Part shown: one piece after another, positions 1 to 64,000 of the stretch
How positions within the stretch are numbered: position 1 is the first letter of the stretch
How the letters are laid out: each line of letters starts with the position of its first letter
DNA from: Actinomycetota bacterium
GTDB taxonomy: Bacteria > Actinomycetota > Nitriliruptoria > Nitriliruptorales > Nitriliruptoraceae
Direction of reading: 5' to 3'
DNA: 64,000 bases
Assembly (NCBI GenBank): GCA_019348135.1
Contig: JAHWJY010000001.1
Location: forward strand, 17,973 to 81,972
Notes under the pieces: model-generated
What the model was told of the DNA's origin: nothing
The model's database searches: none
The model's input: the letters and a program-made list of their open reading frames with translations, nothing else
Program-made: the position numbers and the translations under genes

Positions 1-732
1 GTGCTGCGTGCCGTGGCGGCCCCGCACGTACCGGCCAACGAGGGCGCCGTCCGGCCCCTCACCGTCGTCGCGCCCGCCGGGACCGTGGTGAACCCGCGTC
101 CGCCGGCGAGCGTCGCCGCCGGCAACGTCGAGACCTCGCAGCGGATCGTGGACGTGCTGCTCGGCGCGCTCGCGGAGGCGGTCCCCGACCGCATCCCGGC
201 GGCCAGCCAGGGCACGATGAACAACACCCTGGTAGGCGGCACGGACCCGCGCACCGGCGAGGCGTTCACGTACTACGAGACGCTCGCCGGCGGGCAGGGC
301 GCACGGCCGACGAAGCCCGGGATGTCGGGCGTGCACACGCACATGACGAACACCAAGAACACCCCGGTCGAGGCGTTCGAGCTCGCCTACCCCATGCGCG
401 TCGTCGAGTACCGGCTGCGCGACGGCTCCGGCGGCGACGGGAGGCACGCCGGTGGCGACGGCCTGCGCCGCACGCTCGAGATGCTCACCGACGACGCGAC
501 CGTGTCGGTGCTGACCGAGCGTCGCCGGCGCGGCCCGTGGGGGGTCGCCGGCGGTGGTGACGGCGCCCCGGGACGCAACCTCCTGGGAACGCACGCCGAC
601 GACGGTCCGGTCGAGGAGGAGCTGCCCTCGAAGGCGACGCGTCGCGTCGCGCGCGGCGACCGCGTGGTCATCGAGACGCCCGGCGGCGGCGCCCACGGCC
701 CCGCGACCGCCTCTGTGGCGGATCCGTCCTAG
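1..732 (+). CDS. hydantoinase B / 5-oxoprolinase family protein, C-terminal part (5' end outside window)
   Basis: ORF is open at the window edge. Motifs [19 protein letters not shown] and [18 protein letters not shown] are typical of HyuB/oxoprolinase B subunits. Confidence 0.85.
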
Positions 733-765
733 GCAGGCTGGGACGGAACGACCACACGGACGCGG

Positions 766-2349
766 TCAGTGGCCGACGACGGTGCCCTCGGCGCGGGGGT
801 CGGTGGCGCCGGCGTAGCCGCGGTCGGTCAAGCCGATCGCGTGCGCGTGGCCCATCCCGTGCTCGTACGGCCCGACCACCTCCACCTGGTGACCGCGCTG
901 GCGCAGGCCGTCGATGACGGCGTCGCCGGCGCGGTCCTCGATCCTGACCGCGCCGTCCGCCGCATCGACGACCCAGCGGGGGGCCGTGACCGCCCCCTGG
1001 ACGTCCATCCCCTGATCGGCGATACGCGCCAGGACCTGGAGGTGGATCTGCGGCTGCCCGTCGCCGCCCATCGTCCCCAACACCAGCACCGGCGCGCCGT
1101 CCCGGAGCACGAGCGACGGGATGAGGGTGTGCATCGTCCGCTTCCCCGGGGCGACCACGTTGGCGTGCGCGGGGTCGAGCGAGAAGCTCGCACCCCGGTT
1201 CTGCAGGTTCCACCCGACGTCGGGGACGACCTCACCGGAGCCGAAGCCCATGTAGTTGGACTGGATGAGGCTCACGAGCAGCCCGTCGCGGTCGGCGGCG
1301 CAGACGTGGGCCGTGCCGCCGGGGTGCGGGGTGACGGCGGGCCAGGGAGCGGCCCGCTCGGGGTCGATGGCGTCGGCGATCGCCCGGGCGCGCGACGGGG
1401 CGAACAGCGCGGTGGGGTCGACCGTCATCGCTGCCGGGTCGGTCACGTACCGGTCGCGGTCGGCCATGGCGGCACGTGCCGCCTCGACGTGGAGGTGGGT
1501 CACGCGGCCGACCTCCCCGAACGACAACGGCCCGAGCGCGTCGGCGACGGCGAGCGCCTCCAGGGCCGTGACGCCCTGCGTCGGAGGTGCGAGCTCGAGC
1601 ACCTCGAGGTCGCGGAAGGCGCCGCGCAGCGGCTCGTCGGTGCGGACCTCGTGCCCGCGGAGGTCGTCGAGGGTCATCGTGGACCCGCCCGCCTGGAGGA
1701 CCTCGACGATGCGCTCGCCGATGGGGCCGCCGTAGACCGCGCCGGGACCGTCCGCGGCGACCAGCTCGAGCGCGCGGGCGTGGTCCTCCTGCACGAGCCA
1801 CGTACCGGCCTCGACGTCGCCGAAGCGCTCGCTCCACCCGCTCGCGGTCCGGTACCGGTCGCGCCCGGCGAGGAAGTACCGAGCGGCGTGGGCCGAGACC
1901 TCGAAGCCGTCCCGTGCCAGGTCGATCGCCGGCGCGGCGAGGTCACCGAACGACCGGGTCCCCCACCGTTCGAGGAGGTGGGCCCAACCGGCGACGGCAC
2001 CGGGCACGGTGACCGGCAGCGGGCCGAACCTCGGCATCCCGCCCCCGCTGACGACGGCGTCGCCCACGGCCGATGCGACCGCATCGGGGGTGGCGCCCGC
2101 CGGCGCCGCGCCGTCGCTCGACACCCCGTGGGCCCGTCCGTCCCACACGATCGCGAACAGGTCGCCGCCCGGCCCGCAGTGGTACGGCGTGACGACGCCG
2201 AGCACGAGGTTGGCGGCCACGGCGGCGTCCACGGCGTTGCCGCCACGCGAGAGGACGGTCGCGCCGGCGGCCGAGGCGAGGTGGTGCGGGGTCGTGACGC
2301 AGCCGTTGGGGAACCGACGGGCCTGGGTGAGGACATCGGGTAGGGACAT
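766..2349 (-). CDS. ggt: gamma-glutamyltransferase
   Basis: This is the last 527 aa of the 766..4482 ORF, with ATG at 2349 (MSLPDVL). Motifs: PYHCGPGGD, processing-site-like GGTAHVCAADRDG, TMHTLIPS, GTMGGDGQPQ. Confidence 0.9.
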   Translation of the reverse strand: MSLPDVLTQARRFPNGCVTTPHHLASAAGATVLSRGGNAVDAAVAANLVLGVVTPYHCGPGGDLFAIVWDGRAHGVSSDGAAPAGATPDAVASAVGDAVVSGGGMPRFGPLPVTVPGAVAGWAHLLERWGTRSFGDLAAPAIDLARDGFEVSAHAARYFLAGRDRYRTASGWSERFGDVEAGTWLVQEDHARALELVAADGPGAVYGGPIGERIVEVLQAGGSTMTLDDLRGHEVRTDEPLRGAFRDLEVLELAPPTQGVTALEALAVADALGPLSFGEVGRVTHLHVEAARAAMADRDRYVTDPAAMTVDPTALFAPSRARAIADAIDPERAAPWPAVTPHPGGTAHVCAADRDGLLVSLIQSNYMGFGSGEVVPDVGWNLQNRGASFSLDPAHANVVAPGKRTMHTLIPSLVLRDGAPVLVLGTMGGDGQPQIHLQVLARIADQGMDVQGAVTAPRWVVDAADGAVRIEDRAGDAVIDGLRQRGHQVEVVGPYEHGMGHAHAIGLTDRGYAGATDPRAEGTVVGH

Positions 2350-2424
2350 CGGTGGCGTCCTGTCGTGTGGCTGCCGGCGGGCCACCACCCTAGGTTCGCG
2401 CTCCCGACCGCAGGGGGTGCCCGG

Positions 2425-3618
2425 GTGACCGACCGGTACGACGTGATCGTGGTGGGCGCCGGGATCCTCGGACTGGCCACCGCGTGGACCCTCCTGGGCG
2501 ACCGGCCCGGGTCGCGGGTGGCGGTCGTCGACAAGGAGCACCGCGTCGCGGCGCACCAGTCGTCGCACAACTCGGGCGTGATCCACGCCGGCGTGTACTA
2601 CGCCCCGGGGTCCGCGAAGGCCCGCCTGTGTCGGGCCGGGAAGTCGCAGCTGGAGGAGTTCTGCGCCTCCCGCGGCATCCCCGTGCTCCACAACGGCAAG
2701 GTCATCGTCGCCGTCGACGAGGCCGAGCTCCCCGGCCTCGCCGAGCTGGCGCGGCGCGCGGCCCGGAACGAGGTGGAAGGGCTGCGCGAGCTCGACGCCG
2801 CCGACGTGCGGAGGCTCGAGCCGAACGTCCGGGCGCTCCGGGGGCTGCACTCCCCACGGACGGGCGTCGTCGACTTCCGGCTCGTCTGCCGCGTCCTCGC
2901 GTCCGAGATCCGCGAGCGGGGCGGCGAGCTCCACCTCGGACGGGCGGTCGAAGCGATCGAGGAACGGCCGGGTGAGGTGGTGGTCGGCACCGCTCGCGGG
3001 GAGCTCATGGCGGGCCGCGTGGTCACGTGCGCCGGGCTGCAGTCGGACCGTGTCGCCGCGATGACCGGCGACGCCGGCGACGAGCGGATCGTGCCGTTCC
3101 GGGGCAGCTGGTACGTGCTGCGCCGGCCGGAGCTCGTCAACGGCAACGTCTACCCCGTCCCGGATCCGCGCCTGCCCTTCCTCGGCGTGCACCTCACCCC
3201 GCGCATCGACGGGTCGGTGTGGGTCGGTCCGAACGCGGTGCTCTCGCCGGCGCGGGAGGGCTACCGGCGCGGCACCGTCGACGTCCGCGACCTCGCCGAC
3301 ACGCTGCGGTTCGGTGGCTTCTGGCGCCTCGCGGGCCGGTACGCCGCCAGCGGTGCCCGCGAGCTGGTCGAGGACCGTTCCCGTCACCTCTACGCCCGCG
3401 CCGTGCAGCGCTACGTCCCCGACGTCTCCGCCGCCGACCTCGCCGCCGGCCCCACCGGCATCCGGGCACAGTCGGTCGCGGCCGACGGGTCGATGGTCGA
3501 GGACTTCTCCATCGGCGGGTCGGGGCGCGTGCTGCACGTCCGCAACGCCCCGTCCCCGGCCGCCACGAGCAGCCTCGCGATCGCCCGCGACCTCGTGGAC
3601 CGTCTCCCGGACCGATGA
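2425..3618 (+). CDS. lhgO: L-2-hydroxyglutarate oxidase (FAD-dependent)
   Basis: GTG at 2425 gives VTDRYDVIVVGAGILG (Rossmann FAD motif). HQSSHNSGVIHAGVYY and NAPSPAATSSLAIA are LhgO/YgaF-like. The start could also be 2365. Confidence 0.8.
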   Translation: MTDRYDVIVVGAGILGLATAWTLLGDRPGSRVAVVDKEHRVAAHQSSHNSGVIHAGVYYAPGSAKARLCRAGKSQLEEFCASRGIPVLHNGKVIVAVDEAELPGLAELARRAARNEVEGLRELDAADVRRLEPNVRALRGLHSPRTGVVDFRLVCRVLASEIRERGGELHLGRAVEAIEERPGEVVVGTARGELMAGRVVTCAGLQSDRVAAMTGDAGDERIVPFRGSWYVLRRPELVNGNVYPVPDPRLPFLGVHLTPRIDGSVWVGPNAVLSPAREGYRRGTVDVRDLADTLRFGGFWRLAGRYAASGARELVEDRSRHLYARAVQRYVPDVSAADLAAGPTGIRAQSVAADGSMVEDFSIGGSGRVLHVRNAPSPAATSSLAIARDLVDRLPDR

Positions 3619-3687
3619 CCGTGGCGGCCACGACGTGCCGCCGTACGGTCGGACCGAACGGGGAGCCACCGATACGAGGAGCCAGCG

Positions 3688-4170
3688 ATGGGCGAGGTCG
3701 TCTACCGGTCCGAGACCTCGATCGTGCGCGACCGCGGGCCGCTGCGGAGCGCCACCGTCCCCGGCGCTGCGGAGCCCGTGCTGTTCGGGGTCCACGGGGC
3801 CATCGCCGAGCACTACGGGGTGTCGCCGGACGTCTACGAGCCGCGCGCATCGACGATCGACTACGTCGTCGCCGCGGCCGGCGGCTGACTGACCGGCACC
3901 TTCGGGGGCGCGCTCGAGGCGCGCGGTATCCCCGCCGGGGACGGTCGTCTCCGGGGACACACCAGCGGCGAGATCGAGACCGAGGGCAGGACCCTGATCA
4001 TCAAGCGCATCGCCGTGCGCTACGAGCTGACCGTGGACGCCGACGTCGACCGTGCGGTCATCGAGCGGGTCCACGGCTTCCACGCCGAGAAATGCCCGGT
4101 CGCCCGCAGCATCGCCGGGGCCATCGACGTCTCCACGTCCTACGACCTCGTCGACGCCACGGAGACGTAG
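3688..4170 (+). CDS. OsmC/Ohr-family peroxiredoxin-like protein interrupted by an in-frame TGA (3886-3888) at the catalytic Cys position; candidate selenoprotein, or a pseudogene
   Basis: GAGGAG RBS then ATG at 3688. The ORF track stops at 3888, but the same frame continues: ...DYVVAAAGG[TGA]LTGTFGGALEARG...HAEKCPVARS... to TAG at 4168-4170. The combined 160 aa has the OsmC layout: first active-site Cys replaced by TGA, second Cys in EKCPV. Confidence 0.6.
3903..3934 (+). promoter_or_regulatory. SECIS-like hairpin 15 nt downstream of the in-frame TGA
   Basis: CGGGG-GCGCGC-UCGAG-GCGCGC-(GGUAU)-CCCCG: a 5 bp lower stem, a 6 bp upper stem, a 5-nt G-containing apical loop at 3914-3918 (26-30 nt after the UGA) and a 3' bulge. 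Confidence 0.35.
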
Positions 4171-4245
4171 CGACGCCCGTTCTGCCCGTTCTTCCGGCCA
4201 GGGAGGGGTCCGGCGCCGCCGCGTCGACCCGTCCACAGTGGGGTC

Positions 4246-4608
4246 ATGCCCGCCGCCCCCGCCCCCGTCCTGGCCGCCCTCGCCCTCGCCGGCGCGCTCG
4301 TCGGCGTCGGCGTGTCGACGTCCGGTGCGCCCTCCGAGCCGACCGTGACTCCCGTGTCGGCCGAGCTCCGGGAGCGTCCCCACGCCACGCAGGACGGCGC
4401 CACGCAGGACGGCGCCACGCAGGCCGGTGCCGCGGAGGACGTCGCGAGCATCCCGATCGCGTGCGGTGGCTACGACGAGCACGGCGAGGTCGTCACCGAG
4501 GAGGCCACCCGGATCGACCGCGCCCCGGTCGACGCCGCCGGCGTCCCACGGATCCCGGCCGTCTGCGGCGGCTACACGGCCGACGGCACGTTCATCGGCG
4601 ACGACTGA
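4246..4608 (+). CDS. small secreted hypothetical protein
   Basis: Signal-peptide-like N-terminus (APVLAALALAGALVGVGVS), an ATQDG-ATQDG-ATQAG repeat, and a duplicated IPxxCGGY(D/T)xxG motif. Confidence 0.55.
   Translation: MPAAPAPVLAALALAGALVGVGVSTSGAPSEPTVTPVSAELRERPHATQDGATQDGATQAGAAEDVASIPIACGGYDEHGEVVTEEATRIDRAPVDAAGVPRIPAVCGGYTADGTFIGDD
4384..4428 (+). repeat. 15-bp tandem repeat x3 (gccacgcaggacggc; third copy has 2 mismatches) inside the secreted-protein gene
   Basis: Read directly from the sequence. It is in frame and encodes ATQDG/ATQDG/ATQAG. Confidence 0.9.
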
Positions 4609-4624
4609 TCCTCACCGGCCACTA

Positions 4625-4641
4625 GCGTCGGGACCCGACGC
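4625..4641 (+). terminator. GC-rich hairpin after the secreted-protein gene (7 bp stem, 3 nt loop), nested in a longer CTCACCG...CGGTGAG inverted repeat
   Basis: GCGTCGG-gac-CCGACGC lies 17 nt after the stop at 4608. There is no U-tract, which is common in high-GC actinobacteria. Confidence 0.4.
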
Positions 4642-4661
4642 GCGGTGAGGAGGACGAGACG

Positions 4662-7600
4662 GTGACCGACACCGGCACGCCCGCCGCCGGGGTGGACCTC
4701 GACGCCGCCGCGCTGGCGCTCGCCCTGCGGACGCGGACCACCGCCGACGTCCGCTTCGACGCCGGCTCCCGCCACCTCTACGCGACCGACGCCTCGAACT
4801 ACCGGCACGTCCCGATCGGCGTCGTCGCCCCGCGGACCACGGCCGACCTGATCGAGGTCGTGCGGGTCTGCACCGAGCACGGCGCCCCGATCACGACGCG
4901 GGGCGCCGGCACGAGCCTCGCCGGCCAGACCGCCAACGTCGCGGTGATCGTCGACTGCTCGCGCCACCTCGACCGCATCCTCGAGCTCGATCCCGTCGCG
5001 CGGACGGCCCGGGTCGAGCCGGGCGTCGTCCTCGACGACCTCCGGAACGCGGCCGGGCGTCACGGGCTCACCTTCGGTCCGGACCCGTCGACGCACGACC
5101 GCTGCACCCTGGGCGGGATGATCGGGAACAACGCCTGCGGGGTGCACTCGATCAGCGCCGGCCGGACCGTCGACAACGTGCTGGAGATGGATGTCCTCCT
5201 CGGCGACGGCACGCGCATGACCGTGGGGCGACGGTCGCTCGCCGACGTCGCCGCGCTCGCCCGGGAGCCGGGACGGGTCGGCGAGATCCACCGCGGGCTC
5301 CTCGACCTCCGCGCCCGCTACGGCGACCTCGTGCGGGCGCGGTTCCCCGACATCCCGCGACGGGTCTCGGGCTACAACCTCGACGAGCTGCTCCACGACG
5401 ACGCGATCGACACGGCCCGGGCGCTCGTGGGGACAGAGGGCACCTGCGCGGTGGTGCTCGAGGCCACGCTGCGGCTCGTGCCGAGCCCACCCGTGCGCAC
5501 GATGGTCGTGCTCGGCTACGACGACCTGTTCCGCGCCGGCGACGACGTCCCCCGGCTGCTGGCCGCGGGTCCCCTCGGGCTCGAGGGGATCGACGACCAG
5601 GTGGTCGCCGGTGCCCAGGCCCGCGGCGCGTCCCGTGGTGCGGACCTCCTCCCCCCGGGGCGGGGATGGCTGATGGCGGAGTTCGGCGGCGACGACCGCG
5701 CGGCGGCCACGGCCTCCGCCGAGCGCTTCGTCGCGTCGCTCGACGCCGACGGGCCCACCCCCGTCATCCTGCACGAACCCGGCGACCAGCGGGCCGTCTG
5801 GGAGCTGCGGTCCTCGGGGCTCGGCGCGGTCACGTACGTGCCGGGCCGGCGACCGAAGTGGCCGGGCTGGGAGGACGCCGCCGTCCCGCCGGCCCGGACC
5901 GGCGACTACCTCCGCGACCTGCACGCCCTGCTCGACGAGTTCGGCCTCGAGGCGGCGGTCTACGGCCACTTCGGGGACGGCTGCGTGCACACCAAGATCA
6001 GCTTCGACCACACCACCCCCGAGGGCATCGCCACGTTCCGCCGCTTCGTGGAGCGGGCGGCCGACCTCGTGCTCGCCCTCGGCGGGTCCGTGTCCGGTGA
6101 GCACGGCGACGGCCAGGCCCGAGCCGAGCTGTACGAGCGCATGTTCGGGCCCGAGCTCGTGGAGGCCTTCCGCGGGTTCAAGGCGCTGTGGGATCCGGCC
6201 GGACTGCTGAACCCGGGCCGGATCGTCGATCCGCTGCCCCTCGACGCGTCCCTGCGGATGGCGGACCGGCGACGGATGTGGTCGCCGGCCACGTTCTTCA
6301 CGTTCCCGGACGACGCCGGCGACCTCGGCAACGCGGCCGCCCGTTGCGTCGGCGTCGGCGCGTGCCGGCGCGACCACGGCACCGGGACGATGTGCCCGAG
6401 CTGGATGGCCACCCACGAGGAACAGCACTCCACGCGCGGTCGGGCACGGCTGCTGTTCGAGATGCTGCAGCCGGACACCGAGCTCGACGGCTGGCGCGAC
6501 GAGGCGGTCGCGGACGCGCTCGACCTGTGCCTGTCGTGCAAGGGCTGCGTCGACGAGTGCCCCGTGGACGTCGACATGGCGACCTACAAGGCCGAGTTCA
6601 ACGCCCACCACTGGCACCGGCGCGTCCGACCTGCGGCCCACTACAGCCTCGGGCTCATCCGGTGGTGGTCCGCCGCCGCGACCCGGTCGCCGCGCGTGAC
6701 GAACGCGCTCCTGCGATCGCCGCTGGCCATCCCGCTGAAGCGGCTCGCCGGCGTCACCACGGAGCGGCCGGTGCCGGCGTTCGCGGAGGAGTCGCTCACC
6801 ACCTGGTTCCGCCGGCGCGGCGGGACGCACGGGACGGGCGACGAGGTGCTGCTCCTGCCCGACACGTTCACGGACCGCCTCGATCCCACGGCGGGACGTG
6901 CCGCGGTCGAGCTGCTCGAGCACCTCGGCCACCGCGTCGTGCTGCCGGAGCGGCCCGTGTGCTGCGGACGGCCGCTCTACGACGTCGGGATGCTGGCCAC
7001 GGCGAGGCGTCAGCTCACGACGCTGGTGGGCACGCTCCTACCCCACGTCCGCCGCGGGGTCCCGATCGTCGGGCTGGAGCCGTCCTGCGTGGCCGCCCTC
7101 CGGGACGAGCTCCCGAACCTCCTCGGCGTCCGCGGACCTGCCGGCGAGGTCGCCGGGGCGTCGCTGACGCTCGCCGAGTTCCTGGTCGACGTCGCCGACT
7201 GGTCCCCCCCGAGGATCGACCGCGACGCGGTGGTCCACGGCCACTGCCACCACAAGGCCGTGATGGGGATGACCGCCGACGCACGGCTGCTCGACGCGAC
7301 CGGGCTGCGCTGGCGGGAGCTCGACGCCGGCTGCTGCGGCCTCGCCGGGTCCTTCGGCTTCGAGGCCGGCGAGAAGGCGGCGTTGTCGGTCGCGATCGGC
7401 GAGGACCGTCTCCTCCCCGCCGTCCGCGCCGCCGACCCCGGCACGCTGCTCCTGGTCGACGGCTTCTCGTGCCGGACCCAGATCGCGCACCTCCACGGCG
7501 ACCGCTCGCCGATCCACCTCGCGGAGCTGCTGCTCGCGGCGGTGCGCGGCGAGGAGCCGGGCGACCGGTCGCCGGCGGGCGGGTCGGACGATGGGTTGGC

Positions 7601-7685
7601 CGTTCGGTCCCGGCGCCGGCGCCGACGGGCTCTACCGTCCCGGTCCGGGAACGCGACCGACGATCCCGCGGGGAGCACACGATGA
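4662..7685 (+). CDS. FAD-binding oxidase fused to an Fe-S / CCG-domain oxidoreductase (GlcD-GlcF-like; D-lactate / D-2-hydroxyacid dehydrogenase family)
   Basis: 1007 aa with a GAGGAGGA RBS and GTG at 4662. It has an N-terminal FAD_binding_4-like region (TRGAGTSLAGQ), 4Fe-4S motifs (CLSCKGCVDECP) and two CCG motifs (CCGRPLY, CCGLAGSFG). Confidence 0.85.
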   Translation: MTDTGTPAAGVDLDAAALALALRTRTTADVRFDAGSRHLYATDASNYRHVPIGVVAPRTTADLIEVVRVCTEHGAPITTRGAGTSLAGQTANVAVIVDCSRHLDRILELDPVARTARVEPGVVLDDLRNAAGRHGLTFGPDPSTHDRCTLGGMIGNNACGVHSISAGRTVDNVLEMDVLLGDGTRMTVGRRSLADVAALAREPGRVGEIHRGLLDLRARYGDLVRARFPDIPRRVSGYNLDELLHDDAIDTARALVGTEGTCAVVLEATLRLVPSPPVRTMVVLGYDDLFRAGDDVPRLLAAGPLGLEGIDDQVVAGAQARGASRGADLLPPGRGWLMAEFGGDDRAAATASAERFVASLDADGPTPVILHEPGDQRAVWELRSSGLGAVTYVPGRRPKWPGWEDAAVPPARTGDYLRDLHALLDEFGLEAAVYGHFGDGCVHTKISFDHTTPEGIATFRRFVERAADLVLALGGSVSGEHGDGQARAELYERMFGPELVEAFRGFKALWDPAGLLNPGRIVDPLPLDASLRMADRRRMWSPATFFTFPDDAGDLGNAAARCVGVGACRRDHGTGTMCPSWMATHEEQHSTRGRARLLFEMLQPDTELDGWRDEAVADALDLCLSCKGCVDECPVDVDMATYKAEFNAHHWHRRVRPAAHYSLGLIRWWSAAATRSPRVTNALLRSPLAIPLKRLAGVTTERPVPAFAEESLTTWFRRRGGTHGTGDEVLLLPDTFTDRLDPTAGRAAVELLEHLGHRVVLPERPVCCGRPLYDVGMLATARRQLTTLVGTLLPHVRRGVPIVGLEPSCVAALRDELPNLLGVRGPAGEVAGASLTLAEFLVDVADWSPPRIDRDAVVHGHCHHKAVMGMTADARLLDATGLRWRELDAGCCGLAGSFGFEAGEKAALSVAIGEDRLLPAVRAADPGTLLLVDGFSCRTQIAHLHGDRSPIHLAELLLAAVRGEEPGDRSPAGGSDDGLAVRSRRRRRRALPSRSGNATDDPAGSTR

Positions 7686-7876
7686 GCCACCACGGCGAGG
7701 ACGAGCACGAGGACCAGACCGGGCCGGCGGAGGACACCGACCCTGCGACGAAGGCCGACCTGGGCCTGGGCGGCACACCCGACGAGGCCTACTCGCCCGA
7801 GGGCATGGACGACGGCGCCGATGCGGACGAGGACGGCGGGACCTACCAGCCCGAGGACGAGGACGACGAGGGCTGA
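7682..7876 (+). CDS. very acidic 64-aa hypothetical protein, start overlapping the stop of the upstream oxidase (ATGA)
   Basis: ATG at 7682 overlaps TGA at 7683-7685. Peptide MSHHGEDEHEDQ...YQPEDEDDEG. GC3-rich codons are consistent with coding. Confidence 0.4.
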   Translation: MSHHGEDEHEDQTGPAEDTDPATKADLGLGGTPDEAYSPEGMDDGADADEDGGTYQPEDEDDEG

Positions 7877-7932
7877 GCTCCTCGCCGCCCCTACCCTCGG
7901 ACGCGGACACCGGACGCGACGAGGAGGAGCGG

Positions 7933-8535
7933 GTGGCACGGGCGCACGAACGGGTGCTCGGCGTGGACGTCGACAACGTCCTCGCCGACTACACCGGCGG
8001 ACTGCGCCGGATCGTGGCCGAGGACCGCGGCGTCGACCCGGACAGCCTCGTCACGCCGACGTCGTGGTCCGCGTACGAGGAGTGGGGCTTCACCCCGGCC
8101 GAGTTCGACGAGCTCCACCGGCGCGCCGTGGTCGAGCACCGGATGTTCCGCACGCTCGAGGTGCTGCCCGGCGCCGCCGAGGTGCTGCGCGAGCTGTCGG
8201 ACCAGGGGGTGCGCATCCGCATCGTGACCCACCGGCTCTACGTCTCCGGGACGCACGCGATCGCCGCGTCGGACACCGTCGACTGGCTCGACGAGCACGA
8301 GATCCCGTACTGGGACCTGTGCATGGTCGCCCGCAAGGCGGACGTCGGCAGCGACCTGCTCATCGACGACGCCCCGCACAACGTCGAGGCGCTGCGCGAG
8401 ATCGGTCGCCAGGTGGTCGTGTTCGACCAGCCGTACAACCGCCACCTCCCGGGCCCGCGGGCCCGCGACTGGGCCCACGTCCGCGAGCTCGCCGGCCCTC
8501 TCCTCCTCGACGTCCAGCGCCTGTTCTCGCTCTGA
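7933..8535 (+). CDS. HAD-superfamily 5'(3')-deoxyribonucleotidase-like protein
   Basis: GAGGAGGAG RBS then GTG at 7933. The LGVDVDNVLAD (DxDxV) motif and ...LLIDDAPHN are NT5C-like. Confidence 0.65.
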   Translation: MARAHERVLGVDVDNVLADYTGGLRRIVAEDRGVDPDSLVTPTSWSAYEEWGFTPAEFDELHRRAVVEHRMFRTLEVLPGAAEVLRELSDQGVRIRIVTHRLYVSGTHAIAASDTVDWLDEHEIPYWDLCMVARKADVGSDLLIDDAPHNVEALREIGRQVVVFDQPYNRHLPGPRARDWAHVRELAGPLLLDVQRLFSL

Positions 8536-8624
8536 GTTCGAGAGCCTCCGGTTACGCTGCCCGAACGGTCACGCGCAGACGCCGACGTACCGTGGACGCA
8601 ACATCGGCCACAGCGCGTGAGCGA

Positions 8625-8710
8625 GCCGGCGTGTCGGAACGGCATACGAAGGCTCCTTAAAAGAGCTGGGGCGCAAGCCCATGCGGGTTCGAATCCCGCC
8701 GCCGGCACCA
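8625..8710 (+). tRNA. tRNA-Leu (anticodon UAA), CCA encoded
   Basis: Manual cloverleaf. Acceptor GCCGGCG/CGCCGGC. Anticodon arm GGCTC-CTTAAAA-GAGCT. Long variable arm GGGGCGCAAGCCCAT. T arm GCGGG-TTCGAAT-CCCGC. Ends in A + CCA. Confidence 0.9.
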
Positions 8711-8737
8711 GCCCTCGGCTCCTCCCGGTGGCGCGGA

Positions 8738-9433
8738 TCAGCGCTCGGAGGGCTCGCGATCGGTCGCCGCGTCGGCCCCCATCGTGTTCGCGGGGTAGAG
8801 CCGGCGCAGGTTGCCGGTGTCGTCGTCACGGATCAGGTGCGTCATGATCCGCTGGGTCTCGTACAGGGCCCGGTCGATCGCCCGGGCGGCGTCGTCGGGC
8901 CGGTCCATCTGCAGCGAGGCCTTGGCGATCACGAGGGCCTGTGCGACGTTGTCGGACAGCTCGAGCGCGGACTCGAACTGGATCCGGCTCGCGACGATGC
9001 GCGTCAGCGCCAGGGAGATGTGGTTCGCCAGCCGCCGTGCCGTCGGGAGCAGCGACGCCACCGGCGGGTGCTCCGTGCCGGACCAGGACAGTCCCAGGAA
9101 GTGCCGGGCGACCTCGGCGCTCTCCACCGGCAGCCGCAGCGAGACCGCGATCCCGGCCCGCTCCATCCACTCGCGCACCGCACCGGTGGCCTCGTCGCGG
9201 ACGTAGAGCTGCGTCTCGGCGGCCCGGATGCTGGCCCCGACCTCCGGCATGTCCGCGAACACCTTCAGGGTCGGCATCCGGTCCTCGGGGTACCGGGCGA
9301 CCAGGTAGGCCTGGTGGTCGTCGTACCACCACAGCGACGCCGCGTCGGTCTGCAGGACGCCGGCGGTCATCTCGACCAGGGACGCCGCGGTCGCCTGGAC
9401 GTGCTGGTCGTTGGGGTCGTAGCGCTCGCTCAC
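8738..9433 (-). CDS. GAF-domain protein with a degenerate HisKA_3-like helical tail (no phospho-His, no ATPase domain)
   Basis: AGGAGG RBS 5 nt before GTG at 9433 (VSERYDP...). The C-terminal ELSDNVAQALVIAKASLQMD resembles the ELHDxxxQxL H-box, but with Ser in place of His. Confidence 0.6.
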   Translation of the reverse strand: MSERYDPNDQHVQATAASLVEMTAGVLQTDAASLWWYDDHQAYLVARYPEDRMPTLKVFADMPEVGASIRAAETQLYVRDEATGAVREWMERAGIAVSLRLPVESAEVARHFLGLSWSGTEHPPVASLLPTARRLANHISLALTRIVASRIQFESALELSDNVAQALVIAKASLQMDRPDDAARAIDRALYETQRIMTHLIRDDDTGNLRRLYPANTMGADAATDREPSER

Positions 9434-9498
9434 CCGCACCTCCTGGGGAGAGCATCCGCTCGCCCGACGGTCGGCCAGCGGCGGAGTGTACGCGCGGG

Positions 9499-10983
9499 TC
9501 AGGGATCGAGGGGCCCGTCGAGGGAAGTCGCTCCCGCGGGCCGCTCCGCCTGGTCGGGGGTGCCGGCATCGGGGGCGCGCTCGCCGGACGTCAGGCGGAC
9601 CAGCGGCCCGTCGGCGAAGAGCCCCGCCGGTAGCTCCACGCCGATGGCCCGCCAGACGGCCGGCGGGATGCCGATGTCGGCGACGTAGAGGTCGCCGGCG
9701 TAGGGGTGGACGATCCGTTCGGCCAGCCCGCGGGCCGGCGCCCCCAGGGTGACCGTCACGTCCGCGGCGACGCACATGCCCCGGAGGCCCTCGTCGGCCC
9801 CGACGCCGCTCGGCAGGTCGAGCGAGACCACGGGGACGTCGTGGCGACGTAGCCACGTGGCCACCACCTCGGGCACGCCGCGCAGCGGGGGCGTCGCCCC
9901 GATGCCCAGCATCGCGTCGATCACGGCGTCGCCAGGGAGGAGGTCGTCGAGCGCCACCTCGCCGGCGCGGACCACCCGCACGCCCGCCAGCTCGAGCGTG
10001 CGCAGCTGGTCCGGCAGGCGCGGGTCGCCCGTCAGGAGCACCGCCACCTCCGCCCCCGCCGCCGCGAGCAACCGCGCCGCGGCGAGCCCACCCGCCCCGT
10101 TCCCGCCGGGACCGGCGGCGATCGTGACCGCCGCGCCGGCGATGCTCCGGTCCAGCAGTAGCTGGGTGGCCGTCGTGAGCGCCCGGCCGGCGTGCTCGAC
10201 GAGCGACGCCAGCGGCAGCCCCGCCGCGGCCAGGCGCCGGTCGACCTCCCGCATCGTCCCCGCCGAGACGTGCGGGACCTCCTCCTGCGGGCGCTCGGGC
10301 AGGCCGCCCAGGCGGGCCCGACGCTGCCACGCCGGCATGTGCTCCCAGGGACGGACCGCGAGCTCCTCCCCGAGGCCCTCCGGCCGGGTCCCCCCGGACC
10401 ACCTCTCCACGGCGACGTCGAGGAGCAGGGCCACGACCATCGCGGTCGCGCCCCACAGGAGGTCGCCGTCGAGCTGCCACGCCCAGGACGAACCGCGCAG
10501 CGACAGCGGCACCTGGCGCCAGCGGTCGCGTTCGAGGAGCTGGGCCAGGGGGACGCGCAGGACCTCGTCGACCTCCCACGGGTTGCAGTCGAGCTGGTGC
10601 GGCTGGCGCCACCGGGCGACCACCGGTGCCACCCAGAACCGCGACGGCGGGATGTAGAAGACCGGGCCCACGCCGAGCACCTCGACCGAGGCCGCGTCGA
10701 GCCCGATCTCCTCCTGCGCCTCCCGCAGCGCCGCCTCCTCGATCGTCTCGTCGGCGTCGAGGCGTCCGCCGGCGAACGACACCTGTCCGGGGTGGGAGCG
10801 GAGGTCGGCACGCCGGCGGGTCAGCACCAGCCCCGGCCCGTCGGCGGTCTGCTCGAGCAGCACGAGCACGGCGCCCACCCGTGCGTCGGCGGGCGGGGTG
10901 CGCTGCTCGGTGGTGACGCCGGCGAGCGCCTCCTCGAGGCGGGACCAGAAGGTCTCGCCGGCGAGGCGCGGGTCGGTGCTCAC
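9499..10983 (-). CDS. Nudix (CoA-pyrophosphatase-like) - YjeF_N (NAD(P)HX epimerase-like) fusion protein
   Basis: GTG at 10983 overlaps the ppx stop (GTGA). Nudix box: GQVSFAGGRLDADETIEEAALREAQEEIGL, preceded by LVLTRRRADLRSHPG. The C-terminal half has GPGGNGAGG and the DAMLGIG...LDLPSG motifs of YjeF_N. Confidence 0.75.
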   Translation of the reverse strand: MSTDPRLAGETFWSRLEEALAGVTTEQRTPPADARVGAVLVLLEQTADGPGLVLTRRRADLRSHPGQVSFAGGRLDADETIEEAALREAQEEIGLDAASVEVLGVGPVFYIPPSRFWVAPVVARWRQPHQLDCNPWEVDEVLRVPLAQLLERDRWRQVPLSLRGSSWAWQLDGDLLWGATAMVVALLLDVAVERWSGGTRPEGLGEELAVRPWEHMPAWQRRARLGGLPERPQEEVPHVSAGTMREVDRRLAAAGLPLASLVEHAGRALTTATQLLLDRSIAGAAVTIAAGPGGNGAGGLAAARLLAAAGAEVAVLLTGDPRLPDQLRTLELAGVRVVRAGEVALDDLLPGDAVIDAMLGIGATPPLRGVPEVVATWLRRHDVPVVSLDLPSGVGADEGLRGMCVAADVTVTLGAPARGLAERIVHPYAGDLYVADIGIPPAVWRAIGVELPAGLFADGPLVRLTSGERAPDAGTPDQAERPAGATSLDGPLDP

Positions 10984-11936
10984 GTGCCGGCCTCCTCCGT
11001 TCGGTCGAGCGCGGACAGCGCCAGGCCGTCGAGGATGTCGGCCTCGCTGACCACCAGCGCCCCGAACCCGTAGCGCTCGACGACGGCGGCGGCGATGCGC
11101 GCCCCGGCCGCGATGACGTCCTCGCGACCGGCCTGCACGACCGGCGACGCCGCGATACGGGCCGTGGTCATCCCGGTGAGGCGGTCGGCCCAGGAGCGGA
11201 GCTCGCCGGCCTCGAGCCGACGGTCGTGGACGCAGCCGTCGACGTACCGCTCGAGCCCGGCGGCGAGGGCCGCGAGCGTGGTGACGGTGCCGGCGACGCC
11301 GACGAGCGTGGTCGCGTCGGTCGCGGCGCAGCCCCGCCCGGCCAGGCCGAGGTCGAGCTCGTCCAGCCGCTGCGCGATCTCGGCGTCGGCCGCCGCGACC
11401 TCGGCGGGCGTGGGCGGGTCGCCGGCGAGGTGGCGCTCGGTCAACCGGACCGAGCCGAGCTGGAGGGAGACCGCGCCGGCCACCCCGCCGTCCCCGTCGC
11501 CCACGATCAGCTCGGTGGAGCCACCGCCGATGTCCAGCACGGCGAGGGGTCGGGGCGCGTCGGACCCGGCGAGCACCCCGCGGTAGGCCGTCGCCGCCTC
11601 CTCGTCGCCGGTCAGCACCTCGGCCTCCACGCCCGTACGCACCCGGACGCCGGCGAAGAAGCGGTCGCGGTCGGCGGCGTCCCGGACGGCCGACGTGGCC
11701 GCGATGCGGACGTCGCCGGCGTCGACCCCGTGGGCGCGCCACACCGACGCGAAGCGGGCGACCGCGTCGAGCGTCCGTGCGAGCGCGTCCTCGTCGAACC
11801 GGCCGCGCGCGTCGATGGCCGTCCCCAGGCGGGTGATCTCGAGCTCGCGCGCGAGCTCACGCCCGTCGGCGGCCACGACCTTGACCCGCACCGAGTTGGA
11901 GCCGACGTCGACCGCGGCGGCCGGCCGGCGGTTCAC
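10980..11936 (-). CDS. ppx: exopolyphosphatase / Ppx-GppA family phosphatase
   Basis: GTG at 11936 overlaps the DUF501 stop (GTGA). Motifs AAVDVGSNSVRV and LDIGGGSTEL are the Ppx/GppA ATPase-fold signatures. Confidence 0.9.
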   Translation of the reverse strand: MNRRPAAAVDVGSNSVRVKVVAADGRELARELEITRLGTAIDARGRFDEDALARTLDAVARFASVWRAHGVDAGDVRIAATSAVRDAADRDRFFAGVRVRTGVEAEVLTGDEEAATAYRGVLAGSDAPRPLAVLDIGGGSTELIVGDGDGGVAGAVSLQLGSVRLTERHLAGDPPTPAEVAAADAEIAQRLDELDLGLAGRGCAATDATTLVGVAGTVTTLAALAAGLERYVDGCVHDRRLEAGELRSWADRLTGMTTARIAASPVVQAGREDVIAAGARIAAAVVERYGFGALVVSEADILDGLALSALDRTEEAGT

Positions 11937-12517
11937 ACCCGCGCCGACCACGTCTCGACGTCCTCCTCCGACACGCACGGTCCGCTGCACGGCACGGGGC
12001 GGGCGAGTTGCATCGTCAGCTCCCCGACCGGCCCGTCGTTCGTGGCGAGGAAGTGGGCGGCGTGCACGTGCAGGCACTTCACGTAGCGCTCGTTGCCCCC
12101 GGCACGCGGGTCACCCGGCAGCTTCTCCCCGCCCGCGAGGTCGTCCCGGAAGGCGACGTACCGCTCCGTCGCCGCGGCGTGCCCGGCCTGGAAGTCGGCA
12201 TCGGTGTCGAGCCGGTCGTTGACCGCGACCATCTCGTGGGCCGCCTCGAGCCGACCGATCTGCGAGCGCAGCGCCGGACACGTCTGCCAGAACACGGTCG
12301 GGAACGGCGTGCCGTCGTCGAGGCGTGGCGCGACGCGGACCGACGTGGGGAGACCGAACACGCAGCGGTGCACGACCGCGGACTCGCCGCGGGCGGGACG
12401 GCCGAGCTGCGCCGAGACGACGGCGCGGTCCCGGTCCGTGACCGGGCTCGCCGCGGCGGCGCGCTCGTAGGAGGCGTCGGGATCCGGGACGACCGCGTCG
12501 TCCGACGGTGGCGTCAT
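11933..12517 (-). CDS. DUF501 domain protein
   Basis: 194 aa with FPTVFWQTCP and YVKCLHVHAAH motifs. It sits between the S1 protein and ppx, as in other actinobacteria, with 4-nt overlaps on both sides. Confidence 0.75.
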   Translation of the reverse strand: MTPPSDDAVVPDPDASYERAAAASPVTDRDRAVVSAQLGRPARGESAVVHRCVFGLPTSVRVAPRLDDGTPFPTVFWQTCPALRSQIGRLEAAHEMVAVNDRLDTDADFQAGHAAATERYVAFRDDLAGGEKLPGDPRAGGNERYVKCLHVHAAHFLATNDGPVGELTMQLARPVPCSGPCVSEEDVETWSARV

Positions 12518-13005
12518 CGCTCCCGGCCGAGCCGCGCACGGGCCTGCCGGCGTCGCGCGCCCTGGATCATCTGGGACCGGTGCATGAACCGGCGCAGCTT
12601 GCGGTTGAAGTCCTTGTCGATCTGGGACCGCAGCCGCGGCTCCTCGTCGTCCTGCCAGTCCGGGTCGGCGCGCTTGATCGAGAGGTCGACCTTGCCGTCG
12701 GGCTTGACCTCGCGCACCTTGACCTCGACCTCGTCCCCCTCGGCCAGGTAGGCGTAGATGTTGTCGACGAAGTCGGTGTCGACCTCGGAGACGTGGACGA
12801 GGCCGGTCACGGGCTCACCCCCGTCGCCGTTGGGCGGGACCTCGACGAAGGCGCCGTACTCCTCGAGACGGACGACCTTGCCCTGCACGATGCTTCCCTG
12901 CTGAACCAGTGGGATCAACTCCTCGGGTATCGCGGATACGTCCTCCCACCGTAGGAACGACCGCCCCGACCGCACAAGGCGGGACGGTCGGACGTTCGTC
13001 GGCAC
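12514..13005 (-). CDS. S1 RNA-binding domain protein
   Basis: The GSIVQGKVVRLEEYGAFVEV...GLVHVSEV...GDEVEVKVREV S1 fold motif, then a basic tail. The start (GTG 13005) is uncertain. Confidence 0.8.
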   Translation of the reverse strand: MPTNVRPSRLVRSGRSFLRWEDVSAIPEELIPLVQQGSIVQGKVVRLEEYGAFVEVPPNGDGGEPVTGLVHVSEVDTDFVDNIYAYLAEGDEVEVKVREVKPDGKVDLSIKRADPDWQDDEEPRLRSQIDKDFNRKLRRFMHRSQMIQGARRRQARARLGRER

Positions 13006-13011
13006 CGGTCG

Positions 13012-13047
13012 TTGACACGATGTTACGAATTGCCTATGTTTGTAACA
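13012..13047 (+). promoter_or_regulatory. sigma-70-type promoter (TTGACA-17 nt-TATGTT) overlapped by the inverted repeat TGTTAC-N15-GTAACA
   Basis: TTGACA at 13012-13017 and TATGTT at 13035-13040. Inverted-repeat arms at 13021-13026 and 13042-13047. This is a locally AT-rich patch in very GC-rich DNA, 24-59 nt upstream of ATG 13071. Confidence 0.55.
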
Positions 13048-13070
13048 CGACCCACCGCGCAGGAGACCCG

Positions 13071-14192
13071 ATGAGCACCCACCGCTACGCGCTCCCCCTC
13101 GAGGAGACCCGCTGGAACATCCCGGGGGTCGCGTCGACCGTTGCGTTCAACTGGGAGTACGACAGCGGGCGCCAGCGCATGCTCAACCTGTACGAGAAGG
13201 GCAAGGACAAGCAGTGGAACACCCAGACCCGGATCGACTGGTCGCACGAGGTCGACACCTCGAACCAGGAGATGGCCCCGGACGAGATCGTGCCGATCTT
13301 CGGCTCGGCCCCGTGGGAGAAGATGAGCCGCGCCGAGAAGGACGAGGTGCGCCACCACTACGTCGCCTGGACGAACTCCCAGTTCCTCCACGGCGAGCAG
13401 GGTGCCCTCGTCTGCTCCGCGAAGATCGTCGAGACCGTCCCGGACATGGACTCGAAGTTCTACGCCGCGACCCAGACGATGGACGAGGCCCGCCACGTCG
13501 AGACCTACGCGAAGTTCATCAACGAGAAGCTCGACCTCTGCTACCCGATCAACGAGTCGTTGCAGTCGCTGCTGAACCAGACGATCACGGACAAGCGCTG
13601 GGACTTCACCTACCTCGGCATGCAGGTGATGATCGAGGGCGTCGCGCTCGCCGCGTTCTCGATGATCCGCGACTTCACCGGTGACCCCCTCGGCAAGGCC
13701 ATCAACGCCTACGTGATGCAGGACGAGGCACGCCACATCGCGTTCGGTCGGCTGGCCCTGAAGGACGCCTACGCCGACATCACCGAGGCCGAGCGCGCCG
13801 AACGCGAGGAGTTCGTCGTGGAGGCGAGCTACCTCCTGCGCGACCGCTTCCTCGCCAAGGAGGTGTGGGACAACCTCGGCATGGACGGCGACGAGATGGC
13901 GGCCTACGTCGACAAGCACCAGATGATGACCGAGTTCCGCAAGGCGCTGTTCAGCCGCGTCGTGCCGACCGTGAAGGACATCGGGCTGTGGGGCCCCGAG
14001 GTGCAGAAGGCCTACATCGACATGGGCGTGATGCAGTTCCAGGACCTCGACGTCGACGAGCTGTCGGACAACGACGAGCGCATCGCCGAGGAGCTCGAGG
14101 AGCTGCTCGCCCGCCGGAAGGACGAGGGCGTGCTCACCGACGACGGCTCGCGCGCGGCCGCCATGGCCGAGACCATCGCCGCCGGCGAGTAG
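13071..14192 (+). CDS. ferritin-like di-iron carboxylate protein (oxygenase/R2-like superfamily)
   Basis: AGGAG RBS then ATG at 13071. Two EXXH motifs (QTMDEARHVE, VMQDEARHIA) with partner Glu residues (FLHGEQG, MIEGVA). Confidence 0.7.
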   Translation: MSTHRYALPLEETRWNIPGVASTVAFNWEYDSGRQRMLNLYEKGKDKQWNTQTRIDWSHEVDTSNQEMAPDEIVPIFGSAPWEKMSRAEKDEVRHHYVAWTNSQFLHGEQGALVCSAKIVETVPDMDSKFYAATQTMDEARHVETYAKFINEKLDLCYPINESLQSLLNQTITDKRWDFTYLGMQVMIEGVALAAFSMIRDFTGDPLGKAINAYVMQDEARHIAFGRLALKDAYADITEAERAEREEFVVEASYLLRDRFLAKEVWDNLGMDGDEMAAYVDKHQMMTEFRKALFSRVVPTVKDIGLWGPEVQKAYIDMGVMQFQDLDVDELSDNDERIAEELEELLARRKDEGVLTDDGSRAAAMAETIAAGE

Positions 14193-14225
14193 CGTCCCGC
14201 CTCCGGCGAGCACGACGGAGGCGCG

Positions 14226-14999
14226 GTGAAGGTCACGGTCTGCCAGCTGAGCGACGTCGCCTCCGAGCTCGAGGAGCAGTGGGACGCGCTCGCCGCCCAC
14301 TGCCGGCACGAGGCCCCCGACCTCGTCGTGCTGCCCGAGCTCGGGTTCTCGCCCTGGCTCGCGGCGACGGACACCCCCGACCAGGCGGCCTGGGACGACT
14401 CGGTCGCCGTCCATGAGCGCTGGCTCGAGCGGCTGCCCGAGCTCGGCGCCACCGTCGTCGTCGGCTCGGTGCCGATCGTGGACGCCGGCCGCAACCACAA
14501 CGCGGCCTTCGTGTGGACCGCCGACGCCGGGCCCGTGCACGCCCACCGGAAGTACCACCTCCCGGACGAGCCCGGCTTCTCCGAGGCGCGCTGGTACGAG
14601 CGGGGGCCGAAGGAGTTCGTGCCCGTCGACACGCCGGTGGCCAGGCTCGGCTTCCTCCTCTGCACCGAGATGTGGTTCACCGAGCACGCCCGCGCCTACG
14701 CGCGGGCCGGCGTCGAGGTCCTCGCGTCACCGCGGGGGGTGGGACGCGCCTCGCTCGACAAGTGGATCGCCGGCGGGCGCGCCGGCGCGGTGATGTCGGG
14801 CGCCTACGGCGTGTCCTCCAACCGCGGCGGGGTCGACGCGCGCGGGTTCGAGTGGGCCGGGGCGGGGTGGATCATCGAGCCGGAGGAGGGCGAGGTGCTG
14901 GCGCTCACCAGTGACGACGAGCCGTTCGTCACCCGCGACGTCGACCTCGACGTCGCCCGCACCGCGAAGTCCACCTACCCCCGCTACGTCCCCGACTAG
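14226..14999 (+). CDS. carbon-nitrogen hydrolase (nitrilase superfamily)
   Basis: The Glu-Lys-Cys triad context is recognisable: VVLPELGF, HRKYHLP, GFLLCTEMWF. It starts 33 nt after the di-iron gene. Confidence 0.8.
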   Translation: MKVTVCQLSDVASELEEQWDALAAHCRHEAPDLVVLPELGFSPWLAATDTPDQAAWDDSVAVHERWLERLPELGATVVVGSVPIVDAGRNHNAAFVWTADAGPVHAHRKYHLPDEPGFSEARWYERGPKEFVPVDTPVARLGFLLCTEMWFTEHARAYARAGVEVLASPRGVGRASLDKWIAGGRAGAVMSGAYGVSSNRGGVDARGFEWAGAGWIIEPEEGEVLALTSDDEPFVTRDVDLDVARTAKSTYPRYVPD

Positions 15000-15009
15000 A
15001 CCTCACCAC

Positions 15010-15064
15010 CGAACTTGGCCCCCCCGCGTTGATCGGAACGCCAAAGATGTGGGCGCCAAGTTCG
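15010..15064. terminator. 10-bp inverted repeat (CGAACTTGGC...GCCAAGTTCG, 35-nt spacer with an inner GCGTT/AACGC stem) between convergent genes
   Basis: Read directly. It lies between the nitrilase stop (14999) and the ftsB stop (15073). Confidence 0.3.
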
Positions 15065-15072
15065 TCGAGGGG

Positions 15073-15570
15073 TCAGCTGAAGACGGTGGTGACGGCCTCC
15101 CACAGGCGACGGTGCCACGGCACGTCCGGCCGGGCGCCCTGCGGGGCGGTGGTGATCAGCGGCCGCTCGACCTCCGGCGGGACGATGGCGAACGGCACCT
15201 CGCCGGGACGGATCATCCCCTGCTGCTCGCGTGCCAGGAGCTCGATGTTGGCCGGGTCCCGGAGGTCCGCCCGGCGTTGCCGCAGCGACGCGTTCTCGGT
15301 GTCGAGCGCGACGAACTTCGCCTCGAGGGCCTCGACCCGGGCACGCCCGTCGACGTAGCTCTGGAACGGTCCCGACAGCATCACGACGGCGAGCGCGAGC
15401 ACGCCGACGAGGCCGATGACGAACGGTCGGTCGCCGGCGACCGCGGCGGCACCGACACCCCGCGCCGCGTGTGCGGTGTCCTCGACGCGGCGCGCCACGC
15501 GCTGCACGGGCAGGGGGGCGCGCCGTGGGGCGCGTACGGCTCGTACCGGCCTCGTCACGTGGTCCTCCAT
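15073..15570 (-). CDS. ftsB: septum formation initiator family protein (FtsB/DivIC-like)
   Basis: One TM segment (FVIGLVGVLALAVVML) followed by a coiled-coil (VEALEAKFVALDTENASLRQRRADL). It is immediately downstream of eno, as in other actinobacteria. Confidence 0.8.
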   Translation of the reverse strand: MEDHVTRPVRAVRAPRRAPLPVQRVARRVEDTAHAARGVGAAAVAGDRPFVIGLVGVLALAVVMLSGPFQSYVDGRARVEALEAKFVALDTENASLRQRRADLRDPANIELLAREQQGMIRPGEVPFAIVPPEVERPLITTAPQGARPDVPWHRRLWEAVTTVFS

Positions 15571-15573
15571 CGG

Positions 15574-18700
<3,127 letters not shown>

Positions 18701-18701
<1 letters not shown>

Positions 18702-19690
18702 CAGGCGTTCCCGCTGCCGCCACCGACCGTCTCCGGCGGGAGGATCGCCGCCGTCGTGGGGTCCCACGAGCCGAAGCGCGAGCTGATCTCGACCTCGGAC
18801 CGGTCGAGCAGGTCGGTGACGAAGGCGCGGTAGCCCTCCTCGCTGCGACCGCCGGCGAGCTCCTCGCGCAGCTCGGGCTCGACCTCCTCGAAGGAGCGCG
18901 TCTCGAAGCCGTCGAAGCGGATGACGTGGAAGCCGAACTGCGTCTCCACGGGCCCCACGATGTCGCCGGGGGCGGCGTCACGGAGGGGCTCGACGTACCC
19001 GGGATCGAGCGAGTTGACGGGGATGGAGCCGAGCTCGCCGAGGTTGGCCTGTGCGGACGGGTCGATCGACCGCGCCGCCGCCAGCTCGTTGAAGTCCTGG
19101 CCGGACTCGAGGAGGTTGATGACGGCCTGCGCCTCCTCGCGGGTCTCGAGCAGGATGTGGGCGGTCTCGACCTGGTCGTACTGCGACCTCCGCTCCTCGT
19201 AGAGGGCCCGCAGCTCGTCCTCGGAGATCTCGACCTGCTCGTCGAAGGAGGCCTGGAACTTCTCCTGGCGGATGCGCGACGCGAGCTGCTCCCGCGCCTC
19301 CTCCTCCGTCAGGCCGATCTCGTCCAGCAGCGCGAGCAGGGCCTCCTCGCCGCCCTCCTGGAGCGCGATCTCGGTCTGCCAGCGCTCCTCGACCTCGGCG
19401 TCCGTCGCGGTGATGCCGGCCTCGCGGATGGCGCCCTCGAGGAGCTCGCTCTGGATCAGCCCCTGCAGGACCTGCTGCTGGAGGCTGTCGACCTGGGCGA
19501 CCCGCTGGTCCTGGGGGAGCTCGGCGAACTGCGGCGAGGCGAGCTGCCGGCGGACGAGCGCCTCGACCTCGTCGACGCTGATCTCCTCGCCGTTGACCAC
19601 GGCGGCGACGTCGCCGGACACGCCCGAGCATGCGCCCAGGAGGAGCACGCCGACGACGAGGCCAGCGAGACGGAAGGAGCGGTGCGACAC
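18701..19690 (-). CDS. parvulin-type peptidyl-prolyl isomerase lipoprotein (PrsA/SurA-like)
   Basis: Lipobox LLGAC, a SurA-like N-domain and a parvulin motif (FGFHVIRF). The start is GTG 19690 or 19744. Confidence 0.8.
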
Positions 19691-19758
19691 GGCGAGGAGA
19701 CTCCCGGCAGGGAACGGCCCCGGAGTGTAGCCACTCCCCCGCACGCGCCTTTCCCACC

Positions 19759-19771
19759 CGTTCCGAGAACG
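19759..19771. promoter_or_regulatory. palindrome CGTTC-CGA-GAACG 15 nt upstream of the Fur-family gene
   Basis: Read directly. It shares the GAGAACG core with the repeats in the znuA/znuC intergenic region. Confidence 0.35.
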
Positions 19772-19785
19772 CGTACCCTCCCGGC

Positions 19786-20220
19786 ATGGAACGTGAGGGA
19801 CACGCGGAGGTCGAGGACCGGCTCCGGCGGACGCGGCAGCGCTACACCGCCGGCCGCCGGCAGCTCGTCGACGCCCTGGCCGCGTCCGAGCGCCCGCTGA
19901 CCATCCCCGAGCTGCGTGACGGAGGCGTCGACCAGTCGCAGTCGTCCGTCTACCGCAACCTCGCCATCCTCGAGCAGTGCGGGGTCGTGCGCCGGCTGGC
20001 GTCCTCCGACGACACGGCCCGCTTCGAGCTGGCCGAGGACCTCACCGAGCACCACCACCACCTCGTGTGCTCGGACTGCGGCACGATCGAGGACATCGCG
20101 CTGTCCCCGGCCGTGGAGTCCGCGCTCGCCGCCGCCGTCGACGAGGCCCGCTCCCGGCACCGTTTCAGCGCCGACGCGCACCGCTTCGAGCTCGTGGGGT
20201 CGTGCGCGGACTGCGCCTGA
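19786..20220 (+). CDS. zur: Fur-family metalloregulator, probably Zur
   Basis: Winged-helix region (SVYRNLAILEQCGVVRR), HHHHLVCSDCG...SCADCA (two CxxC pairs), and a position adjacent to znuABC-type genes. Confidence 0.75.
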   Translation: MEREGHAEVEDRLRRTRQRYTAGRRQLVDALAASERPLTIPELRDGGVDQSQSSVYRNLAILEQCGVVRRLASSDDTARFELAEDLTEHHHHLVCSDCGTIEDIALSPAVESALAAAVDEARSRHRFSADAHRFELVGSCADCA

Positions 20221-20232
20221 CCGCCGACGCCG

Positions 20233-21075
20233 TCAGCTGGTCGCGGCACCCCGCCGGCGGAGCGCCGTGACGGTGTCGCGCACGGTGAGGACCATGAAGA
20301 ACTCGAGCACGGTCACCAGCGCGATGGTCGGTGCCGCGGCCGTGCCGAGGTGGAAGCTCGCGAGCATCCCGGCGAGCACGCCGACGGCGCCGAAGACGAT
20401 CGCCGCCAGCGTCATCACGGGGACCCGCCGGGCGAACAGCGCCGCCGTGGCCGGCGGGGCCACGATGAACGCGAAGACGAGGAGCGTGCCCACGGTCCGG
20501 AACGACGTCACGATCGCGAGCGCGACCAGGGCGAGCAACCCGGCGTGCGTCAGCTTGGGACGCAGCCCCAGCGCCTCCGCCTTGACCTCGCTGAAGGTCA
20601 GCACGAGGAACGGCCGGTAGAGGAGGGTGCTCACGACCACGGTGACCACCATCGCCACGGCCGTCACGACGACGTCCGAGCGGGTCACGCCCAGCGGGTC
20701 GCCGAACAGGAAGCTCGTCAGGGCGCCCGCGAAGGACGACGAGGTCGACACGATCGCCACGCCGAGGGCGAGCATCCCCACGAAGAGCAGCGCGATGCCG
20801 ACGTCCTCGGCCAGCCGCGCCCGACGGTGGACGACGTTGACGCCGGCGACCATGACGCCGGCGCCGAGCGCGGCCCCGATCGTGAGGTCGAACGCGGCGA
20901 GGTGCGCGACGGCGATCCCCGGCAGCACCCCGTGCGCGAGCGCATCCCCCATGAACGACATGCCGCGGAGCACCACCCACGTCCCCACGACGGACGTCAT
21001 CACGACCGTGAGCAGGGCGGCGAGCACGCCCGTCCGCATGAACCCGTACCCGAGGGGCTCCACGAGCCAGTCCAC
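20233..21075 (-). CDS. znuB: metal ABC transporter permease (ZnuB/TroCD family)
   Basis: 280 aa, multi-TM, with FMGDALAHGVLPG, a motif typical of ABC-3 permeases. Confidence 0.85.
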   Translation of the reverse strand: MDWLVEPLGYGFMRTGVLAALLTVVMTSVVGTWVVLRGMSFMGDALAHGVLPGIAVAHLAAFDLTIGAALGAGVMVAGVNVVHRRARLAEDVGIALLFVGMLALGVAIVSTSSSFAGALTSFLFGDPLGVTRSDVVVTAVAMVVTVVVSTLLYRPFLVLTFSEVKAEALGLRPKLTHAGLLALVALAIVTSFRTVGTLLVFAFIVAPPATAALFARRVPVMTLAAIVFGAVGVLAGMLASFHLGTAAAPTIALVTVLEFFMVLTVRDTVTALRRRGAATS

Positions 21076-21105
21076 CGTGCCTCCTGCCCGTGCGTCCAGC
21101 CGGTG

Positions 21106-22089
21106 TCAGCCGAGCGCGTCGGCGATGAGCCGGGCGTCGGTCCGGAGCAGGTCCGCGTAGGTCTCCGCGCCGGAGCCTGCCTCACCGAGGGCGTCGGTGT
21201 ACAGCGTGACGACCTCGACGTCGCGGCCGACCTCCCGGGCGAGCGACCGCGCGAGCCGGTCGTCGGTCGTGTTCTCGGCGAAGATCGCCGGGAGGTCCCG
21301 CTCACGGATGACGTCCACCAGCCCCGCGAGCCGGCCCGCATCCGCCGAGGCGAGCGTGCCGCCACCGGGGATGACGGAGTCGACGATCTCGAGGTCGTAC
21401 CGGGCGGCGAGGTAGCCGATGGCTTCGTGGTTCGTGACGAGGACGCGACGCTCCGCGGGGATGTCCTCCAGGATCGTCCGGAGCTCCTCGTCGAGCGCGA
21501 GCAGGTTCGCGGCGAGCTCGGCGCCGCGCTCCTCCCACTCCTCGTCCGGTAGCGCGTCGTCGACCTCCGCGAGGCGTGCGGCGACGATCGCGACGCCGTC
21601 GGCCATGCGCACGGGGTCGAACCACACGTGCGGATCGGCTCCGCCCTCCTCGTGGCCGTGGTCGTCCTCCGCCTCGCCGTCACCCTCCTCCGCGTGGCCC
21701 TCCTCGGCGTGGTCCTCGAACGCGATCGGGTCCAGCTGGGGCGCCAGCTCGACCACCTCGGCGCCGTCGGCCTCGGCGGCCTCCAGCAGATCCACGAGCG
21801 ACTCCTCGAGCCCGAGGCCGTTGGCGACCACGAGGTCGGCGTCGCGGACGTCCGCCGCCTGCGCGGCCGAGGGGGCGAAGGCGTGCGGGTCGACGCCGGG
21901 GCCCATCAGGACCTGCACCTCCCCGTCCTCGCCGACGAGGTCGCCGACGAGGTCGCCGAGGATCGACGTCGTGGCCACCACCCGGAGCCCCTCACCGGCC
22001 GGCTCGCCGGTCGAGCCGTCGCTGCAGCCGGCGGCGACGAGCCCGAGCAGCGGGAGGAGGGCCAGGAGCGGGGAGCGGCGCAGACGCAT
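21106..22089 (-). CDS. znuA: metal ABC transporter substrate-binding lipoprotein with His/Asp/Glu-rich loop (ZnuA-like)
   Basis: ATG at 22089, lipobox LVAAGC, and DHAEEGHAEEGDGEAEDDHGHEEGGADPHVWFDP (acidic His-rich loop plus the PHxW motif). Confidence 0.85.
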   Translation of the reverse strand: MRLRRSPLLALLPLLGLVAAGCSDGSTGEPAGEGLRVVATTSILGDLVGDLVGEDGEVQVLMGPGVDPHAFAPSAAQAADVRDADLVVANGLGLEESLVDLLEAAEADGAEVVELAPQLDPIAFEDHAEEGHAEEGDGEAEDDHGHEEGGADPHVWFDPVRMADGVAIVAARLAEVDDALPDEEWEERGAELAANLLALDEELRTILEDIPAERRVLVTNHEAIGYLAARYDLEIVDSVIPGGGTLASADAGRLAGLVDVIRERDLPAIFAENTTDDRLARSLAREVGRDVEVVTLYTDALGEAGSGAETYADLLRTDARLIADALG

Positions 22090-22128
22090 CGGAGGATCCA
22101 GGGGGAGGACGGGGAACCGCGGCGAGAG

Positions 22129-22159
22129 GAGAACGATATCGAGAACGATTCCTAGAACG
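22129..22159. promoter_or_regulatory. three direct repeats at 12-bp phasing (GAGAACGATatc / GAGAACGATtcc / tAGAACGcaa) in the divergent znuA-znuC intergenic region; candidate Zur operator
   Basis: Read directly from an AT-enriched patch. A hexamer pattern (GAGAAC GATATC GAGAAC GATTCC TAGAAC) is reminiscent of Fur-box hexamer arrays. Confidence 0.4.
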
Positions 22160-22200
22160 CAACCGAGGGGGTAGGCTGTGCCCGCACCAAGAGGAGCGAC

Positions 22201-23010
22201 GTGGAGCCGACACCCACCCGAGCCGGCACGGGGACGCCCGCCGTCCACGCGCACGACCTCGTCGTGTCCTACGACGGCGTGGTCGCGCTGCGCGCCGACG
22301 ACCTCACCATCCCGCGGGGCCGCACCACGGCGCTGATCGGCCCCAACGGCTCGGGCAAGTCCACGCTCCTGAACGCCATCGCCGGCCTCGCGGAGGTGCG
22401 GGGCGTGATGACGGTCCTCGACCGGCGACCACGCGCGGCGCGCCGGAGCATCGCCTACGTGCTGCAGACGACGGGCATCAACGACCGCGTCCCGTTGACC
22501 GTCCGTGAGGTCGTCACCATGGGTCGGTACGCCGAGCTGGGTGCCGTCCGCCGACTCCGGGGTGAGGACCGCGAGCTCGTCGACGAGGCCCTCGAGCGGC
22601 TCGACATCACCGATCTGGCCGCGCGCCACATCACCGAGCTCTCCGGCGGACAGCGGCAGCGCGTGTTCGTGGCGCAGGGGCTGGCGCAGCGCGCCGAGAT
22701 GCTCCTGCTCGACGAGCCCGGGACGGGCCTGGACTTCCTCTCCGAGGAGCGCATCGGCGAGGTCATCCGCGAGGAGGTCGCCCGCGGGGGCACGGTGATC
22801 CTGTCCACCCACGACTTCGCCGACGCCCAGGCCGCGGACGCCGTGGTGCTGCTGAGCGGCCACGTCGTCGCCGCCGGCCCCCCGTCGGAGGTGCTCACCC
22901 AGGACCTCGTGTCGACCGCCTTCGGCGGTCACGCACACGTGCTGGACGACGGCACCGTCCTGATCGACGACCCGCACCACCACGGCTACCTGGGACGGAC
23001 CCACCGCTGA
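22201..23010 (+). CDS. znuC: metal ABC transporter ATP-binding protein
   Basis: Walker A GPNGSGKST, signature LSGGQRQR, Walker B LLLDEP. Confidence 0.9.
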   Translation: MEPTPTRAGTGTPAVHAHDLVVSYDGVVALRADDLTIPRGRTTALIGPNGSGKSTLLNAIAGLAEVRGVMTVLDRRPRAARRSIAYVLQTTGINDRVPLTVREVVTMGRYAELGAVRRLRGEDRELVDEALERLDITDLAARHITELSGGQRQRVFVAQGLAQRAEMLLLDEPGTGLDFLSEERIGEVIREEVARGGTVILSTHDFADAQAADAVVLLSGHVVAAGPPSEVLTQDLVSTAFGGHAHVLDDGTVLIDDPHHHGYLGRTHR

Positions 23011-23125
23011 GAGCCCGTCGCGGGCTCACCACGGGACATGCCCCGCGCGTGGACGTTCGCCCGTGTCCCGCCGACGCCGCCCGGCCCGTCCGCCTCCACA
23101 CTGGGAACCCCACCGGGAGGTAGAG

Positions 23126-23548
23126 ATGCGACAGGACGACGACAAGCTCCGGCGGCTGCTCCAGGAGGCCACGTGCATCGCCGTGGTCGGGGCGTCCGAC
23201 GACGAGGACAAGGCCGCACACGACGTTCCCGCCTACCTCCAGGAGCGCGGCTACCGGATCATCCCCGTGAACCCCGGCAGCAGCGAGATCCTGGGCGAGC
23301 CGGCGTTCGACGACCTCAGCGAGGTCGACCAGTCCGTCGACGTGGTCGAGGTCTTCCGCCCCGCCGAGGAGGCGCCGGCCCTCGCACGCAAGGCGGCCGC
23401 GCTCGGTGCGTCCGTGCTGTGGCTGCAGGAGGGCATCGTGTCCGAGGAGGCCCAGCGCATCGCCGAGGAGGCCGGCCTCGAGGTCGTCATGGACGAGTGC
23501 ATGATGAAGAACCACCGCCGGCTCGTCGCCTCGGGCTCGTCGAGCTAG
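23126..23548 (+). CDS. CoA-binding domain protein (YccU/YneT-like)
   Basis: GGGAGG RBS then ATG at 23126. IAVVGASDDEDKAAHDVPAYL...GYRIIPVNP is typical of the family. Confidence 0.75.
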   Translation: MRQDDDKLRRLLQEATCIAVVGASDDEDKAAHDVPAYLQERGYRIIPVNPGSSEILGEPAFDDLSEVDQSVDVVEVFRPAEEAPALARKAAALGASVLWLQEGIVSEEAQRIAEEAGLEVVMDECMMKNHRRLVASGSSS

Positions 23549-24333
23549 AGGGCGACGATCAGCGGGGCGTGGTCGCTGGGCTTCGCGCCCTTGCGGAAGT
23601 CGCGGTCGATGCCGCACCGGCGCGCACGGGCCGCGACGTCCGGGGTGGCGAGGAACAGGTCGATGCGCATGCCGAGGTTCCGGTGGAACGCGCCGGCGCG
23701 GTAGTCCCACCACGTGAAGCCGGGCTCGTCTCCTTCGCGCTCGCTCCCCCGCTCGACCACGTGGCGGTGCAGGTCGACGACACCGGCGTCGAGCATCGCC
23801 TGCAGCCGCGAGCGTTCCTCCGGGCTCGTGTGCGTGGTCCCGACGAACCGGCGCGGGTCCCACACGTCGGCGTCGGTCGGGGCGACGTTGAGGTCGCCAC
23901 CGAGGAGCAGCGGACCGGCGGCGGCGAGCGCCGCGATGCGGTCGCGCATGGCGTCGAGGAACACGAGCTTGTCCGGGAAGCTCGGATCGAGGAGCGAACG
24001 GCCGTTGGGCACGTACACGCTGACGAGCCGGATCCCCCGCACGGTCGCCTCGACCCACCGCGCCTCGCCGGGGAGGGGCTCGCCGGCGAGCCCACGCACC
24101 GGAGCGGTCACCTCGACGTCGTCGGGCACGAGGATCGCGACCCCGGCCCACCGACCGGTCGAGTGGTCGACGGCCTGGTAGCCGGCGGCGGCGAGCTCGA
24201 GGAAGGGGAACTGCTCCTGGGCGACCTTGGTCTCCTGGAGCAGGAGCGCGTCGGGCTGGTGGACCTCGAGGAACTCGAGCACCCGCTCCATCCGCGCGCG
24301 GACGGAGTTCACGTTCCAGGTCGCGATCAGCAT
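23545..24333 (-). CDS. xthA: exodeoxyribonuclease III
   Basis: MLIATWNVNSVRAR...LLQETK...SDHAPL, the EEP nuclease signature. Confidence 0.92.
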   Translation of the reverse strand: MLIATWNVNSVRARMERVLEFLEVHQPDALLLQETKVAQEQFPFLELAAAGYQAVDHSTGRWAGVAILVPDDVEVTAPVRGLAGEPLPGEARWVEATVRGIRLVSVYVPNGRSLLDPSFPDKLVFLDAMRDRIAALAAAGPLLLGGDLNVAPTDADVWDPRRFVGTTHTSPEERSRLQAMLDAGVVDLHRHVVERGSEREGDEPGFTWWDYRAGAFHRNLGMRIDLFLATPDVAARARRCGIDRDFRKGAKPSDHAPLIVAL

Positions 24334-24346
24334 CGGTCGGCCCCGC

Positions 24347-27300
24347 TCAACGGTTCGTCTTCCTGTTGAAGACGTCGCGCAGGGTGCCGGCGACCCACGC
24401 GACGAGGTCCTTGGGCTGCTTCGTCGGCAGCGGCAGCTGGAGGACGGCGCCGTCGGACTTGTAGGTCCAGCCCGGGTGGAGACGGTCGAGACGGACCTCC
24501 TGCGAGCCCTCGAGCGAGACCGGCGCGACGCGCAGCTTGCCGGTGCTCGTGAGCGTGACCTCCTCGACCCCCCAGCGGCGCAGCGCGGCCTTGAGCGCCG
24601 CGAGGGTCAGGAGGCGGTCCGCGGCCGGCGGGGGTGGGCCGAAGCGGTCCTGCAGCTCCGCGGTGACCGCCTTCACGCCCGTCGCATCGCGGATCGCCGA
24701 GATCTTCTTGTAGAGCTCCAGCCGCTGCCTCTCGTCCTCGACGTAGTCCTTCGGCAGGTGCGCGTCGACCGGCAGCTCCAGCCGGATCTCGACGTCCGGC
24801 GGGACCTCGTTGCCGGTGAGCTGCGCCACCTCCTCCTTCAGCAGCTGCGAGTACATCTCGAACCCGACGGCGGCGACGTGACCGGACTGCTCGGCGCCGA
24901 CGACGTTGCCGGCGCCCCGCAGCTCGAGGTCGCGCATGGCGATCGAGAGACCCGAGCCGAGGCGGTTGTGGTCGGCGATCGTCTTGAGCCGCTCGTAGGC
25001 GGGCTCGGTGACCGAGGCACCCGCCGGGTAGAGGAAGTAGGCGTACGCGCGCTCGGAGGACCGGCCCACGCGGCCGCGGAGCTGGTGCAGCTGCGACAGG
25101 CCCAGGAGGTCGGCGCGCTCGATCAGCAGCGTGTTGGCGTTGGGGATGTCGAGGCCCGACTCGATGATGGTCGTGCACACCAGCACGTCGATCTCGCGCT
25201 CCCAGAAGCGCACCATCGCCGCCTCGAGCTGGCGCTCGTCCATCTGTCCGTGCGCGACCTCGACGCGGGCGTCGGGGACCAGCTCCTTCAGGTGCGAGGC
25301 GACCGAGTGGATCGTCTCGACCTGGTTGTGGAGGTAGAAGACCTGCCCGTCGCGGAGGAGCTCGCGCCGGATCGCGAGCGCGATCTGGGCCTCGTCGTAC
25401 TCCTGCACGATCGTCATGACCGGCTGCCGGTCCTCGGGTGGCGTCTCGATGATGCTCATGTCGCGGATGCCCGTGACCGCCATCTCGAGCGTGCGCGGGA
25501 TCGGCGTGGCCGACATCGACAGGACGTCGACGTCGGTGCGGAGCTGCTTCAGCCGCTCCTTCTGCGACACGCCGAAGCGCTGCTCCTCGTCGACGACGAC
25601 GAGCCCGAGGTCCTTCCACTGGATCGTCCTGCCGAGCAGGATGTGCGTGCCGACCACGATGTCGACCGTGCCGGCGGCCAGCCCGTCCATCGTCTCCTTG
25701 CGTTCCTTCGTCGGGACGAAGCGGCTCACCATGCGGACCTCGACGGGGAACCCGAGGAACCGCTCGCGGAACGTCTCGAAGTGCTGCTGCGCGAGGATCG
25801 TCGTGGGGACGAGGACCGCGACCTGCTTGCCGTCGAAGACCGCCTTGCCGGCCGCCCGCACCGCCACCTCGGTCTTGCCGAAGCCGACGTCGCCGGCGAG
25901 CAGGCGGTCCATCGGCAGCGGCGCCTCCATGTCCTGCTTGATCTCGTCGACCGTCGTGAGCTGGTCGCTGGTCTCGACGTGCGGGAAGGCGTCCTCGAGC
26001 TCGCGCTGCATCATCCCGTCCGGACTGAACGCGTGGCCCGGGGAGTGCATGCGGGCGGCGTAGAGGCGGATCAGCTCGGCGGCGATGTCGCGCACCGCCT
26101 TGCGCACGCGGTTCTTGGCGCGCTCCCACTGCGCCCCGCCGAGGCTCATCACGCTCGGCTTCTCGCCCCCGGCGTACTTCGCGATGGCGTCGACCTGGTC
26201 GGACGGCACGAACAGCGAGTCACCGTTGGCGTACTCGAGCTTGACGTAGTCCTTGCGCGCGGTCTCCCCGGTCGGCCCGCTGACCTCGCGCGTGACCATG
26301 CCGCGGTAGATCCCCACGCCGTGGGTGCGGTGGACGATCGGGTCGCCCTCCTTCAGCTCCAGCACCGTGTCGGCGGCGGACGATCGCGCGCCCATCCGAC
26401 GCGTGGCCTTCCTCGCCCGGCGCGGTCCGAAGACGTCCCACTCGCCCAGCAGCGCGAGCCCGAGGCCGTCCGGCGCGAGGAACCCCTCCCGCAGCGAGCT
26501 CGGCACGACCTCGACGCGCCCCGGCTGCGGGTCGACGCCGGCGACGTCGGCCAGGACCGACGGGACGGCGTGCTCGGCGAGCACCTCGGTGAGACGCTTC
26601 GCGGTCCCCTCCCCCACGGTCGAGACCACCACGCGGGTGCCCTCCGCCAGGTGCCGCTTCAGCCGCTGCGCGAGCGCCGCGACGTCGCCGCGGTAGGACG
26701 CCCACGGCTCGCCCGGGAGCTTGGCGACCCCGAACGGGGTGAGCTCCCAGCTGCGACAGTCGCTGCGCTCGAGCAGCTCGTCGACGGTGGCGAAGCCGTC
26801 GTCCTCCGGCCGGTGCCCGGCGGCGGTCTCCCACGCGGTGTCGATCAGGACCTGCGCCTCCTCGTGGAGCTTGGTCGCGCGGTCCCGGAGCACCATCGGG
26901 TCGACCAGGGCGATGCCTGCGCCGTCGGGGAGGAAGTCCGGCAGCAGCCCGGGTCGCGGGTGCAGCAGCGTGACGAGCGACTCGACGCCCTCGAAGGTGA
27001 GGCCGTCGGCGAGCTTGTCGAGGTGCTCCCGCAGGCTCGGGTACCGCGCGACCATCTCCCGCGCCCGGGCCTTGAGCTCGTCGTCGATCACCAGCTCGCG
27101 GGCGGGGTCGATCACGACCCGGTCGACCGCGCCCACCGAGCGCTGGTCGCCGACGCCGAAGGACCGCATCGACTCGATGTCGTCGCCCCAGAACTCGAGC
27201 CGGACGGCGTGGTCGGATGCCGTGGGGAAGACGTCCACGATGCCGCCGCGGACCGCGAACTCGCCCCGCGACTCCACCTGGGGGGTGCGCGCGTACCCCA

Positions 27301-27820
27301 GCTCGGCGAGCCCCTCGAGCAACCCGTCGAACGTCCCCTCCGACGCGGTCGCGTCGATCTCGATCGGCGCCCGCCGGCCCAGGGACGGGTCCATCGGCTG
27401 CAGGGCGGCGCGGACGGGGGTGACGACCGCCAGGAGCGGCTCGTCGTACGCCTCGGGGCGCACGAGCCGGTCGATGACCGCGAGCCGCCGGCCCACCGTC
27501 GCCGGCTGCGGCGACAGCCGTTCGTGGGGCAGCGTCTCCCAGGCCGGGAACACGGCGACCCGGCCGGCGCCGAGGAACGCCTCGAGACCGTCGGCGACGG
27601 CCTCCGCGTCCGAGGACCGCGGGGTCACGACCAGCAGCGGCGTGCACCGCTCGACCAGCAGCGACAGCACGAACGGACGCGCGGACGGGGTCAGTGCCAG
27701 CTCGCCGGCGTCGAGGTCCTCCTCCAGCTGGGCGCGGCCGTGCCGGAGCAGCGCGGCGAGCGGCCCGCCGGCGAGGCCGGGGTCCGTCACGTCGTCGATG
27801 GTCCGGGGGGAGGAGGTCAC
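24347..27820 (-). CDS. mfd: transcription-repair coupling factor
   Basis: 1157 aa with a CarD-like region, DEAD/H helicase motifs (GDVGFGKTEVA, VVDEEQRFGV) and a TRG/TRCF C-terminus. Confidence 0.97.
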   Translation of the reverse strand: MTSSPRTIDDVTDPGLAGGPLAALLRHGRAQLEEDLDAGELALTPSARPFVLSLLVERCTPLLVVTPRSSDAEAVADGLEAFLGAGRVAVFPAWETLPHERLSPQPATVGRRLAVIDRLVRPEAYDEPLLAVVTPVRAALQPMDPSLGRRAPIEIDATASEGTFDGLLEGLAELGYARTPQVESRGEFAVRGGIVDVFPTASDHAVRLEFWGDDIESMRSFGVGDQRSVGAVDRVVIDPARELVIDDELKARAREMVARYPSLREHLDKLADGLTFEGVESLVTLLHPRPGLLPDFLPDGAGIALVDPMVLRDRATKLHEEAQVLIDTAWETAAGHRPEDDGFATVDELLERSDCRSWELTPFGVAKLPGEPWASYRGDVAALAQRLKRHLAEGTRVVVSTVGEGTAKRLTEVLAEHAVPSVLADVAGVDPQPGRVEVVPSSLREGFLAPDGLGLALLGEWDVFGPRRARKATRRMGARSSAADTVLELKEGDPIVHRTHGVGIYRGMVTREVSGPTGETARKDYVKLEYANGDSLFVPSDQVDAIAKYAGGEKPSVMSLGGAQWERAKNRVRKAVRDIAAELIRLYAARMHSPGHAFSPDGMMQRELEDAFPHVETSDQLTTVDEIKQDMEAPLPMDRLLAGDVGFGKTEVAVRAAGKAVFDGKQVAVLVPTTILAQQHFETFRERFLGFPVEVRMVSRFVPTKERKETMDGLAAGTVDIVVGTHILLGRTIQWKDLGLVVVDEEQRFGVSQKERLKQLRTDVDVLSMSATPIPRTLEMAVTGIRDMSIIETPPEDRQPVMTIVQEYDEAQIALAIRRELLRDGQVFYLHNQVETIHSVASHLKELVPDARVEVAHGQMDERQLEAAMVRFWEREIDVLVCTTIIESGLDIPNANTLLIERADLLGLSQLHQLRGRVGRSSERAYAYFLYPAGASVTEPAYERLKTIADHNRLGSGLSIAMRDLELRGAGNVVGAEQSGHVAAVGFEMYSQLLKEEVAQLTGNEVPPDVEIRLELPVDAHLPKDYVEDERQRLELYKKISAIRDATGVKAVTAELQDRFGPPPPAADRLLTLAALKAALRRWGVEEVTLTSTGKLRVAPVSLEGSQEVRLDRLHPGWTYKSDGAVLQLPLPTKQPKDLVAWVAGTLRDVFNRKTNR

Positions 27821-27936
27821 ACGGGAGCCCGATCCGGGAGCGGCCGACGAGGGTACGTGGTCGCCGTCGCGCCCCCGACGCCGGTCCGTGTGGCAGGCTC
27901 GGGTGGGGGCAGGGACGACAGGGAGGCCGACCGGAC

Positions 27937-28575
27937 GTGGTCGAGGACGTACGACACCCCATCTTCGCGCGGGTCTACACGCGGTTGAGCCGCGCCATGG
28001 AGGACGGCGGCCTGGCCGAGCACCGGGCCCGGCTCCTCGAGGGCCTGTCGGGAGAGGTGCTCGAGGTCGGTGCCGGCAACGGCATGAACTTCCGCCACTA
28101 CCCGCCGTCGGTCACGCGTGTGCTCGCGGTCGAGCCCGAGCCCTACCTCCGCCGGCAGGCGCAGCGCAACGCGGCCGAGGCCGGGGTGCCCGTCGAGGTG
28201 GTCGACGGGGTGGCCGGCGAGCTCCCCGTCCCGGACCGCAGCTACGACGCCGTGGTGTGCTCGCTCGTCCTCTGCTCGGTGCCCGACCAGCGCGCGGCGC
28301 TGGTGGACGTCCGACGGGCGCTCCGCCGGGGCGGCGAGCTGCGCTTCTTCGAGCACGTGGTCTCACCCGGCCGCCCGCTCGCGACCGTCCAGCGGGCCCT
28401 CGACGCGACCGTGTGGCCACTCGTCGCCGGCGGCTGCCACGCCGCGCGCGACACCGCGTCGGCGATCGAGGCCGCCGGCTTCGAGCTGGTCGAGCTCGAC
28501 CGGTTCCGGTTCCCCGCCGGCCCCGTCCCCGCGCCGACGGCGCCCCACATCCTCGGGCGGGCCGTGCTGCGGTGA
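27937..28575 (+). CDS. class I SAM-dependent methyltransferase
   Basis: GGGAGG RBS then GTG at 27937. SAM motif VLEVGAGNG and ...LRRGGELRFFEH. Confidence 0.8.
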   Translation: MVEDVRHPIFARVYTRLSRAMEDGGLAEHRARLLEGLSGEVLEVGAGNGMNFRHYPPSVTRVLAVEPEPYLRRQAQRNAAEAGVPVEVVDGVAGELPVPDRSYDAVVCSLVLCSVPDQRAALVDVRRALRRGGELRFFEHVVSPGRPLATVQRALDATVWPLVAGGCHAARDTASAIEAAGFELVELDRFRFPAGPVPAPTAPHILGRAVLR

Positions 28576-28579
28576 CCGG

Positions 28580-29227
28580 TCAGCGCTGCTTCTTACCCGG
28601 TCGCGGCATGTAGCCCTGCGGGATCGGCATGCCCCGGTCGAGCGGCGCGAGCTTGCGCTCGAGCTTCGGGACCTCGGTCTTCGACAGGGCGCGGGGCAGC
28701 TTCGTCATCGTGAACGACAGCTTCTGCAGGGAGGTCGCGTCCTCGCCGTGGCCGACCCGGATCGTGTGCAGCGGCGTGTCTCCCAGCACCCGGGAGACCT
28801 TCTTCTGCTCCTGCGCCAGGAGGGCCTTGACCCTCGCCGGCGAGTCCCCCTCGGCGACGAGCACGACGCCGGGGCGGCCCACCACGCGGTGCACGAGGTC
28901 CTGCTTCTTGTTGAAGGCGACCGCCGGGGTGACGAACCACTGGCCGCGGAGCGACTGCAGCACGGCGGCGGCCGCGCCCGGCTGGCCCTCGATCATCGAC
29001 AGCTGGGCGCGCTGGGAGCGGCGCCCGAAGACGATCAGGCCGACGAGCGACGCCAGCAGGATCGCCGAGAGCGTGCCGAGGATCCAGCGGCCCGCGAGCA
29101 GCCCGAGGAGCCCCAGCACGACCAGGAACGTGAGCGCGACGGCGCCCGCGACGACCGGCACGAGCTTGTCGTCGGCCTCCTTCGTGGCGACGAACGCCGC
29201 TCGGAGCTGCGCGAGACGTTCCTTCAT
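28580..29227 (-). CDS. DUF4191-like membrane protein
   Basis: ATG at 29227 overlaps the pth stop (ATGA). N-terminal MKERLAQLRAAF, two TM helices and a basic C-terminus. Confidence 0.55.
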   Translation of the reverse strand: MKERLAQLRAAFVATKEADDKLVPVVAGAVALTFLVVLGLLGLLAGRWILGTLSAILLASLVGLIVFGRRSQRAQLSMIEGQPGAAAAVLQSLRGQWFVTPAVAFNKKQDLVHRVVGRPGVVLVAEGDSPARVKALLAQEQKKVSRVLGDTPLHTIRVGHGEDATSLQKLSFTMTKLPRALSKTEVPKLERKLAPLDRGMPIPQGYMPRPGKKQR

Positions 29228-29811
29228 CGGGGGGTCTCCTGGTGGTAGCGGTTCTGCGTCGGCTCGAGCCCGTCGCGGATCAGCATCTCGACCGCGTCGC
29301 CGGCCTCCTGCAACGTCACGTCGATGCTCGCACGTTCGGTGGGTGCGAAGCGACGCAGCACGAAGTCCTTCGCGGGCTGGCGGCCGGGGGGCCGGCCGAT
29401 CCCGATCCTCACGCGGAGGTAGTCCCGCGTCCCGAGCGCACGGTCGATGTCCCGCAGTCCGTTGTGGCCGGCGTGCCCGCCACCCCGCTTGAGCTTCAGC
29501 CGGCCGACCTCCACGTCGAGGTCGTCGTGCAGGACGATGACCTGCGCCGGCTCGACCTTGAACCAGGCGGCCGCCTGCTGGACGGGCCCGCCCGACAGGT
29601 TCATGTAGGTCGACGGGACCACGAGCGCCGCCGGTCGACCGCCGAGCCGGGTCTCGGCGACCTCGCAGCGGACGCGTCGGTTGCGCGAGAGCGGGGCGTG
29701 CTCGCGCTCGGCGAGGACCCGGACGGCGTCGGCACCCACGTTGTGGCGCGTGCCGCCGTACTCGCCCTCGGGGTTGCCGAGGCCGACGACGAGCCAGCGG
29801 TCGTCGGCCAT
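29224..29811 (-). CDS. pth: peptidyl-tRNA hydrolase
   Basis: GGAG RBS then ATG at 29811 (MADDRWLVVGLGNPG-type N-terminus). Motifs TRHNVG and HAGHNGLRDI. Confidence 0.95.
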   Translation of the reverse strand: MADDRWLVVGLGNPEGEYGGTRHNVGADAVRVLAEREHAPLSRNRRVRCEVAETRLGGRPAALVVPSTYMNLSGGPVQQAAAWFKVEPAQVIVLHDDLDVEVGRLKLKRGGGHAGHNGLRDIDRALGTRDYLRVRIGIGRPPGRQPAKDFVLRRFAPTERASIDVTLQEAGDAVEMLIRDGLEPTQNRYHQETPR

Positions 29812-29837
29812 CGGCAGCTCCACTCAGCGGGCCTGCG

Positions 29838-30542
29838 TCACTCGGTGGCGGACTCGTTGGTCGGGCCCTCGCCCTCGGCCGGCACCTCGGACGCGTCCTC
29901 GGCACCCTCCTCGTCGCCGACGAGCGCGTCCTCCGGGACACCCTCCGTGTCGACCTCGGGCTCCTCGAGGATGGTCGGCGGGTTGACCGTGACGATCGTC
30001 CGCTCGGGGTCGATGTCGAACTCGGCGCCCTCGGGGAGCAGTCCCCGGATGTCCTCGACGCGCCGGACGTCGCCGATCATCATCCCGTCGACCGACAGCT
30101 CGAAGCTGTTGGGCGTGTCGAGCGGCCGGACCAGGATCGGCACCGTGTAGAGGACGGTCTGCAGGACGCCGCCGTCCTTCGCGGCCTCGTCGATGTCGAC
30201 GAGGTGGATCGGGACCTCGACCGAGATGCGCTGGGACTGGTCGACGGCCAGGAAGTCGATGTGACGGACGTCGCCGCGCACGGGGTGGCGGTCGATGTCA
30301 CGCGCGACGCAGAGGTGGGTCTCGCCCTTCTCGCCGGCGATCTCGAGCCGGATGAGGACGTTGGTCCCGGCCGGCCCGTGGAGGGCGTGGTAGAGCTCGA
30401 GGGAGTCGACGGCGACCGAGGTCGGCGTGACCTCGAAGCCGTACATGATGCCCGGGACGCGTCCCTCCTTGCGGAGGCGGTTCGTCGGGCCCTTGCCGAG
30501 CTGCGTACGCACGTCGGCCTGCAGGGTGACCTGGTTCGACAT
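29838..30542 (-). CDS. rplY: 50S ribosomal protein L25 / general stress protein Ctc
   Basis: ATG at 30542 (MSNQVTLQADVRTQLGKGPTNRLRKEGRVPGIMYG...) with an acidic C-terminal tail. Confidence 0.93.
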   Translation of the reverse strand: MSNQVTLQADVRTQLGKGPTNRLRKEGRVPGIMYGFEVTPTSVAVDSLELYHALHGPAGTNVLIRLEIAGEKGETHLCVARDIDRHPVRGDVRHIDFLAVDQSQRISVEVPIHLVDIDEAAKDGGVLQTVLYTVPILVRPLDTPNSFELSVDGMMIGDVRRVEDIRGLLPEGAEFDIDPERTIVTVNPPTILEEPEVDTEGVPEDALVGDEEGAEDASEVPAEGEGPTNESATE

Positions 30543-30942
30543 CGGGTGGTGCTCCTGGATGGGTGGTCCCCGGCGCGGGTCGGTCACCGTGGCGGCGGCG
30601 AGATGTCACGCGGGGCGCGTGCCGGAGGGGTGGGGGAACGCCCGCCCCTGGCACGCAGACGGCCCGCATCGCCCGAGAGGGCGCCCCTGGAGGAGAGCGG
30701 GCCAGGCGGGGAGGGTACCGGCGCGCCGGGAACCCCGGCAACCGCCGGTCACCCGGGTCGCAGCGCCCCGACGGAGCCGATGATGGACGAGCCGCGTCAG
30801 CACCACCGACAGGAACAGGCCGGAGACCACGGCGATCCCGCCGCTGAAGATCCAGCCGGCGCCGGATCGGTCACGCCTCTGCGCCGGCGTGCGGCACGGG
30901 AACGTGACAGGTTGCGGGGAGCGACCGGGCGGAGGTGGCGGT

Positions 30943-31419
30943 GTGGACGTGGCGGTGCGGGACCTGGCCGAGGACGACCGGGCGGCGTGGGAGCCGCTCT
31001 GGGCGGTGTACCTCGAGCACTACGGCGAGGATCTGCCGGCCCCGGTGACCGATGCGACGTGGGCGCGGGTCACGGGTGCGGACCCGCGGATGCACGGCAT
31101 CGGGGCCTTCGCCGGCGGACGGCTGGTCGGGGTCGCGCACTACGTCCTCGGCCCATCGACGTGGGACGTCGCCGACGACTGCTACCTCGAGGACCTCGTG
31201 GTCGCGCCGGACGTCCGTGGCCGCGGCGTGGGTCGGGCGCTGATCGACGAGCTGCGCCGGCGCGGCCTGGCCGGCGGGTGGCGACGGGTCCACTGGCTCA
31301 CCGAGGAGTCGAACGCGACCGCGCGCCGCCTCTACGACGCCGTGGGCACGCTGACACCCTACGTCCGGTACGAGATCGACCTCGCCGGGGACGGGTCCGG
31401 GTCCGCTAGAACGGGGTGA
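30943..31419 (+). CDS. GNAT family N-acetyltransferase
   Basis: GGAGG RBS then GTG at 30943. Acetyl-CoA motif VAPDVRGRGVGRALIDEL. Confidence 0.8.
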   Translation: MDVAVRDLAEDDRAAWEPLWAVYLEHYGEDLPAPVTDATWARVTGADPRMHGIGAFAGGRLVGVAHYVLGPSTWDVADDCYLEDLVVAPDVRGRGVGRALIDELRRRGLAGGWRRVHWLTEESNATARRLYDAVGTLTPYVRYEIDLAGDGSGSARTG

Positions 31420-31454
31420 GGGCGTCCTCGTCGACGACCCAGCGGGAGTCGGTC

Positions 31455-31841
31455 ATGGAGGGGAAGGGCGGATGGAGCGCCGGGCTCCGGAGGGTGCCGG
31501 CGTGGAACGCACTGTCGGGGCGTGTCCGGCGCCAGCTCCTCATGGGCGGGCGGACGCCCCAGAGCGAGGAGGAGGCCCAGGCGGCCCTCGCCTACGCGCG
31601 GCGGACCACCACCTACGGCGCCGCCTTCGTACTCGCGGTCGTGGGGGCCGCGGCCGGCGCCGCGGGCTGGCTCGTCTCGGCGGCGCTGATGGGCCGCGGG
31701 GTCAGCGACGCGGTCCCGGGAGCGGTCGCGTTCGCGGTGACGTGGCTGGTCGTCGGGACGCTGCTGGGGCGCCGGCGCGCCCGCCGGCTCCAGCAGCGCG
31801 CCGAGCGGTTCCTCGAGGACGACGACCTCAGAAGAGGGTGA
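31455..31841 (+). CDS. hypothetical membrane protein (2 TM)
   Basis: GGGAG RBS then ATG at 31455, with an alternative GTG at 31416 overlapping the GNAT stop. Two hydrophobic helices. Confidence 0.45.
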   Translation: MEGKGGWSAGLRRVPAWNALSGRVRRQLLMGGRTPQSEEEAQAALAYARRTTTYGAAFVLAVVGAAAGAAGWLVSAALMGRGVSDAVPGAVAFAVTWLVVGTLLGRRRARRLQQRAERFLEDDDLRRG

Positions 31842-32415
31842 GGGCGTCCTCGTCCGGGACGTACGAGACGGTCGCGCGCTTCAGCGCCGCCGGCTCCCAC
31901 CCGCCCGGCGGGACGGCGACGCCCCGCTCGATGCCGAGGAGCGTGCGCTTGGCCTCGGTCCCGAGGGCGTAGCCGCCGAGGCTGCCGTCGGCGGCGATCA
32001 CCCGGTGGCACGGCACGACGATCGGGATCGGGTTGCGGTTGCAGGCGCCGCCCACGGCACGAGCGGCCGTGGGCTGCCCCAGCTCGGTCGCCAGCGCGCC
32101 GTACGTGGTGACGCTGCCGTAGGCGACGTCGCAGAGCACCTCGAGGACGTCGCGCGCGAACCCCGTGGCCCCGGCGAGGTCGATCGGCACGCTGAACGTG
32201 GTCAGCTCCCCGTCGAGGTAGCGCTCGAGCTCGTCGACGGCGAGGCCGAGCACGACGTCGTCGTCCGGGGCGACCGAGGTCGCCGCGACGGGGGCGCCCT
32301 GGGCCGCCGGCCAACGCTCGGGGTCGAAGTGCAGCCCGCACAGGCCGGCGTCGGAGGCGACGAGGGTCAGCGTCCCGAGACGGGACGCCACGACGGTCCT
32401 CCGCAGCGCGCTCAC
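31828..32415 (-). CDS. ogt: methylated-DNA--protein-cysteine methyltransferase
   Basis: Active-site motif IVVPCHRVI and a preceding helix-turn-helix (TYGALATELG). Confidence 0.9.
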   Translation of the reverse strand: MSALRRTVVASRLGTLTLVASDAGLCGLHFDPERWPAAQGAPVAATSVAPDDDVVLGLAVDELERYLDGELTTFSVPIDLAGATGFARDVLEVLCDVAYGSVTTYGALATELGQPTAARAVGGACNRNPIPIVVPCHRVIAADGSLGGYALGTEAKRTLLGIERGVAVPPGGWEPAALKRATVSYVPDEDALTLF

Positions 32416-32433
32416 CGGCGCACTGTACGCCTG

Positions 32434-33417
32434 TCAGGCGTTCTCGCCGCGGAAGATCTCGGACACCGACTGGTCCTCGAACACGGCCCGGAGGGCGCTC
32501 GCGATGATCGGCGCGATCGACAGCACGACGAGCTTGTCGAAACGCTTGTCGGCGGGGATCGGCAGGGTGTTGGTGACCACCACCTGCTCGATCTCGCTGC
32601 CGGTCAGCCGCTCGACGGCCGGCCCCGAGAACACCGGATGGGTCGCGCACGCGACGACCTTCTTGGCGCCCCGCTCCTTCAGCAGCTTGGCGGCACCGCA
32701 GATGGTGCCGGCGGTGTCGATCATGTCGTCGACCAGGATGGCGACCCGCCCCTCGATGTCACCGATGACCTCGAGCGACTCGGAGACGTTGTGCTTCGAC
32801 GGGTCGCGGCGCTTGTGCAGGATCGCGATCGGCGACTGCAGGTGGCCGGCGAACTTCTCCGTGAGGCGCACGCGACCGGCGTCCGGGGACACCACGGTGC
32901 GGTCCTCGTGCGGGATGTTCTCGTCGATCCACTGCTCGAGCAGCGGCAGCGCCGTGAGGTGGTCGAAGGGATCGTCGAAGAAGCCCTGGATCTGGCCCGT
33001 GTGGAGGTCGACGGACATGACCCGGTCGACGCCGGCGACCTCGAACATGTCGCCGATGAGCTTGGCCGCGATGGGCTCGCGCGACAGCGTCTTCTTGTCG
33101 CTGCGGCTGTAGCCGTAGTACGGCACCACGGCGACGATGCGCTTGGCCGACGCGCGCTTGAGCGCGTCGATCATGATCAGCTGCTCGATGATGTAGTCGT
33201 TGACGCTCATGTCCGCGTCGGTGTAGTGCGACTGCAGGACGAACGCGTCCGCGCCACGGACCGACTCGGCGAAGCGCGCGTACACCTCGCCGTTGGCGAA
33301 CTGGTCGAGCTTGACCTCGCCGACCCGCATGCCGAGGTGGTCGGCCACCTCGCGGGCGAGCTCCGGGTACGAGGACCCGGAGAAGATCATCATGCGCTTC
33401 TTGGTGACGACTTCCAT
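32434..33417 (-). CDS. prs: ribose-phosphate pyrophosphokinase
   Basis: Full-length Prs, including the DLHTGQIQGFF and ILVDDMIDTAGT motifs. Confidence 0.96.
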   Translation of the reverse strand: MEVVTKKRMMIFSGSSYPELAREVADHLGMRVGEVKLDQFANGEVYARFAESVRGADAFVLQSHYTDADMSVNDYIIEQLIMIDALKRASAKRIVAVVPYYGYSRSDKKTLSREPIAAKLIGDMFEVAGVDRVMSVDLHTGQIQGFFDDPFDHLTALPLLEQWIDENIPHEDRTVVSPDAGRVRLTEKFAGHLQSPIAILHKRRDPSKHNVSESLEVIGDIEGRVAILVDDMIDTAGTICGAAKLLKERGAKKVVACATHPVFSGPAVERLTGSEIEQVVVTNTLPIPADKRFDKLVVLSIAPIIASALRAVFEDQSVSEIFRGENA

Positions 33418-33510
33418 CGGCTCTTCCGGGTCTGGGGGCGAGCGTCGAGCAGCGTCGAAGACGACCTCGCAGTCGATCGTGCGGTGAGTCGGACCGAGCC
33501 TACCCGCTGG

Positions 33511-34908
33511 CTACTGCGCGTCTCCCGACAGCCGCTCACGGCGAGCGGCGGCCCAGCCGTCCTTGTTCGACTGCCGCTGACGGGCCACCGCGAGGGCGTC
33601 CGCCGGGACGTCGTCGGTGATGGTCGAGCCGGCGGCGACGAACGCGCCGGCGCCCACGGTGACGGGAGCGACGAGCATCGTGTCGCAGCCGATGAAGGCG
33701 CCGTCCTCGATCGTCGTCGGGTGCTTGTCGGTGCCGTCGTAGTTCACGGTGATGGCGCCGGCGCTGAAGTTCACGCCCGCCCCGATCGTCGCGTCCCCCA
33801 CGTACGACAGGTGCGGGACCTTCGAGCCCTCGCCGATCGTGGAGTTCTTCACCTCGACGAACCCGCCGGCCTTCGACCCACGCGCGAGCACGGTGCCGGG
33901 ACGGAGGTAGGTGAACGGGCCGACGGTCGCCTCGGGACCGACGACGGCGTGCTTGGCCACCGTGTTCGTGACCTCGGCGTCGTCGCCGACCTCGGTCGCC
34001 ACGAGGTGGCAGTTGGGCCCGACGGTCGCCCGCTCGCCGATCGTGGTGGCCGCCTCGAGGATGCAGTTCGGGAACAGCGTCGTGTCGGCGCCGACCGCGA
34101 CGTCGACGTCGACGTAGGTGGTGGCCGGATCGAGGACGGTGACCCCCTCGCGCATGAGCCGGTCCAGCACGCGTCGGCGCAGGACGGCGGCCGAGTCGGC
34201 GAGCTGGCGGCGGTCGTTGACGCCGGCGACCTCGTCCGCGGCCGCGACGTGGGCGGCGACGGTGGCGCCCCGGGCGACGAACGCCTCGACGACGTCGGTG
34301 AGGTAGATCTCGCCCTGGGCGTTGTCGGCGTCGAGCTCCCCGAGCGCCTCGGTGAGGACGGTCCGCTCGAAGACGTACATGCCGGCGTTGACCTCGCGGA
34401 CCGCCCGCTCCTCGTCGGTCGCGTCCCGGTGCTCGACGATGCGGGCGACGGAGCCCGCCTCGCGGATCACGCGGCCGTAGCCGGTCGGGTCGTCGGGCTC
34501 GATCGTGAGCATGGCCGCGTCCGGGCCGTCCTCCGCCGCGGCGAGCAGGGCCTCGAGGGTCTCCGGCAGGAGCAGCGGCGTGTCGCCCGGCAGGACCATC
34601 ACGCGCCGGATGCCGTCGTCGAGCGCCGGCAGGGCCATCTGCGCCGCGTGTCCGGTCCCGTGCTGCTCGGCCTGCAGGGCCGTGACGAGGTTGGCGAGAC
34701 CGCAGGCCTCGGCCTCGGCGGTCACGTCGTCGCCCTGGTGGCCGACGACGACGACGACCTGGCCGAGCCCGAGGGGCTTCAGCGCCTCGAGGATGTGGCC
34801 CAGGAGGGACCGGCCGGCGCACCGGTGCAGGACCTTGGCGAGGTCGGACCGGAACCGGGTGCCCTGCCCGGCGGCCAGCACGACGGCGGCGACATCAGCA
34901 CGGGACAC
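33511..34908 (-). CDS. glmU: bifunctional UDP-N-acetylglucosamine pyrophosphorylase / GlcN-1-P acetyltransferase
   Basis: GGAGG RBS then GTG at 34908 (VSRADVAAVVLAAGQGTRF...) with C-terminal left-handed beta-helix hexapeptide repeats. Confidence 0.95.
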   Translation of the reverse strand: MSRADVAAVVLAAGQGTRFRSDLAKVLHRCAGRSLLGHILEALKPLGLGQVVVVVGHQGDDVTAEAEACGLANLVTALQAEQHGTGHAAQMALPALDDGIRRVMVLPGDTPLLLPETLEALLAAAEDGPDAAMLTIEPDDPTGYGRVIREAGSVARIVEHRDATDEERAVREVNAGMYVFERTVLTEALGELDADNAQGEIYLTDVVEAFVARGATVAAHVAAADEVAGVNDRRQLADSAAVLRRRVLDRLMREGVTVLDPATTYVDVDVAVGADTTLFPNCILEAATTIGERATVGPNCHLVATEVGDDAEVTNTVAKHAVVGPEATVGPFTYLRPGTVLARGSKAGGFVEVKNSTIGEGSKVPHLSYVGDATIGAGVNFSAGAITVNYDGTDKHPTTIEDGAFIGCDTMLVAPVTVGAGAFVAAGSTITDDVPADALAVARQRQSNKDGWAAARRERLSGDAQ

Positions 34909-34942
34909 GGGGACCTCCGGACGCGAGGGGGGACGAAGCAGG

Positions 34943-35017
34943 TGGCTGGGAGGCAGGGGATCGAACCCTGAATACCGACTCCAAAGGACGGCGTGTTGCC
35001 GATTACACCACCTCCCA
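34943..35017 (-). tRNA. tRNA-Gln (anticodon UUG), CCA encoded
   Basis: Manual cloverleaf on the minus strand: TGGGAGG-TG-GTGT-AATCGGCA-ACAC-G-CCGTC-CTTTGGA-GTCGG-TATT-CAGGG-TTCGATC-CCCTG-CCTCCCA-G-CCA. There is one U-U mismatch in the anticodon stem. U1-A72 is typical of tRNA-Gln. Confidence 0.85.
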
Positions 35018-35101
35018 CCGGACCGCCGGCGTGCCGGCGGGTCGGACGGCCGAGGGTAGCGAAGGGGCCCCCTCCCTCGGCCGGACGGCGATCGGGGCAG
35101 C

Positions 35102-35123
35102 GGATGTCGCGATGGCGACATCC
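35102..35123 (-). terminator. perfect 9-bp stem / 4-nt loop hairpin just downstream of ispE
   Basis: GGATGTCGC-gatg-GCGACATCC, 14 nt after the ispE stop, with no U-tract. Confidence 0.4.
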
Positions 35124-35136
35124 GGTTCCCGGATCG

Positions 35137-36144
35137 TCAGCGGAGGTCGGAGACCTCGGGGCCGGCGGCCGGCGAGGCCGCGACCTCGACGCGGTCGAAG
35201 CGGTCGGTCATCGCCGCGGCGAGCTCGCGCGCCTGCCGGTCGCTCTCGGCGAGCGCGACGACCGTCGGGCCCGAGCCGGACACGACCGCGCCGAGCGCGC
35301 CCTCCGCGAGCATCGCGTCGCGGGCCGCCTCGAGCTCGGGGCGCAGCGTGAACGCCGCGACCTCGAGGTCGTTGTGGAGCGCGTCGCCGAGCGCTTCGCC
35401 GTCACCCGTCCGCAACGCCTGGAGCACCGCGTCGGGCTCGCGCTCCGTCGGCTGTCCCACCTCGTCGAACACGCGGTAGACCTCGGGCGTCGACAGCGGC
35501 GTCCGGGACATGCCGACCACCCAGTGGAACGGCCCCCGGGCCAGCACCTGCGCGGTCGCCGTGCCGGTGCCGGTCGCGAGCGCGGTCCCGCCGGTGACGC
35601 AGAACGGCACGTCGGCGCCCAGCTCGGCGGCGAGCTCGCGGAGCTCGTCGCGGTCGAGCCCGCACTCCCACAGGCGGTTGAGCCCGACGAGCGTCGCCGC
35701 AGCGTCGGCCGACCCCCCGGCCATCCCCGCCGCCACGGGGATGCGCTTGGACAGGTCCACGCGGGTCGCCGGGACCACGTCCGGCCCACCGCTGTGCCCG
35801 TCCGGGTCCGCGGTGCCGGTACCGGTCGCACGCATCAGCAGGTGCGCGGCCCGGACGGCGAGGTTGCGTTCGTCGTCGGGCACGCCGGGGCCGCCGTCGT
35901 GGCTGAACTTCAGCTCCATGAACCGTCGCACGGCCGGGTGGCGGCAGGCCGACTCACCGCCCTCGAGCTCGACCGTGACCGTGTCGTGGATCCCGACCGT
36001 CTGCATGATGGACACGAGCTCGTGGTAGCCGTCGTCCCGGAGCCCACGCACGGCGAGGAACAGGTTGACCTTCGCGGGCACCCGGACGCGGACGCGCGCG
36101 GATGCCTCCGCGTACCGCCGCTCTCGTGTCCGGTCCGACTCCAC
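35137..36144 (-). CDS. ispE: 4-(cytidine 5'-diphospho)-2-C-methyl-D-erythritol kinase
   Basis: VRVRVPAKVNLFLAV...GYHEL...IPVAAGMAGGSADAAA (GHMP kinase motif). The start, GTG 36144 after GGGAGAGGG, is approximate. Confidence 0.9.
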   Translation of the reverse strand: MESDRTRERRYAEASARVRVRVPAKVNLFLAVRGLRDDGYHELVSIMQTVGIHDTVTVELEGGESACRHPAVRRFMELKFSHDGGPGVPDDERNLAVRAAHLLMRATGTGTADPDGHSGGPDVVPATRVDLSKRIPVAAGMAGGSADAAATLVGLNRLWECGLDRDELRELAAELGADVPFCVTGGTALATGTGTATAQVLARGPFHWVVGMSRTPLSTPEVYRVFDEVGQPTEREPDAVLQALRTGDGEALGDALHNDLEVAAFTLRPELEAARDAMLAEGALGAVVSGSGPTVVALAESDRQARELAAAMTDRFDRVEVAASPAAGPEVSDLR

Positions 36145-36236
36145 GGTCCCTCTCCCGCCGCCGACGGCAGGCGCGATCCCGCGACCTGCCCCGTCTCCCG
36201 CGCGGCCGGCCCATCGTACGGAGGCCGCCGCGGCCT

Positions 36237-37073
36237 TCACGCATCGAGGGCAGCGGCGAGGCGGACGAAGTCCTCGGGCGTGAGCGTCTCCGCCCGGGCA
36301 CCCGGATCGATCCCCGCGTCGGCGAAGGCAGCCGTCAGCTGCTCGGGCGGGGCGAGCGTCCGGAGGGTGTTCCGGAGCGTCTTGCGACGCTGCGCGAACG
36401 CGGTGTCGACCAGGGCGGCGAGGCGCGAGCGCACCTCCGGCGACGGAGCGTCGTCGCGCCGGCGGATCCGCACCATGACGCTGTCCACGTTCGGGACGGG
36501 GTGGAAGACCGCACGCGGGACGTGCAGGTCGATGCGGGCGTCGGCGGAGAGGGCCACCTTGACCGAGACGGCGCTGTAGAGCGGGTCGCCGACCCGCGCC
36601 GACCAGCGCTCCCCCACCTCGCGCTGGACCATGACGTACTGCTCGACGAGAGCCGGCCCGGCCTCCAGCGCCTGCATCACGAGCGGCGTCGCGACGTTGT
36701 AGGGCAGGTTCGCGACGAGCGTCGCGGGCCCCCCGTCGACCGCCGCGGCGAGGTCGGTGCGCATCGCGTCGGCGTGCAGCAGCGTGAACCCCGGCTCGTC
36801 CCCGAGGAGGTGCTGGAGCACCCGGACGAGCCCGGCGTCGACCTCGATCGCGACCACGCGCCGGACCGCGGCGAGCAGCGGGATCGTCAGCGACCCGAGG
36901 CCGGGGCCGATCTCGAGCACCGTGTCGTCCGGTCCCACGCCGGACGCCTCGACGATGCGGCGCACGGTGTTGGGGTCGACGACGAAGTTCTGGCCCGACG
37001 ACTTCCGCGGCGCCAGGCCGTGCTCCTGGAGGAGCCGGCGGACGTCGGTGGGCGTGAGCGGGTCGCGCGTCAC
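36237..37073 (-). CDS. rsmA: 16S rRNA (adenine1518/1519-N6)-dimethyltransferase
   Basis: GTG at 37073. Motifs SSGQNFVVDPN, VLEIGPGLGSLT, ANLPYNV. Confidence 0.95.
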   Translation of the reverse strand: MTRDPLTPTDVRRLLQEHGLAPRKSSGQNFVVDPNTVRRIVEASGVGPDDTVLEIGPGLGSLTIPLLAAVRRVVAIEVDAGLVRVLQHLLGDEPGFTLLHADAMRTDLAAAVDGGPATLVANLPYNVATPLVMQALEAGPALVEQYVMVQREVGERWSARVGDPLYSAVSVKVALSADARIDLHVPRAVFHPVPNVDSVMVRIRRRDDAPSPEVRSRLAALVDTAFAQRRKTLRNTLRTLAPPEQLTAAFADAGIDPGARAETLTPEDFVRLAAALDA

Positions 37074-37092
37074 GGCGGGCTCACCGGACGGC

Positions 37093-38211
37093 TCACATGA
37101 GGCCGAGCTTGCGGGCGCAGCTGGGCCAGGGGCTCCACCCGCGGACCGCGTGGAGCCGCTTGCCGACGGCGATCTGCTGGTCGGCGCTGGCCTGCCAGGC
37201 GTAGGCCGGGTAGCCGGCCGGCTTCCAGCGGTTCCACGTGTCCGGGTGGAACTGCAGGCCGCCGTCGTAGGTGCCGTCGTAGGACCAGTTGCCGCCCGAC
37301 TCGCACTGGGCGAGGCGGTACCAGTTCCGGTCCTCGCTGCCCGATGCCGGCGCGGGTGGCGGTGGCGGTGGCGGTGGCGGCTCGCGCGTGCCGACCTCGA
37401 CGACGCGGTCCTCCGGCTCGCGGACGACCTGCGAGGACGCGAGCGTGCGCTCGACGTCCTCACCGTCGACGACCCGGACCTCGTACGTGTCACGACGCAG
37501 GCCCTCGACGCCCTCCGAGACGACCCGCGTCGTGCCCAAAAGGAGCTCGTCCGTCTCGCGCCGCACCTCCTCGAACGGCAGGACGACCTCCTCGACCTCG
37601 GTGCGGTTGGCGATCCGCGTGATGCGCGCCACGACCGTGCGGTCGACCGGCGTCGAGAGCGCCGGCTCGAGGAGGTCGTCCGGCCCCAGCGTGAGGTCGG
37701 AGCGCGACAACGCCTCCCCGAGGGTCGCCGCGGTGGTCGTGAACGACCGGAGACCACCGTCGACGTGGACCAGCACGAGCATCGGCAGCCGGACCTCGAT
37801 GACGGCGCCGTCGTCGAGCGGGCGCAGGGCGGGCCGGACCGGCTCGGCACCCTCGAGCCCCGCGGCCTGCAGCGCTCCGGAGACGGTCCGGTCGGCCGTG
37901 AGGATGTCCCAGGCCGACCCGTCCTGCGCCTCGATCCGCACCGCGATCGCACGCTCGACGCGGATGCCCATGCCGTCGACCAGCGGCGCGTCCGGAGGTG
38001 GCGTGACGCGGTCCGCCGGCGAGATCTCCACGCCGCGACGCGCCAGGACGTCACCTACGGTGTCCGCGAACGACGAGCGGAACTGCTCGACCTCGCCGTC
38101 GACCATCACCCGGACGCGCTTGGTCGTGAGCACGACCGGGGCGCAGAGCAGCGCCACGAGGGCGAGGCTCAGGAGCTTCCGCAGCGTGTGCGGGGGGAGG
38201 TTCGCACGCAT
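37093..38211 (-). CDS. rpfB: resuscitation-promoting factor RpfB-like (DUF348 repeats, G5, Rpf transglycosylase domain)
   Basis: N-terminal TM, repeated DUF348-like modules, a G5-like region, a Pro-rich linker and the C-terminal LAQCESGGNWSYDG...GGLQF Rpf core. Confidence 0.9.
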   Translation of the reverse strand: MRANLPPHTLRKLLSLALVALLCAPVVLTTKRVRVMVDGEVEQFRSSFADTVGDVLARRGVEISPADRVTPPPDAPLVDGMGIRVERAIAVRIEAQDGSAWDILTADRTVSGALQAAGLEGAEPVRPALRPLDDGAVIEVRLPMLVLVHVDGGLRSFTTTAATLGEALSRSDLTLGPDDLLEPALSTPVDRTVVARITRIANRTEVEEVVLPFEEVRRETDELLLGTTRVVSEGVEGLRRDTYEVRVVDGEDVERTLASSQVVREPEDRVVEVGTREPPPPPPPPPAPASGSEDRNWYRLAQCESGGNWSYDGTYDGGLQFHPDTWNRWKPAGYPAYAWQASADQQIAVGKRLHAVRGWSPWPSCARKLGLM

Positions 38212-38223
38212 GGCCGGAGGACC

Positions 38224-39018
38224 CTAGGCGGCTCCGGGCCGTGACGCATCGTCCGGGAGCGCGAACGCCCGCCGCGCGTTGGCGAGCACGGTGGCCGCCA
38301 GCTCGTCCTCCCCGACGTCCTTGACCTCCGCCAGCTGGCGGAGGACGAACGGGATGTGGGACGGGTCGTTGGGCTTGCCGCGGTTCGGCACGGGGGTGAG
38401 GTACGGCGAGTCGGTCTCGGTGAGCAGCAGCTCGGACGGAGCCACGGCCGCCGCGGCGCGGAGCTCCTCGGCGTTCTTGAACGTCACGTTGCCGGCGAAG
38501 GACATGAAGTAGCCCTCCTCGGCGCAGTGCTGGGCGATGCGCTCGTCGCCCGAGAAGCAGTGCATGACGACCCGCTCGGGGGCGCCCTCCGAGGCGAGCA
38601 CCGCGAGGCACTCGTCCCACGCCTCCCGGCAGTGGATGACGAGCGCGCGGTCGTGCTCCTTCGCCATCGCGATGTGCCGGCGGAAGGACGACTCCTGCTG
38701 CTGCGGGGTGGTGTGGTCCCGGTAGTAGTCGAGGCCGGTCTCGCCGATGCCCACCACCACGTCCTGGCTGGCGAGCCGGTCGATCACCCCGAGCACCGCC
38801 GGCGTCGCCTCCATCGCGTCGTTGGGGTGGATCCCCACGACGGCCCACACGCCGGCGAACCGGTTGGCGGTCTGCACGGCCTGCGTCGAGGAGGCCATGT
38901 CCGTGCCGACCGTGATCATCGTGCCCACGCCGGCGGCACGCGCCGCCTCCACCTGCTCGGCGGCGGGCACGTCGAAGTGGTGGTCGAGATGACAGTGGGT
39001 GTCGACGTAGGTCGGCAC
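38224..39018 (-). CDS. tatD: TatD family hydrolase
   Basis: YVDTHCHLD..., IGETGLDYY, VIHCREA, ETDSPYL. Confidence 0.93.
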   Translation of the reverse strand: MPTYVDTHCHLDHHFDVPAAEQVEAARAAGVGTMITVGTDMASSTQAVQTANRFAGVWAVVGIHPNDAMEATPAVLGVIDRLASQDVVVGIGETGLDYYRDHTTPQQQESSFRRHIAMAKEHDRALVIHCREAWDECLAVLASEGAPERVVMHCFSGDERIAQHCAEEGYFMSFAGNVTFKNAEELRAAAAVAPSELLLTETDSPYLTPVPNRGKPNDPSHIPFVLRQLAEVKDVGEDELAATVLANARRAFALPDDASRPGAA

Positions 39019-39085
39019 GGGTCCCCCTTGGACGGAACGCAGCAGCCCGCCACGAGGGCGGGCCGTCGCGTCGAGGCTACCGGTG

Positions 39086-41245
39086 TCAGCGCACGGGGTC
39101 GAAGCCGTAGGTCGTCGCCGCGTCGGCCTCGAGCGGGGCGACCCCGCCGGCGAGGTCCACCACGTACGCCTCGCCGGTGAGGCGGTTCGTCACGATCGAC
39201 ACCTCGTCGAGCACGTCGAGGTCGAGGTCGCGCGTGGACAGACCGGCGAGGACGGGCACCGGGACGTCCCCTCCGTCCTGGCGCAGCACCCAGCCGTCGG
39301 CACCCCGGTGCAGGACCACGGGACGTCCGTCACGGACCCCGAGGTCGGCGACGCTCTGGGGGAGCCCCGTCACGGGATCCGTCGGACCGGTCACGGCCAG
39401 CGCGCCGTCACCCTGGCGTTCGATGGGCACCCGGTAGGCCTGCTCGCCCGGGGGACGGCCGGGCTCGTGGACGAGGAGGGTCACCCCGCCCACGGCGGAC
39501 GCGCCGTCCTCCCACGACCACCCGGCGGCATGGAGCACGTCCGCTGCGACGTCGACGCCGAACCCGGCGTCGTCATCGGTGGGTCCGCCGTCCGTCATGC
39601 CGAGGGTCCGCAGCGTCCAGCCGCGCTCGCCGTCCGGCTCGACCCACGCGATGTGGCGGCCGTCCGGCGACCACACGGGCGCCCGACGGTCGCCCGGTCC
39701 GAGGTCGGACAGCTCCCCCAACAGGCGGACCGAGGTCTCGCCGGCGGCCGCCCGGAACCACGCGAGCTCGGTTCCCTCCGCTGTGGAGAGCAGCACGACC
39801 CCGGCCACCTCGCCGAAGCTGGAGCCCGGCCGGACGGAGACGTCCAGCACCCGCACGCCGGCCTCGGGTGCCCACAGCTGCTCGTCGATGATGACCTCGC
39901 CCGGCCCGCCGTCGCCGGCGAACACGGCGACGCGACCGTCCTCGTCGATGGCCGCGTAGGGGGTGACGCCCGAGGCGCTGAGCGGTCCGTCGGCGCGGGG
40001 CGCCTCCTCCGTCGGTGTCGTCGCCGGGGCGGGGGTTCGGCCGGGGTCTCCGGCGACCGGGATCCAGGCGGCGTAGCTGGTGCCGGGGACGGCCACCATC
40101 GTGGCCCTTCCCTCCCCGACGTTGACCTGGCGGGCGTCGCTCCCGAGCCCGACGAAGACCCCGCCGTCCACGGCGGTCATCCACACCCCGGACGGCTCCG
40201 CGGTCGGAAGGTCGGGGTAGGCCAGCGGCTCGTCGGCCAGGAACAGGCCCAGGCCGGCGTCCTCGGCGTCGCCGGACCCCGCGCCCTGGCCGGCGAGCAA
40301 CCGGTAGCGCCGCCCGTCCGGGTGCGTCGCCACGTCGACCACGTAGTCGTCCGGCGCCGTCTCGACGAGCGCGCCGTCGAGCTGCCATCCGTCGGCCGTG
40401 CGTGCGATCCCGGCCTCGAGGAGCAGGCCCTCGGACGTGAACGCCAGCCGCTCCCCCTCCGAGCCGCCGGCCCAGTCCTGCAGACGCAGCCGGTCGCACG
40501 TCCCGGCCGAGACGGCGCAACCCTGCAGGCGCAGGCGTGCCGCCTCGCTCTCGCCCACGAGGTCGAGCCGCTGGACGGGCATGCTGCCGTCGGGAGTGGT
40601 GCCGTCGACCTCGACGAGCACCAGCTCCGGTCCTCGCTCCGATGCCATCGTCGTCGCGACGGTGCTGCCGTCGGGGCTCCACGCCGGGATCGGCATCGCC
40701 GCCGCGTCCTCCGTGTCGGAGCCGAGGGACGTCTGCTTCACCGACGTCTCCGCCGGCGTGACGTTGACGACGACGAGGTCGAGCATCCCTTCGATCCCCG
40801 CCACGGCCGCGACCGTGAACCGGTCCGGCGTGGACCCGGGGCGCACGGCCAACGTCCTCGCGCCTCCCTCGATGCTCTCCCAGAGGACCGACTCGGAGCC
40901 GTCGACGCCCCGCAGGACGAGGCGACCGTCGGCGACGGCGACGTAGTGGGTCAGTGGCGCGGCGGCGACGGGGCCGGGGGCGGCCTCGCCCGGCGACTCG
41001 ACGGCGCTCGGGGACTGCGCCGGCTCGATGACCAGCCCGTCCTCGACAGAGTCGAGGAGGCCCGGGCCGACGACCGCGGCCGTCACGACGGCGGCGACGC
41101 CCGCCGCCGTCCACACGAACAGCGGCAGGGCGCGCCGGCGCGAGACCCTGCGGTCGACCTGCCGCCACAGCTCCGGGGTGGCCTCCACGTCGTGCGCACG
41201 CTCGTGCAGGCTGGTGCGGAGCATCGTCTCGAGGTCGCTCGTCAT
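39086..41245 (-). CDS. membrane-anchored anti-sigma factor candidate with large extracytoplasmic beta-propeller-like domain
   Basis: ATG at 41245 overlaps the sigma-factor stop (ATGA). A short cytoplasmic N-terminus and one TM (LPLFVWTAAGVAAVVTAAVV) precede about 650 aa containing WSPDG motifs (AWSPDGSTVA, VWSPDGRHIAW) of TolB/PD40-like blades. There is no HxxxCxxC motif. Confidence 0.55.
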   Translation of the reverse strand: MTSDLETMLRTSLHERAHDVEATPELWRQVDRRVSRRRALPLFVWTAAGVAAVVTAAVVGPGLLDSVEDGLVIEPAQSPSAVESPGEAAPGPVAAAPLTHYVAVADGRLVLRGVDGSESVLWESIEGGARTLAVRPGSTPDRFTVAAVAGIEGMLDLVVVNVTPAETSVKQTSLGSDTEDAAAMPIPAWSPDGSTVATTMASERGPELVLVEVDGTTPDGSMPVQRLDLVGESEAARLRLQGCAVSAGTCDRLRLQDWAGGSEGERLAFTSEGLLLEAGIARTADGWQLDGALVETAPDDYVVDVATHPDGRRYRLLAGQGAGSGDAEDAGLGLFLADEPLAYPDLPTAEPSGVWMTAVDGGVFVGLGSDARQVNVGEGRATMVAVPGTSYAAWIPVAGDPGRTPAPATTPTEEAPRADGPLSASGVTPYAAIDEDGRVAVFAGDGGPGEVIIDEQLWAPEAGVRVLDVSVRPGSSFGEVAGVVLLSTAEGTELAWFRAAAGETSVRLLGELSDLGPGDRRAPVWSPDGRHIAWVEPDGERGWTLRTLGMTDGGPTDDDAGFGVDVAADVLHAAGWSWEDGASAVGGVTLLVHEPGRPPGEQAYRVPIERQGDGALAVTGPTDPVTGLPQSVADLGVRDGRPVVLHRGADGWVLRQDGGDVPVPVLAGLSTRDLDLDVLDEVSIVTNRLTGEAYVVDLAGGVAPLEADAATTYGFDPVR

Positions 41246-41784
41246 CGCACCTCACCTCCCTGGGGAGCCGTCGCAGCGAGGAGCTCCTGCATCCGGGCGA
41301 GACCCCGCGACACCTGGCTCTTCACGGTGCCGACGGAGCAGCCGAGGATCTCGGCGGTCTGGGCCTCGGAGAGGTCCTCGTAGTAGCGGAGGACGACGGC
41401 CTGACGTTGCCGCTCCGGGATGCGGCTCAGGGCCTGCCACACCTGGTCCTGGTCGGCCGCGTGCTCGTCGACGAGACGCACGCCACGCTCGTCCCCGGAC
41501 CGCTTCGACGCCTCACGGCGCTCGAGGTACCGGCGGCGCAGCTTCGAGTTGGTCTCGTTCACCACGGCGCGCCGCAGGTAGGCGCCGACGTCGCTGACCC
41601 GGCCCCTGCTCCACTGCACGTACACCTTGGCGAAGGCGTCGCTCACGATGTCCTCCGCCTGGTGGTGGTCGCCGCAGAGGAGGTACGCGAGCCGGACGGC
41701 CTGCCGGTGGTGGGCGTTGAACACCACCGCGAACGAGTCCGCGTCGGTGCCCGTCCGCACCATCGAGAGCACGTCCACTCCCAT
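41242..41784 (-). CDS. ECF-type sigma-70 family RNA polymerase sigma factor
   Basis: Region 2 (VRLAYLLCGDHHQAEDIVSDAFAKVY) and region 4 (RQAVVLRYYEDLSEAQTAEILGCSVGTVKSQVSRG). The start is 41784 or 41763. Confidence 0.88.
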   Translation of the reverse strand: MGVDVLSMVRTGTDADSFAVVFNAHHRQAVRLAYLLCGDHHQAEDIVSDAFAKVYVQWSRGRVSDVGAYLRRAVVNETNSKLRRRYLERREASKRSGDERGVRLVDEHAADQDQVWQALSRIPERQRQAVVLRYYEDLSEAQTAEILGCSVGTVKSQVSRGLARMQELLAATAPQGGEVR

Positions 41785-42013
41785 CGTCCGTCGGCACCCC
41801 GCCCGGTCGTCCGCCGGGGGCGAGCACCCCTCCGCCTGCCACGACGCACAGCCTGCGAAGGAGGTTGCACGGATGGTACGACCGGGCCGGGCCGGGCCCG
41901 CGGACCCGTCGGGTGCGCCCCGCGACCGACGTTGCGGTGCCGGCGTCGACCGCCGTAGGCTCGGTCGTCGGTGCCGCGGCGGGGCGGACGCCGGACGGCA
42001 AGGGGAGCCACGC

Positions 42014-42418
42014 ATGCACTCGACGGGGATCCGGCGCAAGGTCGACGACCTGGGGCGGATCGTGATCCCGGCGGGCATCCGACGCAGCCTCGACATCAAA
42101 GAGGGTGACGCGCTCGACGTCGCCGTCGACGGGGACAAGGTCGTGCTGGCGAAGCCGGTCGACCGCTGCGTCTTCTGCGGTGGCGACGACGACCTCGGCG
42201 CGTTCCGGGCCAAGATGGTGTGTCGCCCCTGCGTCGCCGGCCTCGGCGTCCTCGGTGAGACGGGCAGCACGACCGACGTCCCCGCCCCGGTCCGGCCGAC
42301 GGCCGTGCCGGACGTCCCCGACCACCGCTTCGCCCCCCGCGACCCCGACGAGCGCGTCGCCGGCGTACGCGACGAACGTCGCTCGCCCTACGACCCGGCG
42401 TCCAGCACCGCCTGGTAG
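42014..42418 (+). CDS. AbrB/MazE/SpoVT-type DNA-binding protein with C-terminal CxxC...CxxC zinc-ribbon-like segment
   Basis: AAGGGGAG RBS then ATG at 42014. RKVDDLGRIVIPAGIRRSLDIKEGDALDV is the swapped-hairpin motif, followed by CVFCGG...CRPC. Confidence 0.75.
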   Translation: MHSTGIRRKVDDLGRIVIPAGIRRSLDIKEGDALDVAVDGDKVVLAKPVDRCVFCGGDDDLGAFRAKMVCRPCVAGLGVLGETGSTTDVPAPVRPTAVPDVPDHRFAPRDPDERVAGVRDERRSPYDPASSTAW

Positions 42419-43233
42419 ACGTCCCGCTTCGGGACGCCCGCCCGCGCGGCGACGTCGGCGATCGCCTCCTTCTTGGTGGCACCGGCCGCGACACCGGCCG
42501 CGACGGCCTCCGCGAGCTCGCCCTCCCCGGGCGCGGACCGCTCCGGCTCGGGCGCGCCGGCCACGACGAGCGTCAGCTCCCCCCGCAGGCCGTCGCCGGC
42601 CCGGTCCGACAGCTCTCCGAGGCCGCCCCGCAGGACCTGCTCGTGCAGCTTCGTCAGCTCACGTCCGAGCGCGGCCGGACGTGACGGCCCCAACGCTGCG
42701 GCGAGGTCGCGGAGGTCGGCGGCCGCGCGGTGGGGCGAGACGAACAGCACCATCGTCCGACGCTCCGTGGCCAGCTCCTCGAGCCGCAGGCGCCGGGCCG
42801 TGCCCTTCCGCGGCAGGAAGCCCTCGAACGTGAAGCGGTCGGTCGGTAGTCCCGACACCGTGAGGGCGTACAGCGCGGCCGACGGGCCGGGTACGGCCTC
42901 GACGTGCAGTCCGGCCGCCACGCAGGCCTCCACGAGCCGGTAGCCGGGGTCGGACACGACCGGTGTGCCGGCGTCGGAGACCAGGACGATCCGTTCGCCG
43001 GACCGGATGCGCGCCACCAGCTCCTCGGTCCGCTCGCGCTCGTTGTGCTCGTGGTACGACAGCTGCGGCGTGTCGGACCCGACGTGCGCGAGGAGCTTGC
43101 CGGTCCGACGGGTGTCCTCGGCCAGCACGAGGTCGGCGTCGCGCAGTGCCTCGGCGGCCCGGGGCGGCAGGTCGCCGAGGTTGCCGATCGGGGTCGCGAC
43201 GACGACGAGCGCGCCGTTGCCGGGTGACGTCAC
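42388..43233 (-). CDS. rsmI: 16S rRNA (cytidine1402-2'-O)-methyltransferase
   Basis: LVVVATPIGNLGDLPPRA..., SDAGTPVVSDPG, the tetrapyrrole-methylase fold of RsmI. Confidence 0.93.
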   Translation of the reverse strand: MTSPGNGALVVVATPIGNLGDLPPRAAEALRDADLVLAEDTRRTGKLLAHVGSDTPQLSYHEHNERERTEELVARIRSGERIVLVSDAGTPVVSDPGYRLVEACVAAGLHVEAVPGPSAALYALTVSGLPTDRFTFEGFLPRKGTARRLRLEELATERRTMVLFVSPHRAAADLRDLAAALGPSRPAALGRELTKLHEQVLRGGLGELSDRAGDGLRGELTLVVAGAPEPERSAPGEGELAEAVAAGVAAGATKKEAIADVAARAGVPKRDVYQAVLDAGS

Positions 43234-43321
43234 GCCGGGTCTCCTCCGCCAGGGAGCACAGCCTACGGTCGACCGCGGTGGTCATCCGGAGGGGAGGGGC
43301 GGCACAGCTAGCATCCGCGCG

Positions 43322-44998
43322 ATGATCGACCGCCCGAGGCTCCTCCGCGTCCTGGTCCCCGCCGTCCTCACGGGCGTCGCCGGGATCCTGCTGTTCGTCC
43401 GCCTCGACGAGCCCGCGCGGATCTTCTTCGACGAGGTCTACTACGTCGGCGACGCCCGTCAGTACCTCGAGGTCGCCGCCGAGCGGGAGTTCGCCGTCCA
43501 CCCGCCGGTCGGCAAGTGGCTCATCGCCGCGGGCATCGCGCTGCTGGGCGACGAGCCGTTCGGATGGCGCGCCGTGGGGGCGCTGCTCGGGGCGCTCTCC
43601 GTCCTCCTGACCTACCTCATCGGGCTGCGCCTCTTCCGCCGTCAGGGGCCGGCCGCGCTCGCGGCGCTGCTGCTGGCGGTCGACGGCCTGTGGATCGTCC
43701 AGGCGCGGACGTCGATGCTCGACATCCACCTCGCCTTCTTCGTCGTGCTCGGGACGTGGCTGCTCGTCGTCGACCGCGACGCGAGCGGGCTCCGCGACGA
43801 GCCGCCGGACCTGCCGGAGGAGGAGGAGCGGGTCCTCCCCCGCCGCAGCCACCCGGCGCGGGCGCTCGCCGGGGTCGCGTTCGGGCTGGCGGTCGCGACC
43901 AAGTGGTCGGGCCTGCTCCCGCTCGTGGCCGCCATCGTGCTCGCGGTGGGGTGGGAGCTCGCGTGGCGCCGACGCTGGACGGGGAGGACCAGGACGGGGA
44001 TCGTCCGCGGCCTCGCCGCCGTGCTGGTCGCGCTCGTGGTCCTCCCCGGGGCGGTCTACCTCGCCTCCTACGTCCCGTGGCTCGTCAACTACGAGCACTC
44101 CTACGAGGGCGCGAAGGAGTGCACCGAGGACGACGTCGTCCAGGACCCCTGTGCCGTGGACCCCATCGGGCGACTCGCCGGGCTGTGGCGCTTCCAGCGG
44201 GCCACCCTGCGCTTCCACCTCAACCTCGAGGCGACCCACACCTACCGGGCGCCCGCGTACACCTGGCCGGTCATGGCCCGTCCGATCGTCTACTACTACG
44301 AGACCTGCAGCGAGGAGCGCGAGAAGGGCATCGCCACCACGAACGACGAGGGCGAGGTCGAGCAGCCCGAACCGTGCGTGGTGGAGCGCGACGAGGCCGC
44401 CGAGATCATCGCCCTCGGCAACCCCGCGCTGTGGTGGGGCTTCCTCCTCGGCCTCCCGCTGCTGGCCGCCGGGGTCGCACGCCGCGACGGGCGCGCGTGG
44501 GTCGTCGCGGCGGTCTGGGGGGCGCAGTTCCTGCCGTGGCTGATCGTCTCCCGCCCCGCCTTCTTCTTCTACATGGTGCCCGTGGTGCCGTTCCTGGCAC
44601 TGGGGCTCGCCTACGCCGTCGTCGTCCTCGAGGAGCGACGGTCCATCCTGGCCACGCTGTCGGCGGCCGCGGTCGGCGCCGCCGTCGGCTTCGGTGCCGG
44701 CATGGCCGGGGCCGAGGCGCTCGACGCGGAGACCAGCTCACACCGCTGGATCCTCCTCGGGGTCGGCTGGGCCCTGGGGGGGCTGCTCGGGGGCCTGCTG
44801 GACCACCGCAGGGACCGCGACGTCGTCCTCGCGGAGCGCCGGCGGCCGGGTCGGAGGTGGACGCCGGGGGTCGTGGCCGGCACGACGGTCGCGGTGCTCG
44901 CCGTCGCGATGCTCGTCTACTTCCTCCCGGTCTGGACGGGCGAGCCCCTCCCCAAGGAGCTCATCCGTCAGCGGTGGTGGTTCGACAGCTGGGTCTAG
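43322..44998 (+). CDS. pmt: protein O-mannosyltransferase (PMT family, polyprenol-phosphate-mannose dependent)
   Basis: ATG at 43322. Motifs FFDEVYYVGDA and HPPVGKWLIAAG; multi-TM. It is divergent from rsmI, as in mycobacteria. Confidence 0.85.
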   Translation: MIDRPRLLRVLVPAVLTGVAGILLFVRLDEPARIFFDEVYYVGDARQYLEVAAEREFAVHPPVGKWLIAAGIALLGDEPFGWRAVGALLGALSVLLTYLIGLRLFRRQGPAALAALLLAVDGLWIVQARTSMLDIHLAFFVVLGTWLLVVDRDASGLRDEPPDLPEEEERVLPRRSHPARALAGVAFGLAVATKWSGLLPLVAAIVLAVGWELAWRRRWTGRTRTGIVRGLAAVLVALVVLPGAVYLASYVPWLVNYEHSYEGAKECTEDDVVQDPCAVDPIGRLAGLWRFQRATLRFHLNLEATHTYRAPAYTWPVMARPIVYYYETCSEEREKGIATTNDEGEVEQPEPCVVERDEAAEIIALGNPALWWGFLLGLPLLAAGVARRDGRAWVVAAVWGAQFLPWLIVSRPAFFFYMVPVVPFLALGLAYAVVVLEERRSILATLSAAAVGAAVGFGAGMAGAEALDAETSSHRWILLGVGWALGGLLGGLLDHRRDRDVVLAERRRPGRRWTPGVVAGTTVAVLAVAMLVYFLPVWTGEPLPKELIRQRWWFDSWV

Positions 44999-45054
44999 CG
45001 GCACCCCCGGAGGCCGGTCGGAAGCACGCATCCGGGTACGCCGCATCTCCAGGC

Positions 45055-45414
45055 ATGACGTACGCTGGCGGGTCCATGAGACAGCTCCTGTTGCGCGTTT
45101 CGGCCAAGGTGGCGGTATCCGCCCTCGGCGGGGCGTTCGTGGTCCTCGGCGTCGCCCTCCTGTTCCTGCCGGGACCCGGCGTCCTCGTGCTCATCGCCGG
45201 TCTGGCGCTGCTCGCCCGCGAGTACCTGTGGGCCCGGCGTCTGCGCGACCGCCTGAACGCGCGGGCCGCCGAGCTCCGACGCCGGGCCCGCCGCAACCGG
45301 CCCACCACGACCAGGATGGTGGGCGGAGCGCCGGCGCCTCCGGCCGCGACGCCGGGCCCGCTCGGCGAGTCGTCGACCCCGACCCCCGCGCGCGACGACG
45401 TCCCGGCCGTGTGA
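45055..45414 (+). CDS. PGPGW-motif small membrane protein
   Basis: LLFLPGPGVLVLIAGLALLAREYLWARR is typical of the PGPGW/TIGR02611-like family. The start is 45055 or 45076. Confidence 0.6.
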   Translation: MTYAGGSMRQLLLRVSAKVAVSALGGAFVVLGVALLFLPGPGVLVLIAGLALLAREYLWARRLRDRLNARAAELRRRARRNRPTTTRMVGGAPAPPAATPGPLGESSTPTPARDDVPAV

Positions 45415-45481
45415 CGGGCGGCGACCTCAAGTCCCCGAGCCGGCGGCCGACGGGGACGACACCACGCACGAGAGGCCGGCG

Positions 45482-47245
45482 GTGAACACCGCGTCGGACG
45501 TCCTGGCGTTCCTGCACCGGACCGGTGGCGGACGCTCGACCGCGCGCGTCGTCGCCGAGATGCTGCGCTTCCTCACCCACGCGTACGAGCTCGAGCGGGC
45601 GAGCTTCTTCCTCGCCGACCGCGAGGACGGCGGCCTGCGCGCGTTCGCCTCCGAGTTCCGCTCCGGCGCCGCCGACCCGCAGCTCTTCGACGAGTGGCGC
45701 ACGCTCGACATCGAGGCGACGGACCTCGGCCGGCGCATCCGGGCCGGGGAGGACCTCGTCCGCCTCGACCGCGGCGACGACCCGGGCGGTCTGCCTCCCG
45801 CCGTCGCGGCCCGCTACGGGATGGGCGCCCTCGTCGCCCTCGCGGTGCGGCACGGCGGCCACCTCGACGGGATGCTGGTGCTCGAGGCACCTCCCGAGCG
45901 CCTCGCCTTCGGGACCACCGAGATCGTGACCCTGGTGTCCCACCTCGCGCTCGCGCTGGACAACGCCCGGGCGGTCGAGCGGGAGCAGCACCGCTCCGCG
46001 GAGGCCGAGGCCCTGCTGGAGGTCACCGGGGTCCTCGCACGCACCACCCGCCTCACCGCCGTCCTGGCGGCCGTGGCGCAGAACGCGGCCAAGGTCGCCG
46101 GGTTCGAGCGTTGCTCGATCTTCCTCGTGGACGAGGCCGAGCACCGCATCCTCCCGACGATGAGCCAGTTCGCCGACGGACACGCCGAGCCCGAGGCGTG
46201 GGAGCTGTTCACCTCGACCGACGCCGACCTCCCCGTCGTCTGGGAGATCCTCCGGGAGGGGCGGCCGCGGGCCTTCGAGCGCCCCCAGGACCACCCCGAC
46301 CTCATCCCTCCCATCTGGTACCAGCCCTACGGCGTCGCCTCCGTGGCGTACCTGCCCCTCGAGGCCTGGGGCGAGCGCTTCGGTGTCCTGGAGCTCGACC
46401 ACCGGCAGCCCGCGACGATCTCCCCGCGCGAGCTGCGCATCGCCCAGGCGGTCGCGGCCCAGGGCGCCATCGCGATCAGCATCGGCCGGACGCTCGACCG
46501 CGAGCAGCAGGCGATCGAGGACCTCGAGGCGGCGCACCGTGCCAAGGACGACTTCCTCGCGATGCTCTCCCACGAGCTCCGCACCCCCCTCGCCGCCGTC
46601 CGCGGCTTCGCCGAGACGCTCGAGCTCCACGACGACCGGCTCGAGCCCGAGCAGCGCCGGGACCTCCTGGCACGCATCCGCGCCGGTGCGGAACGCCAGC
46701 AGCGGTTGATCGACGACCTGCTCCATACGACCCGCATGGCCCACGGCACGCTGGAGGTACGGGCGGCGGAGGTCGAGCTGCGCACCGCCCTGGAGGAGGT
46801 GCTGGCCGGGCTCCGCGCGCAGGACGAGCACGCCGCCGACCACCTCACCACCGAGCTCGACGTGCCCGCCCTCCACCGGGTCGTGGTGGACCCGGACCAC
46901 CTCCGTCAGATCGTCGGGAACCTCGTCGGCAACGCCCGCAAGTACGGCCGCGCCCCCGTCGTCATCACGAGCGAGCGGCGGGAGGGGGACATCCGCCTCT
47001 CCGTGCGCGACCACGGGGACGGCGTCGCGCCGTCCTTCGTCGCCGCACTGTTCGAGCCCTTCACGCAAGCCAGCTCGGAGGGGCCGACCGTGGACGGCGT
47101 GGGGCTCGGTCTGTCGATCGCGCGCCGCCTGGCACGGGCCAACGGTGGCGAGCTCGCCTACACGTCACCACCCGGCGGCGGCGCCTGCTTCGTCGTCGAT
47201 CTCCCCACCGCGTCGTCGGGCGATCCCGAGGGCTCGAGCGGGTAG
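45482..47245 (+). CDS. cytoplasmic sensor histidine kinase, tandem GAF - HisKA - HATPase_c
   Basis: H-box FLAMLSHELRTPL, N/G boxes (GNLVGNARKY, DHGDGV, GLGLSIARRLA), two GAF-like regions and no TM. No adjacent response regulator. Confidence 0.88.
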   Translation: MNTASDVLAFLHRTGGGRSTARVVAEMLRFLTHAYELERASFFLADREDGGLRAFASEFRSGAADPQLFDEWRTLDIEATDLGRRIRAGEDLVRLDRGDDPGGLPPAVAARYGMGALVALAVRHGGHLDGMLVLEAPPERLAFGTTEIVTLVSHLALALDNARAVEREQHRSAEAEALLEVTGVLARTTRLTAVLAAVAQNAAKVAGFERCSIFLVDEAEHRILPTMSQFADGHAEPEAWELFTSTDADLPVVWEILREGRPRAFERPQDHPDLIPPIWYQPYGVASVAYLPLEAWGERFGVLELDHRQPATISPRELRIAQAVAAQGAIAISIGRTLDREQQAIEDLEAAHRAKDDFLAMLSHELRTPLAAVRGFAETLELHDDRLEPEQRRDLLARIRAGAERQQRLIDDLLHTTRMAHGTLEVRAAEVELRTALEEVLAGLRAQDEHAADHLTTELDVPALHRVVVDPDHLRQIVGNLVGNARKYGRAPVVITSERREGDIRLSVRDHGDGVAPSFVAALFEPFTQASSEGPTVDGVGLGLSIARRLARANGGELAYTSPPGGGACFVVDLPTASSGDPEGSSG

Positions 47246-47249
47246 CGGG

Positions 47250-48410
47250 TCAGCCGAGCCCGTCCTCGACCAGGCGGTCGGCGATGATCCGCCGCTGGAT
47301 CTCGGACGTGCCCTCGAAGATGGTCGTGAGGCGGGCGTCGCGCCAGTAGCGCTGTGCCGGCGTCGCCGAGATGTAGCCGTTGCCGCCGTGGATCTGCATG
47401 CCGTCACGCGTGACACGCTCGGCGACCTCGGTGGCGAACAGCTTCGCCATCGCCGCCTCACGGTCGACCCTGCCTCCGCGGTCGAGCGCGTCGGCGGCCG
47501 CCAGGGTGAGCGCCCGCGCCGCCTCCACCGACGTCGCCATGTCCGCCAGCATGAACCGGATCGACTGGAAGTCGGCGAGCTGGTGGTCGAACTGCTCGCG
47601 CTGCGTGGCGTAGGCGAGCGCATCCTCGAGGGCGCCGCGCGCGAGGCCGACCGCGCGTGCCGCCGTGTAGACGCGCTTGCGGTCGAGCCCCGCCATGACG
47701 CCGTAGAAGGCCTCGCCGCGCTCGCCCATCAGGGCCTCGGAGGGCAGCGCCAGTCCGTCGAACGTGAGCTCCCAGGTCGTGAGGCCGTGGTAGCCGATCT
47801 TGTCGATCGGCGTCCCGCTGAGCCCCTCCGGGAAGCTCTCGCGGTCCTTCTCGATCAGGAACGCGGAGATGCCGCGGTGCGGCGCGTCCGCCGGGGGATC
47901 GTCGGTACGCGCGAACAACAGGATCGCGTCGGCCCGCCAGGCGAACCCGCACCACCGCTTCTCGCCCACGATGCGCCAGCCGTCGGCGGTCTCCACCGCA
48001 CGGCAGGCGACGTTGGCGACGTCCGACCCGGCCTCCGCCTCGGACAGCGCGAAGGCGCAGATGAGCTCGCCCCGGGCGATCCGCGGCAGGTACCTCCGGC
48101 GCAGCTCGTCCGTGTCGAGGACCTCCTCGAGGATGCGGTTGCCGCGACCGACGACGCTCGCGACCGACAGCCACCCCCGCGCCAGCTCCTCGATGAGGAT
48201 GCAGTAGTCGACCATGCCGAAGCCGAGGCCGCCGTGCTCCTCGGGCACCGTCGCCCCGAGGTAGCCGAGCTCCCCGAGCCGGTCCACGAGCGACCAGGGC
48301 ATGTCCTCACCACGGGGGTCGAGCTCGGCCGCCACGGGCAGGACCTCCTCCCGGACGAAGACCCGCGCGTCGTCCCGGATGCGCCGTCGGCGGTCGTCGA
48401 GCTCGATCAC
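47250..48410 (-). CDS. acyl-CoA dehydrogenase
   Basis: GGAG RBS then GTG at 48410. ACAD N/M/C-domain motifs (CAFALSEAEAGSD, IHGGNGY, IFEGTSEIQR). Confidence 0.92.
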   Translation of the reverse strand: MIELDDRRRRIRDDARVFVREEVLPVAAELDPRGEDMPWSLVDRLGELGYLGATVPEEHGGLGFGMVDYCILIEELARGWLSVASVVGRGNRILEEVLDTDELRRRYLPRIARGELICAFALSEAEAGSDVANVACRAVETADGWRIVGEKRWCGFAWRADAILLFARTDDPPADAPHRGISAFLIEKDRESFPEGLSGTPIDKIGYHGLTTWELTFDGLALPSEALMGERGEAFYGVMAGLDRKRVYTAARAVGLARGALEDALAYATQREQFDHQLADFQSIRFMLADMATSVEAARALTLAAADALDRGGRVDREAAMAKLFATEVAERVTRDGMQIHGGNGYISATPAQRYWRDARLTTIFEGTSEIQRRIIADRLVEDGLG

Positions 48411-48497
48411 GCGGTCTCCTCTGGCGGGGCCCGGGTGAGGTTGCCGCGCCCGGGCGGACACGGCAACGGGCGACGTCAGCGCCCCGCGTCAGGCAAG

Positions 48498-48716
48498 ATG
48501 TCCCCCGGACCGGAGGCGGGCGTGGCGGACGGCAGCAGGGATCTCATCGAGGAGGCCATCGCGGCGCTCGAGGAACGGTACGGGGAGGACCCGTCCGACA
48601 CCTCGGACAACCGCGAGGAGATGGCGCGGTGGCTCACGAGCTACGCGGGCTTCGGCGACGCCCCGGCGGGCACCGTCGGCACGGCCGTCGGGCGGTACCT
48701 CTCACGCAACCAGTGA
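48498..48716 (+). CDS. 72-aa hypothetical protein
   Basis: ATG at 48498 with GC3-rich codons. I recognise no motif. Confidence 0.35.
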   Translation: MSPGPEAGVADGSRDLIEEAIAALEERYGEDPSDTSDNREEMARWLTSYAGFGDAPAGTVGTAVGRYLSRNQ

Positions 48717-48742
48717 GCTCGTGCGCCTGCTGACGATGGCGC

Positions 48743-50748
<2,006 letters not shown>

Positions 50749-50761
50749 GTCCCGGCTCGTG

Positions 50762-51604
50762 TCAGCCCGTGGGCAGGTGCAGGACGTCGCCCTCCACCGC
50801 CACGCGGACCGGTCGCGTCGCGTCCGCGTACGCCGCGGCGATGGCGTCGAGCTCGGGATCGGTACGGGCCGGATCGTGGTGGAACAGCAGCAGCGAGCCG
50901 ACGTCGCAGACGTCCGCGAGCCCGACGGCGTAGTCGATGGTGCTGTGACCGAAGTCGGCGCGGGCGCCGAACTCCGAGCGCGTGTACTGGGCGTCGTGGA
51001 GCAGGAGGTCGACGCCGTCGACGAGCTCCCGGGCCGCCGGGTGGTACGGGCCGAAGCCGTCGGGGCCGGGGCCGAGCCCGAACGGGTGGTGGTCCGAGAG
51101 GTAGGCGAGGCTGCCGCTGGCGTCGCTCACGCGGTAGCCGAAGGTGCGGCCGCCCTTGTGCGGGATCTCGCGGGCGAGGACCTCGAACCCCTCGATGACC
51201 GTCGTGCCCTCCTCCAGGGCGACGAACCGCCACGCCCCGCGGAGCTGGTCGGGACGGATCGGGAAGTGCGGCGGGGACATCCCGCGCGCGAGCACCTCCA
51301 CCGGGTCACCTCCCTGCGCCGGCAGGTAGAGGTCGACGCGCGCCCGGGGATCGTCGCCGGCGCGGAAGAACGGCAGCCCCTGGGTGTGGTCCCAGTGGAG
51401 GTGGCCGAGCAGGATCGAGCCGTCGAAGGCCGCGCCGTCGAGCAGCGCGGCGACGCGACGCAGGCCGGTCCCGGCATCGAGCAGGAGCGACGGCGGCTCG
51501 CCGTCGTGGGCCAGGGCCACGCACGAGGTGTGGCCCCCGTAGCGGACGGACTCGGGGCCGGGGGTGGGGGTCGAGCCCCGGGACCCGCAGATGTGGACCT
51601 GCAG
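50762..51604 (-). CDS. MBL-fold metallo-hydrolase (candidate cyclic-nucleotide phosphodiesterase); start unresolved
   Basis: HxHxDH motif LLGHLHWDHTQG. The conserved N-terminal strand LQVHICGSRGSTPTPG lies upstream of the first ATG/GTG (51520) in the same frame. The only plausible start there is CTG 51604, after GAGGA. Confidence 0.7.
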   Translation of the reverse strand: MQVHICGSRGSTPTPGPESVRYGGHTSCVALAHDGEPPSLLLDAGTGLRRVAALLDGAAFDGSILLGHLHWDHTQGLPFFRAGDDPRARVDLYLPAQGGDPVEVLARGMSPPHFPIRPDQLRGAWRFVALEEGTTVIEGFEVLAREIPHKGGRTFGYRVSDASGSLAYLSDHHPFGLGPGPDGFGPYHPAARELVDGVDLLLHDAQYTRSEFGARADFGHSTIDYAVGLADVCDVGSLLLFHHDPARTDPELDAIAAAYADATRPVRVAVEGDVLHLPTG

Positions 51605-51668
51605 CCTCGTTCCGTCCTCGCGCGTGCGTCTGGGGCGACAACCGGCCGTCGGGCCGGCGCCACGTCGA

Positions 51669-52673
51669 TCAGGTGACGGGAGTCTCGCGCCGGTGGCCCG
51701 TGGCCAGCTGCGCCAGGGCGTCCCGGTCGATCTGACCCGCTGCGGCGACCGCGACCTTACAACCCGTCACGGCGCGCAACGTCGAGGTCCGCGCCCCACC
51801 CTCGAGGATGGCCCGCTCCCCCACGATCGCCCCCGGACCGAGCTGCGCCAGGACCTCACCGTCGACCTCCACCTCGAGCACCCCGTCCAGGAGCAGGTAG
51901 AGGTCGTCACCGTCGGATCCCTGCTCCGTGAGGAGCTCGCCCGCCCCGAGCCGGTCGATCCGGGGCGACGTGCCGGAGCGCATGATCGTCAGGGACAGCT
52001 GCCGTTCGAGCTCCGTCTCGACCTGGGTGATGAGGGCCGGCGTGTCGACGTCCCCCCACGGGGTGTTGTCGCCGAAGTGTTCGCGAGACCACGTCGAGAA
52101 GTCGGTGATGCCGCTCTTCGCGACGAGCCGACCGTCGCCGTCGTAGATCCAGTGACGCGGGAAGGGGCTCGCACCGCGCACCTCGTGCTCGACCCGACCG
52201 TCCGCGTGCAGGGTGAGCGACAGCGTCGTCCAGGCGGTCGGCGGGGAGATCCGCACGAAGGGCGGCTTGCTGACCCGACGGGGCATCGGCGCGCCGGTCC
52301 TGCCGCCCGACGTCTGCTCGAACCGGACCCACCCGTCCCCGACCTCGGGCTCCGGCCGCAGGTCCGGGAACGCGACGGGCTGGAAGGCGAACACCTTGCG
52401 GGACCCGAGGTGCACGTCGGTCGTGGAGATGTAGCTGCGGCCGAGGTGCTCCCACCCCGCGATACGGCCGTCGCCGTCGACCTCGATGGCCGCCGACAGG
52501 AGGTTGGCGAAGCGGAACCGTCCCTCCTCGTTCAGCAGCTGCAGGTCCTCGACGTGGTCCGGCGGCGGGTCGTCGTAGTGGCCGATCCCGATGTCCATGG
52601 GGATCCGCATGTGGCCGCTGATCGCCTCGGACGGGATCCACGAGATGGAGAAGACCTTCGCTTCGATACGCAT
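51669..52673 (-). CDS. protein with unrecognised ~240-aa N-terminal domain and C-terminal cyclic-nucleotide-binding (CNB) domain
   Basis: ATG at 52673 (MRIEAKVFSISWIPSE...). C-terminal CNB features: GELLTEQG..LYLLLDGVLEV... and a phosphate-binding cassette GERAILEGGARTSTLRA. Confidence 0.75.
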   Translation of the reverse strand: MRIEAKVFSISWIPSEAISGHMRIPMDIGIGHYDDPPPDHVEDLQLLNEEGRFRFANLLSAAIEVDGDGRIAGWEHLGRSYISTTDVHLGSRKVFAFQPVAFPDLRPEPEVGDGWVRFEQTSGGRTGAPMPRRVSKPPFVRISPPTAWTTLSLTLHADGRVEHEVRGASPFPRHWIYDGDGRLVAKSGITDFSTWSREHFGDNTPWGDVDTPALITQVETELERQLSLTIMRSGTSPRIDRLGAGELLTEQGSDGDDLYLLLDGVLEVEVDGEVLAQLGPGAIVGERAILEGGARTSTLRAVTGCKVAVAAAGQIDRDALAQLATGHRRETPVT

Positions 52674-52770
52674 GCCCGGCTCCTGCTGCTCGGATGCTGC
52701 GAGTGTCCGCGGCCACGTCACCGGTGTCGCTGGTGCCTTCGGGTCGATCGGGGTGGGGACAGCACCACCC

Positions 52771-55011
52771 TCAGGCCGTCGGCGCGGCGGTGGTGACGCG
52801 GTCCGTGGCGGCGACCGGGATGCGGCCCTCGACGCGTGTCCCCCGCCCCGGCGCCGAGTCGATCGACACGTGCCCCCCGAGCGCGTCGAGCCGGTCACGC
52901 ATGTTCTGCAGTCCCGCGCCGTCCCCGATGTCGGACGTGTCGAACCCCGCCCCGTCGTCGACGACCGCGAAGCGCAGGAAGCCGCCCTCGTCGGACAGCT
53001 CGAGCCGCACCAACGACGCCTCGGCGTACTTCGCCACGTTCTGCAGCGCCTCGAGGCAGCAGAAGTAGACGGCCGCCTCGATGTCCTGGCCGTAGCGGTC
53101 GAGCTCGCCGCTCTCGACCACCACGGGGAGGTGGAAGCGCTCCGCGCGGGAGCCGAGCGCGGTGGTGAGCCCGCGCTCCGCCAGGAGCGGCGGGTAGATG
53201 CCGTGCGCGAGCTCGCGCAGCGTCTTGACGGCCTCCTCGGCCTCGTCGGCGAGCTGCCCCAGGAGATCGTCGACGTCACGACCCATCTGGACCATCCGCT
53301 GCGCGAGTCCGAGCTTGACCCGCAGCGACACGAGCTGCTGTTGGGCCCCGTCGTGGAGGTTGCGCTCCAGGCGCCGGCGGACCTCGTCCTGGGCCGTGAT
53401 GACGCGTTGCCGTGATTCCACCAGCTGCGCCACGTGCTCGAGGAGCTCGGCGGTCAGGCGGACGTTCCGCAACAGCAGTCCGGCCTGACCGGCGAGGGTG
53501 TGGAGGAGCCGCTGGTCGACCGGCGCGAGCGAGCCGTCCCCGGGCAGGGTCAGTGCCAGGACCCCGAGCAGCTCGCCGTCGTGGCGCACCGGCACGGCCA
53601 CGGATGCCGGTAGCGCCGGGAGGTCGTCGCCGGTGAGCGGGAGGGGGCGGTGCGGGGCGCCGCCCCCGGGCCACGACGCCGCGGGTCGGAGCTCGTCGCC
53701 GATCCGGAGCCAGATGTCCGACCGACGGGCCGCGGTGCCCTCACCGAGCACCTGGGCCAGCCTCACGAGCTTGTCCTCGGTCTCGGTCTCCTCACCCACC
53801 TGGGTCGAGAAGTCGGCGAGGGTCTCGAGCGGGGTCGCACGGCGGCCGTAGACCATGCGGTCGGCGAGCCGCTTGACGCGCTCCCGTGCCGGCTCGAACG
53901 CGATCGCGACCAGGCCCGTCGCGACGACCGACAGCACGAGGTTGTCGTTCTGGGCGCCGACCAGCCGTCCGATGCCGACCACCACGCCGACGTACACGAG
54001 GGTGACCAGTCCAGCCAGGCTCGTGTAGGTCAGGGCCCGCGTGATGATGCGGTCGATGCCCCACAGCCGGAAGCGCACCACGCCGGCGAACAGCGCCAGC
54101 GGGATGATCGCGAAGACCGGCTGGAAGACGCGGAACAGCTCGACCGGGATGATGGCGATCGAGCGGCCCCCGTAGACCTCGAACGCCGACGCCGTCGAGC
54201 CGCGCGCCACGACGTAGAGACCGAGCACCAACGCCGGTGCGAGCGCCCAGAACATGGTCCGCGCCTGGGCCCGCTCGGCGGTGCCGGTGGCCCGGGCCAG
54301 TCGGTAGGCCTGGGCCGCGACGCCGACGGCCGGCGTGAGCAGCCCGAACACGATCAGGACCGCGAGCGTGCGCGAGGTCCCGCTGATGCGGAAGGCGACC
54401 ACGCCGACGGTCACGCTCACGATCCCGTAGAGGCCGGCCAGCCGGACCGGCGACCAGCGCGGGACGGGACGGCCGTCGGGGAAGACCAGCAGGGCCGCGA
54501 TGTAGGCCCCCGCGGCGACCACGTGGAAGGCCACGTTGCCGGCCTGATCGAGGAACGAGGCCTGCATCTGCTCGTAGACCGCGTACGCCTGGAGGTTGAA
54601 CACGGCCGCCGTGCCGACGAGCGCGACCGCCAGCAGCCGGGCGGTGCGTTCCCGGGGGCGGAGCCACAGGAGGAACCCGGCCAGGGCGAGGTTGACGAGG
54701 CTGAAGGCGTAGTCGAGCACGAGGCCCCACGCCGGCTCGGCCGCGTGGCTGGCATCCGCCACGGCCGCGAACCGCGGTGCGAGCGCGCCGCTCGTGAACG
54801 CGAGCTCATGCAACCGGTCGTGGAGGCCGAGTGGCAGCGCCAGCGCGGCGGCCAGCCCGGCCATGAGCGCCACCACGGCGTAGGCGACGTACACGGCCAG
54901 TCCGACGGCGAAGGCCCAGTCGGCGCTGCGCCACGACCGCAGCGCGGACCCGGCACCGCCGGCCGGAGCGGTCGCTCCGGTCGGCGGGTCCGAGACCTCA
55001 GCGGCGCTCAT
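52771..55011 (-). CDS. multi-TM sensor histidine kinase with GAF domain, HisKA_3 and HATPase_c (NarL-partner type)
   Basis: ATG at 55011. About 8 N-terminal TM helices, a GAF-like region, the H-box LERNLHDGAQQQL and the ATPase motifs LEALQNVAKY, DDGAGF, GLQNMRDRL. Confidence 0.9.
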   Translation of the reverse strand: MSAAEVSDPPTGATAPAGGAGSALRSWRSADWAFAVGLAVYVAYAVVALMAGLAAALALPLGLHDRLHELAFTSGALAPRFAAVADASHAAEPAWGLVLDYAFSLVNLALAGFLLWLRPRERTARLLAVALVGTAAVFNLQAYAVYEQMQASFLDQAGNVAFHVVAAGAYIAALLVFPDGRPVPRWSPVRLAGLYGIVSVTVGVVAFRISGTSRTLAVLIVFGLLTPAVGVAAQAYRLARATGTAERAQARTMFWALAPALVLGLYVVARGSTASAFEVYGGRSIAIIPVELFRVFQPVFAIIPLALFAGVVRFRLWGIDRIITRALTYTSLAGLVTLVYVGVVVGIGRLVGAQNDNLVLSVVATGLVAIAFEPARERVKRLADRMVYGRRATPLETLADFSTQVGEETETEDKLVRLAQVLGEGTAARRSDIWLRIGDELRPAASWPGGGAPHRPLPLTGDDLPALPASVAVPVRHDGELLGVLALTLPGDGSLAPVDQRLLHTLAGQAGLLLRNVRLTAELLEHVAQLVESRQRVITAQDEVRRRLERNLHDGAQQQLVSLRVKLGLAQRMVQMGRDVDDLLGQLADEAEEAVKTLRELAHGIYPPLLAERGLTTALGSRAERFHLPVVVESGELDRYGQDIEAAVYFCCLEALQNVAKYAEASLVRLELSDEGGFLRFAVVDDGAGFDTSDIGDGAGLQNMRDRLDALGGHVSIDSAPGRGTRVEGRIPVAATDRVTTAAPTA

Positions 55012-55025
55012 CGTGGCCGCGATCC

Positions 55026-56330
55026 CTACGCCTCCTCGACGACGACGCTGCCGACCATCGCCGGGTGGACCAGGCAGGCGTACGAGTACCGGCCCGGCTC
55101 GGTGAACGTCACGCTGTACGTACCGTCGAAGAACATCCCCGAGGACAGGAACGACCTTCCGTCCCAGGTCCCGGCGTCCACCGCCACCGGCTCCGGCGGC
55201 GGGCCGCCCGGCGGGCCCCCGCCTTCGCCCTCGCCTTCGCCGCCGGGCGCACCCTCACCCTCGGCCTCTCCCTCGCCCGGGGGCGGACCCTCGGCGGCCG
55301 GATGGCCCGGGCCGCCGCGGGGCTGCAGCGCGTCCGGACTGAAGATGACCGTGCCGTCGTCCTCGATCGAGAGCTGGGTGAAGTAGTCGGGGACGTTGAA
55401 GCTGACGGTGTGCCCGCCCACGAAGGACCACGTGATCGACTCCCCGACCGTGACGGTGTTCTCCTTGGGGATGAACTCGTCGATCACCGCGTGGGTCGTG
55501 GTGGGCTCGTCCGAGCCCCAGCCCGCGTACGGCTTGCGGACCTCCTGGCCGAAGATCGTGGCCGCGTCGGAGGCGCGTGCCTCCTCCAACGCCGCAGCGA
55601 GCGGCGCGGTGACCTCCTCGATCTCGGCGAGCGCCTGCCGGGCGACGTCCGCCTCCGACGGGATCTCCTCGTCCGCCCCGACGACCGTGATCGTCCCCGC
55701 CTGGAACGGCCCGTGGACGTTGCAGTAGTAGGCGTAGGTGCCCGGCTCGATGTCGTTCGCCAGCACGACGTCGAACGTGTTGCCGCGCTCGCCGGCGTAG
55801 GGGATGAACCCGGAGTTGTAGTACGACTGGCGGCCGTCGAAGGCTGGCTGCTCCTGCTGCTCGTCGGTGCAGGGCTCCATGGGGTCCTCCGGCGGCGCAC
55901 CCTCGTCGAGGTAGCACGGCTGGCCGACGTTCTGGTTCACCGGTCCGCCCTCGAGGGTGTCGGGGAGCATGTACGGCAGTGCCGCCGACGCCGCCATGAA
56001 CTCCTCGAACACCTCCGGCGGGATCTCGTCGTCGGGGAGGTGGCCGTACTTCTCGATGAGCGGTGAGATGACCCCCATCATCTCGTCGACCATCGTGCCC
56101 ATGGTCACCGAGTGCGGCTCCCCGGTCCACTCCTGGCGGAAGTTGACGGTGTCGCCGGGGCGCAGCGTCACGTCCCGCGGGAAGTACGCCAGGTACGAGG
56201 CCGCGAACTCGTCGTGCACGTAGTCGACGAGCACCTCACGCGACTGCGCGCCCCCGGCATCGCCGCCGCACGCCGCCCCCACCGCGGCTAGCGCACCCGC
56301 CGCCACCACGATCGCCATCCGTCCACGCAT
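55026..56330 (-). CDS. lipoprotein with two cupredoxin-like (type-1 copper) modules
   Basis: Lipobox AVGAAC. Module 1: GEPHSVTM ... YYCNVHGPFQAG. Module 2: GGHTVSF ... YACLVHPAMVG. A Gly/Glu/Pro-rich insert lies within module 2. Its stop is 14 nt upstream of the kinase start. Confidence 0.75.
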   Translation of the reverse strand: MRGRMAIVVAAGALAAVGAACGGDAGGAQSREVLVDYVHDEFAASYLAYFPRDVTLRPGDTVNFRQEWTGEPHSVTMGTMVDEMMGVISPLIEKYGHLPDDEIPPEVFEEFMAASAALPYMLPDTLEGGPVNQNVGQPCYLDEGAPPEDPMEPCTDEQQEQPAFDGRQSYYNSGFIPYAGERGNTFDVVLANDIEPGTYAYYCNVHGPFQAGTITVVGADEEIPSEADVARQALAEIEEVTAPLAAALEEARASDAATIFGQEVRKPYAGWGSDEPTTTHAVIDEFIPKENTVTVGESITWSFVGGHTVSFNVPDYFTQLSIEDDGTVIFSPDALQPRGGPGHPAAEGPPPGEGEAEGEGAPGGEGEGEGGGPPGGPPPEPVAVDAGTWDGRSFLSSGMFFDGTYSVTFTEPGRYSYACLVHPAMVGSVVVEEA

Positions 56331-56565
56331 CCTGCGGCTCCCGTCCCCTGCCCCGTGGCCACGGCGTGCGCCGCCGACCGTGGGCATCTTCGCCGAGGCG
56401 CCGAGGACGGCGGAAGGGTACGTCCCTGCGTATGCGACGTGTGGCTAGCACCACCATGGATGCGGAGGCGGCCACCCCTTGCCCCCATGCGCGCCAGCGG
56501 CGACCATCCGGGTCCGCTCGACCTCCTCCTCGCCGGAGAGCGCTCCGGCCGCCTCCGGGAGACCG

Positions 56566-57879
56566 ATGACCGCAGCCGCGCACATCAGCGTCTTCCTCGC
56601 CGACGACAACCTGATCGTCCGCGAGGGGGTCCGGGCGCTCCTGGACCTCGAGGACGACATCGAGGTCGTCGGTACCGCCGGCGACTACGACGGGCTGGTC
56701 GCCGGGGCGGAGGAGGCGAACCCGAACGTCGTCGTGACCGACATCCGTATGCCGCCGGACTTCCGCCGCGAGGGCATCGAGGCCGCCAAGGAGGTCCGCA
56801 AGCGGCATCCGGGGACGGGCATCGTGATCCTCAGCCAGTACGACGACCCGGAGTACGCGGTCTCGCTCCTGTCCGAGGGCGCCGCCGGCTACGCCTACCT
56901 CCTGAAGGACCGCGTCGGCGAGGGTGACCAGCTCGCGCGTGCGGTCCGCGAGGTGGCGTCGGGGGGCTCGATGCTCGATCCGACCATCGTCGAGTCGTTG
57001 ACCCGCCCCGTCGCCCCCGTCTCGGGCCTGTCCCGCGAGGAGGAGCAGCTGCTGACCGCGATCGCGGAGGGCCGGCCGATCAAGGCGATCGCTGCCCAGC
57101 GTCGGACCACGGCCGCCGCGGTCGACGCCGAGATCGAGAAGCTGTGGGTCAAGCTCGCCGCCGGGTTGTCCGCCGGCGACAGCAGCAGTCTGGAACGGTT
57201 GAAGATGCTCCACCGGGCCATCATCGACCGGGAGGAGCAGGGTGAGAGCCTGTCACGACTGCTCCCGGCGGGGCTCGCCGAGAAGCTCCACGCCGAGGGC
57301 CGGCGACCCGGGGAGTCCGAGGAGCTCGTCGTCACCGTGCTGATGAGCGATATCCGCAGCTACTCCACGATCGCCGAACGGACCGACCCGTCGCTGCTGG
57401 CCAGGCAGCTGCACGAGCACCGCGGTGCCATGAACCGGGCCGTGCACGCGGCCGGCGGTACGGTCATGCAGTTCGTCGGTGACGCGGTGATGGCCGTCTT
57501 CGGGGCGCCGTCCCCGAGCCCCGACCACGCCGACCGGTCCGTGACCGCGGCGGCCGCCATGCACGCCGCCCAGGACGCCGTCAACGAGCGCTGGGCCGGC
57601 CAGGGGCTCGAGCCGTTCGGCCTCGGGATCGGGCTGTCGACGGGCAGGGTCGCAGCGGCCATCCTCGGCTCGGAGGAACGCCTCGAGTACTCGCTCGTCG
57701 GCGACACGGTGAACCTCACCCAGCGGCTCCAGCAGTGGGCCGAGCCCGGCGAGACGGTGCTCATCGAGGCCACCCGGGCGGCGTTGGAGCGACCGCTCAC
57801 CTGCGAGAAGCTCGAGCCGTCGCTGGTGAAGGGGCGTGCACACCCGGTGGTGGCCTACCGGTTCCCGCCCCGCGGCTGA
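56566..57879 (+). CDS. response-regulator receiver - LuxR-type HTH - class III nucleotidyl cyclase fusion
   Basis: REC: FLADDN, VVVTDIRMPP, ILSQY, AYLLKD. HTH: LSREEEQLLTAIAEGRPIKAIAA. Cyclase: VLMSDIRSYS, FVGDAVMAVFG, GDTVNLTQR. Confidence 0.85.
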   Translation: MTAAAHISVFLADDNLIVREGVRALLDLEDDIEVVGTAGDYDGLVAGAEEANPNVVVTDIRMPPDFRREGIEAAKEVRKRHPGTGIVILSQYDDPEYAVSLLSEGAAGYAYLLKDRVGEGDQLARAVREVASGGSMLDPTIVESLTRPVAPVSGLSREEEQLLTAIAEGRPIKAIAAQRRTTAAAVDAEIEKLWVKLAAGLSAGDSSSLERLKMLHRAIIDREEQGESLSRLLPAGLAEKLHAEGRRPGESEELVVTVLMSDIRSYSTIAERTDPSLLARQLHEHRGAMNRAVHAAGGTVMQFVGDAVMAVFGAPSPSPDHADRSVTAAAAMHAAQDAVNERWAGQGLEPFGLGIGLSTGRVAAAILGSEERLEYSLVGDTVNLTQRLQQWAEPGETVLIEATRAALERPLTCEKLEPSLVKGRAHPVVAYRFPPRG

Positions 57880-57897
57880 CCACGAGCCGGCGGTGGC

Positions 57898-58269
57898 TCA
57901 GGCGACCGCCGCACCGTTCCATGCCTCCTCGAGCGCGTCGGGCGTGAAGGCCGACTTCGACACGAACGCGATCGCCCCCGCCTCGGTCGCCCGGGGGCCG
58001 TACTCGGTCGCCTCGTAGGTCGACAGCACGACCACGCGGATCGAGCTCGCCCCGGCGAGGATCCGCCGGGTCGCCTCGAGCCCGTCGATGCCCGGGAGGT
58101 TCACGTCCATCAGCACGAGATCGGGATGCAGGTCGAGCGCCTTCGCGACGGCCTCCTCCCCGGTCTCCGCCTCGTCGAGGACCTCGAAGTCGTCGGTCAT
58201 CTCGACCACCATCCGTGCCGCAGAGCGGAACGGCGCCTGGTCGTCGACGATCAGGACTCGCACAGCCAC
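57898..58269 (-). CDS. stand-alone response-regulator receiver (CheY-like)
   Basis: AAGGAG RBS then GTG at 58269. Motifs LIVDDQ, LVLMDVNLPG, VVVLSTY, AFVSKS. No output domain. Confidence 0.88.
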   Translation of the reverse strand: MAVRVLIVDDQAPFRSAARMVVEMTDDFEVLDEAETGEEAVAKALDLHPDLVLMDVNLPGIDGLEATRRILAGASSIRVVVLSTYEATEYGPRATEAGAIAFVSKSAFTPDALEEAWNGAAVA

Positions 58270-58396
58270 GTCGGCTCCTTCTCGGGAGGCGAGGGTCGCC
58301 CACCGGTCGGATCGGAGCCAGCCTGCCAGCACGGGACCTCGTGGTGTGGTTACCACTACCGCCCGAACGGGTCCTCCCGGCCGTTCGCGGCATGGT

Positions 58397-59065
58397 TCAG
58401 TCGGACTGGGCTCCGAGGAAGACCAGCACCGCCTGGACGCGCCGGTGGGTGTCGCCCTCGTTGGACAGGTCGAGCTTGTCGAAGATCGAGTTGATGTGCT
58501 TCTCGACGGCACGCTCGGTGACGAACAGGGCGCCCGCGATGGCCGAGTTGTTCTTTCCCTTCGCGATCTCCGCGAGCACCTCGGTCTCGCGCGGGGTCAG
58601 CCGGTCGAGCGACGACGACGGCTGGCTCGTGCGCGCCACGACGAGCGAGTCGACGACCTTCGGATCGATGACCGATCCCCCGGCGGCGACGGCCCGGATG
58701 GCCTCGTGCAGCTGGTCGATGTCCCCGACGCGCTCCTTCAGCAGGTAGGCGCGTCCCTGTGAGCCGCTGTCGAACAGGCTCAGGGCGTAGCTCGCGTCGG
58801 CGTACTGGCTGAGCACCACCACGCCCGTGTCGGGGTGGCTCTCACGCAGGCGCTCGGCCGCCCGGATCCCCTCGTCGGTGCCGGTCGGCGGCATCCGGAT
58901 GTCGGTCAGCACGACGTCGGGGTTGTGCTCGTCGACGGCCGCGTACAGGCCGTCGAGATCCTCGACGACGGCGACGAGCTCGACGTCGTCGAGCTCGGCG
59001 AGGAGCAGCTTCACGCCCTCACGGACGAGGTAGCTGTCCTCGGCCAGGACCACGCGGATCGACAT
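58397..59065 (-). CDS. NarL/FixJ-family response regulator (REC + LuxR HTH)
   Basis: ATG at 59065. Motifs VVLTDIRMPP, VVVLSQY, AYLLKE. HTH: LTPRETEVLAEIAKGKNNSAIAGALFVTERAVEKHINSIFDKL. Confidence 0.93.
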   Translation of the reverse strand: MSIRVVLAEDSYLVREGVKLLLAELDDVELVAVVEDLDGLYAAVDEHNPDVVLTDIRMPPTGTDEGIRAAERLRESHPDTGVVVLSQYADASYALSLFDSGSQGRAYLLKERVGDIDQLHEAIRAVAAGGSVIDPKVVDSLVVARTSQPSSSLDRLTPRETEVLAEIAKGKNNSAIAGALFVTERAVEKHINSIFDKLDLSNEGDTHRRVQAVLVFLGAQSD

Positions 59066-59114
59066 GCCGGCAGCGTAGACGCCACGGGGCAGCGCACCGG
59101 TCACGCACGCACGG

Positions 59115-59966
59115 TCAGAGGAACACGGGGAACCGGCGCTTCGCCGCCAGACGGTCCATACCGGCCTGGATCGCGGCCTCGACGTGCTCGTAGACCTGAC
59201 GGTGGAGGTCCTCGTCGGACGCGTCCTCCGGTCCCGCGTCGAGGTCGATGGGATCGAGGAACTCGGTGCGGATCTTCGCCGGCAGGGGCAGGTGCATCGG
59301 GACCGTCTCGATCGCGATCCCGAACGGTGGACCGACCACGATCGGCACCTTCGCGGCACGGAAGCGGTCCCCGAGGCCGCCGAGACGGGCGATCCACCCA
59401 CCCTCGTTCACGACGAAGACGGTGTCGTGCCCGCCGACGGTCGCGACCGGCACGATCGGCACCTGCTGCTCGACGGCCATCCGCACGAACCCCGTGCGAC
59501 CGCCCAGCACCGCGGTGTCCCGCTTGCGCCAGTGCCGCATCGAGTCCTTCTCGCCGCCCGGCCACACGATCACGTCGTCGCCCGCCGCCAACGCGGCCGA
59601 GACGGCGTCGCCGGACGCCGGCAGGACCCCCATGCGACGGAAGTAGTCGCCCAGGCCGGGCGCCGCCATCAGCACGTCGTGGGCCGTGCCGTGGAGGAAC
59701 CGGTCGGGCCCGAAGTGGCGCCACCACGCGTAGATGAGCGTCCACGCGTCCATCGTGAGCGCGGCGCCGGAGTGGACCCCGACGAGGAGACATGGCGGGT
59801 CGGGCAGCCGTTCCCAGCCATCGACCTCGAGCCGGAAGTAGTACCGGCAGAGCGCGTCCCAGACGGGCTCCTGGAGGCGCATGAGGTGCTCGCTGTAGCC
59901 ACCCTCACCATCGCCGCGTCGCCACTCGAGCAACGACCTGATCGGCCCGTTCCCGTCGTCGGCCAT
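59115..59966 (-). CDS. PlsC-like lysophospholipid/glycerolipid acyltransferase family protein
   Basis: LLVGVHSGAALTMD and VIVWPGGEKDS blocks resemble acyltransferase motifs I and III. Confidence 0.55.
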   Translation of the reverse strand: MADDGNGPIRSLLEWRRGDGEGGYSEHLMRLQEPVWDALCRYYFRLEVDGWERLPDPPCLLVGVHSGAALTMDAWTLIYAWWRHFGPDRFLHGTAHDVLMAAPGLGDYFRRMGVLPASGDAVSAALAAGDDVIVWPGGEKDSMRHWRKRDTAVLGGRTGFVRMAVEQQVPIVPVATVGGHDTVFVVNEGGWIARLGGLGDRFRAAKVPIVVGPPFGIAIETVPMHLPLPAKIRTEFLDPIDLDAGPEDASDEDLHRQVYEHVEAAIQAGMDRLAAKRRFPVFL

Positions 59967-60060
59967 GCCGGCTCCTCCCGCCCGCGGCTCGCGCCCCCCT
60001 GGGTACCGGCCATCGCCGTCGTCGCAGGAGCGGAGGGTGGCCGGTCGACGGGTGTGGCGG

Positions 60061-61467
60061 TCAGTCGCATCCGGGTGGTTCCTCTGACGTGGGGTGGTAG
60101 ACGACGTCGTGGTCGTTGGCGGTGACGGTCAGCGTGGTGGGATCGGTCTCGACGAGGGCCTCGGCGACGAGCTCCTCCGACGTCCGGTCCATCACCGTCA
60201 GCCACGCCGGCGGGACCTCGGTCACCTCGCTCCGCCACATCACGTCGTTCACCGGTCCGAGCCACTCGGGTCCGCAGTGCAGGTACAGCCGGTAGAGGAA
60301 CGGGAAGCCGGCCTCGACGGTGCCGCCGGGCTCGATCACCGCGGGCTGCGGGTGCGCGAGCGCGGGGTCGGGGCCGAGCTGGTCGCGGGACACGCCGGCG
60401 CCGGGCTGCGTGAGATCGGCGTCGACGACCGTGCGTTCCTCGGGTGCCCCGGGGGGCGGGTCCGCGGCACCCAGCTGGATGGCGAACCGGCCGGGGGGCA
60501 ACACGTCCCGGTCGACGGCGACGACGTAGGCCCGCGGGTTCGCGTCGGCGGTGCACGGTCCCCCTTCCGCCTCGTCGAGGTAGGTGATGTCGGCGTACAC
60601 GAGCGCCCGGTCGTGATCGACCTCGACGCCTTCGAAGCGGAGGTCCGGGCAGCTGCCGCTGTAGACGGCGCCGAACCAGATGACCACCTCGGTCCCGAAG
60701 TCCACCGCGGGCGCCTCGTCGGAGAGCCCTACGCTCTCCCAGAGCTGGACGTAGCCGTCCTCGTCCGCGGCGATCCAGGTGCGGTACGGCTGCCCCGCGC
60801 GCTCGTCGGCGAGGAGTCGCCAGCCGTCGCCGGCCTCCGCCTGCGGGCCGTCGGACGGAAGGGTCTCCGGATCGACGCCCTCGACGCAGACACGCTCGCC
60901 GGCGAAGCGCTCGGCGACCGCGTCGAGCCGGTCCTCCGTCATGGGTCCGACACCGATGGACACCACACCCTTGGTCACGCTGACGGCGATGGACGAGGCC
61001 ACCGCGCCTCCCAGCTCCTCGGCGACGCGGTCCTGCAGGGCGGTGAGCTCGGTCATGGTCCAGTCGACGGGCACGACCACGGCGCCGGCGTCGGGGAAGT
61101 CCCGCGCGAGCTCCGCCTGTACCGCCTCGGCGTCGCGGCTGAACGCGAGCACCACCCAGCCGAGGTGGTCGCGGTCGATCCACAGCTGCTCGAAGCCCTC
61201 CCGGCCGGATGCCCACGCGGACAGCTCCTCGACCGGCTGCTCGTTGCCGACGTAGATCGGCTCGTCGCGCAGGTGCTCGTCGGGGGGGACGACCTCGGGG
61301 ACCTCGGAGCAACGGGCGACCTCCTGGCCACCGCCGCCGTCCACCACCGGGGCGGGCGCCCGGCCACAGCCGGCCGCCGCCAGCACCAGCGCCGTCGTCG
61401 TCACGATCGATCGCACGCTGGGGCCCCGTCGTCTGATGCGCCGACGTCCGCGATCAGCCGGCGCCAT
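60061..61467 (-). CDS. hypothetical lipoprotein
   Basis: Lipobox LAAAGC, 468 aa. I recognise no domain. The start is 61467 or GTG 61416. Confidence 0.55.
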   Translation of the reverse strand: MAPADRGRRRIRRRGPSVRSIVTTTALVLAAAGCGRAPAPVVDGGGGQEVARCSEVPEVVPPDEHLRDEPIYVGNEQPVEELSAWASGREGFEQLWIDRDHLGWVVLAFSRDAEAVQAELARDFPDAGAVVVPVDWTMTELTALQDRVAEELGGAVASSIAVSVTKGVVSIGVGPMTEDRLDAVAERFAGERVCVEGVDPETLPSDGPQAEAGDGWRLLADERAGQPYRTWIAADEDGYVQLWESVGLSDEAPAVDFGTEVVIWFGAVYSGSCPDLRFEGVEVDHDRALVYADITYLDEAEGGPCTADANPRAYVVAVDRDVLPPGRFAIQLGAADPPPGAPEERTVVDADLTQPGAGVSRDQLGPDPALAHPQPAVIEPGGTVEAGFPFLYRLYLHCGPEWLGPVNDVMWRSEVTEVPPAWLTVMDRTSEELVAEALVETDPTTLTVTANDHDVVYHPTSEEPPGCD

Positions 61468-61477
61468 GGGCGGGAAG

Positions 61478-61885
61478 CTAGGAAACGGTGTCCGAGACAC
61501 GGAGGGTCCCCTCCTCGACCTCGCCGGTGAGCGATGCCTGGTCGACCCACGCGATGTCGCCCTCCTGCTGCGCGCCGTCGCGCTCGACGACGGTGATGCC
61601 CTCGACCAGCAGGCTCGGCTCACCGCACTGCGGCGGGTAGGACTCCAGCGACGCCTCGCACAGCCGGGTGGACGTGCCGTCGTCGATCAGGAACCCGGTC
61701 ACGGTGATGGGTCCGTCGAGCTCGCTCGCGCGTGCCTCGCTGACCGTGAGGCCACCGCCCGGGACCGGTGCGCCGGCGGCACCGCCGTCCCCGGTCGTGT
61801 CGTCGCCGCCGCACGCGGAGAGGGCCAGCGCGGTCACGGTCGCCGTCACGGCGAGCTGCGAGCCCCTGCCTCGGAAGGATCCCAT
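61478..61885 (-). CDS. small hypothetical lipoprotein
   Basis: Lipobox ALSAC and an LCEASLESYPPQCGEPSL motif. Its stop is 10 nt upstream of the next lipoprotein gene. Confidence 0.55.
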   Translation of the reverse strand: MGSFRGRGSQLAVTATVTALALSACGGDDTTGDGGAAGAPVPGGGLTVSEARASELDGPITVTGFLIDDGTSTRLCEASLESYPPQCGEPSLLVEGITVVERDGAQQEGDIAWVDQASLTGEVEEGTLRVSDTVS

Positions 61886-62037
61886 CGTCGCGTCCTCGTC
61901 TCGATGATCGACGGTAGGACGTCGGTGACCGCGCGCGGGTTGCCGAGGGGCCCGCGGCGCGACGTCGTCCCACGGTGGCGCGCGGGGGATCGTGGAACGA
62001 GAACGCCCCGCAGCGACAGGCTGCGGGGCGATCCGGC

Positions 62038-62114
62038 TGGTGGAGGTGATCGGATTTGAACCGACGGCCCCTTCGTTGCGAACGAAGTGCTCTGCCGAAC
62101 TGAGCTACACCCCC
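62038..62114 (-). tRNA. tRNA-Ala (anticodon CGC), CCA encoded
   Basis: Manual cloverleaf: GGGGGTG-TA-GCTC-AGTTCGGCA-GAGC-A-CTTCG-TTCGCAA-CGAAG-GGGCC-GTCGG-TTCAAAT-CCGAT-CACCTCC-A-CCA. The G3-U70 wobble, the Ala identity element, is present. Confidence 0.92.
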
Positions 62115-62169
62115 AGGGCGGCGGGCATCGTAACCCGGCGCCAGGGGGGTGGCGAACCCGGGGCCAGGG

Positions 62170-62826
62170 TCAGCCCGCGGGCGGGACGGCGCGCTCGAGC
62201 GCCTCGCGGTGCGCGTCGAGGGCCTCGCGCAGGGCCCGCTGCGACGCCGCGGTCGTGAGGTCGCCGCGGGTCCGCTCGGTGATCGCGCGCGAGGCGTCGG
62301 CGTTGCGCCGCAGCCCACGGGTCAGCCCGTCGGGGACGTCGATCGTGGCCAGCACCGCCAGGATCTCCTGCATCAGCGCGAGCAGGTCCTCGCCGGCGTC
62401 GAGCGAGCCGGCACGGACGTGGTCCAGGCAGGCGCGCCGGCACTCGCCGACGGTCTCGGCCAGCCCGTGCAGCCACGACCCGTCGTCCACGCCGACCTCC
62501 TCCGGCCCCGGGAGCGGGTCGCCGGCGAGCGCGGCCCGCGTCAGCCGGGCCTCGGCGTGCTCCTTGGCGGCGTCCTGCACGAAGCCGCTGTAGAGCACGT
62601 CGGGGAACGGTTCGGCCGCCGCCGCGGCGGTGTCGAGCGCCTCGCGCGACGCGGCGATCAGCCGGTCGGCCTCGTCGTCGTCGCCCCGGTGCAGCGCACG
62701 GATGGCGTTCGCGGCGTTCCGGATGGTGTCGCGGGACGCCTGGTAGGCGGTCTCGCGCGCCTCGTGGCGCGCCTGGAACCGCTGCCGGACCGGCTCGGAC
62801 AGGGTGAGGAGGTCCTCCCCCGTCAC
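62170..62826 (-). CDS. translin-family protein
   Basis: GTG at 62826, 1 nt after the upstream stop. All-helical. The pattern ...AIRALHRGDDDEA..., FVQDAAKEHAEA and WLHGLAETVGECRRA matches the translin/TRAX core. Confidence 0.55.
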   Translation of the reverse strand: MTGEDLLTLSEPVRQRFQARHEARETAYQASRDTIRNAANAIRALHRGDDDEADRLIAASREALDTAAAAAEPFPDVLYSGFVQDAAKEHAEARLTRAALAGDPLPGPEEVGVDDGSWLHGLAETVGECRRACLDHVRAGSLDAGEDLLALMQEILAVLATIDVPDGLTRGLRRNADASRAITERTRGDLTTAASQRALREALDAHREALERAVPPAG

Positions 62827-62827
62827 G

Positions 62828-63430
62828 TCAGTCCTCCCAGCGGCGGATCCGCACGGCGGTCTGGGGCTGCCACGGGTCGTCGGGGTGCGACGCCACCGGG
62901 ACACCCTCGCCGAACATCGGCGGCGCGCCGACCGCCACCGGGAGTCGCTCGTCGCGGAGGTCGACGACCTGGTCGCCACGGATGTCGCGGACGACCTCAC
63001 GCACCTGGTCGCGCTGGAGCTTCAGGTGGCGCAGGAGCGCGGCGTAGCCGCCGGTCGCGACCGCGGAGAGGATGAACAGCGTCCAGGCGAACCCGCCGGC
63101 GAACAGCGCCACCAGCAGCAGGGTGCCGGTGACCGCGAGGCTGCGGACGAAGGTGGTGCGCCGGCGGGCGACGACGGGGTCCTCGCGACGGGCGTGCGAC
63201 CGCGCGCCGGGAGCGGTGGGGGCAGCGACGTCGCCGTCGAGGCCCACGATCCGACCGGCGTCGTTCGGGACCATCATGTAGCGGCCGTCCGGCTGCCGTC
63301 GCAGCACATCCATCGCTCGCTCGAACCCTCCGACGGTGGCATGGGTGTTCACGCGGCGGGAACGTACCGCCCCCGGGAGCAGTGCGACCGCCCAGATCAG
63401 GGCCAGCATGACCACCAGCGCTTCGTTCAT
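62828..63430 (-). CDS. membrane protein (possible SepX/GlpR-like divisome-associated protein)
   Basis: ATG at 63430. An N-terminal TM (LVVMLALIWAVALLPGAV) and a second TM pair mid-protein. The family assignment is tentative. Confidence 0.4.
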   Translation of the reverse strand: MNEALVVMLALIWAVALLPGAVRSRRVNTHATVGGFERAMDVLRRQPDGRYMMVPNDAGRIVGLDGDVAAPTAPGARSHARREDPVVARRRTTFVRSLAVTGTLLLVALFAGGFAWTLFILSAVATGGYAALLRHLKLQRDQVREVVRDIRGDQVVDLRDERLPVAVGAPPMFGEGVPVASHPDDPWQPQTAVRIRRWED

Positions 63431-63590
63431 GCCACGTCCTCTCCACCTGGAGGATGAGCCGACGGTAACAGTGCGTTCCGGGCACACCTAGGAGGTCGGA
63501 CACATGAACGACAAGCGTGTAACTCGGGTTCCCGGTCGGGCGATCCGGGAACGGGATGCCGCGATGCCGACATCCGCTGCCCGGATCGCG

Positions 63591-64000
63591 CTACGCCGGC
63601 GGGGCGGACCAGTCGCCGGAGCGGCCGCCGGACTTGGCGAGCAGACGCACGTCCGTGACGACGACGTCGCGCTGGACCGCCTTCACCATGTCGTAGAGGG
63701 CGAGCGCGGCCGTCGTCACGGCGACCATCGCCTCCATCTCGACCCCCGTGCGGTCGTCCGCCCGCGCGAGCGCCGTGATCGTCGCCACGCCGCGGTCGGC
63801 GTCGAGCGCGACGTCGACGTCGACCTGCGACAGGCGGACCTGGTGGCACAGCGGGATGAGCTCGCTCGTCCGCTTGGCGGCCTGGATGCCGGCCAGCCGC
63901 GCCACCGTGACCGCGTCGCCCTTCGGCAGGTCGCCGGCCGCGACCCGTGCGGCGGTCGCCGGGGTCATGACGACCCGGCAGCCGGCGCGGGCGACGCGGG
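63591..64000 (-). CDS. moaC: cyclic pyranopterin monophosphate synthase MoaC (5' end outside window)
   Basis: Motifs IPLCHQ and GVEMEAM...ALYDMVKA. The frame stays open to the window edge. Confidence 0.9.
   Translation of the reverse strand, partial: RVARAGCRVVMTPATAARVAAGDLPKGDAVTVARLAGIQAAKRTSELIPLCHQVRLSQVDVDVALDADRGVATITALARADDRTGVEMEAMVAVTTAALALYDMVKAVQRDVVVTDVRLLAKSGGRSGDWSAPPA

Follow-up and report, generated by a model that had tools for sequence, protein, structure and literature searches.

The OsmC-type gene and its surroundings

The window, i.e. the whole stretch of 64,000 nucleotides that was analysed, contains a predicted gene of the OsmC type whose reading frame is interrupted by one TGA (Table 1). 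ORF finding with translation table 11 yields only positions 3688–3888, corresponding to 66 amino acids and terminated by the TGA at 3886–3888, and gene callers divide the region 3688–4170 into products of 66 and 93 amino acids, the latter of which is found as a separate protein (P0009) in a public protein collection. The first-pass annotation, made from the letters of the DNA, had described the same truncated ORF and had noted that its frame stays open to 4170. This was confirmed: the frame 3688–4170 (+) is a single one of 160 codons, with the TGA at 3886–3888 as its sole in-frame TGA and no second stop before the TAG at 4168–4170. The joined product reads ...VVAAAGG[U]LTGTFGGAL... and ...EKCPVARS.... 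The second conserved cysteine that the annotation had located in the EKCPV motif is indeed intact and corresponds to C136.

Table 1 Features of the OsmC-type locus, with positions counted from the first nucleotide of the window
Feature	Position	Strand	Remarks
Shine-Dalgarno-like GAGGAG	3676–3681	+	7–12 nt 5' of the ATG at 3688; direct sequence reading
OsmC-fold selenoprotein CDS (predicted)	3688–4170	+	160 residues; ATG at 3688, Sec codon 67, TAG at 4168–4170
In-frame TGA, predicted selenocysteine U67	3886–3888	+	OsmC/Ohr peroxidatic-Cys position; TGA/TGT column
Full hairpin	3903–3934	+	Core plus outer 5-bp stem CGGGG/CCCCG; outer stem partly conserved across species
Hairpin core GCGCGCU-CGA-GGCGCGC	3908–3924	+	Positions 23–39 from the U of UGA; conserved
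Cys136 codon TGC, presumed resolving cysteine (EKCPVARS)	4093–4095	+	C136 invariant in 121/121 homologues

The local gene order is gamma-glutamyltranspeptidase (GGT), FAD-dependent oxidase, OsmC gene, a small ORF with a signal peptide, and FAD/Fe-S oxidase. This order, from the GGT to the FAD/Fe-S oxidase gene, is common only to a close relative (locus L018). A neighbourhood conserved across phyla was not found, the largest true neighbour cluster comprising six of 82 loci, and a "glutamate-salvage cluster", considered as a functional hint, was dropped because the synteny is limited to L018. The small ORF (4246–4608, +) codes for 120 amino acids, starts with a region resembling a signal peptide (MPAAPAPVLAALALAGALVGVG...), contains a short repeat of ATQDG and could be assigned to no family; at the corresponding position, L018 has an ORF of 102 amino acids.

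Codon 67 among relatives and constraint on the downstream part

Two scans of one-genome-per-species collections retrieved about 175 loci, from which duplicates were then removed. In the deduplicated set, the U67 column is occupied by TGA in 145 distinct genes and by TGT in seven, with TGG and other codons at zero; two further TGT loci were detected with a looser pattern, giving about nine in total. Carriers of the TGA form belong to the Actinomycetota, Chloroflexota, Acidobacteriota, Desulfobacterota, NC10, Myxococcota, Gemmatimonadota, Nitrospirota and other lineages, and include the cultured isolates Haloechinothrix halophila YIM 93223 and H. aidingensis. The orthologue of H. halophila YIM 93223 is 70% identical to the window protein and has both the TGA and the hairpin; the Sec peptide predicted for it is ...AAG-U-LAGTFGGALEAR. 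The orthologue L018, encoded in the metagenome-assembled genome (MAG) GCA_019348115.1 of the same genus (genome G001), is 81% identical to the window protein, carries TGA at the same codon, is likewise split (66 + 90 amino acids) and has the same neighbours. The gene was found in 12 of 20 relatives, with TGA in every one. The presence of the TGA in the same-genus genome, in these relatives and in the 145 genes of many phyla means that it is not a strain-specific lesion.

The alignment also placed the TGA on the conserved Cys column, where the first-pass annotation had expected it: Cys occupies this column in about 19 of the best 120 homologues in the protein database and in the nine genome loci. 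Such an in-frame UGA, conserved among orthologues and aligned with Cys in homologues, characterizes bacterial selenoprotein genes. An error of sequencing or assembly behind a true TGC or TGT codon, conceivable for a MAG of 342 contigs, is a practically negligible explanation, since the TGA recurs at this codon in independent assemblies from the same genus and from over 140 further species, and a hairpin typical of the Sec forms follows it.

In comparison with the same-genus orthologue, dN/dS was 0.38 for codons 11–66 and 0.17 for codons 68–119. Purifying selection acts on the codons past the TGA, and constraint behind the "stop" is no weaker than ahead of it; the downstream decay that would have accompanied a recent lesion is not seen. 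These values also bear on the possibility that the gene is a nonsense-mutated pseudogene, i.e. a former Cys-type OsmC gene with a TGA lesion past which translation no longer proceeds. The stop of the gene callers at 3888 and the failure to find selA and selB in an assembly of 71.6% completeness would suit such a view. However, it is scarcely credible for a frame without frameshift or second stop, whose downstream part shows the low dN/dS and an invariant C136, and whose TGA is found at exactly the same codon in 145 different genes of many phyla.

Where a Sec form has Leu directly 3' of the UGA (136 genes), the codon is invariably CUN, so that the base following the UGA is C. In E. coli, C after UGA is a weak termination context. 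In the Geobacter-type Cys forms, the Leu codon after TGT is UUA or UUG in six out of seven genes, a comparison that is confounded by GC content.

Hairpin downstream of the UGA codon

A hairpin just past the TGA, with the loop UCGAG 26–30 nt after it, had been proposed in the first-pass annotation as a possible SECIS element, and was recovered by RNAfold, which predicted five outer and seven inner pairs (−20 kcal/mol) and placed the loop at 3914–3918. In a numbering in which the U of UGA is position 1, positions 23–29 pair with 39–33. The bacterial SECIS element, as reportedly defined by Zhang and Gladyshev in 2005, is a stem-loop directly past the UGA, with its apical loop about 16–37 nt away and a G in the loop. 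The loop of the candidate hairpin, starting 26 nt past the UGA and containing G, fits this consensus.

Considered alone, the hairpin of the window is unexceptional for GC-rich DNA (z = −1.07 for 38 nt upon dinucleotide shuffling, 28 out of 200 shuffles being equally stable). Shuffling over 65 nt resulted in z = −2.0, and permutation of synonymous codons within the window gene in z = −1.1. For the Sec forms, synonymous-codon permutation gave a mean z of −1.2, with 23% of the sequences individually at or below 5%, which is a moderate shift only. Given the peptide GGALEAR, codon choice in a GC-rich gene leads almost inevitably to the hairpin; the significance of the hairpin derives from the comparison across species, not from the copy in the window.

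In this comparison, the core stem is paired in 94.5% of 714 cells (102 distinct sequences), as against 20–70% after displacement of the 3' partner by one to three columns. The common variation is pair-preserving throughout (G-C/G-U at 23–39, C-G/U-G at 24–38, U-G/U-A at 29–33). Two-sided compensatory changes in the fixed register were found at none of the pairs in the 102 distinct sequences, and a formal covariation test was silent, since the partner of every wobble base is fixed by the amino-acid sequence. The entropy at the third codon position amounts to 0.38–0.89 bit in codons 7–11 (GGC GCG CTG GAR GCG), compared with 1.2–1.9 bit in flanking four-fold codons, and the low synonymous variation of the hairpin codons is also observed in the AT-richer genes of Desulfobacterales. 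The outer pairs 19–46, 20–45 and 21–44 are kept in 73–118 of 145 sequences. At positions 29–33, most sequences have the loop UGGAG; UCGAG occurs in the window and in 13 of the 145. Owing to the palindrome GCGCGC, RNAalifold shifted the consensus of the 145 sequences to a helix of 3 bp, and pairs were counted on the stated register instead; a shuffle control for this counting was uninformative, the partner columns being invariant.

Some sequences reach a hairpin by other routes. The register-breaking variant GGU GCC CUC GAG GCA refolds with the pairs G23-C37, U24-A36, G25-C35, C26-G34 and C27-G33, the variant GCC CUG GAG GCC CGG GGC forms a stem of 13 bp, and a group of Euzebyales/Nitriliruptorales with GCC AGG has a 9-bp hairpin a few bases upstream of the usual place. 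In four MAGs of the latter orders (loci L045, L061, L062 and L081), Arg is encoded by AGG and Ala by GCC, which breaks the usual stem, and the 9-bp hairpin CCUUCGGCG-GUG-CGCUGGAGG is located nearer to the UGA, within the first 40 nt. It is a putative alternative SECIS solution within the family.

The hairpin is associated with the Sec forms, which have a mean of 5.7 of six pairs, as compared with 2.4 of six and no hairpin in the Geobacter-type Cys genes; most Cys forms are without it. A TGT form from a Pyrinomonadaceae MAG (L134, JBJMGP010000060.1) retains the hairpin sequence GGCGCGCTGGAGGCGCGC within 45 nt after the TGT codon, with z = −3.55 upon synonymous permutation. From its sequence, this gene looks like a recent replacement of Sec by Cys with a fossil SECIS element.

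Selenocysteine machinery and probable decoding of the UGA codon

The assembly that contains the window comprises 3.17 Mb in 342 contigs and is 71.6% complete. The search for Sec machinery suggested by the first-pass annotation was successful in part. A tRNA-Sec was identified (Rfam RF01852, 72.8 bits with a gathering score of 47; ARAGORN call SeC(tca)), as was selD (346.5 bits), which has an in-frame TGA of its own at SHGAG-U-ACK. This codon corresponds to Cys17 of E. coli SelD, a position taken by Sec in some bacteria. Since selD carries an in-frame TGA, the organism has at least one other selenoprotein gene. The tRNA-Sec, with 94 nt and the anticodon TCA, is encoded at C127:10459–10550 (−) (locus L010, 1499–1592), and selD at C331:1278–2228 (+) (locus L009), on a contig of only 2964 bases.

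However, selA and selB were not found by the search of the window's own assembly. The genes beside the tRNA-Sec on C127 were considered as candidates and turned out to be a gene for a DUF2254 membrane protein and ORFs without family assignment; a "selB" match on contig C36 (202 bits, covering model positions 1–262 only), about 1.8 kb past an EF-G-like match, was read as EF-Tu. In the same-genus genome G001, selA (500.7 bits) adjoins selB (291.9 bits) on one contig. Of 20 relatives, 16 had a selA match above the cut-off; selA was matched in all ten high-quality genomes and was also present in all five other TGA-form genomes tested, both Haloechinothrix isolates included. The absence of selA and selB from the window's own genome is attributed to incompleteness of the assembly, and is the weakest link in the case for a selenoprotein.

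On NZ_JACCKD010000001.1 of H. aidingensis (L024), the Sec-OsmC gene and selB are located at 3001–3456 and 4335–6113 (−), respectively; the former is convergent to selB (270 bits) at a distance of about 0.9 kb, and selA lies just beyond. As this linkage is not seen in H. halophila, it may be due to chance.

The UGA might also be read as Trp, Cys or Gly instead of Sec, either by a near-cognate tRNA or in a reassigned code. What speaks for it is that "W" is deposited at the U67 column in 96 of the best 120 homologues in the protein database. The DNA of two W-bearing homologues was fetched, and both translate only with TGA=W. This finding, together with the lack of TGG at any locus, identifies the "W" as a gene-caller artefact (use of code 4 for short contigs). 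TGA, moreover, is an ordinary stop in the genome and its lineage, as seen in the upstream gene, which ends with the TGA at 3616–3618, and in L018, the orthologue of the OsmC gene, which itself ends with TGA; reassignment of the code would not account for the pattern. With Cys as the alternative residue of the family, which is a signature of Sec, and with a tRNA-Sec and a Sec-selD in the genome, readthrough with another residue is very unlikely. The deposition of Trp in 96 of the best 120 homologues (P0002–P0121) is in itself a systematic artefact, which masks selenoproteins as "full-length" W proteins.

The proposal of a selenoprotein, as put forward in the first-pass annotation, is supported by the conserved TGA/Cys column, the hairpin, purifying selection, and the presence of tRNA-Sec and Sec-selD. 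On this evidence, which is derived from sequences, we consider it highly probable (roughly 0.9) that 3688–4170 represents one intact gene for a redox enzyme of the OsmC/Ohr fold with 160 residues, the peroxidatic Cys of which is replaced by Sec. The finding is of value mainly for the correction of annotation, as databases routinely divide the gene into two: public records contain a hypothetical protein of 66 amino acids and an "OsmC family protein" of about 90 amino acids, or render the UGA as Trp. A clade-specific model would allow the repair of hundreds of entries, and more selenoproteins would be counted in Actinomycetota and in soil phyla.

OsmC fold, active site and proposed chemistry

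The OsmC/Ohr layout previously ascribed to the joined product was corroborated by profile and fold matches. The Pfam model OsmC (PF02566) scored 44.8 bits (cut-off 27.5) over residues 57–150, a range which spans the TGA. An AlphaFold2 model built with 18 homologues had a mean pLDDT of 88.8 and a pTM of 0.81, and the best matches of this model in a Foldseek search against the PDB were all OsmC/Ohr proteins (TM 0.7–0.8, E = 1e-9 to 1e-7), among them Ta0195, a Burkholderia OsmC-like protein, Ohr and E. coli OsmC. U67 aligns with the Cys of "AAHAGCFSMAL" in Thermus thermophilus OsmC (1UKK) and of "AAGGCSA" in E. coli YhfA, and C136 with the Cys of "EGCPVSRAL" in T. thermophilus OsmC and of "KYCFISRAI" in Ta0195. 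A sequence-profile search of the PDB retrieved Ta0195 only, and only its C-terminal half, so that the placement of U67 required single-sequence phmmer and the fold search. In the known proteins, the aligned Cys pair comprises the peroxidatic and the resolving residue (Cys59/Cys125 of E. coli OsmC, Cys60/Cys124 of Ohr). Both redox positions of OsmC/Ohr, one in the long helix and the other at the start of the C-terminal helix, are matched by U67 and C136.

We infer Sec insertion as well as peroxidase chemistry, substrate and reductant of the window protein from conservation, fold and active-site positions. The UGA at codon 67 would be decoded by Sec-tRNA(Sec) delivered by SelB, and SelB would be recruited by the GC-rich intragenic hairpin 23–39 nt from the U of UGA, which is encoded by the G-A-L-E-A-R peptide. 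Most likely, the selenol of U67 would then attack a hydroperoxide to form a selenenic acid, which Cys136 may resolve to a selenenylsulfide; a thiol donor of the lipoyl or thioredoxin type, as for OsmC/Ohr, could reduce the latter. Among thiol peroxidases, selenoproteins usually have their Sec at the peroxidatic position.

A genuine selenoprotein need not be a hydroperoxide reductase, and the Sec/Cys pair might serve another redox reaction or a transfer of selenium or sulfur. Identities to OsmC, Ohr and YhfA of 11–19%, with weak sequence E-values, would agree with such a role, as would the N-terminal region FGVHGAIAEHY, peculiar to the clade, with the invariant His36 and His42; the clade-invariant residues further include R79 and R127. 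The catalytic Arg/Glu of OsmC/Ohr were not recognisable in the window's clade, and the neighbourhood, which varies across phyla, provides no functional hint. Nevertheless, the clade shares with OsmC/Ohr the entire fold and the positions of the two active-site Cys residues. We regard a function other than that of a peroxidase as unlikely, though worth keeping in mind, and prefer the reading as a Sec-dependent hydroperoxide reductase.

Two further OsmC-like genes without internal stops were noted in the genome (C234:31916–32317 and C293:4313–4696), with weak NF041052 scores of 59.8 and 51.9 bits, respectively. Hence, the genome also possesses Cys-type OsmC paralogues.

Comparison with known OsmC families

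The first-pass annotation had referred to OsmC-like selenoproteins predicted in metagenome surveys. This was correct, although the family described there represents another clade of OsmC proteins. In 2005, Zhang, Fomenko and Gladyshev described an OsmC-like selenoprotein from the Sargasso Sea, with three sequences, assigned to COG1765 and characterized by the motif UxxT (PMC1088965), and the GOS survey of 2008 again reported an OsmC-like selenoprotein, with five sequences (PMC2398784). Reviews list the OsmC-like selenoprotein as a single entry, PF02566 with UxxT (PMC9312934, PMC13188914). The published family and the window protein share the PF02566 fold with Sec at the first active-site Cys in the long helix; both the UxxT family and the window's clade have Cys homologues and a bacterial SECIS just past the UGA, which in the window is the candidate hairpin.

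The differences concern sequence and distribution. The published family is of the COG1765/YhfA type, and its NCBIfam model NF041052, "OsmC-related (seleno)protein", has a cut-off of 95 bits, whereas the window protein (P0001) scores 17.6 bits. A genuine member of this model, L196 (129 bits), likewise has an in-frame TGA and reads GVAT-U-LLT-QT, i.e. UxxT, whereas the motif of the window's clade is GG-U-LTGTFGG and not UxxT. BLASTP of L196 and P0001 revealed no significant similarity (E = 0.05, in the wrong register). The N-terminal region of the window's clade differs from that of the published family as well. Moreover, the clade is mostly found in lineages from soil, sediment and groundwater and in Actinomycetota, whereas the published family is rare, with three to five sequences per marine survey. 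Sec at the first redox Cys of the OsmC fold has thus been known since 2005; the clade of the window is a different one and falls outside the curated models.

Among the close relatives sampled, which belong to at least eight phyla, the ratio of Sec to Cys forms is about 16:1. Whether the clade should be regarded as a distinct OsmC-fold selenoprotein family (GG-U-LTGTFGG...CPVA), which the selenoproteome literature searched does not catalogue separately and which has no curated model, is a matter on which we stop slightly short of even odds. If it holds, the family would rank among the more widespread bacterial selenoproteins that lack annotation, and its own N-terminal His region could mean a substrate or partner unlike those of classical OsmC/Ohr.

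The nearest Cys-containing counterparts belong to the clade itself: "OsmC family proteins" of Flavobacterium/Tenacibaculum, and proteins of Geobacteraceae and Pyrinomonadaceae (P0043), share 47–58% identity over the full length and have the same motifs and C136, but TGT for TGA. Where the Sec forms have A-L-E-A-R, the Geobacter-type genes encode A-L-A-G/V-R with different codons. The characterized proteins OsmC, Ohr and YhfA are only 11–19% identical to the window protein, which also remains far below the cut-off of the NCBIfam OsmC model (TIGR03562; 17.8 versus 85.8 bits). OsmC (E. coli; T. thermophilus, 1UKK/1QWI) and Ohr have the same fold, but the window protein is predicted to have Sec, not Cys, at the peroxidatic site. 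A clade dominated by putative Sec forms, with the cultured carriers H. halophila and H. aidingensis, would offer a natural system to compare selenol with thiol catalysis in the OsmC/Ohr fold.

Follow-up and report, generated by a model that had tools for sequence, protein, structure and literature searches.

A locus of an Actinomycetota bacterium (Nitriliruptoraceae) represents a real and widely conserved bacterial signalling cassette. Its genes for a class III cyclase, a protein with a cyclic-nucleotide-binding (CNB) domain, an MBL-fold hydrolase, a HisKA_3 sensor kinase, a NarL-type paralogue of the cyclase and a stand-alone receiver (REC) form a conserved neighbourhood, and their functional linkage is supported by synteny and by a common cluster-specific operator. 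The favoured explanation, given a probability of roughly 60%, is that the cassette acts as a branched two-component circuit governing a cyclic-nucleotide second messenger, apparently with regulation of its own genes.

The analyzed stretch of DNA, referred to as the window, comprises 64,000 nt (assembly GCA_019348135.1, contig JAHWJY010000001.1, positions 17,973 to 81,972). Seven genes of the cluster were assigned to protein domains by means of Pfam and NCBIfam models:

50762..51604, minus strand: MBL-fold metallo-hydrolase, 280 aa (Pfam Lactamase_B_2, PF12706, 3.4e-16)
51669..52673, minus strand: CNB protein, candidate reader, 334 aa (cNMP_binding, PF00027, at aa 241-314, 3.7e-14)
52771..55011, minus strand: sensor histidine kinase, 746 aa (multi-TM N-terminal region, GAF, HisKA_3 and HATPase_c)
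55026..56330, minus strand: tandem-cupredoxin lipoprotein, 434 aa (Copper-bind, PF00127)
56566..57879, plus strand: response-regulator cyclase, 437 aa (Response_reg and Guanylate_cyc)
57898..58269, minus strand: stand-alone REC, 123 aa (Response_reg, PF00072, 3e-23)
58397..59065, minus strand: NarL/FixJ-type response regulator, 222 aa (Response_reg and GerE)

GC3 values of 0.93-0.96 in these frames indicate that they are coding. Together with the domain models, they bear out the seven genes and domains named in a preliminary description of this DNA, and the gaps of 14, 97, 64 and 235 nt given there are all correct. The REC and the NarL-type regulator had been described as following the cyclase gene, but both are encoded on the minus strand and are convergent with it.

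Conserved neighbourhood and palindromic operator

A search of GTDB species genomes yielded at least 590 stretches with relatives of the CNB protein. The 80 loci that were kept originate from 80 genomes of Actinomycetota and Dormibacterota. In 36 of 70 loci, a full-length cyclase orthologue (65-75% identity) lies next to the CNB gene in divergent orientation. In 35 of 71 loci, an MBL orthologue is located directly downstream of the CNB gene, the two genes mostly being separated by 0-15 nt or overlapping. Genes for the HisKA_3 kinase, the NarL paralogue and the single REC usually occurred at a distance of at most 10 kb from the CNB locus. Full flanks were available for 35 loci. Of these, 22 contain the cyclase, 19 the MBL hydrolase, 18 the kinase, 17 the REC and 16 the NarL paralogue, the latter exclusively where the cyclase was also present (16/16). 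About one third of these loci hold an incomplete cassette, and eight of the 35 contain neither cyclase nor MBL gene within 8-10 kb. The three core proteins are 55-75% identical across Actinomycetota and Dormibacterota, and their synteny is stable. Gene order varies, the cupredoxin-kinase pair being inserted, inverted or absent; in the window, it is inserted between the cyclase gene and the CNB-MBL pair. The conserved core of the cassette consists of the cyclase gene and the divergent CNB-MBL pair. Conservation of the neighbourhood had been set beforehand as a test of the preliminary description, and the same gene families indeed recur across two phyla.

Furthermore, a cluster-specific palindromic operator, GGTGGTGCTAGCACCACC, with the palindrome form GGTGGTGC-TA-GCACCACC, was found in the window. 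The whole 64-kb sequence contains two matches, with 0.03 expected, and both are located within this cluster. These copies and a weaker operator-like palindrome are as follows (no strand assigned):

52752..52769: operator copy 1, GGTGGGGACAGCACCACC, immediately behind the stop codon of the kinase gene and 79-96 nt ahead of the CNB start
56438..56455: operator copy 2, CGTGTGGCTAGCACCACC, in the promoter region between the divergent cupredoxin and cyclase genes, 111-128 nt ahead of the cyclase ATG
58343..58360: weaker palindrome, GGTGTGGTTACCACTACC, 13/18, between the NarL stop codon and the REC start

In other genomes, the operator occupies equivalent places at the cyclase and CNB genes and also precedes the REC gene. 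With a consensus derived from part of the data first scored, values of at least 13/18 were obtained for 19 of 35 cyclase/CNB intergenic regions as compared to 1.3% of shuffles; the REC-upstream regions of other genomes, which like the whole-window scan are independent of this derivation, reached them in 19 of 29 cases as compared to 1% of shuffles. MBL-upstream controls, located inside the CNB coding sequence, were near background (2/40). Moreover, 25 operator sites scoring at least 15/18 were found in 1.2 Mb of loci, nearly all of which adjoin cluster genes.

Features of the encoded proteins

In the cyclase, a REC domain is followed by a four-helix module of degenerate NarL type, then by a helical linker and the class III cyclase domain. 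All phospho-acceptor residues of the receiver and all catalytic residues of the cyclase domain are invariant in 48 sequences (D13, D14, D59, S90, K114, D262, D306, N383 and R387). Likewise invariant is Q302, which takes the place of the Lys of adenylyl cyclases. Either S or T is found at residue 376; the closest solved structure, 2w01, carries Glu at the Lys-equivalent position. Since Gln occupies the substrate-specifying Lys position, the product is uncertain: cAMP is predicted as most likely, and the Gln/Ser-Thr specificity pair would also permit cGMP or mixed products.

The close paralogy of cyclase and NarL-type regulator noticed previously is evident from 49% identity over REC and HTH (cyclase aa 7-197, NarL aa 3-198, E=3e-56). 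This identity and the near-identical alpha-1 helices argue for a common origin of both receivers and for a shared kinase, and were counted in support of the circuit. The LuxR-type HTH formerly assigned to the cyclase persists as a fold segment, detectable only via full-length NarL/MctR models and by alignment with the paralogue; Pfam GerE does not match it, and R185, K189, H190 and N192, which are invariant in the DNA-binding NarL paralogue, are missing. The segment, having lost these DNA-contact residues, probably serves protein structure or dimerisation and not a second DNA-binding output. The NarL paralogue, whose recognition helix TERAVEKHINSIF does not vary among 26 sequences, is the probable operator-binding protein, as assigned by elimination only. 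Orthologues of the stand-alone REC (45-72% identity) occur in 29 loci and mostly adjoin the NarL paralogue.

The kinase features approximately ten hydrophobic segments within aa 45-375, and related kinases aligning into the TM/GAF region were found in 30 loci. The cupredoxin lipoprotein possesses a lipobox-like AAVGAAC at its N-terminus; its halves align to each other (E=2e-4), and its two Cys-x2-His-x(2-3)-Met/Gln copper sites are C203xxH206xxxQ210 and C419xxH422xxM425. The corresponding gene is present in four genomes only (the one represented by the window and those of loci L001, L051 and L061), each time directly upstream of the kinase gene, and represents a lineage-specific add-on partnering the kinase. 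A copper/redox protein had earlier been proposed as a possible sensor for the kinase; the restriction to four genomes speaks against a general sensor of the cassette.

The CNB protein combines a beta-rich N-domain (aa 1-235) with a C-terminal CNB domain that has a conserved phosphate-binding motif, GERA...RT[AS]T, including its Glu and Arg. More than 7,700 homologues share this architecture. The N-domain, which has no Pfam match even at E<=10, retains approximately 60% identity between phyla and contains many invariant polar residues. Its AlphaFold2 model (pLDDT 83.8) yielded 3c5p, a protein of unknown function, as the only fold match.

The MBL gene likely starts with the CTG codon at 51604, since the first ATG, GTG or TTG after the in-frame stop at 51769 is the GTG at 51520, the CTG and the N-terminus opened by it are kept in a 91% relative, and family members comprise 272-296 aa. 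HLHWDH and the remaining metal ligands show no variation among 41 sequences. The only full-length NCBIfam match (aa 3-276) is NF041851, a cyclic-nucleotide phosphodiesterase model, with 31.8 bits at a curated cut-off of 400, and all 13 scanned family members match this model and RNase Z models below cut-off. The strongest sequence matches are RNase Z models, confined to the C-terminal third, and a PDB profile search retrieved RNase Z, ELAC1 and YhfI (6kns). HxHxDH is preceded by Gly, as opposed to Thr/Ser in the published signature, and phosphodiesterases of the Rv1339 type have been placed next to RNase Z (PMC9293780). The protein falls within the RNase Z/atypical class-II phosphodiesterase neighbourhood, but it scores well short of the curated threshold, so that we only infer an 'eraser' role. 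For the writer, reader and eraser suggested to share this locus, the analysis establishes domain content, intact catalytic and phospho-acceptor residues, synteny and the common operator; the phosphotransfer partners, the cyclase product, the phosphodiesterase activity, the operator-binding protein and the output are predictions.

Alternative explanations and related systems

CNB and MBL protein might instead be the regulatory and catalytic subunits of one cNMP-activated phosphodiesterase, a possible but rather unlikely arrangement. The CNB protein would then be part of the eraser, and the true outputs would be the NarL branch and CNB proteins encoded elsewhere in the genome. The short or overlapping spacing of both genes and their pairing in 35/71 loci would fit, as would P0386 (487 aa), which unites an N-domain fragment and the MBL domain in one ORF with, judged from length, the CNB domain in between. 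The CNB-linked class II phosphodiesterases of Dictyostelium, which the pair would resemble, also combine an MBL fold with CNB domains. However, this arrangement leaves the conservation of the 235-aa N-domain with its invariant polar residues unexplained, approximately half of the loci have a CNB gene without an adjoining MBL gene, and P0386, the sole example of a fusion, might stem from read-through or from faulty assembly. It is improbable that the MBL protein is an RNase Z-like or PhnP-like hydrolase of another phosphodiester, possibly a substrate or product of the N-domain. The RNase Z matches to the C-terminal third, the low score against the curated phosphodiesterase model and the JGI names of family members ('phosphoribosyl 1,2-cyclic phosphodiesterase' or 'ribonuclease BN') point in this direction, but the sole full-length match is to that phosphodiesterase model, the gene shares a conserved operon with the CNB gene beside the cyclase, and the characterised Rv1339, CpdA and YhfI-type enzymes are themselves close to RNase Z (PMC9293780).

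The preliminary description had also drawn a parallel to Pycsar, which likewise pairs a class III-like cyclase with a CNB-containing protein. Anti-phage defence, in which a cNMP made on infection would trigger killing or arrest of the cell by the CNB effector, is highly improbable here. PADLOC PycC models match the cyclase domain (best 2.5e-21), effector models match the CNB domain (about 3e-08), and the PycTIR CNB domain 8jsk is among its structural and sequence neighbours; yet these matches reflect generic domain similarity. The identity of 55-75% and the stable cross-phylum synteny contrast with patchy, fast-evolving defence islands, the input is a membrane two-component kinase, and a degrading enzyme is part of the same operon. 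Moreover, the CNB protein lacks a TIR, TM, nuclease or other toxic effector domain, and a structural comparison of its N-domain with viral proteins gave no match. The least credible explanation is that the genes are mere neighbours in one genome with no common function. Variable gene order, with the cupredoxin-kinase pair inserted, inverted or absent, and the lack of a nearby cyclase in about one third of the full-flank loci might suggest this, but the same families occur together in two phyla, and three promoter regions have the operator in common. Overall, the observation made in the preliminary description is confirmed and its functional interpretation is partly supported. It had not recognised such a cassette as described, and a literature search found no paper on it.

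Several known systems share individual features with the cassette. Cyanobacterial CyaC is a receiver-controlled class III cyclase. CyaC and Dictyostelium ACR (PMC3009899) resemble the cassette cyclase in uniting receiver and class III cyclase in one polypeptide for phosphorelay-gated cAMP. Both are hybrid kinase-receiver-cyclase proteins, whereas here a soluble, complete NarL-type regulator carries the cyclase, and a separate HisKA_3 kinase and a DNA-binding paralogue are encoded in the cluster. M. tuberculosis Rv0386 (cyclase, ATPase and LuxR HTH) has Gln/Asn at its substrate-selecting positions. It shares with the cassette cyclase the combination of cyclase and LuxR-type modules and non-canonical substrate-selecting residues, but its domain order is reversed, and it has an AAA/TPR region and no receiver. 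A LuxR census ascribed an 'alternative substrate-binding mechanism' to Rv0386 and reported cyclase-LuxR fusions only in Mycobacterium. Cassette cyclases are missed by such censuses because Pfam GerE is blind to their HTH.

In Sinorhizobium, the cyclase, Clr and SpdA genes are clustered. This system (CyaD1/CyaD2/CyaK, Clr and SpdA; PMC4222275) likewise comprises cyclase, receptor and phosphodiesterase in one pathway. Its reader, however, is a Crp-type transcription factor, its phosphodiesterase is a class III metallophosphoesterase, and it has neither two-component input nor an effector domain like the N-domain of the CNB protein. In PleD and WspR, phosphorylation induces receiver dimerisation, and the messenger is c-di-GMP. 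These REC-GGDEF regulators assemble a dimeric nucleotide cyclase in the manner proposed here, but differ in messenger and catalytic fold. Rv1339, CpdA and YhfI (PMC9293780) share PF12706, the HxHxDH motif, RNase Z kinship and a size of approximately 250-280 aa with the cassette hydrolase, which aligns over its full length to the NCBIfam model of that family. The cassette hydrolase differs in its low score and in the Gly before the motif; it represents a family of its own, conserved separately and invariably linked to the CNB gene.

Proposed circuit

In the branched circuit favoured here, the membrane kinase (multi-TM, GAF, HisKA_3), paired in this lineage with the extracytoplasmic cupredoxin lipoprotein, would phosphorylate the two paralogous NarL-type receivers and possibly also the stand-alone REC. 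One receiver is a normal DNA-binding regulator, which most likely binds the operator in the divergent cyclase/cupredoxin promoter region and would also target the copies upstream of CNB-MBL and of the REC gene. The other has kept the NarL fold, has lost the DNA-contact residues and carries a C-terminal class III cyclase; its phosphorylation-driven dimerisation would assemble the cyclase homodimer and turn on synthesis. The sensor kinase thereby probably switches on the cyclase. The CNB domain of the 334-aa protein would read the nucleotide and thereby control the conserved N-domain. The neighbouring MBL hydrolase, presumably coupled translationally to the CNB gene in most genomes, probably removes the cyclic-nucleotide signal, and hydrolysis would reset the circuit.

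Gene content and conservation of the cassette

With the window at about 73% G+C, reading frames were judged by third-position GC. All seven frames of the cluster reached GC3 values of 0.93–0.96 and overlapping alternatives were lower, which confirmed the seven genes at the coordinates proposed in the preliminary description; the intergenic gaps of 14, 97, 64 and 235 nt reported there were likewise correct, and its domain call for each gene was confirmed with Pfam and NCBIfam. One point of the gene order had to be corrected: the single receiver (REC) gene and the NarL-type regulator gene, said to follow the cyclase gene, are both encoded on the minus strand and hence are convergent with it.

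Genes of the cassette, flanking genes and tRNA genes (window positions)
49318–50748, plus strand, glutamate dehydrogenase gene gdhA (ELFV_dehydrog), flanking gene
50762–51604, minus strand, MBL-fold hydrolase (PF12706; Pfam/NCBIfam)
51669–52673, minus strand, CNB protein with a cNMP-binding domain at aa 241–314 and about 235 preceding residues without match (Pfam/NCBIfam)
52771–55011, minus strand, kinase with GAF, HisKA_3 and HATPase_c domains after about 10 hydrophobic segments in aa 45–375
55026–56330, minus strand, cupredoxin with two Cys-x2-His-x(2-3)-Met/Gln sites, an internal repeat and a lipobox-like N-terminus
56566–57879, plus strand, REC plus class III cyclase (Pfam/NCBIfam)
57898–58269, minus strand, single REC (Pfam/NCBIfam)
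58397–59065, minus strand, REC-GerE regulator, the NarL paralogue (Pfam/NCBIfam)
59115–59966, minus strand, acyltransferase (PF01553/DAGAT-like), flanking gene
8625–8710, tRNA-Leu(taa)
34943–35017, tRNA-Gln(ttg)
62038–62114, tRNA-Ala(cgc)

Scans for promoters, terminators, Rfam families and tRNAs returned no element within the cluster. Local G+C content drops to 0.68 at window positions 12001–14000 and is about 0.74 elsewhere. The kinase belongs to the HisKA_3 class (PF07730, 40.5 bits; PF02518, 38.6 bits), its H-box LHDGAQQ being visible in the sequence, and the NarL paralogue falls within the NarL/FixJ regulators (PF00072, 58.5 bits; PF00196, 50.3 bits). Moreover, the cupredoxin (PF00127, 40.4 bits) carries a putative type-1 copper ligand set of the form His...Cys-x2-His-x(2-4)-Met/Gln, with H73...C203, H206 and Q210 as one predicted set and C419, H422 and M425, preceded by GGHTVSF, as the other.

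When one genome of each GTDB species was scanned, at least 590 stretches encoding relatives of the CNB protein were found, of which the best 80 loci were kept and compared with the window proteins by tblastn. These loci originated from Nitriliruptoria and Egibacteraceae, Acidimicrobiia, Geodermatophilaceae, Nocardioidaceae, Streptosporangiaceae, and Dormibacterota and Chloroflexota-labelled MAGs. The neighbourhood proved to be conserved in related genomes of two phyla: a full-length cyclase orthologue (65–75% identity) is adjacent to and divergent from the CNB gene in 36 of the 70 loci with enough flanking sequence, and in 35 of 71 loci the CNB gene is directly followed, in the same orientation, by an MBL orthologue (51–75% identity), mostly after a gap of 0–15 nt. 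Of the 35 loci whose flanks extend 8 kb or more in both directions, 22 encode the cyclase, 19 the MBL hydrolase, 18 a related HisKA_3 kinase, 17 the single REC and 16 the NarL paralogue; the cyclase is present in every one of these last 16. Based on these locus-by-locus counts, the conserved core consists of the cyclase gene divergent from the CNB-MBL pair, regularly accompanied by kinase, NarL paralogue and REC. The relatives of each of the three core proteins number in the thousands among Actinomycetota and Dormibacterota of soil and sediment, at 55–75% identity.

The cupredoxin, proposed at first as a member of the cassette, does adjoin the kinase in the window but is lineage-specific: across the 80 loci its gene was restricted to the window and three relatives (L001, L051, L061), immediately upstream of the kinase gene in all of them. 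In the window the cupredoxin-kinase pair lies between the cyclase and CNB genes. In L001 (Egibacteraceae MAG, about 7100–9800) cyclase, cupredoxin and kinase follow each other on one strand, divergent from CNB and MBL; the pair has thus been relocated or inverted between the two. Neither gdhA nor the acyltransferase gene was ever found beside the cassette in the other genomes, and the two genes therefore mark its borders. Past the MBL gene, a relative with 91% identity carries different genes.

Further arrangements were observed at individual loci. In L081, a 75% relative, the cyclase was called as a 106-aa fragment (7509–7829), and the CNB gene is followed not by an MBL gene but by a 398-aa ORF without Pfam match and by split kinase ORFs, a pattern that may reflect cassette decay or assembly errors. 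Six Dormibacterota loci (L003, L004, L007, L032, L046, L072) contain no MBL gene; they have in common a lineage-specific downstream block, roughly +1 to +10 kb away from CNB, which by inspection of the sequences by eye includes a methylmalonyl-CoA-mutase-like gene, a gene for a GAF-GGDEF-EAL protein and others.

Putative writer and reader and probable eraser of a cyclic nucleotide

The cyclase, as putative writer, is a class III nucleotidyl cyclase (PF00211, 76.5 bits versus a cut-off of 21.9) with more than 7,600 homologues of equal length at 71–77% identity. Its active site is intact: the metal-binding D262 and D306 and the transition-state residues N383 and R387 are invariant in 48 orthologues and align with 2w01 and 3r5g, two cyclases of solved structure. 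The same 48 orthologues also share, without exception, D13, D14, D59, S90 and K114 of the receiver (PF00072, 61 bits). At the substrate position, adenylyl cyclases carry Lys, paired with Asp or Thr, and guanylyl cyclases Glu; the cyclase has an invariant Gln302 in place of the adenylyl-specific Lys. Gln302 faces the Glu of 2w01, the closest solved cyclase, which we take to be the guanylyl cyclase Cya2 of Synechocystis, and the Lys of the engineered 6fht. At the second specificity position the family has Ser or Thr, as in class IIIb enzymes. A precedent for Gln302 is Rv0386, which reportedly has Gln at the first specificity position. We consider cAMP the likeliest product, with cGMP or mixed products as less likely candidates. 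The LuxR census cites Rv0386 for an 'alternative substrate-binding mechanism'.

The LuxR-type helix-turn-helix (HTH) ascribed to the cyclase stood in one respect and fell in another. Over residues 7–197 the cyclase and the NarL paralogue are colinear and 49% identical (E = 3e-56), which bears out the suggested paralogy of REC and linker and shows the module to be homologous to the HTH of the paralogue; moreover, aa 7–200 can be aligned with full-length models and structures of NarL, MctR and DevR. However, a GerE HTH was not reported by Pfam in the cyclase, and the DNA-contact residues are lost: R185, K189, H190 and N192 of the NarL family are replaced by A/T, D/E, A/D and E in the cyclase family. 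The LuxR-like module is thus most likely a structural or dimerisation element without DNA binding. It is followed by a conserved helical segment ...LERLKMLHRAIIDREEQGESLSRLLPGGLAEKL, which resembles the cyclase transducer element at its LLxxxLPxxIAxxL end.

In the CNB protein, the predicted reader, the CNB domain (PF00027, 52.9 bits versus a cut-off of 27.5) superposes on those of PKA, PKG and CRP in Foldseek comparisons, and the phosphate-binding cassette GERA...RT[AS]T is preserved, with G285-E286-x-A288...R295-T296 invariant or nearly so. A search with the N-domain (the first ~235 of 334 aa) recovered more than 7,700 proteins, nearly all of about 330 aa with the same N-domain plus CNB architecture, at about 60% identity and with generic names only; clustering at 50% left 1,189 representatives. 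The N-domain had no Pfam match even at E ≤ 10, and no PDB match by sequence profile. As the full-length Foldseek search was dominated by CNB-domain matches, the N-domain was modelled alone, yielding a mostly beta structure (pLDDT 83.8, pTM 0.79). The only significant fold match against the PDB was 3c5p (TM ~0.5, 15% identity), the functionally uncharacterised protein BAS0735 of Bacillus anthracis, and Foldseek against BFVD found no similar structure among viral proteins. Many polar and aromatic residues are invariant (e.g., QTxGGRTGxPxPR, GASPFPRHWxY), which suggests that the N-domain holds a defined binding or catalytic site. Unusually long N-domain relatives contained no informative extra domains, apart from one co-occurrence with MBL and likely artefacts. 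This relative, P0386 (487 aa), combines an N-domain fragment and Lactamase_B_2 in a single ORF and, judged from its length, leaves room for a CNB domain in between; it may represent a genuine fusion of CNB and MBL, or else stem from read-through or misassembly.

The MBL hydrolase had been put forward as a possible eraser of the cyclic nucleotide, and this assignment is supported in part. The protein matches PF12706 (59.9 bits), and HLHWDH as well as the other MBL ligands are invariant in the family. The NCBIfam model NF041851 ('cyclic nucleotide-degrading phosphodiesterase'), used as a proxy for comparison with Rv1339, gives a full-length match and is matched by 13 of 13 members scanned (best E-value 8e-12), but the window protein scores 31.8 bits versus a cut-off of 400. 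RNase Z matches are confined to the C-terminal third, and the family profile retrieved RNase Z, ELAC1 and YhfI (6kns) from the PDB. Atypical class-II phosphodiesterases (Rv1339, CpdA, YhfI) have been defined by PF12706 plus the motif [T/S]HxHxDH, beside RNase Z (PMC9293780). The window protein has HxHxDH in the form GHLHWDH, lacking the leading Thr/Ser of this signature, and most aligned orthologues carry Gly and few Ser or Thr. Because Gly precedes the motif, the proteins are classified, on sequence grounds, as a separate family near the atypical class-II phosphodiesterases and not as a demonstrated member; a role as eraser is probable.

The start of the MBL gene at position 51604 is reasonable, although the codon is CTG. 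No canonical start occurs between the in-frame stop at 51769 and a GTG at 51520, a 91% relative shares this CTG and the N-terminus read from it (LQVHICGSRGSTP), and all family members are 272–296 aa long and start with M-[RK]-x-x-x-x-G-x-RGST; for these reasons, CTG is the likely start. In the 91% relative the gene caller picked a shorter ORF of 249 aa.

A palindrome associated with the cassette

Alignment by eye of cyclase/CNB intergenic regions revealed a recurring palindrome, approximately GGTGGTGC-TA-GCACCACC. Scores of at least 13/18 were obtained in 19 of 35 of these regions, versus 1.3% of shuffled controls, and the best-scoring sites mostly lie 65–130 nt upstream of the CNB start. In the 64-kb window, exactly two copies with at most three mismatches occur (0.03 expected; none of 100 shuffles reached two), and a weaker copy, GGTGTGGTTACCACTACC, was also noted.

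Copies of the palindrome in the window
52752–52769, operator copy 1, just past the kinase stop and upstream of the CNB gene
56438–56455, operator copy 2, in the cupredoxin/cyclase divergent region
58343–58360, weaker operator-like palindrome GGTGTGGTTACCACTACC, between the NarL stop and the REC start

A set independent of the sequences used to derive the consensus is the DNA ahead of the single REC gene, where 19 of 29 regions scored at least 13/18 (shuffles 1%); the strong copies in other genomes are placed 51–60 nt upstream of this gene. At the same threshold, MBL-upstream regions were near the shuffle rate (2/40), and NarL-upstream regions (4/25) were far under the REC set, yet above the 1% of shuffles. 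The loci, 1.2 Mb in total, contain 25 sites that scored at least 15/18, nearly all of them intergenic beside CNB, cyclase, single REC or kinase genes.

The CRP consensus is TGTGA-N6-TCACA, with a GTG/CAC spacing of N8. A CRP-type site was rejected for the palindrome, whose GTG/CAC spacing is N4 or N10. Short palindromes of such kind are typical for GerE/NarL-type dimers. The operator-binding protein is likely the NarL paralogue, since its recognition helix (T/S-E-R-A-V-E-K-H-I-N-S-I-F) is invariant in the 26 sequences of its family, whereas four of the corresponding positions are replaced in the cyclase family.

Proposed circuit, alternatives and significance

The analysis established the genes present, their synteny, the intact active sites and the operator. 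Beyond these, we infer a circuit, including its phosphotransfer partners and output, in which the multi-TM/GAF kinase, aided in the window lineage by the cupredoxin lipoprotein as a possible sensor of copper or redox state, would phosphorylate both paralogous receivers, which have almost the same alpha-1 helix, and perhaps also the single REC. The phosphorylated NarL paralogue would then bind the palindrome and adjust the cyclase/cupredoxin, CNB-MBL and REC promoters, and the phosphorylated cyclase would dimerise and synthesise the nucleotide. The CNB protein would read this nucleotide and act via its N-domain, and the MBL enzyme, as presumed phosphodiesterase, would remove it. The broadest joint reading, for which we estimate a probability of roughly 0.2, is that the N-domain represents a new class of cNMP-controlled effector or enzyme, that the cyclase product goes beyond plain cAMP (cGMP, mixed or a non-canonical cNMP), and that the cassette forms a self-regulating second-messenger circuit, a core and hitherto overlooked signalling pathway of Actinomycetota and Dormibacterota.

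Chance adjacency of the genes is effectively excluded by synteny and the shared operator. The very short distance between the CNB and MBL genes, together with the single N-domain/MBL fusion P0386, would also fit one split, nucleotide-activated phosphodiesterase formed by the two proteins; this would leave the large conserved N-domain unexplained, and we regard it as a tentative alternative with perhaps a one-in-five chance. That the MBL enzyme acts on a substrate other than a cNMP appears less likely still. The earlier analogy to Pycsar anti-phage defence did not hold and is very improbable: PADLOC matches were obtained, but to generic cyclase and CNB domains only, and neither effector domain nor distribution fits such a system. 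No TIR, TM or other toxic effector domain was found, the N-domain being without Pfam match and with 3c5p as its sole fold match; furthermore, stable synteny at 55–75% identity across two phyla is neither sporadic nor defence-island-like, and the cassette has a built-in hydrolase and a two-component input.

Most parts of the proposed circuit have known counterparts. CyaC is a precedent for receiver-gated cyclases, and in Sinorhizobium the writer, reader and eraser genes are clustered. Dictyostelium ACR is a further receiver-gated cyclase (PMC3009899), cyclase-LuxR fusions are known from the Rv0386 group (LuxR census), MBL-fold cAMP phosphodiesterases have been described (PMC9293780), and writer, reader and eraser act in one pathway in Sinorhizobium (PMC4222275). 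In contrast to receiver-gated cyclases, the cyclase here is built on a complete NarL-type regulator whose HTH has degenerated, with a DNA-binding paralogue in the same cluster. New as well are the CNB protein with its undescribed effector domain, the dedicated MBL family and the cluster-specific operator, and all of these features are conserved across two phyla. Literature searches for a REC-LuxR-cyclase or for the whole cassette found no description, in line with the initial view that a phosphorelay-wired version had not been reported.

The cassette is widespread and coherent and is made of familiar signalling parts. Its conservation at 55–75% identity across thousands of relatives points to a central physiological role. 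As a complete circuit of sensor, writer, reader, probable eraser and predicted operator, it is directly testable, and it would add to bacterial cyclic-nucleotide signalling a response-regulator-cyclase architecture with an entire NarL-type regulator as its basis, a CNB-linked effector domain of a new type and possibly an unusual nucleotide specificity.

Follow-up and report, generated by a model that had tools for sequence, protein, structure and literature searches.

The X-CNB locus

The window analyzed here is a 64,000-nucleotide stretch of DNA from an Actinomycetota bacterium, taken from a MAG of 3.17 Mb that is 72% complete and contains one copy of the gene under study. This gene, X-CNB, lies on the minus strand at positions 51669 to 52673 and encodes a 334-amino-acid protein (P0001) that consists of an N-terminal domain, called domain X or the N-domain below, and a C-terminal cNMP-binding (CNB) domain, an assignment based on the ORF, its translation, and homologues of equal length and architecture. 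The start ATG at 52673 and the stop codon at 51669 to 51671 were read from the sequence, as was a Shine-Dalgarno-like AGGAG on the same strand (52680 to 52684), which is separated from the ATG by a spacer of 6 nt. A longer in-frame ORF that extends to 53279 was rejected as the X-CNB gene because the MR(I/x)E start (MRIE or MRxES) is shared by all homologues; the longer ORF also overlaps the upstream kinase gene. P0001 is acidic, with a pI of about 5, and is predicted to be a soluble, cytosolic protein. In agreement with the initial annotation of this DNA, we found no TM segment in it (maximum Kyte-Doolittle value in a 19-residue window, 1.15) and no Walker A motif or P-loop. Terminator prediction between the kinase, X-CNB, and MBL genes and a promoter scan at the X-CNB locus found nothing, results that are uninformative for a high-GC actinobacterium.

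Downstream of X-CNB is a gene for an MBL-fold hydrolase (50762 to 51520, minus strand; PF12706, E = 2.4e-16) in which the HxHxDH motif is present as GHLHWDH. Since its N-terminus is conserved upstream of the first canonical start, the true start of this gene is probably further upstream, near 51604. On the other side, between X-CNB and a nucleotide cyclase gene, are genes for a multi-TM histidine kinase with GAF, HisKA_3, and HATPase_c matches (52771 to 55011, minus strand) and for a cupredoxin-domain protein (PF00127; 55026 to 56387, minus strand). The cyclase gene itself (56479 to 57879, plus strand) encodes a receiver (REC) domain, a LuxR-type linker or HTH segment, and a class III nucleotide cyclase domain, as identified by matches to PF00072 and PF00211 and by a NarL/MctR-like match over aa 36 to 229. 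Beyond it lies a gene for a stand-alone receiver protein (57898 to 58512, minus strand; PF00072, E = 1.3e-22), whose REC domain occupies aa 86 to 197 of the longest ORF and whose true start is probably internal to that ORF.

A canonical CNB module joined to a conserved N-terminal domain

As allosteric switches, CNB domains belong to the best understood, and the role of a CNB protein is set by its output domain. The cNMP-binding module of P0001 spans aa 215 to 334 (51672 to 52031, minus strand). PF00027 matches aa 241 to 314 with 52.9 bits against a cutoff of 27.5 (E = 3.7e-14), and the best PDB sequence matches of the protein are the CNB domains of PKG, PKA-R, PycTIR, and MloK1. An AlphaFold model of full-length P0001 has a pLDDT of 76, and a Foldseek search with this model returned the CNB domains of PKA-R, PKG, PycTIR, CRP, and HCN with E values of 5e-8 to 1e-6, the PycTIR CNB (8JSK) being among the best structural matches. 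The module is laid out as an N-terminal helix (aa about 219 to 232) in which E219, E223, and R224 are invariant, a beta-roll, a short C-helix, and a GHRRE tail; P0001 ends 20 residues past the beta-roll, and an HRRE-like tail is found at the C-terminus of 195 of 231 relatives. The phosphate-binding cassette GERAILEGGARTSTLRA (aa 285 to 301; 51771 to 51821, minus strand), located by alignments to PDB CNB domains, aligns residue for residue with the canonical PKG and PKA-R cassettes, including G285-E286 and R295-T296. We take Glu286 to be the canonical ribose 2'-OH contact and Arg295-Thr296 to be the canonical phosphate contact. The G-E...R-T-[A/S] pattern is kept in 223 of the 231 full-length X-CNB relatives, and the alignment shows no loss of key CNB residues. 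Thus, the C-terminal part of P0001 is a canonical cNMP-binding domain with the Gly-Glu...Arg-Thr cassette that the initial annotation had recognized, while nucleotide binding itself is predicted.

When we compared X-CNB to bacterial CNB effectors such as CRP/Cmr, Pat/Rv0998 (the mycobacterial cAMP-gated acetyltransferase), the MloK1 channel, and PycTIR, we found that it shares with them the canonical beta-roll, the Gly-Glu and Arg-Thr/Ser cassette, and a fused output domain. It differs from them in that the output domain matches no HTH, acetyltransferase, channel, TIR, GGDEF, or kinase, and in that the CNB domain lies C-terminal to the output domain and carries the family-specific GHRRE tail. 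Unlike the CRP/FNR transcription factors, X-CNB has no HTH after the CNB domain, as judged by the lack of a Pfam or NCBIfam match there; the FtrB model matches P0001 over the CNB region only, with 20.6 bits against a cutoff of 300.

Domain X, defined by conservation and the AF2 model, covers aa 1 to 214 (52032 to 52673, minus strand). It was originally described as an N-terminal domain of about 240 aa that could not be assigned to any family; the second part of this description stands, but the unassigned domain is only about 215 aa long because the CNB module, once its N-terminal helix is counted in, begins near residue 215. We built an alignment targeted on the N-domain from 72 sequences that had passed a filter of <72% pairwise identity, and in this set 23 positions of domain X are invariant and about 60 are near-invariant. 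The conserved motifs of the domain are SWIPSE, HYD, RFRFAN, VRFxQTxGGRTG, PRR, WTTLxLT..DG, GASPFPRHWxYD, and TPWGD, and the core that survives at about 40% identity consists of W12, P14, D34, R54, Q120, G123, W148, T150, D158-G159, S169, P172, R173, H174, Y177, and P205-W206-G207. Mean pairwise identity is 63% for the N-domain and 64.5% for the CNB domain, so the N-domain is conserved as strongly as the CNB sensor. Conservation extends to both faces of the main beta-strands. We also noted that conserved polar and aromatic residues are unusually dense in domain X.

Because CNB matches swamped the full-length Foldseek search, the N-domain was also modeled alone. The resulting AlphaFold model has a pLDDT of 86, a pTM of 0.83, and no residues below 50, and the predicted fold meanders through about 14 beta-strands and includes a few short helices, consistent with the beta-rich character first noticed in the sequence. 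In a Foldseek search of this model against 350,542 PDB chains, the sole match at E ≤ 1e-3 was 3C5P (E = 2.5e-4, probability 1.00, about 237 columns, TM 0.45 by query and 0.52 by target, rmsd 9.5 Å, identity 13%). This only significant structural neighbor of the model is BAS0735 of Bacillus anthracis str. Sterne, a structural genomics entry of uncharacterized function, for which a literature search found nothing relevant; it differs from X-CNB in that it has 194 residues, no CNB domain, and no sequence-level relation to the N-domain. All other Foldseek matches of the N-domain had probabilities below 0.5, with those to MHC platforms, RAD52, and BPIFA1 below 0.2, and a viral structure library gave no match to the model.

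Searches at the sequence level gave a similar picture. There was no Pfam match to aa 1 to 214 for the query and 20 other members, and no recurrent Pfam match at E ≤ 10 on 13 divergent N-domains. Neither NCBIfam nor PADLOC matched the N-domain, a phmmer comparison of PDB sequences with the N-domain gave no match, and a profile of divergent N-domains gave 0 matches to PDB sequences at E ≤ 10. Public annotations of about 230 X-CNB relatives (precomputed Pfam) contain PF00027 only, and we found no literature on domain X. Thus, domain X relates to no described family or characterized structure in Pfam, NCBIfam, PADLOC, or the PDB (by sequence, profile, or Foldseek), and the claim that it is novel survived a structural check whose only yield was an uncharacterized protein at a TM of about 0.5. 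The family-wide conservation of the CNB residues, together with an N-domain that has no characterized relative, also supports the earlier proposal that P0001 would be a ligand-gated protein with this domain as its output. From their conservation, D34, R54, N57, Q120, D158, S169, R173, H174, Y177, W12, W148, W175, and W206 may form a catalytic site or a site that binds a small molecule or a partner.

Family distribution and conserved gene neighborhood

A word-indexed search scored on residues 1 to 232 found more than 7,387 clusters of X-CNB homologues at 90% identity, so domain X represents a large family (>7,000 clusters) that is neither rare nor peculiar to this genome. The 120 homologues listed are 310 to 367 aa long, except for one 260-aa partial record, and have PF00027 as their sole Pfam domain; those that are named carry "cyclic nucleotide-binding domain-containing protein" or "hypothetical protein." Searched exhaustively with phmmer, a set of 1.84 billion representatives yielded 1,182 matches to the N-domain, and a profile search with divergent members returned mostly consensus-like members of about 330 aa with PF00027 only, which were used as extra rows for the fold alignment. 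A listing of fusion partners, as the initial annotation had suggested, returned CNB alone in almost every case, and the N-domain is thus almost exclusively fused to CNB. Odd-length representatives at 50% identity were rejected as new architectures, since they were mostly frameshifts, contig-end fragments, and chimeric assemblies, and the apparent fusions P0208 ("TrkA_N"), P0142 ("SBP_bac_5"), P0150, P0221, and P0162 were rejected as frameshifted, fragment, or chimeric calls. Possibly genuine variants are P0129 (N-domain and two CNB domains), P0132 (N-domain, CNB, and an Mpo1-like domain), and P0126 (N-domain and a helical tail, without CNB).

When one genome per GTDB species was scanned, X-CNB was found in at least 597 genomes, nearly all of them MAGs, from the Actinomycetota, the Dormibacterota, and some Chloroflexota; the classes and families represented include Acidimicrobiia, Nitriliruptoria, Thermoleophilia, and Actinomycetes (Streptosporangiaceae, Nocardioidaceae, and Geodermatophilaceae). 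An even sample of the phylum contained X-CNB in 40 of 301 genomes, and in 25 of the 276 high-quality ones, a patchy distribution concentrated in a few families. In one of these, family f11, the gene is present in 18 of 21 genomes, most with 2 to 5 matches each. By exact look-up, we also identified a cultured carrier, Salsipaludibacter albus (WP_238445823.1; Nitriliruptoria), which belongs to the same family as the genome of the window.

We searched the neighbors of X-CNB in the window by tblastn against 80 loci, which are the closest relatives of the query, so that the resulting synteny frequencies apply to that clade rather than to the family at large. A REC-HTH-cyclase gene is divergent from and directly adjacent to X-CNB (within 600 nt) in 38 of the 67 loci with enough upstream DNA, and it lies within 7 kb in 49 of 67 (11 beyond the 38 adjacent). 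In the divergent pairs, the distance between the cyclase and X-CNB matches is 75 to 417 nt, typically 145 to 250 nt, and the identity of the cyclase across loci (63 to 76%) is above that of X-CNB itself. Thus, the REC-HTH-cyclase is the main conserved partner of X-CNB in the clade of the query. In 36 of 70 loci, X-CNB is followed about 100 nt downstream by a same-strand PF12706 MBL gene, which is absent from Dormibacterota loci. Among the 42 full-flank loci, 26 have a homologue of the HisKA_3 kinase within ±7 kb, and 16 have a homologue of the small receiver. The cupredoxin is present in only 2 of the 80 loci (L047 and L065); it is a lineage-specific insertion rather than a conserved part of the module, and in the window the cupredoxin and kinase genes form an inserted pair that separates the cyclase gene from X-CNB, its usual neighbor. 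Kinase and cupredoxin were therefore rejected as obligatory partners on the basis of these counts. The initial annotation had placed X-CNB between a kinase and an MBL hydrolase; the MBL gene is indeed a conserved partner, but the kinase does not hold up as the conserved neighbor, a position taken instead by the divergent REC-HTH-cyclase.

Unsupervised clustering of neighbor ORFs, which was blurred by shadow ORFs in DNA of 73% GC, gave no further universal partner and only lineage-specific neighbors (an ABC ATPase, an FAD oxidoreductase, and methylmalonyl-CoA mutase). In about 10 of the 80 loci, X-CNB has no conserved neighbor. In the 301-genome sample, a close orthologue of the cyclase (≥59% identity) was found in 16 genomes; X-CNB is present in 15 of these, and the sole exception is a genome that is 69% complete. 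The converse does not hold: X-CNB occurs without a close cyclase in most f11 genomes (1 of 21 has a close cyclase), in three genomes of the window's own family, and in S. albus. More distant REC-cyclase paralogues (42 to 48% identity) occur in a family without X-CNB.

Class III cyclases use the base-selecting pairs Lys/Asp for ATP and Glu/Cys-Gly-Ser for GTP, and those of the Rv0386 type have Gln at the base-selecting Lys position and Asn as the second residue. By PDB sequence comparison, the cyclase domain of the X-CNB partner is closest to Cya2 (2W01) and CyaB (3R5G), and in alignments to these proteins the residues at the positions that we take, from established knowledge of class III cyclases, to be base selecting are Gln (TVMQFVGD) and Ser (EYSLVG). 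This pair takes the form Gln-Ser in 28 of 53 syntenic orthologues and Gln-Thr in the other 25, with no exceptions. Since it is neither the adenylyl Lys/Asp nor the guanylyl Glu/Cys-Gly pair, the product is not predictable from sequence. The partner cyclase resembles the Rv0386-type enzymes in having Gln at the Lys/Glu position of the FxGD motif, and it differs from them in its second residue, Ser or Thr instead of Asn, and in its fusion to REC and a LuxR-type segment; a literature search on Gln-type cyclases found nothing specific.

Rv1339, CpdA of C. glutamicum, and YhfI are atypical class-II cAMP phosphodiesterases of PF12706 with a [T/S]HxHxDH motif (PMC9293780). The X-CNB-linked MBL protein resembles them in its PF12706 membership, its HxHxDH motif, and its cyclic-nucleotide gene context, while its GHLHWDH motif differs in that the first residue is Gly rather than Thr or Ser. 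It matches NF041851, a model of a cyclic nucleotide-degrading phosphodiesterase, weakly over the full length (29.8 bits, far below the cutoff of 400), and its sole PDB sequence match is RNase Z (E = 1.4e-3). It is reasonable to regard this hydrolase, on the strength of its sequence and context, as a candidate cyclic-nucleotide phosphodiesterase.

A proposed cyclic-nucleotide pathway and its alternatives

X-CNB probably serves as the receptor in a bacterial second-messenger pathway that has gone unstudied. We give somewhat better than an even chance to the proposal that it acts as the receptor and effector of a self-contained cyclic-nucleotide cassette that runs from the kinase to the REC-cyclase as writer, X-CNB as reader and effector, and the MBL hydrolase as eraser. 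In this pathway, the membrane GAF-HisKA_3 kinase, which is likely the kinase for the REC-cyclase, would phosphorylate the receiver domain of the REC-HTH-class III cyclase, and the activated enzyme would make a cyclic mononucleotide. The nucleotide would bind the phosphate-binding cassette of X-CNB through Glu286 and Arg295-Thr296, and binding, by analogy to other CNB proteins, would reposition the C-terminal lid formed by the GHRRE tail and the CNB N-terminal helix with E219, E223, and R224. Because this helix connects directly to the N-domain of about 215 aa, its movement would be expected to switch the activity of the N-domain, the presumed output, which could be enzymatic or binding. The MBL hydrolase would most likely degrade the nucleotide and reset the system. 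The reach of this explanation is limited by the facts that the cyclase link is not universal, that the MBL gene is missing in Dormibacterota loci, and that the score of the MBL protein against the phosphodiesterase model is far below the cutoff.

The nature of the output admits more than one reading. The N-domain could be a protein-interaction module, with the nucleotide-bound form docking on the REC-HTH-cyclase, the kinase, or the MBL hydrolase, so that X-CNB would be a feedback regulator in a closed homeostatic loop. The gene neighborhood is compatible with such a role, since the conserved neighbors are signaling proteins only (cyclase, kinase, receiver, and MBL), none of them a gene for a metabolic or structural target, and the divergent pairing with the cyclase is tight (145 to 250 nt); in addition, multiple interaction surfaces would be expected to leave both faces of the main beta-strands conserved, as we observed. 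However, the many genomes and loci that contain X-CNB without a close cyclase or any conserved neighbor imply that the domain must work without cyclase, kinase, or MBL partners, and where His, Ser, Asp, Arg, and Tyr are so densely conserved, a ligand or active site is the more typical cause. These two features favor an autonomous activity of the N-domain, and we regard the docking role as unlikely overall, although the lack of a conserved non-signaling neighbor keeps a feedback or adaptor function alive. It is more doubtful still that the N-domain is a divergent member of a characterized fold or family, which would make the protein a CNB-regulated version of a known activity. Foldseek did find one distant solved relative, 3C5P, with a probability of 1.00, and the structure search was limited to PDB chains and the viral library. 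Against this stand a model with a pLDDT of 86 that found no characterized match among all PDB chains searched, the empty profile HMM search of the PDB, the lack of a recurrent Pfam match among the 13 divergent members, and public annotations that all name the CNB domain only.

A role in anti-phage defense was also considered, in which X-CNB would be a Pycsar-like effector, infection would lead to a pyrimidine cyclic nucleotide, and the N-domain would kill or arrest the cell. PADLOC matches the CNB domain to the CNB regions of Pycsar effectors and the cyclase to PycC models, the PycTIR CNB is structurally close, and the non-canonical base-selecting pair leaves pyrimidine products open. Yet the PADLOC matches cover generic CNB and cyclase domains only, at aa 237 to 326 in the case of P0001; X-CNB has neither the TIR nor the TM region of PycTIR and PycTM, and its domain order is reversed relative to Pycsar effectors. 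Where PycC is a stand-alone cyclase, the partner of X-CNB is fused to REC and associated with a kinase, and gating of a cyclase by a receiver domain and a histidine kinase is an arrangement of physiological sensing. The module is vertically conserved, at 60 to 75% identity across classes and phyla and in a stable chromosomal context, and it has no mobile-element or defense-island neighbors. Because of the receiver-gated cyclase, the stable context across phyla, and an N-domain matched by neither PADLOC nor the viral structure library, we consider a Pycsar-like role very improbable.

Within the preferred reading of X-CNB as the reader of a cyclic-nucleotide cassette, a bolder version can be put forward tentatively, and we think it rather unlikely to hold in all its parts. 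It states that the N-domain would be a new fold and enzyme family serving as the dedicated output of a second-messenger pathway private to Actinomycetota, Dormibacterota, and Chloroflexota from soil and saline habitats. In this pathway, a Gln-type, phosphorylation-gated cyclase would make a non-cAMP nucleotide (cGMP, a pyrimidine cNMP, or another) that is read specifically by the CNB domain and erased by a dedicated MBL phosphodiesterase.

Domain X is a new output domain coupled to a familiar sensor, found in a conserved cassette, and it accounts for thousands of sequences from at least 597 species in three phyla that have had no Pfam model or characterized structural relative. The cyclase, X-CNB, and the candidate phosphodiesterase would form a compact writer, reader, and eraser cassette that could be reconstituted in vitro. 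Once solved, this cassette would give bacterial cyclic-nucleotide signaling a new class of effector and could reveal a non-cAMP messenger in mostly uncultured phyla. The system is experimentally tractable, with S. albus as a cultured carrier and a closed genome that holds the intact pair.

Active-site residues of the partner cyclase

We compared the REC-HTH-class III cyclase that partners X-CNB (56479-57879, plus strand) with its syntenic orthologues across the 80 loci of the closest X-CNB relatives (L001-L080). The base-selecting Lys/Glu position is Gln in 53/53 orthologues and the Asp/Cys position is Ser or Thr in all 53, giving 28 Gln-Ser and 25 Gln-Thr pairs. With this combination at the base-selecting pair, the cyclase product is therefore not predictable. 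In the phylum sample, family f18 lacks X-CNB, and 14 of its 16 genomes carry more distantly related REC-cyclase paralogues (42-48% identity).

Gene arrangement around the cyclase and X-CNB

In the window, a cupredoxin gene (55026-56387, minus strand) and a GAF-HisKA_3 kinase gene (52771-55011, minus strand) separate the cyclase from X-CNB. Since the cupredoxin is found beyond the window at only two of the L001-L080 loci (L047 and L065), the data suggest that the cupredoxin-kinase pair is a lineage-specific insertion, one that may connect copper or redox sensing with the cassette. A closed 3.48-Mb genome holds the cyclase and X-CNB genes as a divergent pair 168 nt apart (L082, G160:C1:1642500-1647500).

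On the minus strand, a conserved MBL hydrolase N-terminus (..HICGSRGSTPTPGPESVRYGGHTSCVAL..) is encoded in frame at 51520-51604, 5' of the first ATG/GTG/TTG (51520). The true start of this gene is probably non-canonical or mis-called.

X-CNB relatives in other contexts

Salsipaludibacter albus, a species of Nitriliruptoria in culture, has a 329-aa X-CNB family member (WP_238445823.1; L085, G137:C31:10000-14000, 1768-2757, plus strand), and a search of this species for a close Gln-type cyclase orthologue at E≤1e-60 found none. S. albus is a natural example of the receptor minus its usual writer, and it is tractable. Within the genome sample, 18 of the 21 genomes of family f11 contain X-CNB, most with 2-5 matches each, yet they mostly lack the Gln-type cyclase. 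X-CNB is expanded in f11, in a signalling context unlike the cyclase-paired one.

Alternative N-domain architectures are rare, with three possibly genuine cases in metagenomic relatives. P0129 (472 aa) has two CNB domains after the N-domain, and P0132 (452 aa) combines the N-domain and CNB with an Mpo1-like domain (PF06127). P0126 (315 aa) consists only of the N-domain and a helical tail of ~95 aa, showing that the N-domain can exist without a CNB sensor.

Follow-up and report, generated by a model that had tools for sequence, protein, structure and literature searches.

A receiver-fused class III nucleotide cyclase family with an invariant glutamine at a purine-reading position in uncultured Actinomycetota

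Introduction

What does a class III nucleotide cyclase make when the residue expected to read the purine base is neither of the usual ones, and how is such an enzyme controlled when it is built onto a response-regulator receiver? Both questions are raised by a gene in a stretch of 64,000 nucleotides (the window) from a member of the Nitriliruptoraceae (Actinomycetota; contig JAHWJY010000001.1 of assembly GCA_019348135.1). A preliminary description made from the letters of the window had proposed that the gene encodes an unusual fusion of a receiver, a LuxR-type helix-turn-helix (HTH) and a class III cyclase with non-canonical specificity residues. Here we follow the protein from its domains to its catalytic pocket, its relatives and its gene neighborhood, and arrive at a likely, though not a certain, account of what it does.

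Results

A NarL-type regulator with a cyclase output

The gene and the parts of its product are listed below.

56566..57879, plus strand: REC / GerE-derived domain / class III cyclase gene, 437 aa plus stop; open reading frame, Pfam REC and Guanylate_cyc
56584..56958, plus strand: receiver domain, residues 7-131; Pfam PF00072, (beta-alpha)5 fold in the AF2 model
57022..57243, plus strand: diverged GerE/LuxR-type four-helix domain, residues 153-226; hhalign, AF2
57244..57315, plus strand: cyclase-transducer-like element, residues 227-250, ESLSRLLPAGLAEKL...; LLPxGxAxxL pattern
57316..57864, plus strand: class III (IIIb-like) catalytic domain, residues 251-433; Pfam PF00211, phmmer, Foldseek

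The frame is open from end to end, with GGGAGA placed 5 nt 5' of its ATG, and Pfam recognizes Response_reg at residues 9-109 (E 1.4e-16) and Guanylate_cyc at residues 256-425 (E 2.6e-21). The protein thus consists of a receiver, a diverged GerE/LuxR-type four-helix domain, a transducer element and a class III cyclase. Conservation was read from 119 homologs with 71-94% identity to the protein, and structure from an AF2 model of the monomer, in which pLDDT falls below 50 in linkers at residues 147-152 and 224-234.

The receiver had been described as functional, and we find it intact: the motifs VVVTDIRMPP, ILSQY and LLKD are present, and the acidic pair D13/D14, the phospho-acceptor D59 (codon GAC, checked at 56740-56742), S90 and K114 are invariant in 119/119 homologs, so that residues 7-131 carry the full set of a NarL/FixJ-type receiver (acidic pair, phospho-Asp, Ser/Thr and Lys). 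NCBIfam models of the NarL type cover residues 7-200, each scoring far under its equivalog cut-off. Because residues 7-197 are 49% identical to the adjacent NarL-type regulator, and because the HTH remnant matches with an hhalign probability of 95%, the fusion most plausibly originated from a NarL-type regulator.

It is in the middle domain that the LuxR(HTH) label holds only in part. Homology is well supported, both by the four AF2 helices (157-167, 172-178, 183-202 and 206-226) and by the match to the HTH of the neighboring NarL regulators (E 4e-8). However, the Pfam GerE model (PF00196) gives 14 bits (E 0.039) against a cut-off of 23.5, and the recognition helix is variable at its exposed positions (185, 187-189 and 192) in a family that is otherwise about 70% identical. 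According to the hhalign and homolog alignments, the regulator's conserved recognition-helix V-E-K-H gives way to variable Ala/Asp/Arg at positions 185-189. With a sub-threshold score and a variable recognition helix, the domain does not qualify as a functional GerE/LuxR HTH output, and the label therefore describes ancestry and not demonstrated DNA binding. The middle domain is probably a dimerizing linker instead of a DNA reader, recycled from a DNA-binding output domain that appears to have lost its affinity for DNA. Directly ahead of the catalytic domain, the LLPxGxAxxL pattern is conserved across the 119 homologs, and the AF2 model has a short helix there (237-243); in line with published descriptions, we take this element to be a putative cyclase-transducer element (CTE).

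An active-site framework with one anomalous residue

The catalytic domain is class III by profile (PF00211, 76.5 bits; cut-off 21.9) and by fold, with Foldseek TM values of 0.83-0.89 between the AF2 model and Cya2, CyaC and CyaB. Retention of both metal Asp residues and of the Asn/Arg pair had been proposed from LMSDIRSYS, FVGDAVM and GDTVNLTQR. These motifs are present, and D262, D306, N383 and R387 correspond in the phmmer alignments to catalytic residues in CyaC, CyaB and Cya2 and are invariant in the 119 homologs, across which K422 and the C-terminal KG[RK] are likewise invariant or nearly so.

The same alignments place the specificity residues where the preliminary description had put them by eye (MQFVGDAVM and EYSLVGDTVN), a Gln at the Lys position and a Ser at the Asp position. 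In comparison with CyaC (1wc0; dKfvgD ... fTaigpsvNiaaR), CyaB (3r5g; K/T) and Cya2 (2w01; E/G), the last aligned without gaps over residues 255-405, no canonical Lys/Asp pair is found: Q302 (codon CAG, 57469-57471) lies in the Lys/Glu column and S376 (TCG, 57691-57693) in the Asp/Thr/Gly column of the HMM alignments to the solved structures, and the spacings Q(-4)D, S(+7)N and N(+4)R are those expected. The codons of D262, D306, N383 and R387 were checked as well. The corresponding residues of CyaC are reportedly K1057, T1139, N1146 and R1150. Q302 is present in 119/119 homologs, and position 376 is Ser in 100 and Thr in 19.

Gln302 and Ser376 together make neither the ATP pair (Lys with Asp or Thr) nor the GTP pair (Glu with Cys, Ser or Gly), but the two residues are not equally odd. 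Class IIIb, as the subclass is commonly defined, accommodates the second: the protein carries Thr/Ser at the specificity-Asp position, and its top sequence and structure matches are CyaC, CyaB and Cya2. CyaC and CyaB have Thr here, and of 80 species of the Gln clade 49 have Thr and 29 Ser, so Ser376 replaces the class IIIb Thr conservatively and is no second anomaly. The pair is therefore best seen as a canonical Lys/Thr pair in which Gln has taken the place of Lys, so that of the pair once called non-canonical Gln302 still deserves the name, fitting neither the ATP nor the GTP class, and Ser376 does not. The genome encodes four further cyclase domains, all of which retain Lys, and the Q302 cyclase is thus the odd one out. 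We agree with the earlier view that the product is not predictable by sequence alone.

A large clade, a Lys-type sister and repeated gains of Gln

The architecture had also been thought unusual, a claim that did not survive a wider search: relatives are encoded in at least 541 GTDB species genomes (the best 80 being 66-76% identical), and 49 of the 401 genomes sampled from the phylum encode a full-length homolog. Gln cyclases are about 60-76% identical across classes, and the clade defined by MQ[FY]xGD / EY[ST] comprises both REC/GerE-like and ~600-aa membrane architectures. Among 160 locus records, all but one (L056, an isolate) are labelled as MAGs, and a search of these loci for a cultured host found none.

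A sister clade, 42-48% identical, shares the three-part architecture and has a canonical Lys/Thr pocket (DK...T in 64 and SK in 3 of 80 species). Five species within this Lys clade have exchanged Lys for Gln with the other pocket residues unchanged, which suggests that the two residues are nearly equivalent there, and a third lineage of ~760-aa cyclases gained Gln on its own. Lys-to-Gln changes have arisen independently at least three times. The stem of the Gln clade is nevertheless long (1.0-1.4 substitutions per site), and it carries fixed changes near the active site at otherwise conserved positions, namely F260M, D301M, N358S, G365A, G369S and A381T. Each of these, like K302Q, is fixed at 85-100% in both clades. 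To judge from these residues, the pocket of the Gln clade is remodelled, and more has happened to it than a simple Lys-to-Gln swap.

A conserved signalling module

The cyclase gene is flanked by the following genes.

50762..51604, minus strand: MBL-fold hydrolase with an HLHWDH motif; Pfam Lactamase_B_2
51669..52673, minus strand: cNMP-binding (CNB) protein with a C-terminal CNB domain; Pfam cNMP_binding
52771..55011, minus strand: multi-TM GAF / HisKA_3 / HATPase_c histidine kinase; Pfam
55026..56387, minus strand: cupredoxin (plastocyanin/azurin-like) protein, upstream of the kinase; Pfam Copper-bind
57898..58269, minus strand: stand-alone receiver of 123 aa, convergent with the cyclase gene and 18 nt from its stop; Pfam Response_reg, E 3e-23
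58397..59062, minus strand: canonical NarL-type response regulator, paralog of the N-terminal half of the cyclase protein; Pfam REC and GerE

Conservation of this arrangement was assessed over 80 related species loci, with denominators of 62, 59 or 48 depending on the feature. In 43/59 loci a HisKA_3 kinase is encoded downstream of the cyclase at a distance of no more than 1.5 kb, and the kinase of the window, whose ortholog at an Egibacteraceae MAG locus (L013) scores 853 bits, is the probable cognate kinase of the cyclase receiver. The cyclase is accompanied in 42/48 loci by the NarL regulator and in as many by the lone receiver; both are putative phosphotransfer partners within the module. 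The cupredoxin gene, found at L013 only among the 80, is a lineage-specific addition. In the 178-nt divergent intergenic region and at the 3' end of the cyclase gene, no promoter, terminator or repeat rose above shuffled background; two 9-nt imperfect inverted repeats were the only ones seen.

The CNB protein, encoded in 55/62 loci and directly divergently from the cyclase in 44, is the probable receptor of the cyclase product. It co-occurs with Gln-type cyclases in 18/20 genomes versus 2/28 for the Lys-type sister. Members of the same family whose phosphate-binding cassette is nearly identical also adjoin canonical Lys/Thr cyclases at two loci (L111 and L123). The cassette, GE[RM]A...RT[AS]T, contains an Arg-Thr that occurs in cGMP-selective domains too. 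The beta-rich N-domain of the CNB protein (~230 aa) has no match in Pfam, NCBIfam or PHROGs, and all 50 PDB matches listed by Foldseek for an AF2 model (pLDDT 84) are CNB-domain proteins, none of which informs the N-domain.

The MBL gene adjoins the CNB gene in 34/62 loci. All 29 MBL homologs match the NCBIfam model NF041851, "cyclic nucleotide-degrading phosphodiesterase", weakly but over their full length (best E 1.2e-11), which makes the hydrolase a candidate cNMP phosphodiesterase; its profile matched RNase Z/ELAC among PDB sequences, and no solved cNMP phosphodiesterase. Kinase, cyclase, receptor and probable phosphodiesterase together form a co-inherited circuit in uncultured Actinomycetota.

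Discussion

We consider it reasonably probable that the protein is a phosphorylation-activated NarL-type regulator with a class IIIb cyclase as its output, the product most likely being cAMP and purine specificity possibly being relaxed. Asp59 would be phosphorylated by the neighboring HisKA_3 kinase, and phosphorylation would free and dimerize the receiver and the GerE-derived domain, much as in NarL, DesR and VraR. By way of the transducer element and the long final helix, two catalytic domains may then be aligned into an active head-to-tail homodimer, so that the enzyme is likely to be switched on by dimerization. Gln302 would stand in for the Lys whose side chain forms a hydrogen bond with adenine N1, Ser376 would serve as the class IIIb Thr equivalent, and the 3',5'-cyclic nucleotide formed by the enzyme would be a purine one, cAMP most likely, although selectivity for the purine may be relaxed. 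The neighboring CNB protein would then sense the product, and the adjacent hydrolase of the MBL fold would probably clear it; phosphoryl groups from the same kinase may also reach the lone receiver and the paralogous NarL regulator that binds DNA.

Ordinary cAMP is the likeliest product because of the genomic context and the recurrence of Gln. A sister clade of the same architecture has the canonical DK...T pocket, five of its species took Gln with the pocket otherwise unchanged, the ~760-aa lineage gained Gln independently, and the same CNB family adjoins the Lys/Thr cyclases at L111 and L123. Rv0386 of Mycobacterium tuberculosis is an adenylate cyclase with minor guanylate cyclase activity. 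The novelty of specificity is therefore less than the preliminary description had stressed.

There are observations that count against our reading: the long stem of the Gln clade with its fixed pocket changes, the uneven CNB link and the Arg-Thr cassette, and the Lys of the genome's other four cyclase domains. A rival reading is that the Gln clade has changed substrate, to make cGMP, both purine cyclic nucleotides or a pyrimidine one, and would form with its CNB receptor and MBL phosphodiesterase a circuit insulated from the cAMP pool. A pocket that was remodelled and then frozen (seven changes including K302Q), a Gln isosteric with the guanylate cyclase Glu in the same column of Cya2, a strong association with the CNB protein, both in occurrence and in position, among Gln-type but not Lys-type sister genomes, a hydrolase resembling a broad cNMP-degrading model and the Lys kept by the other four domains all suit such a change. 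Yet the same CNB family and cassette pair with canonical Lys/Thr cyclases, and the sporadic Lys-to-Gln swaps of the Lys clade came without other pocket changes. The Pycsar specificity residues (F100/R142/Q144; Y50/D94/R97; PMC11224242) are also unmatched, PADLOC finds PycC only at the level of a generic domain, and a defence-island context is absent. On balance we regard the substrate change as rather unlikely, and we are similarly doubtful of its broader form, in which the whole MQ[FY]xGD / EY[ST] clade (Acidimicrobiia, Nitriliruptoria and relatives) switched to cGMP, dual cAMP/cGMP or a pyrimidine cNMP in a kinase-gated circuit apart from cAMP.

Other readings concern the fate of single domains. 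If the GerE-like domain still bound DNA, the protein would be bifunctional and phosphorylation would turn on both transcription control and the cyclase. Such a role would account for the retention of all four GerE-fold helices and a conserved hydrophobic core over the long history of both the Lys and Gln clades, but it is hard to square with the 14-bit Pfam score, with the variability of the V-E-K-H counterparts in a protein conserved elsewhere, or with the separate, intact NarL regulator of the same module, and we think it improbable. Far less probable still is a dead pseudo-enzyme acting as a regulatory or dimerization module. Gln302 and the several substitutions at normally conserved positions might suggest one, but little or no variation is seen in the metal Asp pair, the Asn, the Arg and KG[RK] across the 119 homologs, and genes for a cNMP receptor and for a probable phosphodiesterase lie next to this one.

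Receiver-controlled class III cyclases were known already. What the Gln family adds is a DNA-binding output domain that has probably been turned into a mechanical link with an enzyme, a large conserved clade with an invariant Gln at a key purine-reading position, and a complete circuit, inherited together, that runs from kinase and cyclase to receptor and probable phosphodiesterase in Actinomycetota that are abundant in soil and sediment but uncultured. Natural controls exist in the Lys-type sister clade and in its sporadic swaps, and the role of the Gln/Lys residue is therefore directly testable. Should the product not be cAMP, the module would represent a new housekeeping second-messenger pathway; should it be cAMP, Gln would be a functional alternative to the textbook Lys, and the sequence rules for cyclase products would need widening.

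Comparison with known systems

Literature searches on receiver- and LuxR-type cyclases and on Rv0386 substrate selection yielded no paper on the Gln cyclase family, and the nearest systems each share only part of its design. As in Pycsar, a class III fold (there PycC) is paired with a CNB-domain effector. Membership of Pycsar was considered and rejected: the best PADLOC match (74 bits) is no better than the score of the generic Pfam domain, the residues differ from the published sets (PMC11224242), and the neighbors are kinases and regulators. Unlike Pycsar, the cyclase is predicted to be kinase-controlled, its partner lacks a TIR or TM effector domain, and the module is conserved in the manner of core signalling and does not lie in a defence island.

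The Lys/Thr sister clade (for example P0127 and P0135; uncultured Actinomycetota, Thermoleophilia) is of the same length and likewise has HisKA_3 kinase and NarL regulator neighbors, but no MBL neighbor appears in the 14 loci read and the CNB family is rare there. Rv0386, a cyclase-ATPase-LuxR protein, is like ours an Actinomycetota class III cyclase fused to a LuxR-type HTH; its order is reversed (cyclase first, HTH last), it has no receiver, and it belongs to a different cyclase subclass, outside the clade of the 437-aa protein. It reportedly has Gln at the Lys position and Asn as the partner residue, as opposed to Ser/Thr here. Its guanylate cyclase side activity is ~20% (PMC4452763).

Cya2, the Synechocystis guanylate cyclase, is the top PDB match (TM 0.83-0.87) and differs in its Glu/Gly pair from the Gln/Ser found here. 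A neutral amide is able to pair with adenine or guanine. Closest in kind are the class IIIb enzymes CyaC of Spirulina platensis and CyaB of Pseudomonas aeruginosa, which are among the best sequence and fold matches and share the two metal Asp, the Asn/Arg pair and a hydroxyl residue in place of Asp at the second specificity position; by analogy, a head-to-tail homodimer is expected. They lack the invariant Gln for Lys, the Met for the preceding Asp and the extra clade-fixed pocket changes, and the N-terminal regulator is here a NarL-type receiver with a GerE remnant. CyaC activity is under the control of receiver phosphorylation (Kasahara and Ohmori 1999, as cited in PMC1183210), and CyaC thus provides a precedent for activating a receiver-bearing class III cyclase by phosphotransfer.

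A NarL-type regulator with an appended cyclase

The window (72% G+C) is part of contig C123 of a 3.17-Mb genome that is in 342 contigs and 72% complete. The genes discussed here are:

50762-51604 (-), MBL hydrolase
51669-52673 (-), CNB protein
52771-55011 (-), kinase
55026-56387 (-), cupredoxin
56566-57879 (+), cyclase
57898-58269 (-), lone receiver
58397-59062 (-), NarL regulator

The cyclase reading frame is open, with GGGAGA 5 nt upstream of its ATG, and encodes a 437-aa protein in which Pfam recognises Response_reg at residues 9-109 (E 1.4e-16) and Guanylate_cyc at residues 256-425 (E 2.6e-21). Residues 7-200 align to the full-length MctR, MadR and NarL models, at scores far below the equivalog cut-offs, and residues 7-197 are 49% identical to the canonical NarL-type regulator encoded on the opposite strand 500 nt downstream. 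Thus, the protein is best described as a NarL-type regulator to which a class III cyclase has been added C-terminally.

The middle domain scores only 14 bits against Pfam GerE (residues 144-235, E 0.039; cut-off 23.5), and a family profile of residues 148-228 aligns with the HTH found in the nearby regulators (probability 95%, E 4e-8). Four helices are predicted by an AlphaFold2 model (mean pLDDT 79.8), at 157-167, 172-178, 183-202 and 206-226. Where the regulators have S-e-R-A-V-E-K-H in the recognition helix, the aligned columns of the cyclase family show T-p-a-d-v-d-a-x, and there positions 185 (Asp/Ala), 187 (Asp/Ala/Asn), 188 (Ala/Thr/Asp), 189 (Arg/Ala/Gln) and 192 (Arg/Lys/Ala) vary while the protein elsewhere is ~70% identical across classes. 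We infer that this domain is GerE-derived and has been retained for its fold and for dimerisation rather than for DNA reading. Between it and the catalytic domain lies ESLSRLLPAGLAEKL, which we take to resemble the cyclase-transducer element of class IIIa/b enzymes.

The preliminary description regarded the order REC + HTH + cyclase as unusual, yet it proved common in uncultured Actinomycetota, with relatives in at least 541 species when one genome per GTDB species was scanned. The best 80 of these species encode full-length homologs (66-76% identical; specificity pair MQ/T in 49 and MQ/S in 29) and are mostly Acidimicrobiia/Acidimicrobiales, Nitriliruptorales and Egibacteraceae MAGs, together with some labelled Streptosporangiaceae and Dormibacterota. 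Homologs 69-72% identical occur in MAGs labelled Gammaproteobacteria, Kiloniellales, Acidobacteriota or Dormibacterota (loci L007, L048, L051, L027, L042, L044), which could reflect binning error or horizontal transfer. One family variant, P0121 (561 aa), has a second receiver after the cyclase (REC / GerE-like / cyclase / REC). An even sample of the phylum contained a full-length homolog in 49 of 401 genomes, in two tiers of 59-76% and 42-48% identity.

A clade-defining Gln in the catalytic pocket

Among PDB sequences, the best cyclase matches by phmmer were Cya2 (2w01, gapless over 255-405), CyaB (3r5g) and CyaC (1wc0), and Foldseek aligned the model to the same three enzymes, all class IIIb, with TM scores of 0.83-0.89. 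The metal-binding Asp262 and Asp306, Asn383, Arg387 and Lys422 are present, and the codons were checked. At -4 relative to the second metal Asp, CyaC and CyaB have Lys (DKFVGD), Cya2 has Glu (DEFMGD) and the window protein has Gln302 (MQFVGD); at -7 relative to the catalytic Asn the corresponding residues are Thr, Gly and Ser376. The phmmer alignment thus confirms an earlier by-eye alignment that put Gln at the Lys position and Ser at the Asp position. The pair had been called non-canonical as a whole, but this applies only to Gln302, because Thr or Ser at the second position is the usual class IIIb state and Ser376 is therefore ordinary.

A word-indexed search returned thousands of relatives, and in the best 119 (71-94% identical, 430-480 aa) all receiver and catalytic signature residues are invariant; Gln302 is present in 119/119, and position 376 is Ser in 100 and Thr in 19. 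The 42-48% tier shares this architecture, but its pocket is canonical for class IIIb, with G[TM][IVL]DKF.GD and EYTV.GD (over 80 species, DK/T 64, SK/T 3 and DQ/T 5). In a maximum-likelihood tree of catalytic domains, the Gln-type proteins form one clade (support 100/98) together with ~570-630-aa MQ[FY].GD proteins, and the stem separating this clade from the Lys clade measures 1.0-1.4 substitutions per site. Among the positions fixed differently between the two are F260M (at -2 from the first metal Asp), F266Y, L286R, A290N, D301M, K302Q, N358S, I363A, G365A, G369S and A381T. Judged by sequence, Gln302 is the variant residue that defines the clade.

A DQ member (L096) falls inside the Lys clade, and ~760-aa cyclases with GTVVQFVGD form a third group outside both, so Gln at the Lys column arose at least three times. 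The ~570-630-aa proteins (P0155, P0156, P0163, P0171, P0177, P0178, P0193, P0196, P0199, P0201, P0203, P0204, P0214, P0226, P0227) combine hydrophobic N-terminal regions, lacking any Pfam N-domain, with an MQ[FY]xGD / EY[ST] catalytic domain. Their position is inside or next to the REC-type Gln clade, and the shared catalytic domain indicates that this cyclase type has undergone domain shuffling. The ~760-aa proteins (L110, L114, L127) carry Gln at -4 relative to the second metal Asp; ~950-aa proteins with GFIAQIKGD and weak domain matches (L119, L120, L126) have Gln at the same column. Both lineages adjoin a homolog of the CNB protein.

A conserved signalling neighbourhood

Gene order is strongly conserved at the loci of these 80 species. 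The genes for the CNB protein and MBL hydrolase diverge from the cyclase gene; downstream of the cyclase come a HisKA_3 kinase gene or two, frequently overlapping by 4 nt, and after these, in convergent orientation, the genes for the lone receiver and the NarL regulator. Counted over loci with enough flanking sequence, the CNB protein is present at 55/62 (directly divergent in 44), the MBL hydrolase at 34/62, a kinase within 1.5 kb downstream at 43/59, and the NarL regulator plus lone receiver at 42/48. The window has the same genes, but its cupredoxin-kinase pair is inverted and separates the cyclase from the CNB gene; the only other locus with a cupredoxin is L013, from Egibacteraceae. In the Lys-type sister group, loci carry kinases together with a NarL regulator in divergent orientation; of 14 such loci, 2 have a CNB gene and none has an MBL gene. 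The CNB-protein family occurs in 18/20 Gln-type versus 2/28 Lys-type genomes, which we regard as a pattern and not a statistic because the relatives are not independent.

Downstream of the cyclase, a tandem pair of kinases of ~710 aa each, with genes overlapping by 4 nt, is the arrangement in most genomes (L001, L083, L084 and many of L003-L082); at three loci Pfam assigns HisKA_3 to one member of the pair and HATPase_c to its partner. In the window and at L013, a single complete kinase preceded by a cupredoxin takes the place of the pair. The window kinase (746 aa) contains multiple TM segments, GAF, HisKA_3 and HATPase_c. The cyclase and convergent lone-receiver genes end 18 nt apart, and no terminator-like hairpin was detected at 57879-57898.

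The CNB protein carries a ~230-aa beta-rich N-domain without Pfam, NCBIfam or PHROG match; its AF2 model is confident (pLDDT 84, pTM 0.82), and Foldseek matched the CNB part only. Members of this family are 50-60% identical, have the cassette GPGA..GE[RM]A..RT[AS]T throughout and, elsewhere in the phylum, in other families, also have different cyclases as neighbours. Eighteen further loci surround CNB genes of genomes in which the REC-type cyclase has no strong match; in 14 of them the homolog (48-61% identical) lies beside a class III cyclase, the type of which varies. The MBL hydrolase has an HLHWDH motif; its frame from 51604 begins with Leu (CTG), the first ATG/GTG being at 51520. The NCBIfam model NF041851, 'cyclic nucleotide-degrading phosphodiesterase', aligns end to end with each of the 29 MBL homologs, at weak scores that fall far short of its cut-off (best E 1.2e-11); the same homologs also have C-terminal matches to RNase Z models.

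Likely product and mechanism

The evidence on the product pulls in opposite directions. The pocket of the Gln clade has been remodelled and then frozen, its stem branch is long, and the Gln-type cyclase is tightly linked to a dedicated receiver and hydrolase, all of which would fit a different or dual product. Gln is also isosteric with the Glu of guanylate cyclases, and Lys is kept at the specificity column in each of the four further class III cyclase domains encoded in this genome (L086-L089; contigs C116, C64, C207, C32), where the motifs read EVKATGD, VVKYLGD, LAKFIGD and VVKSLGD. The family profile could not be aligned over the C-terminal halves of these four domains. Like Lys, the amide of Gln can serve as a donor to adenine N1, and it can pair with guanine too, making relaxed purine selectivity plausible.

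Against a changed product, however, the same CNB-protein family also adjoins canonical Lys/Thr cyclases (L111, L123) and Lys-bearing ones (L112, L115, L117, L121), and Lys and Gln exchange sporadically inside the Lys clade with the remaining pocket unaltered. Work by Castro and colleagues in 2005 reportedly places Gln at the Lys position of Rv0386, apparently the one characterised cyclase with this residue. The activity of Rv0386 is that of an adenylate cyclase, with guanylate cyclase as a side activity of about 20% (PMC4452763). Our favoured reading, held with moderate confidence, is that cAMP is the main product of the Gln302 cyclase; we consider a different or dual product rather unlikely. 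A Pycsar-type pyrimidine cyclase was rejected, as the published selecting residues and operon type differ.

We infer a mechanism in which the HisKA_3 kinase would phosphorylate Asp59 of the cyclase and, by analogy with NarL-family regulators, release and dimerise the receiver and GerE-derived domain, so that the long fourth helix and transducer element might bring two catalytic domains into a productive head-to-tail dimer. The cyclic nucleotide would be read by the neighbouring CNB protein and probably hydrolysed by the MBL enzyme. Transcription would be controlled in parallel by the paralogous NarL regulator, with the lone receiver perhaps serving as a phosphate sink.

There is precedent for such control in cyanobacterial CyaC, a class III cyclase activated by receiver phosphorylation (cited in PMC1183210), as proposed here for the window cyclase. 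CyaC and CyaB differ from the window protein in having a Lys/Thr pair at the columns of Gln302 and Ser376, whereas Cya2 has Glu/Gly.
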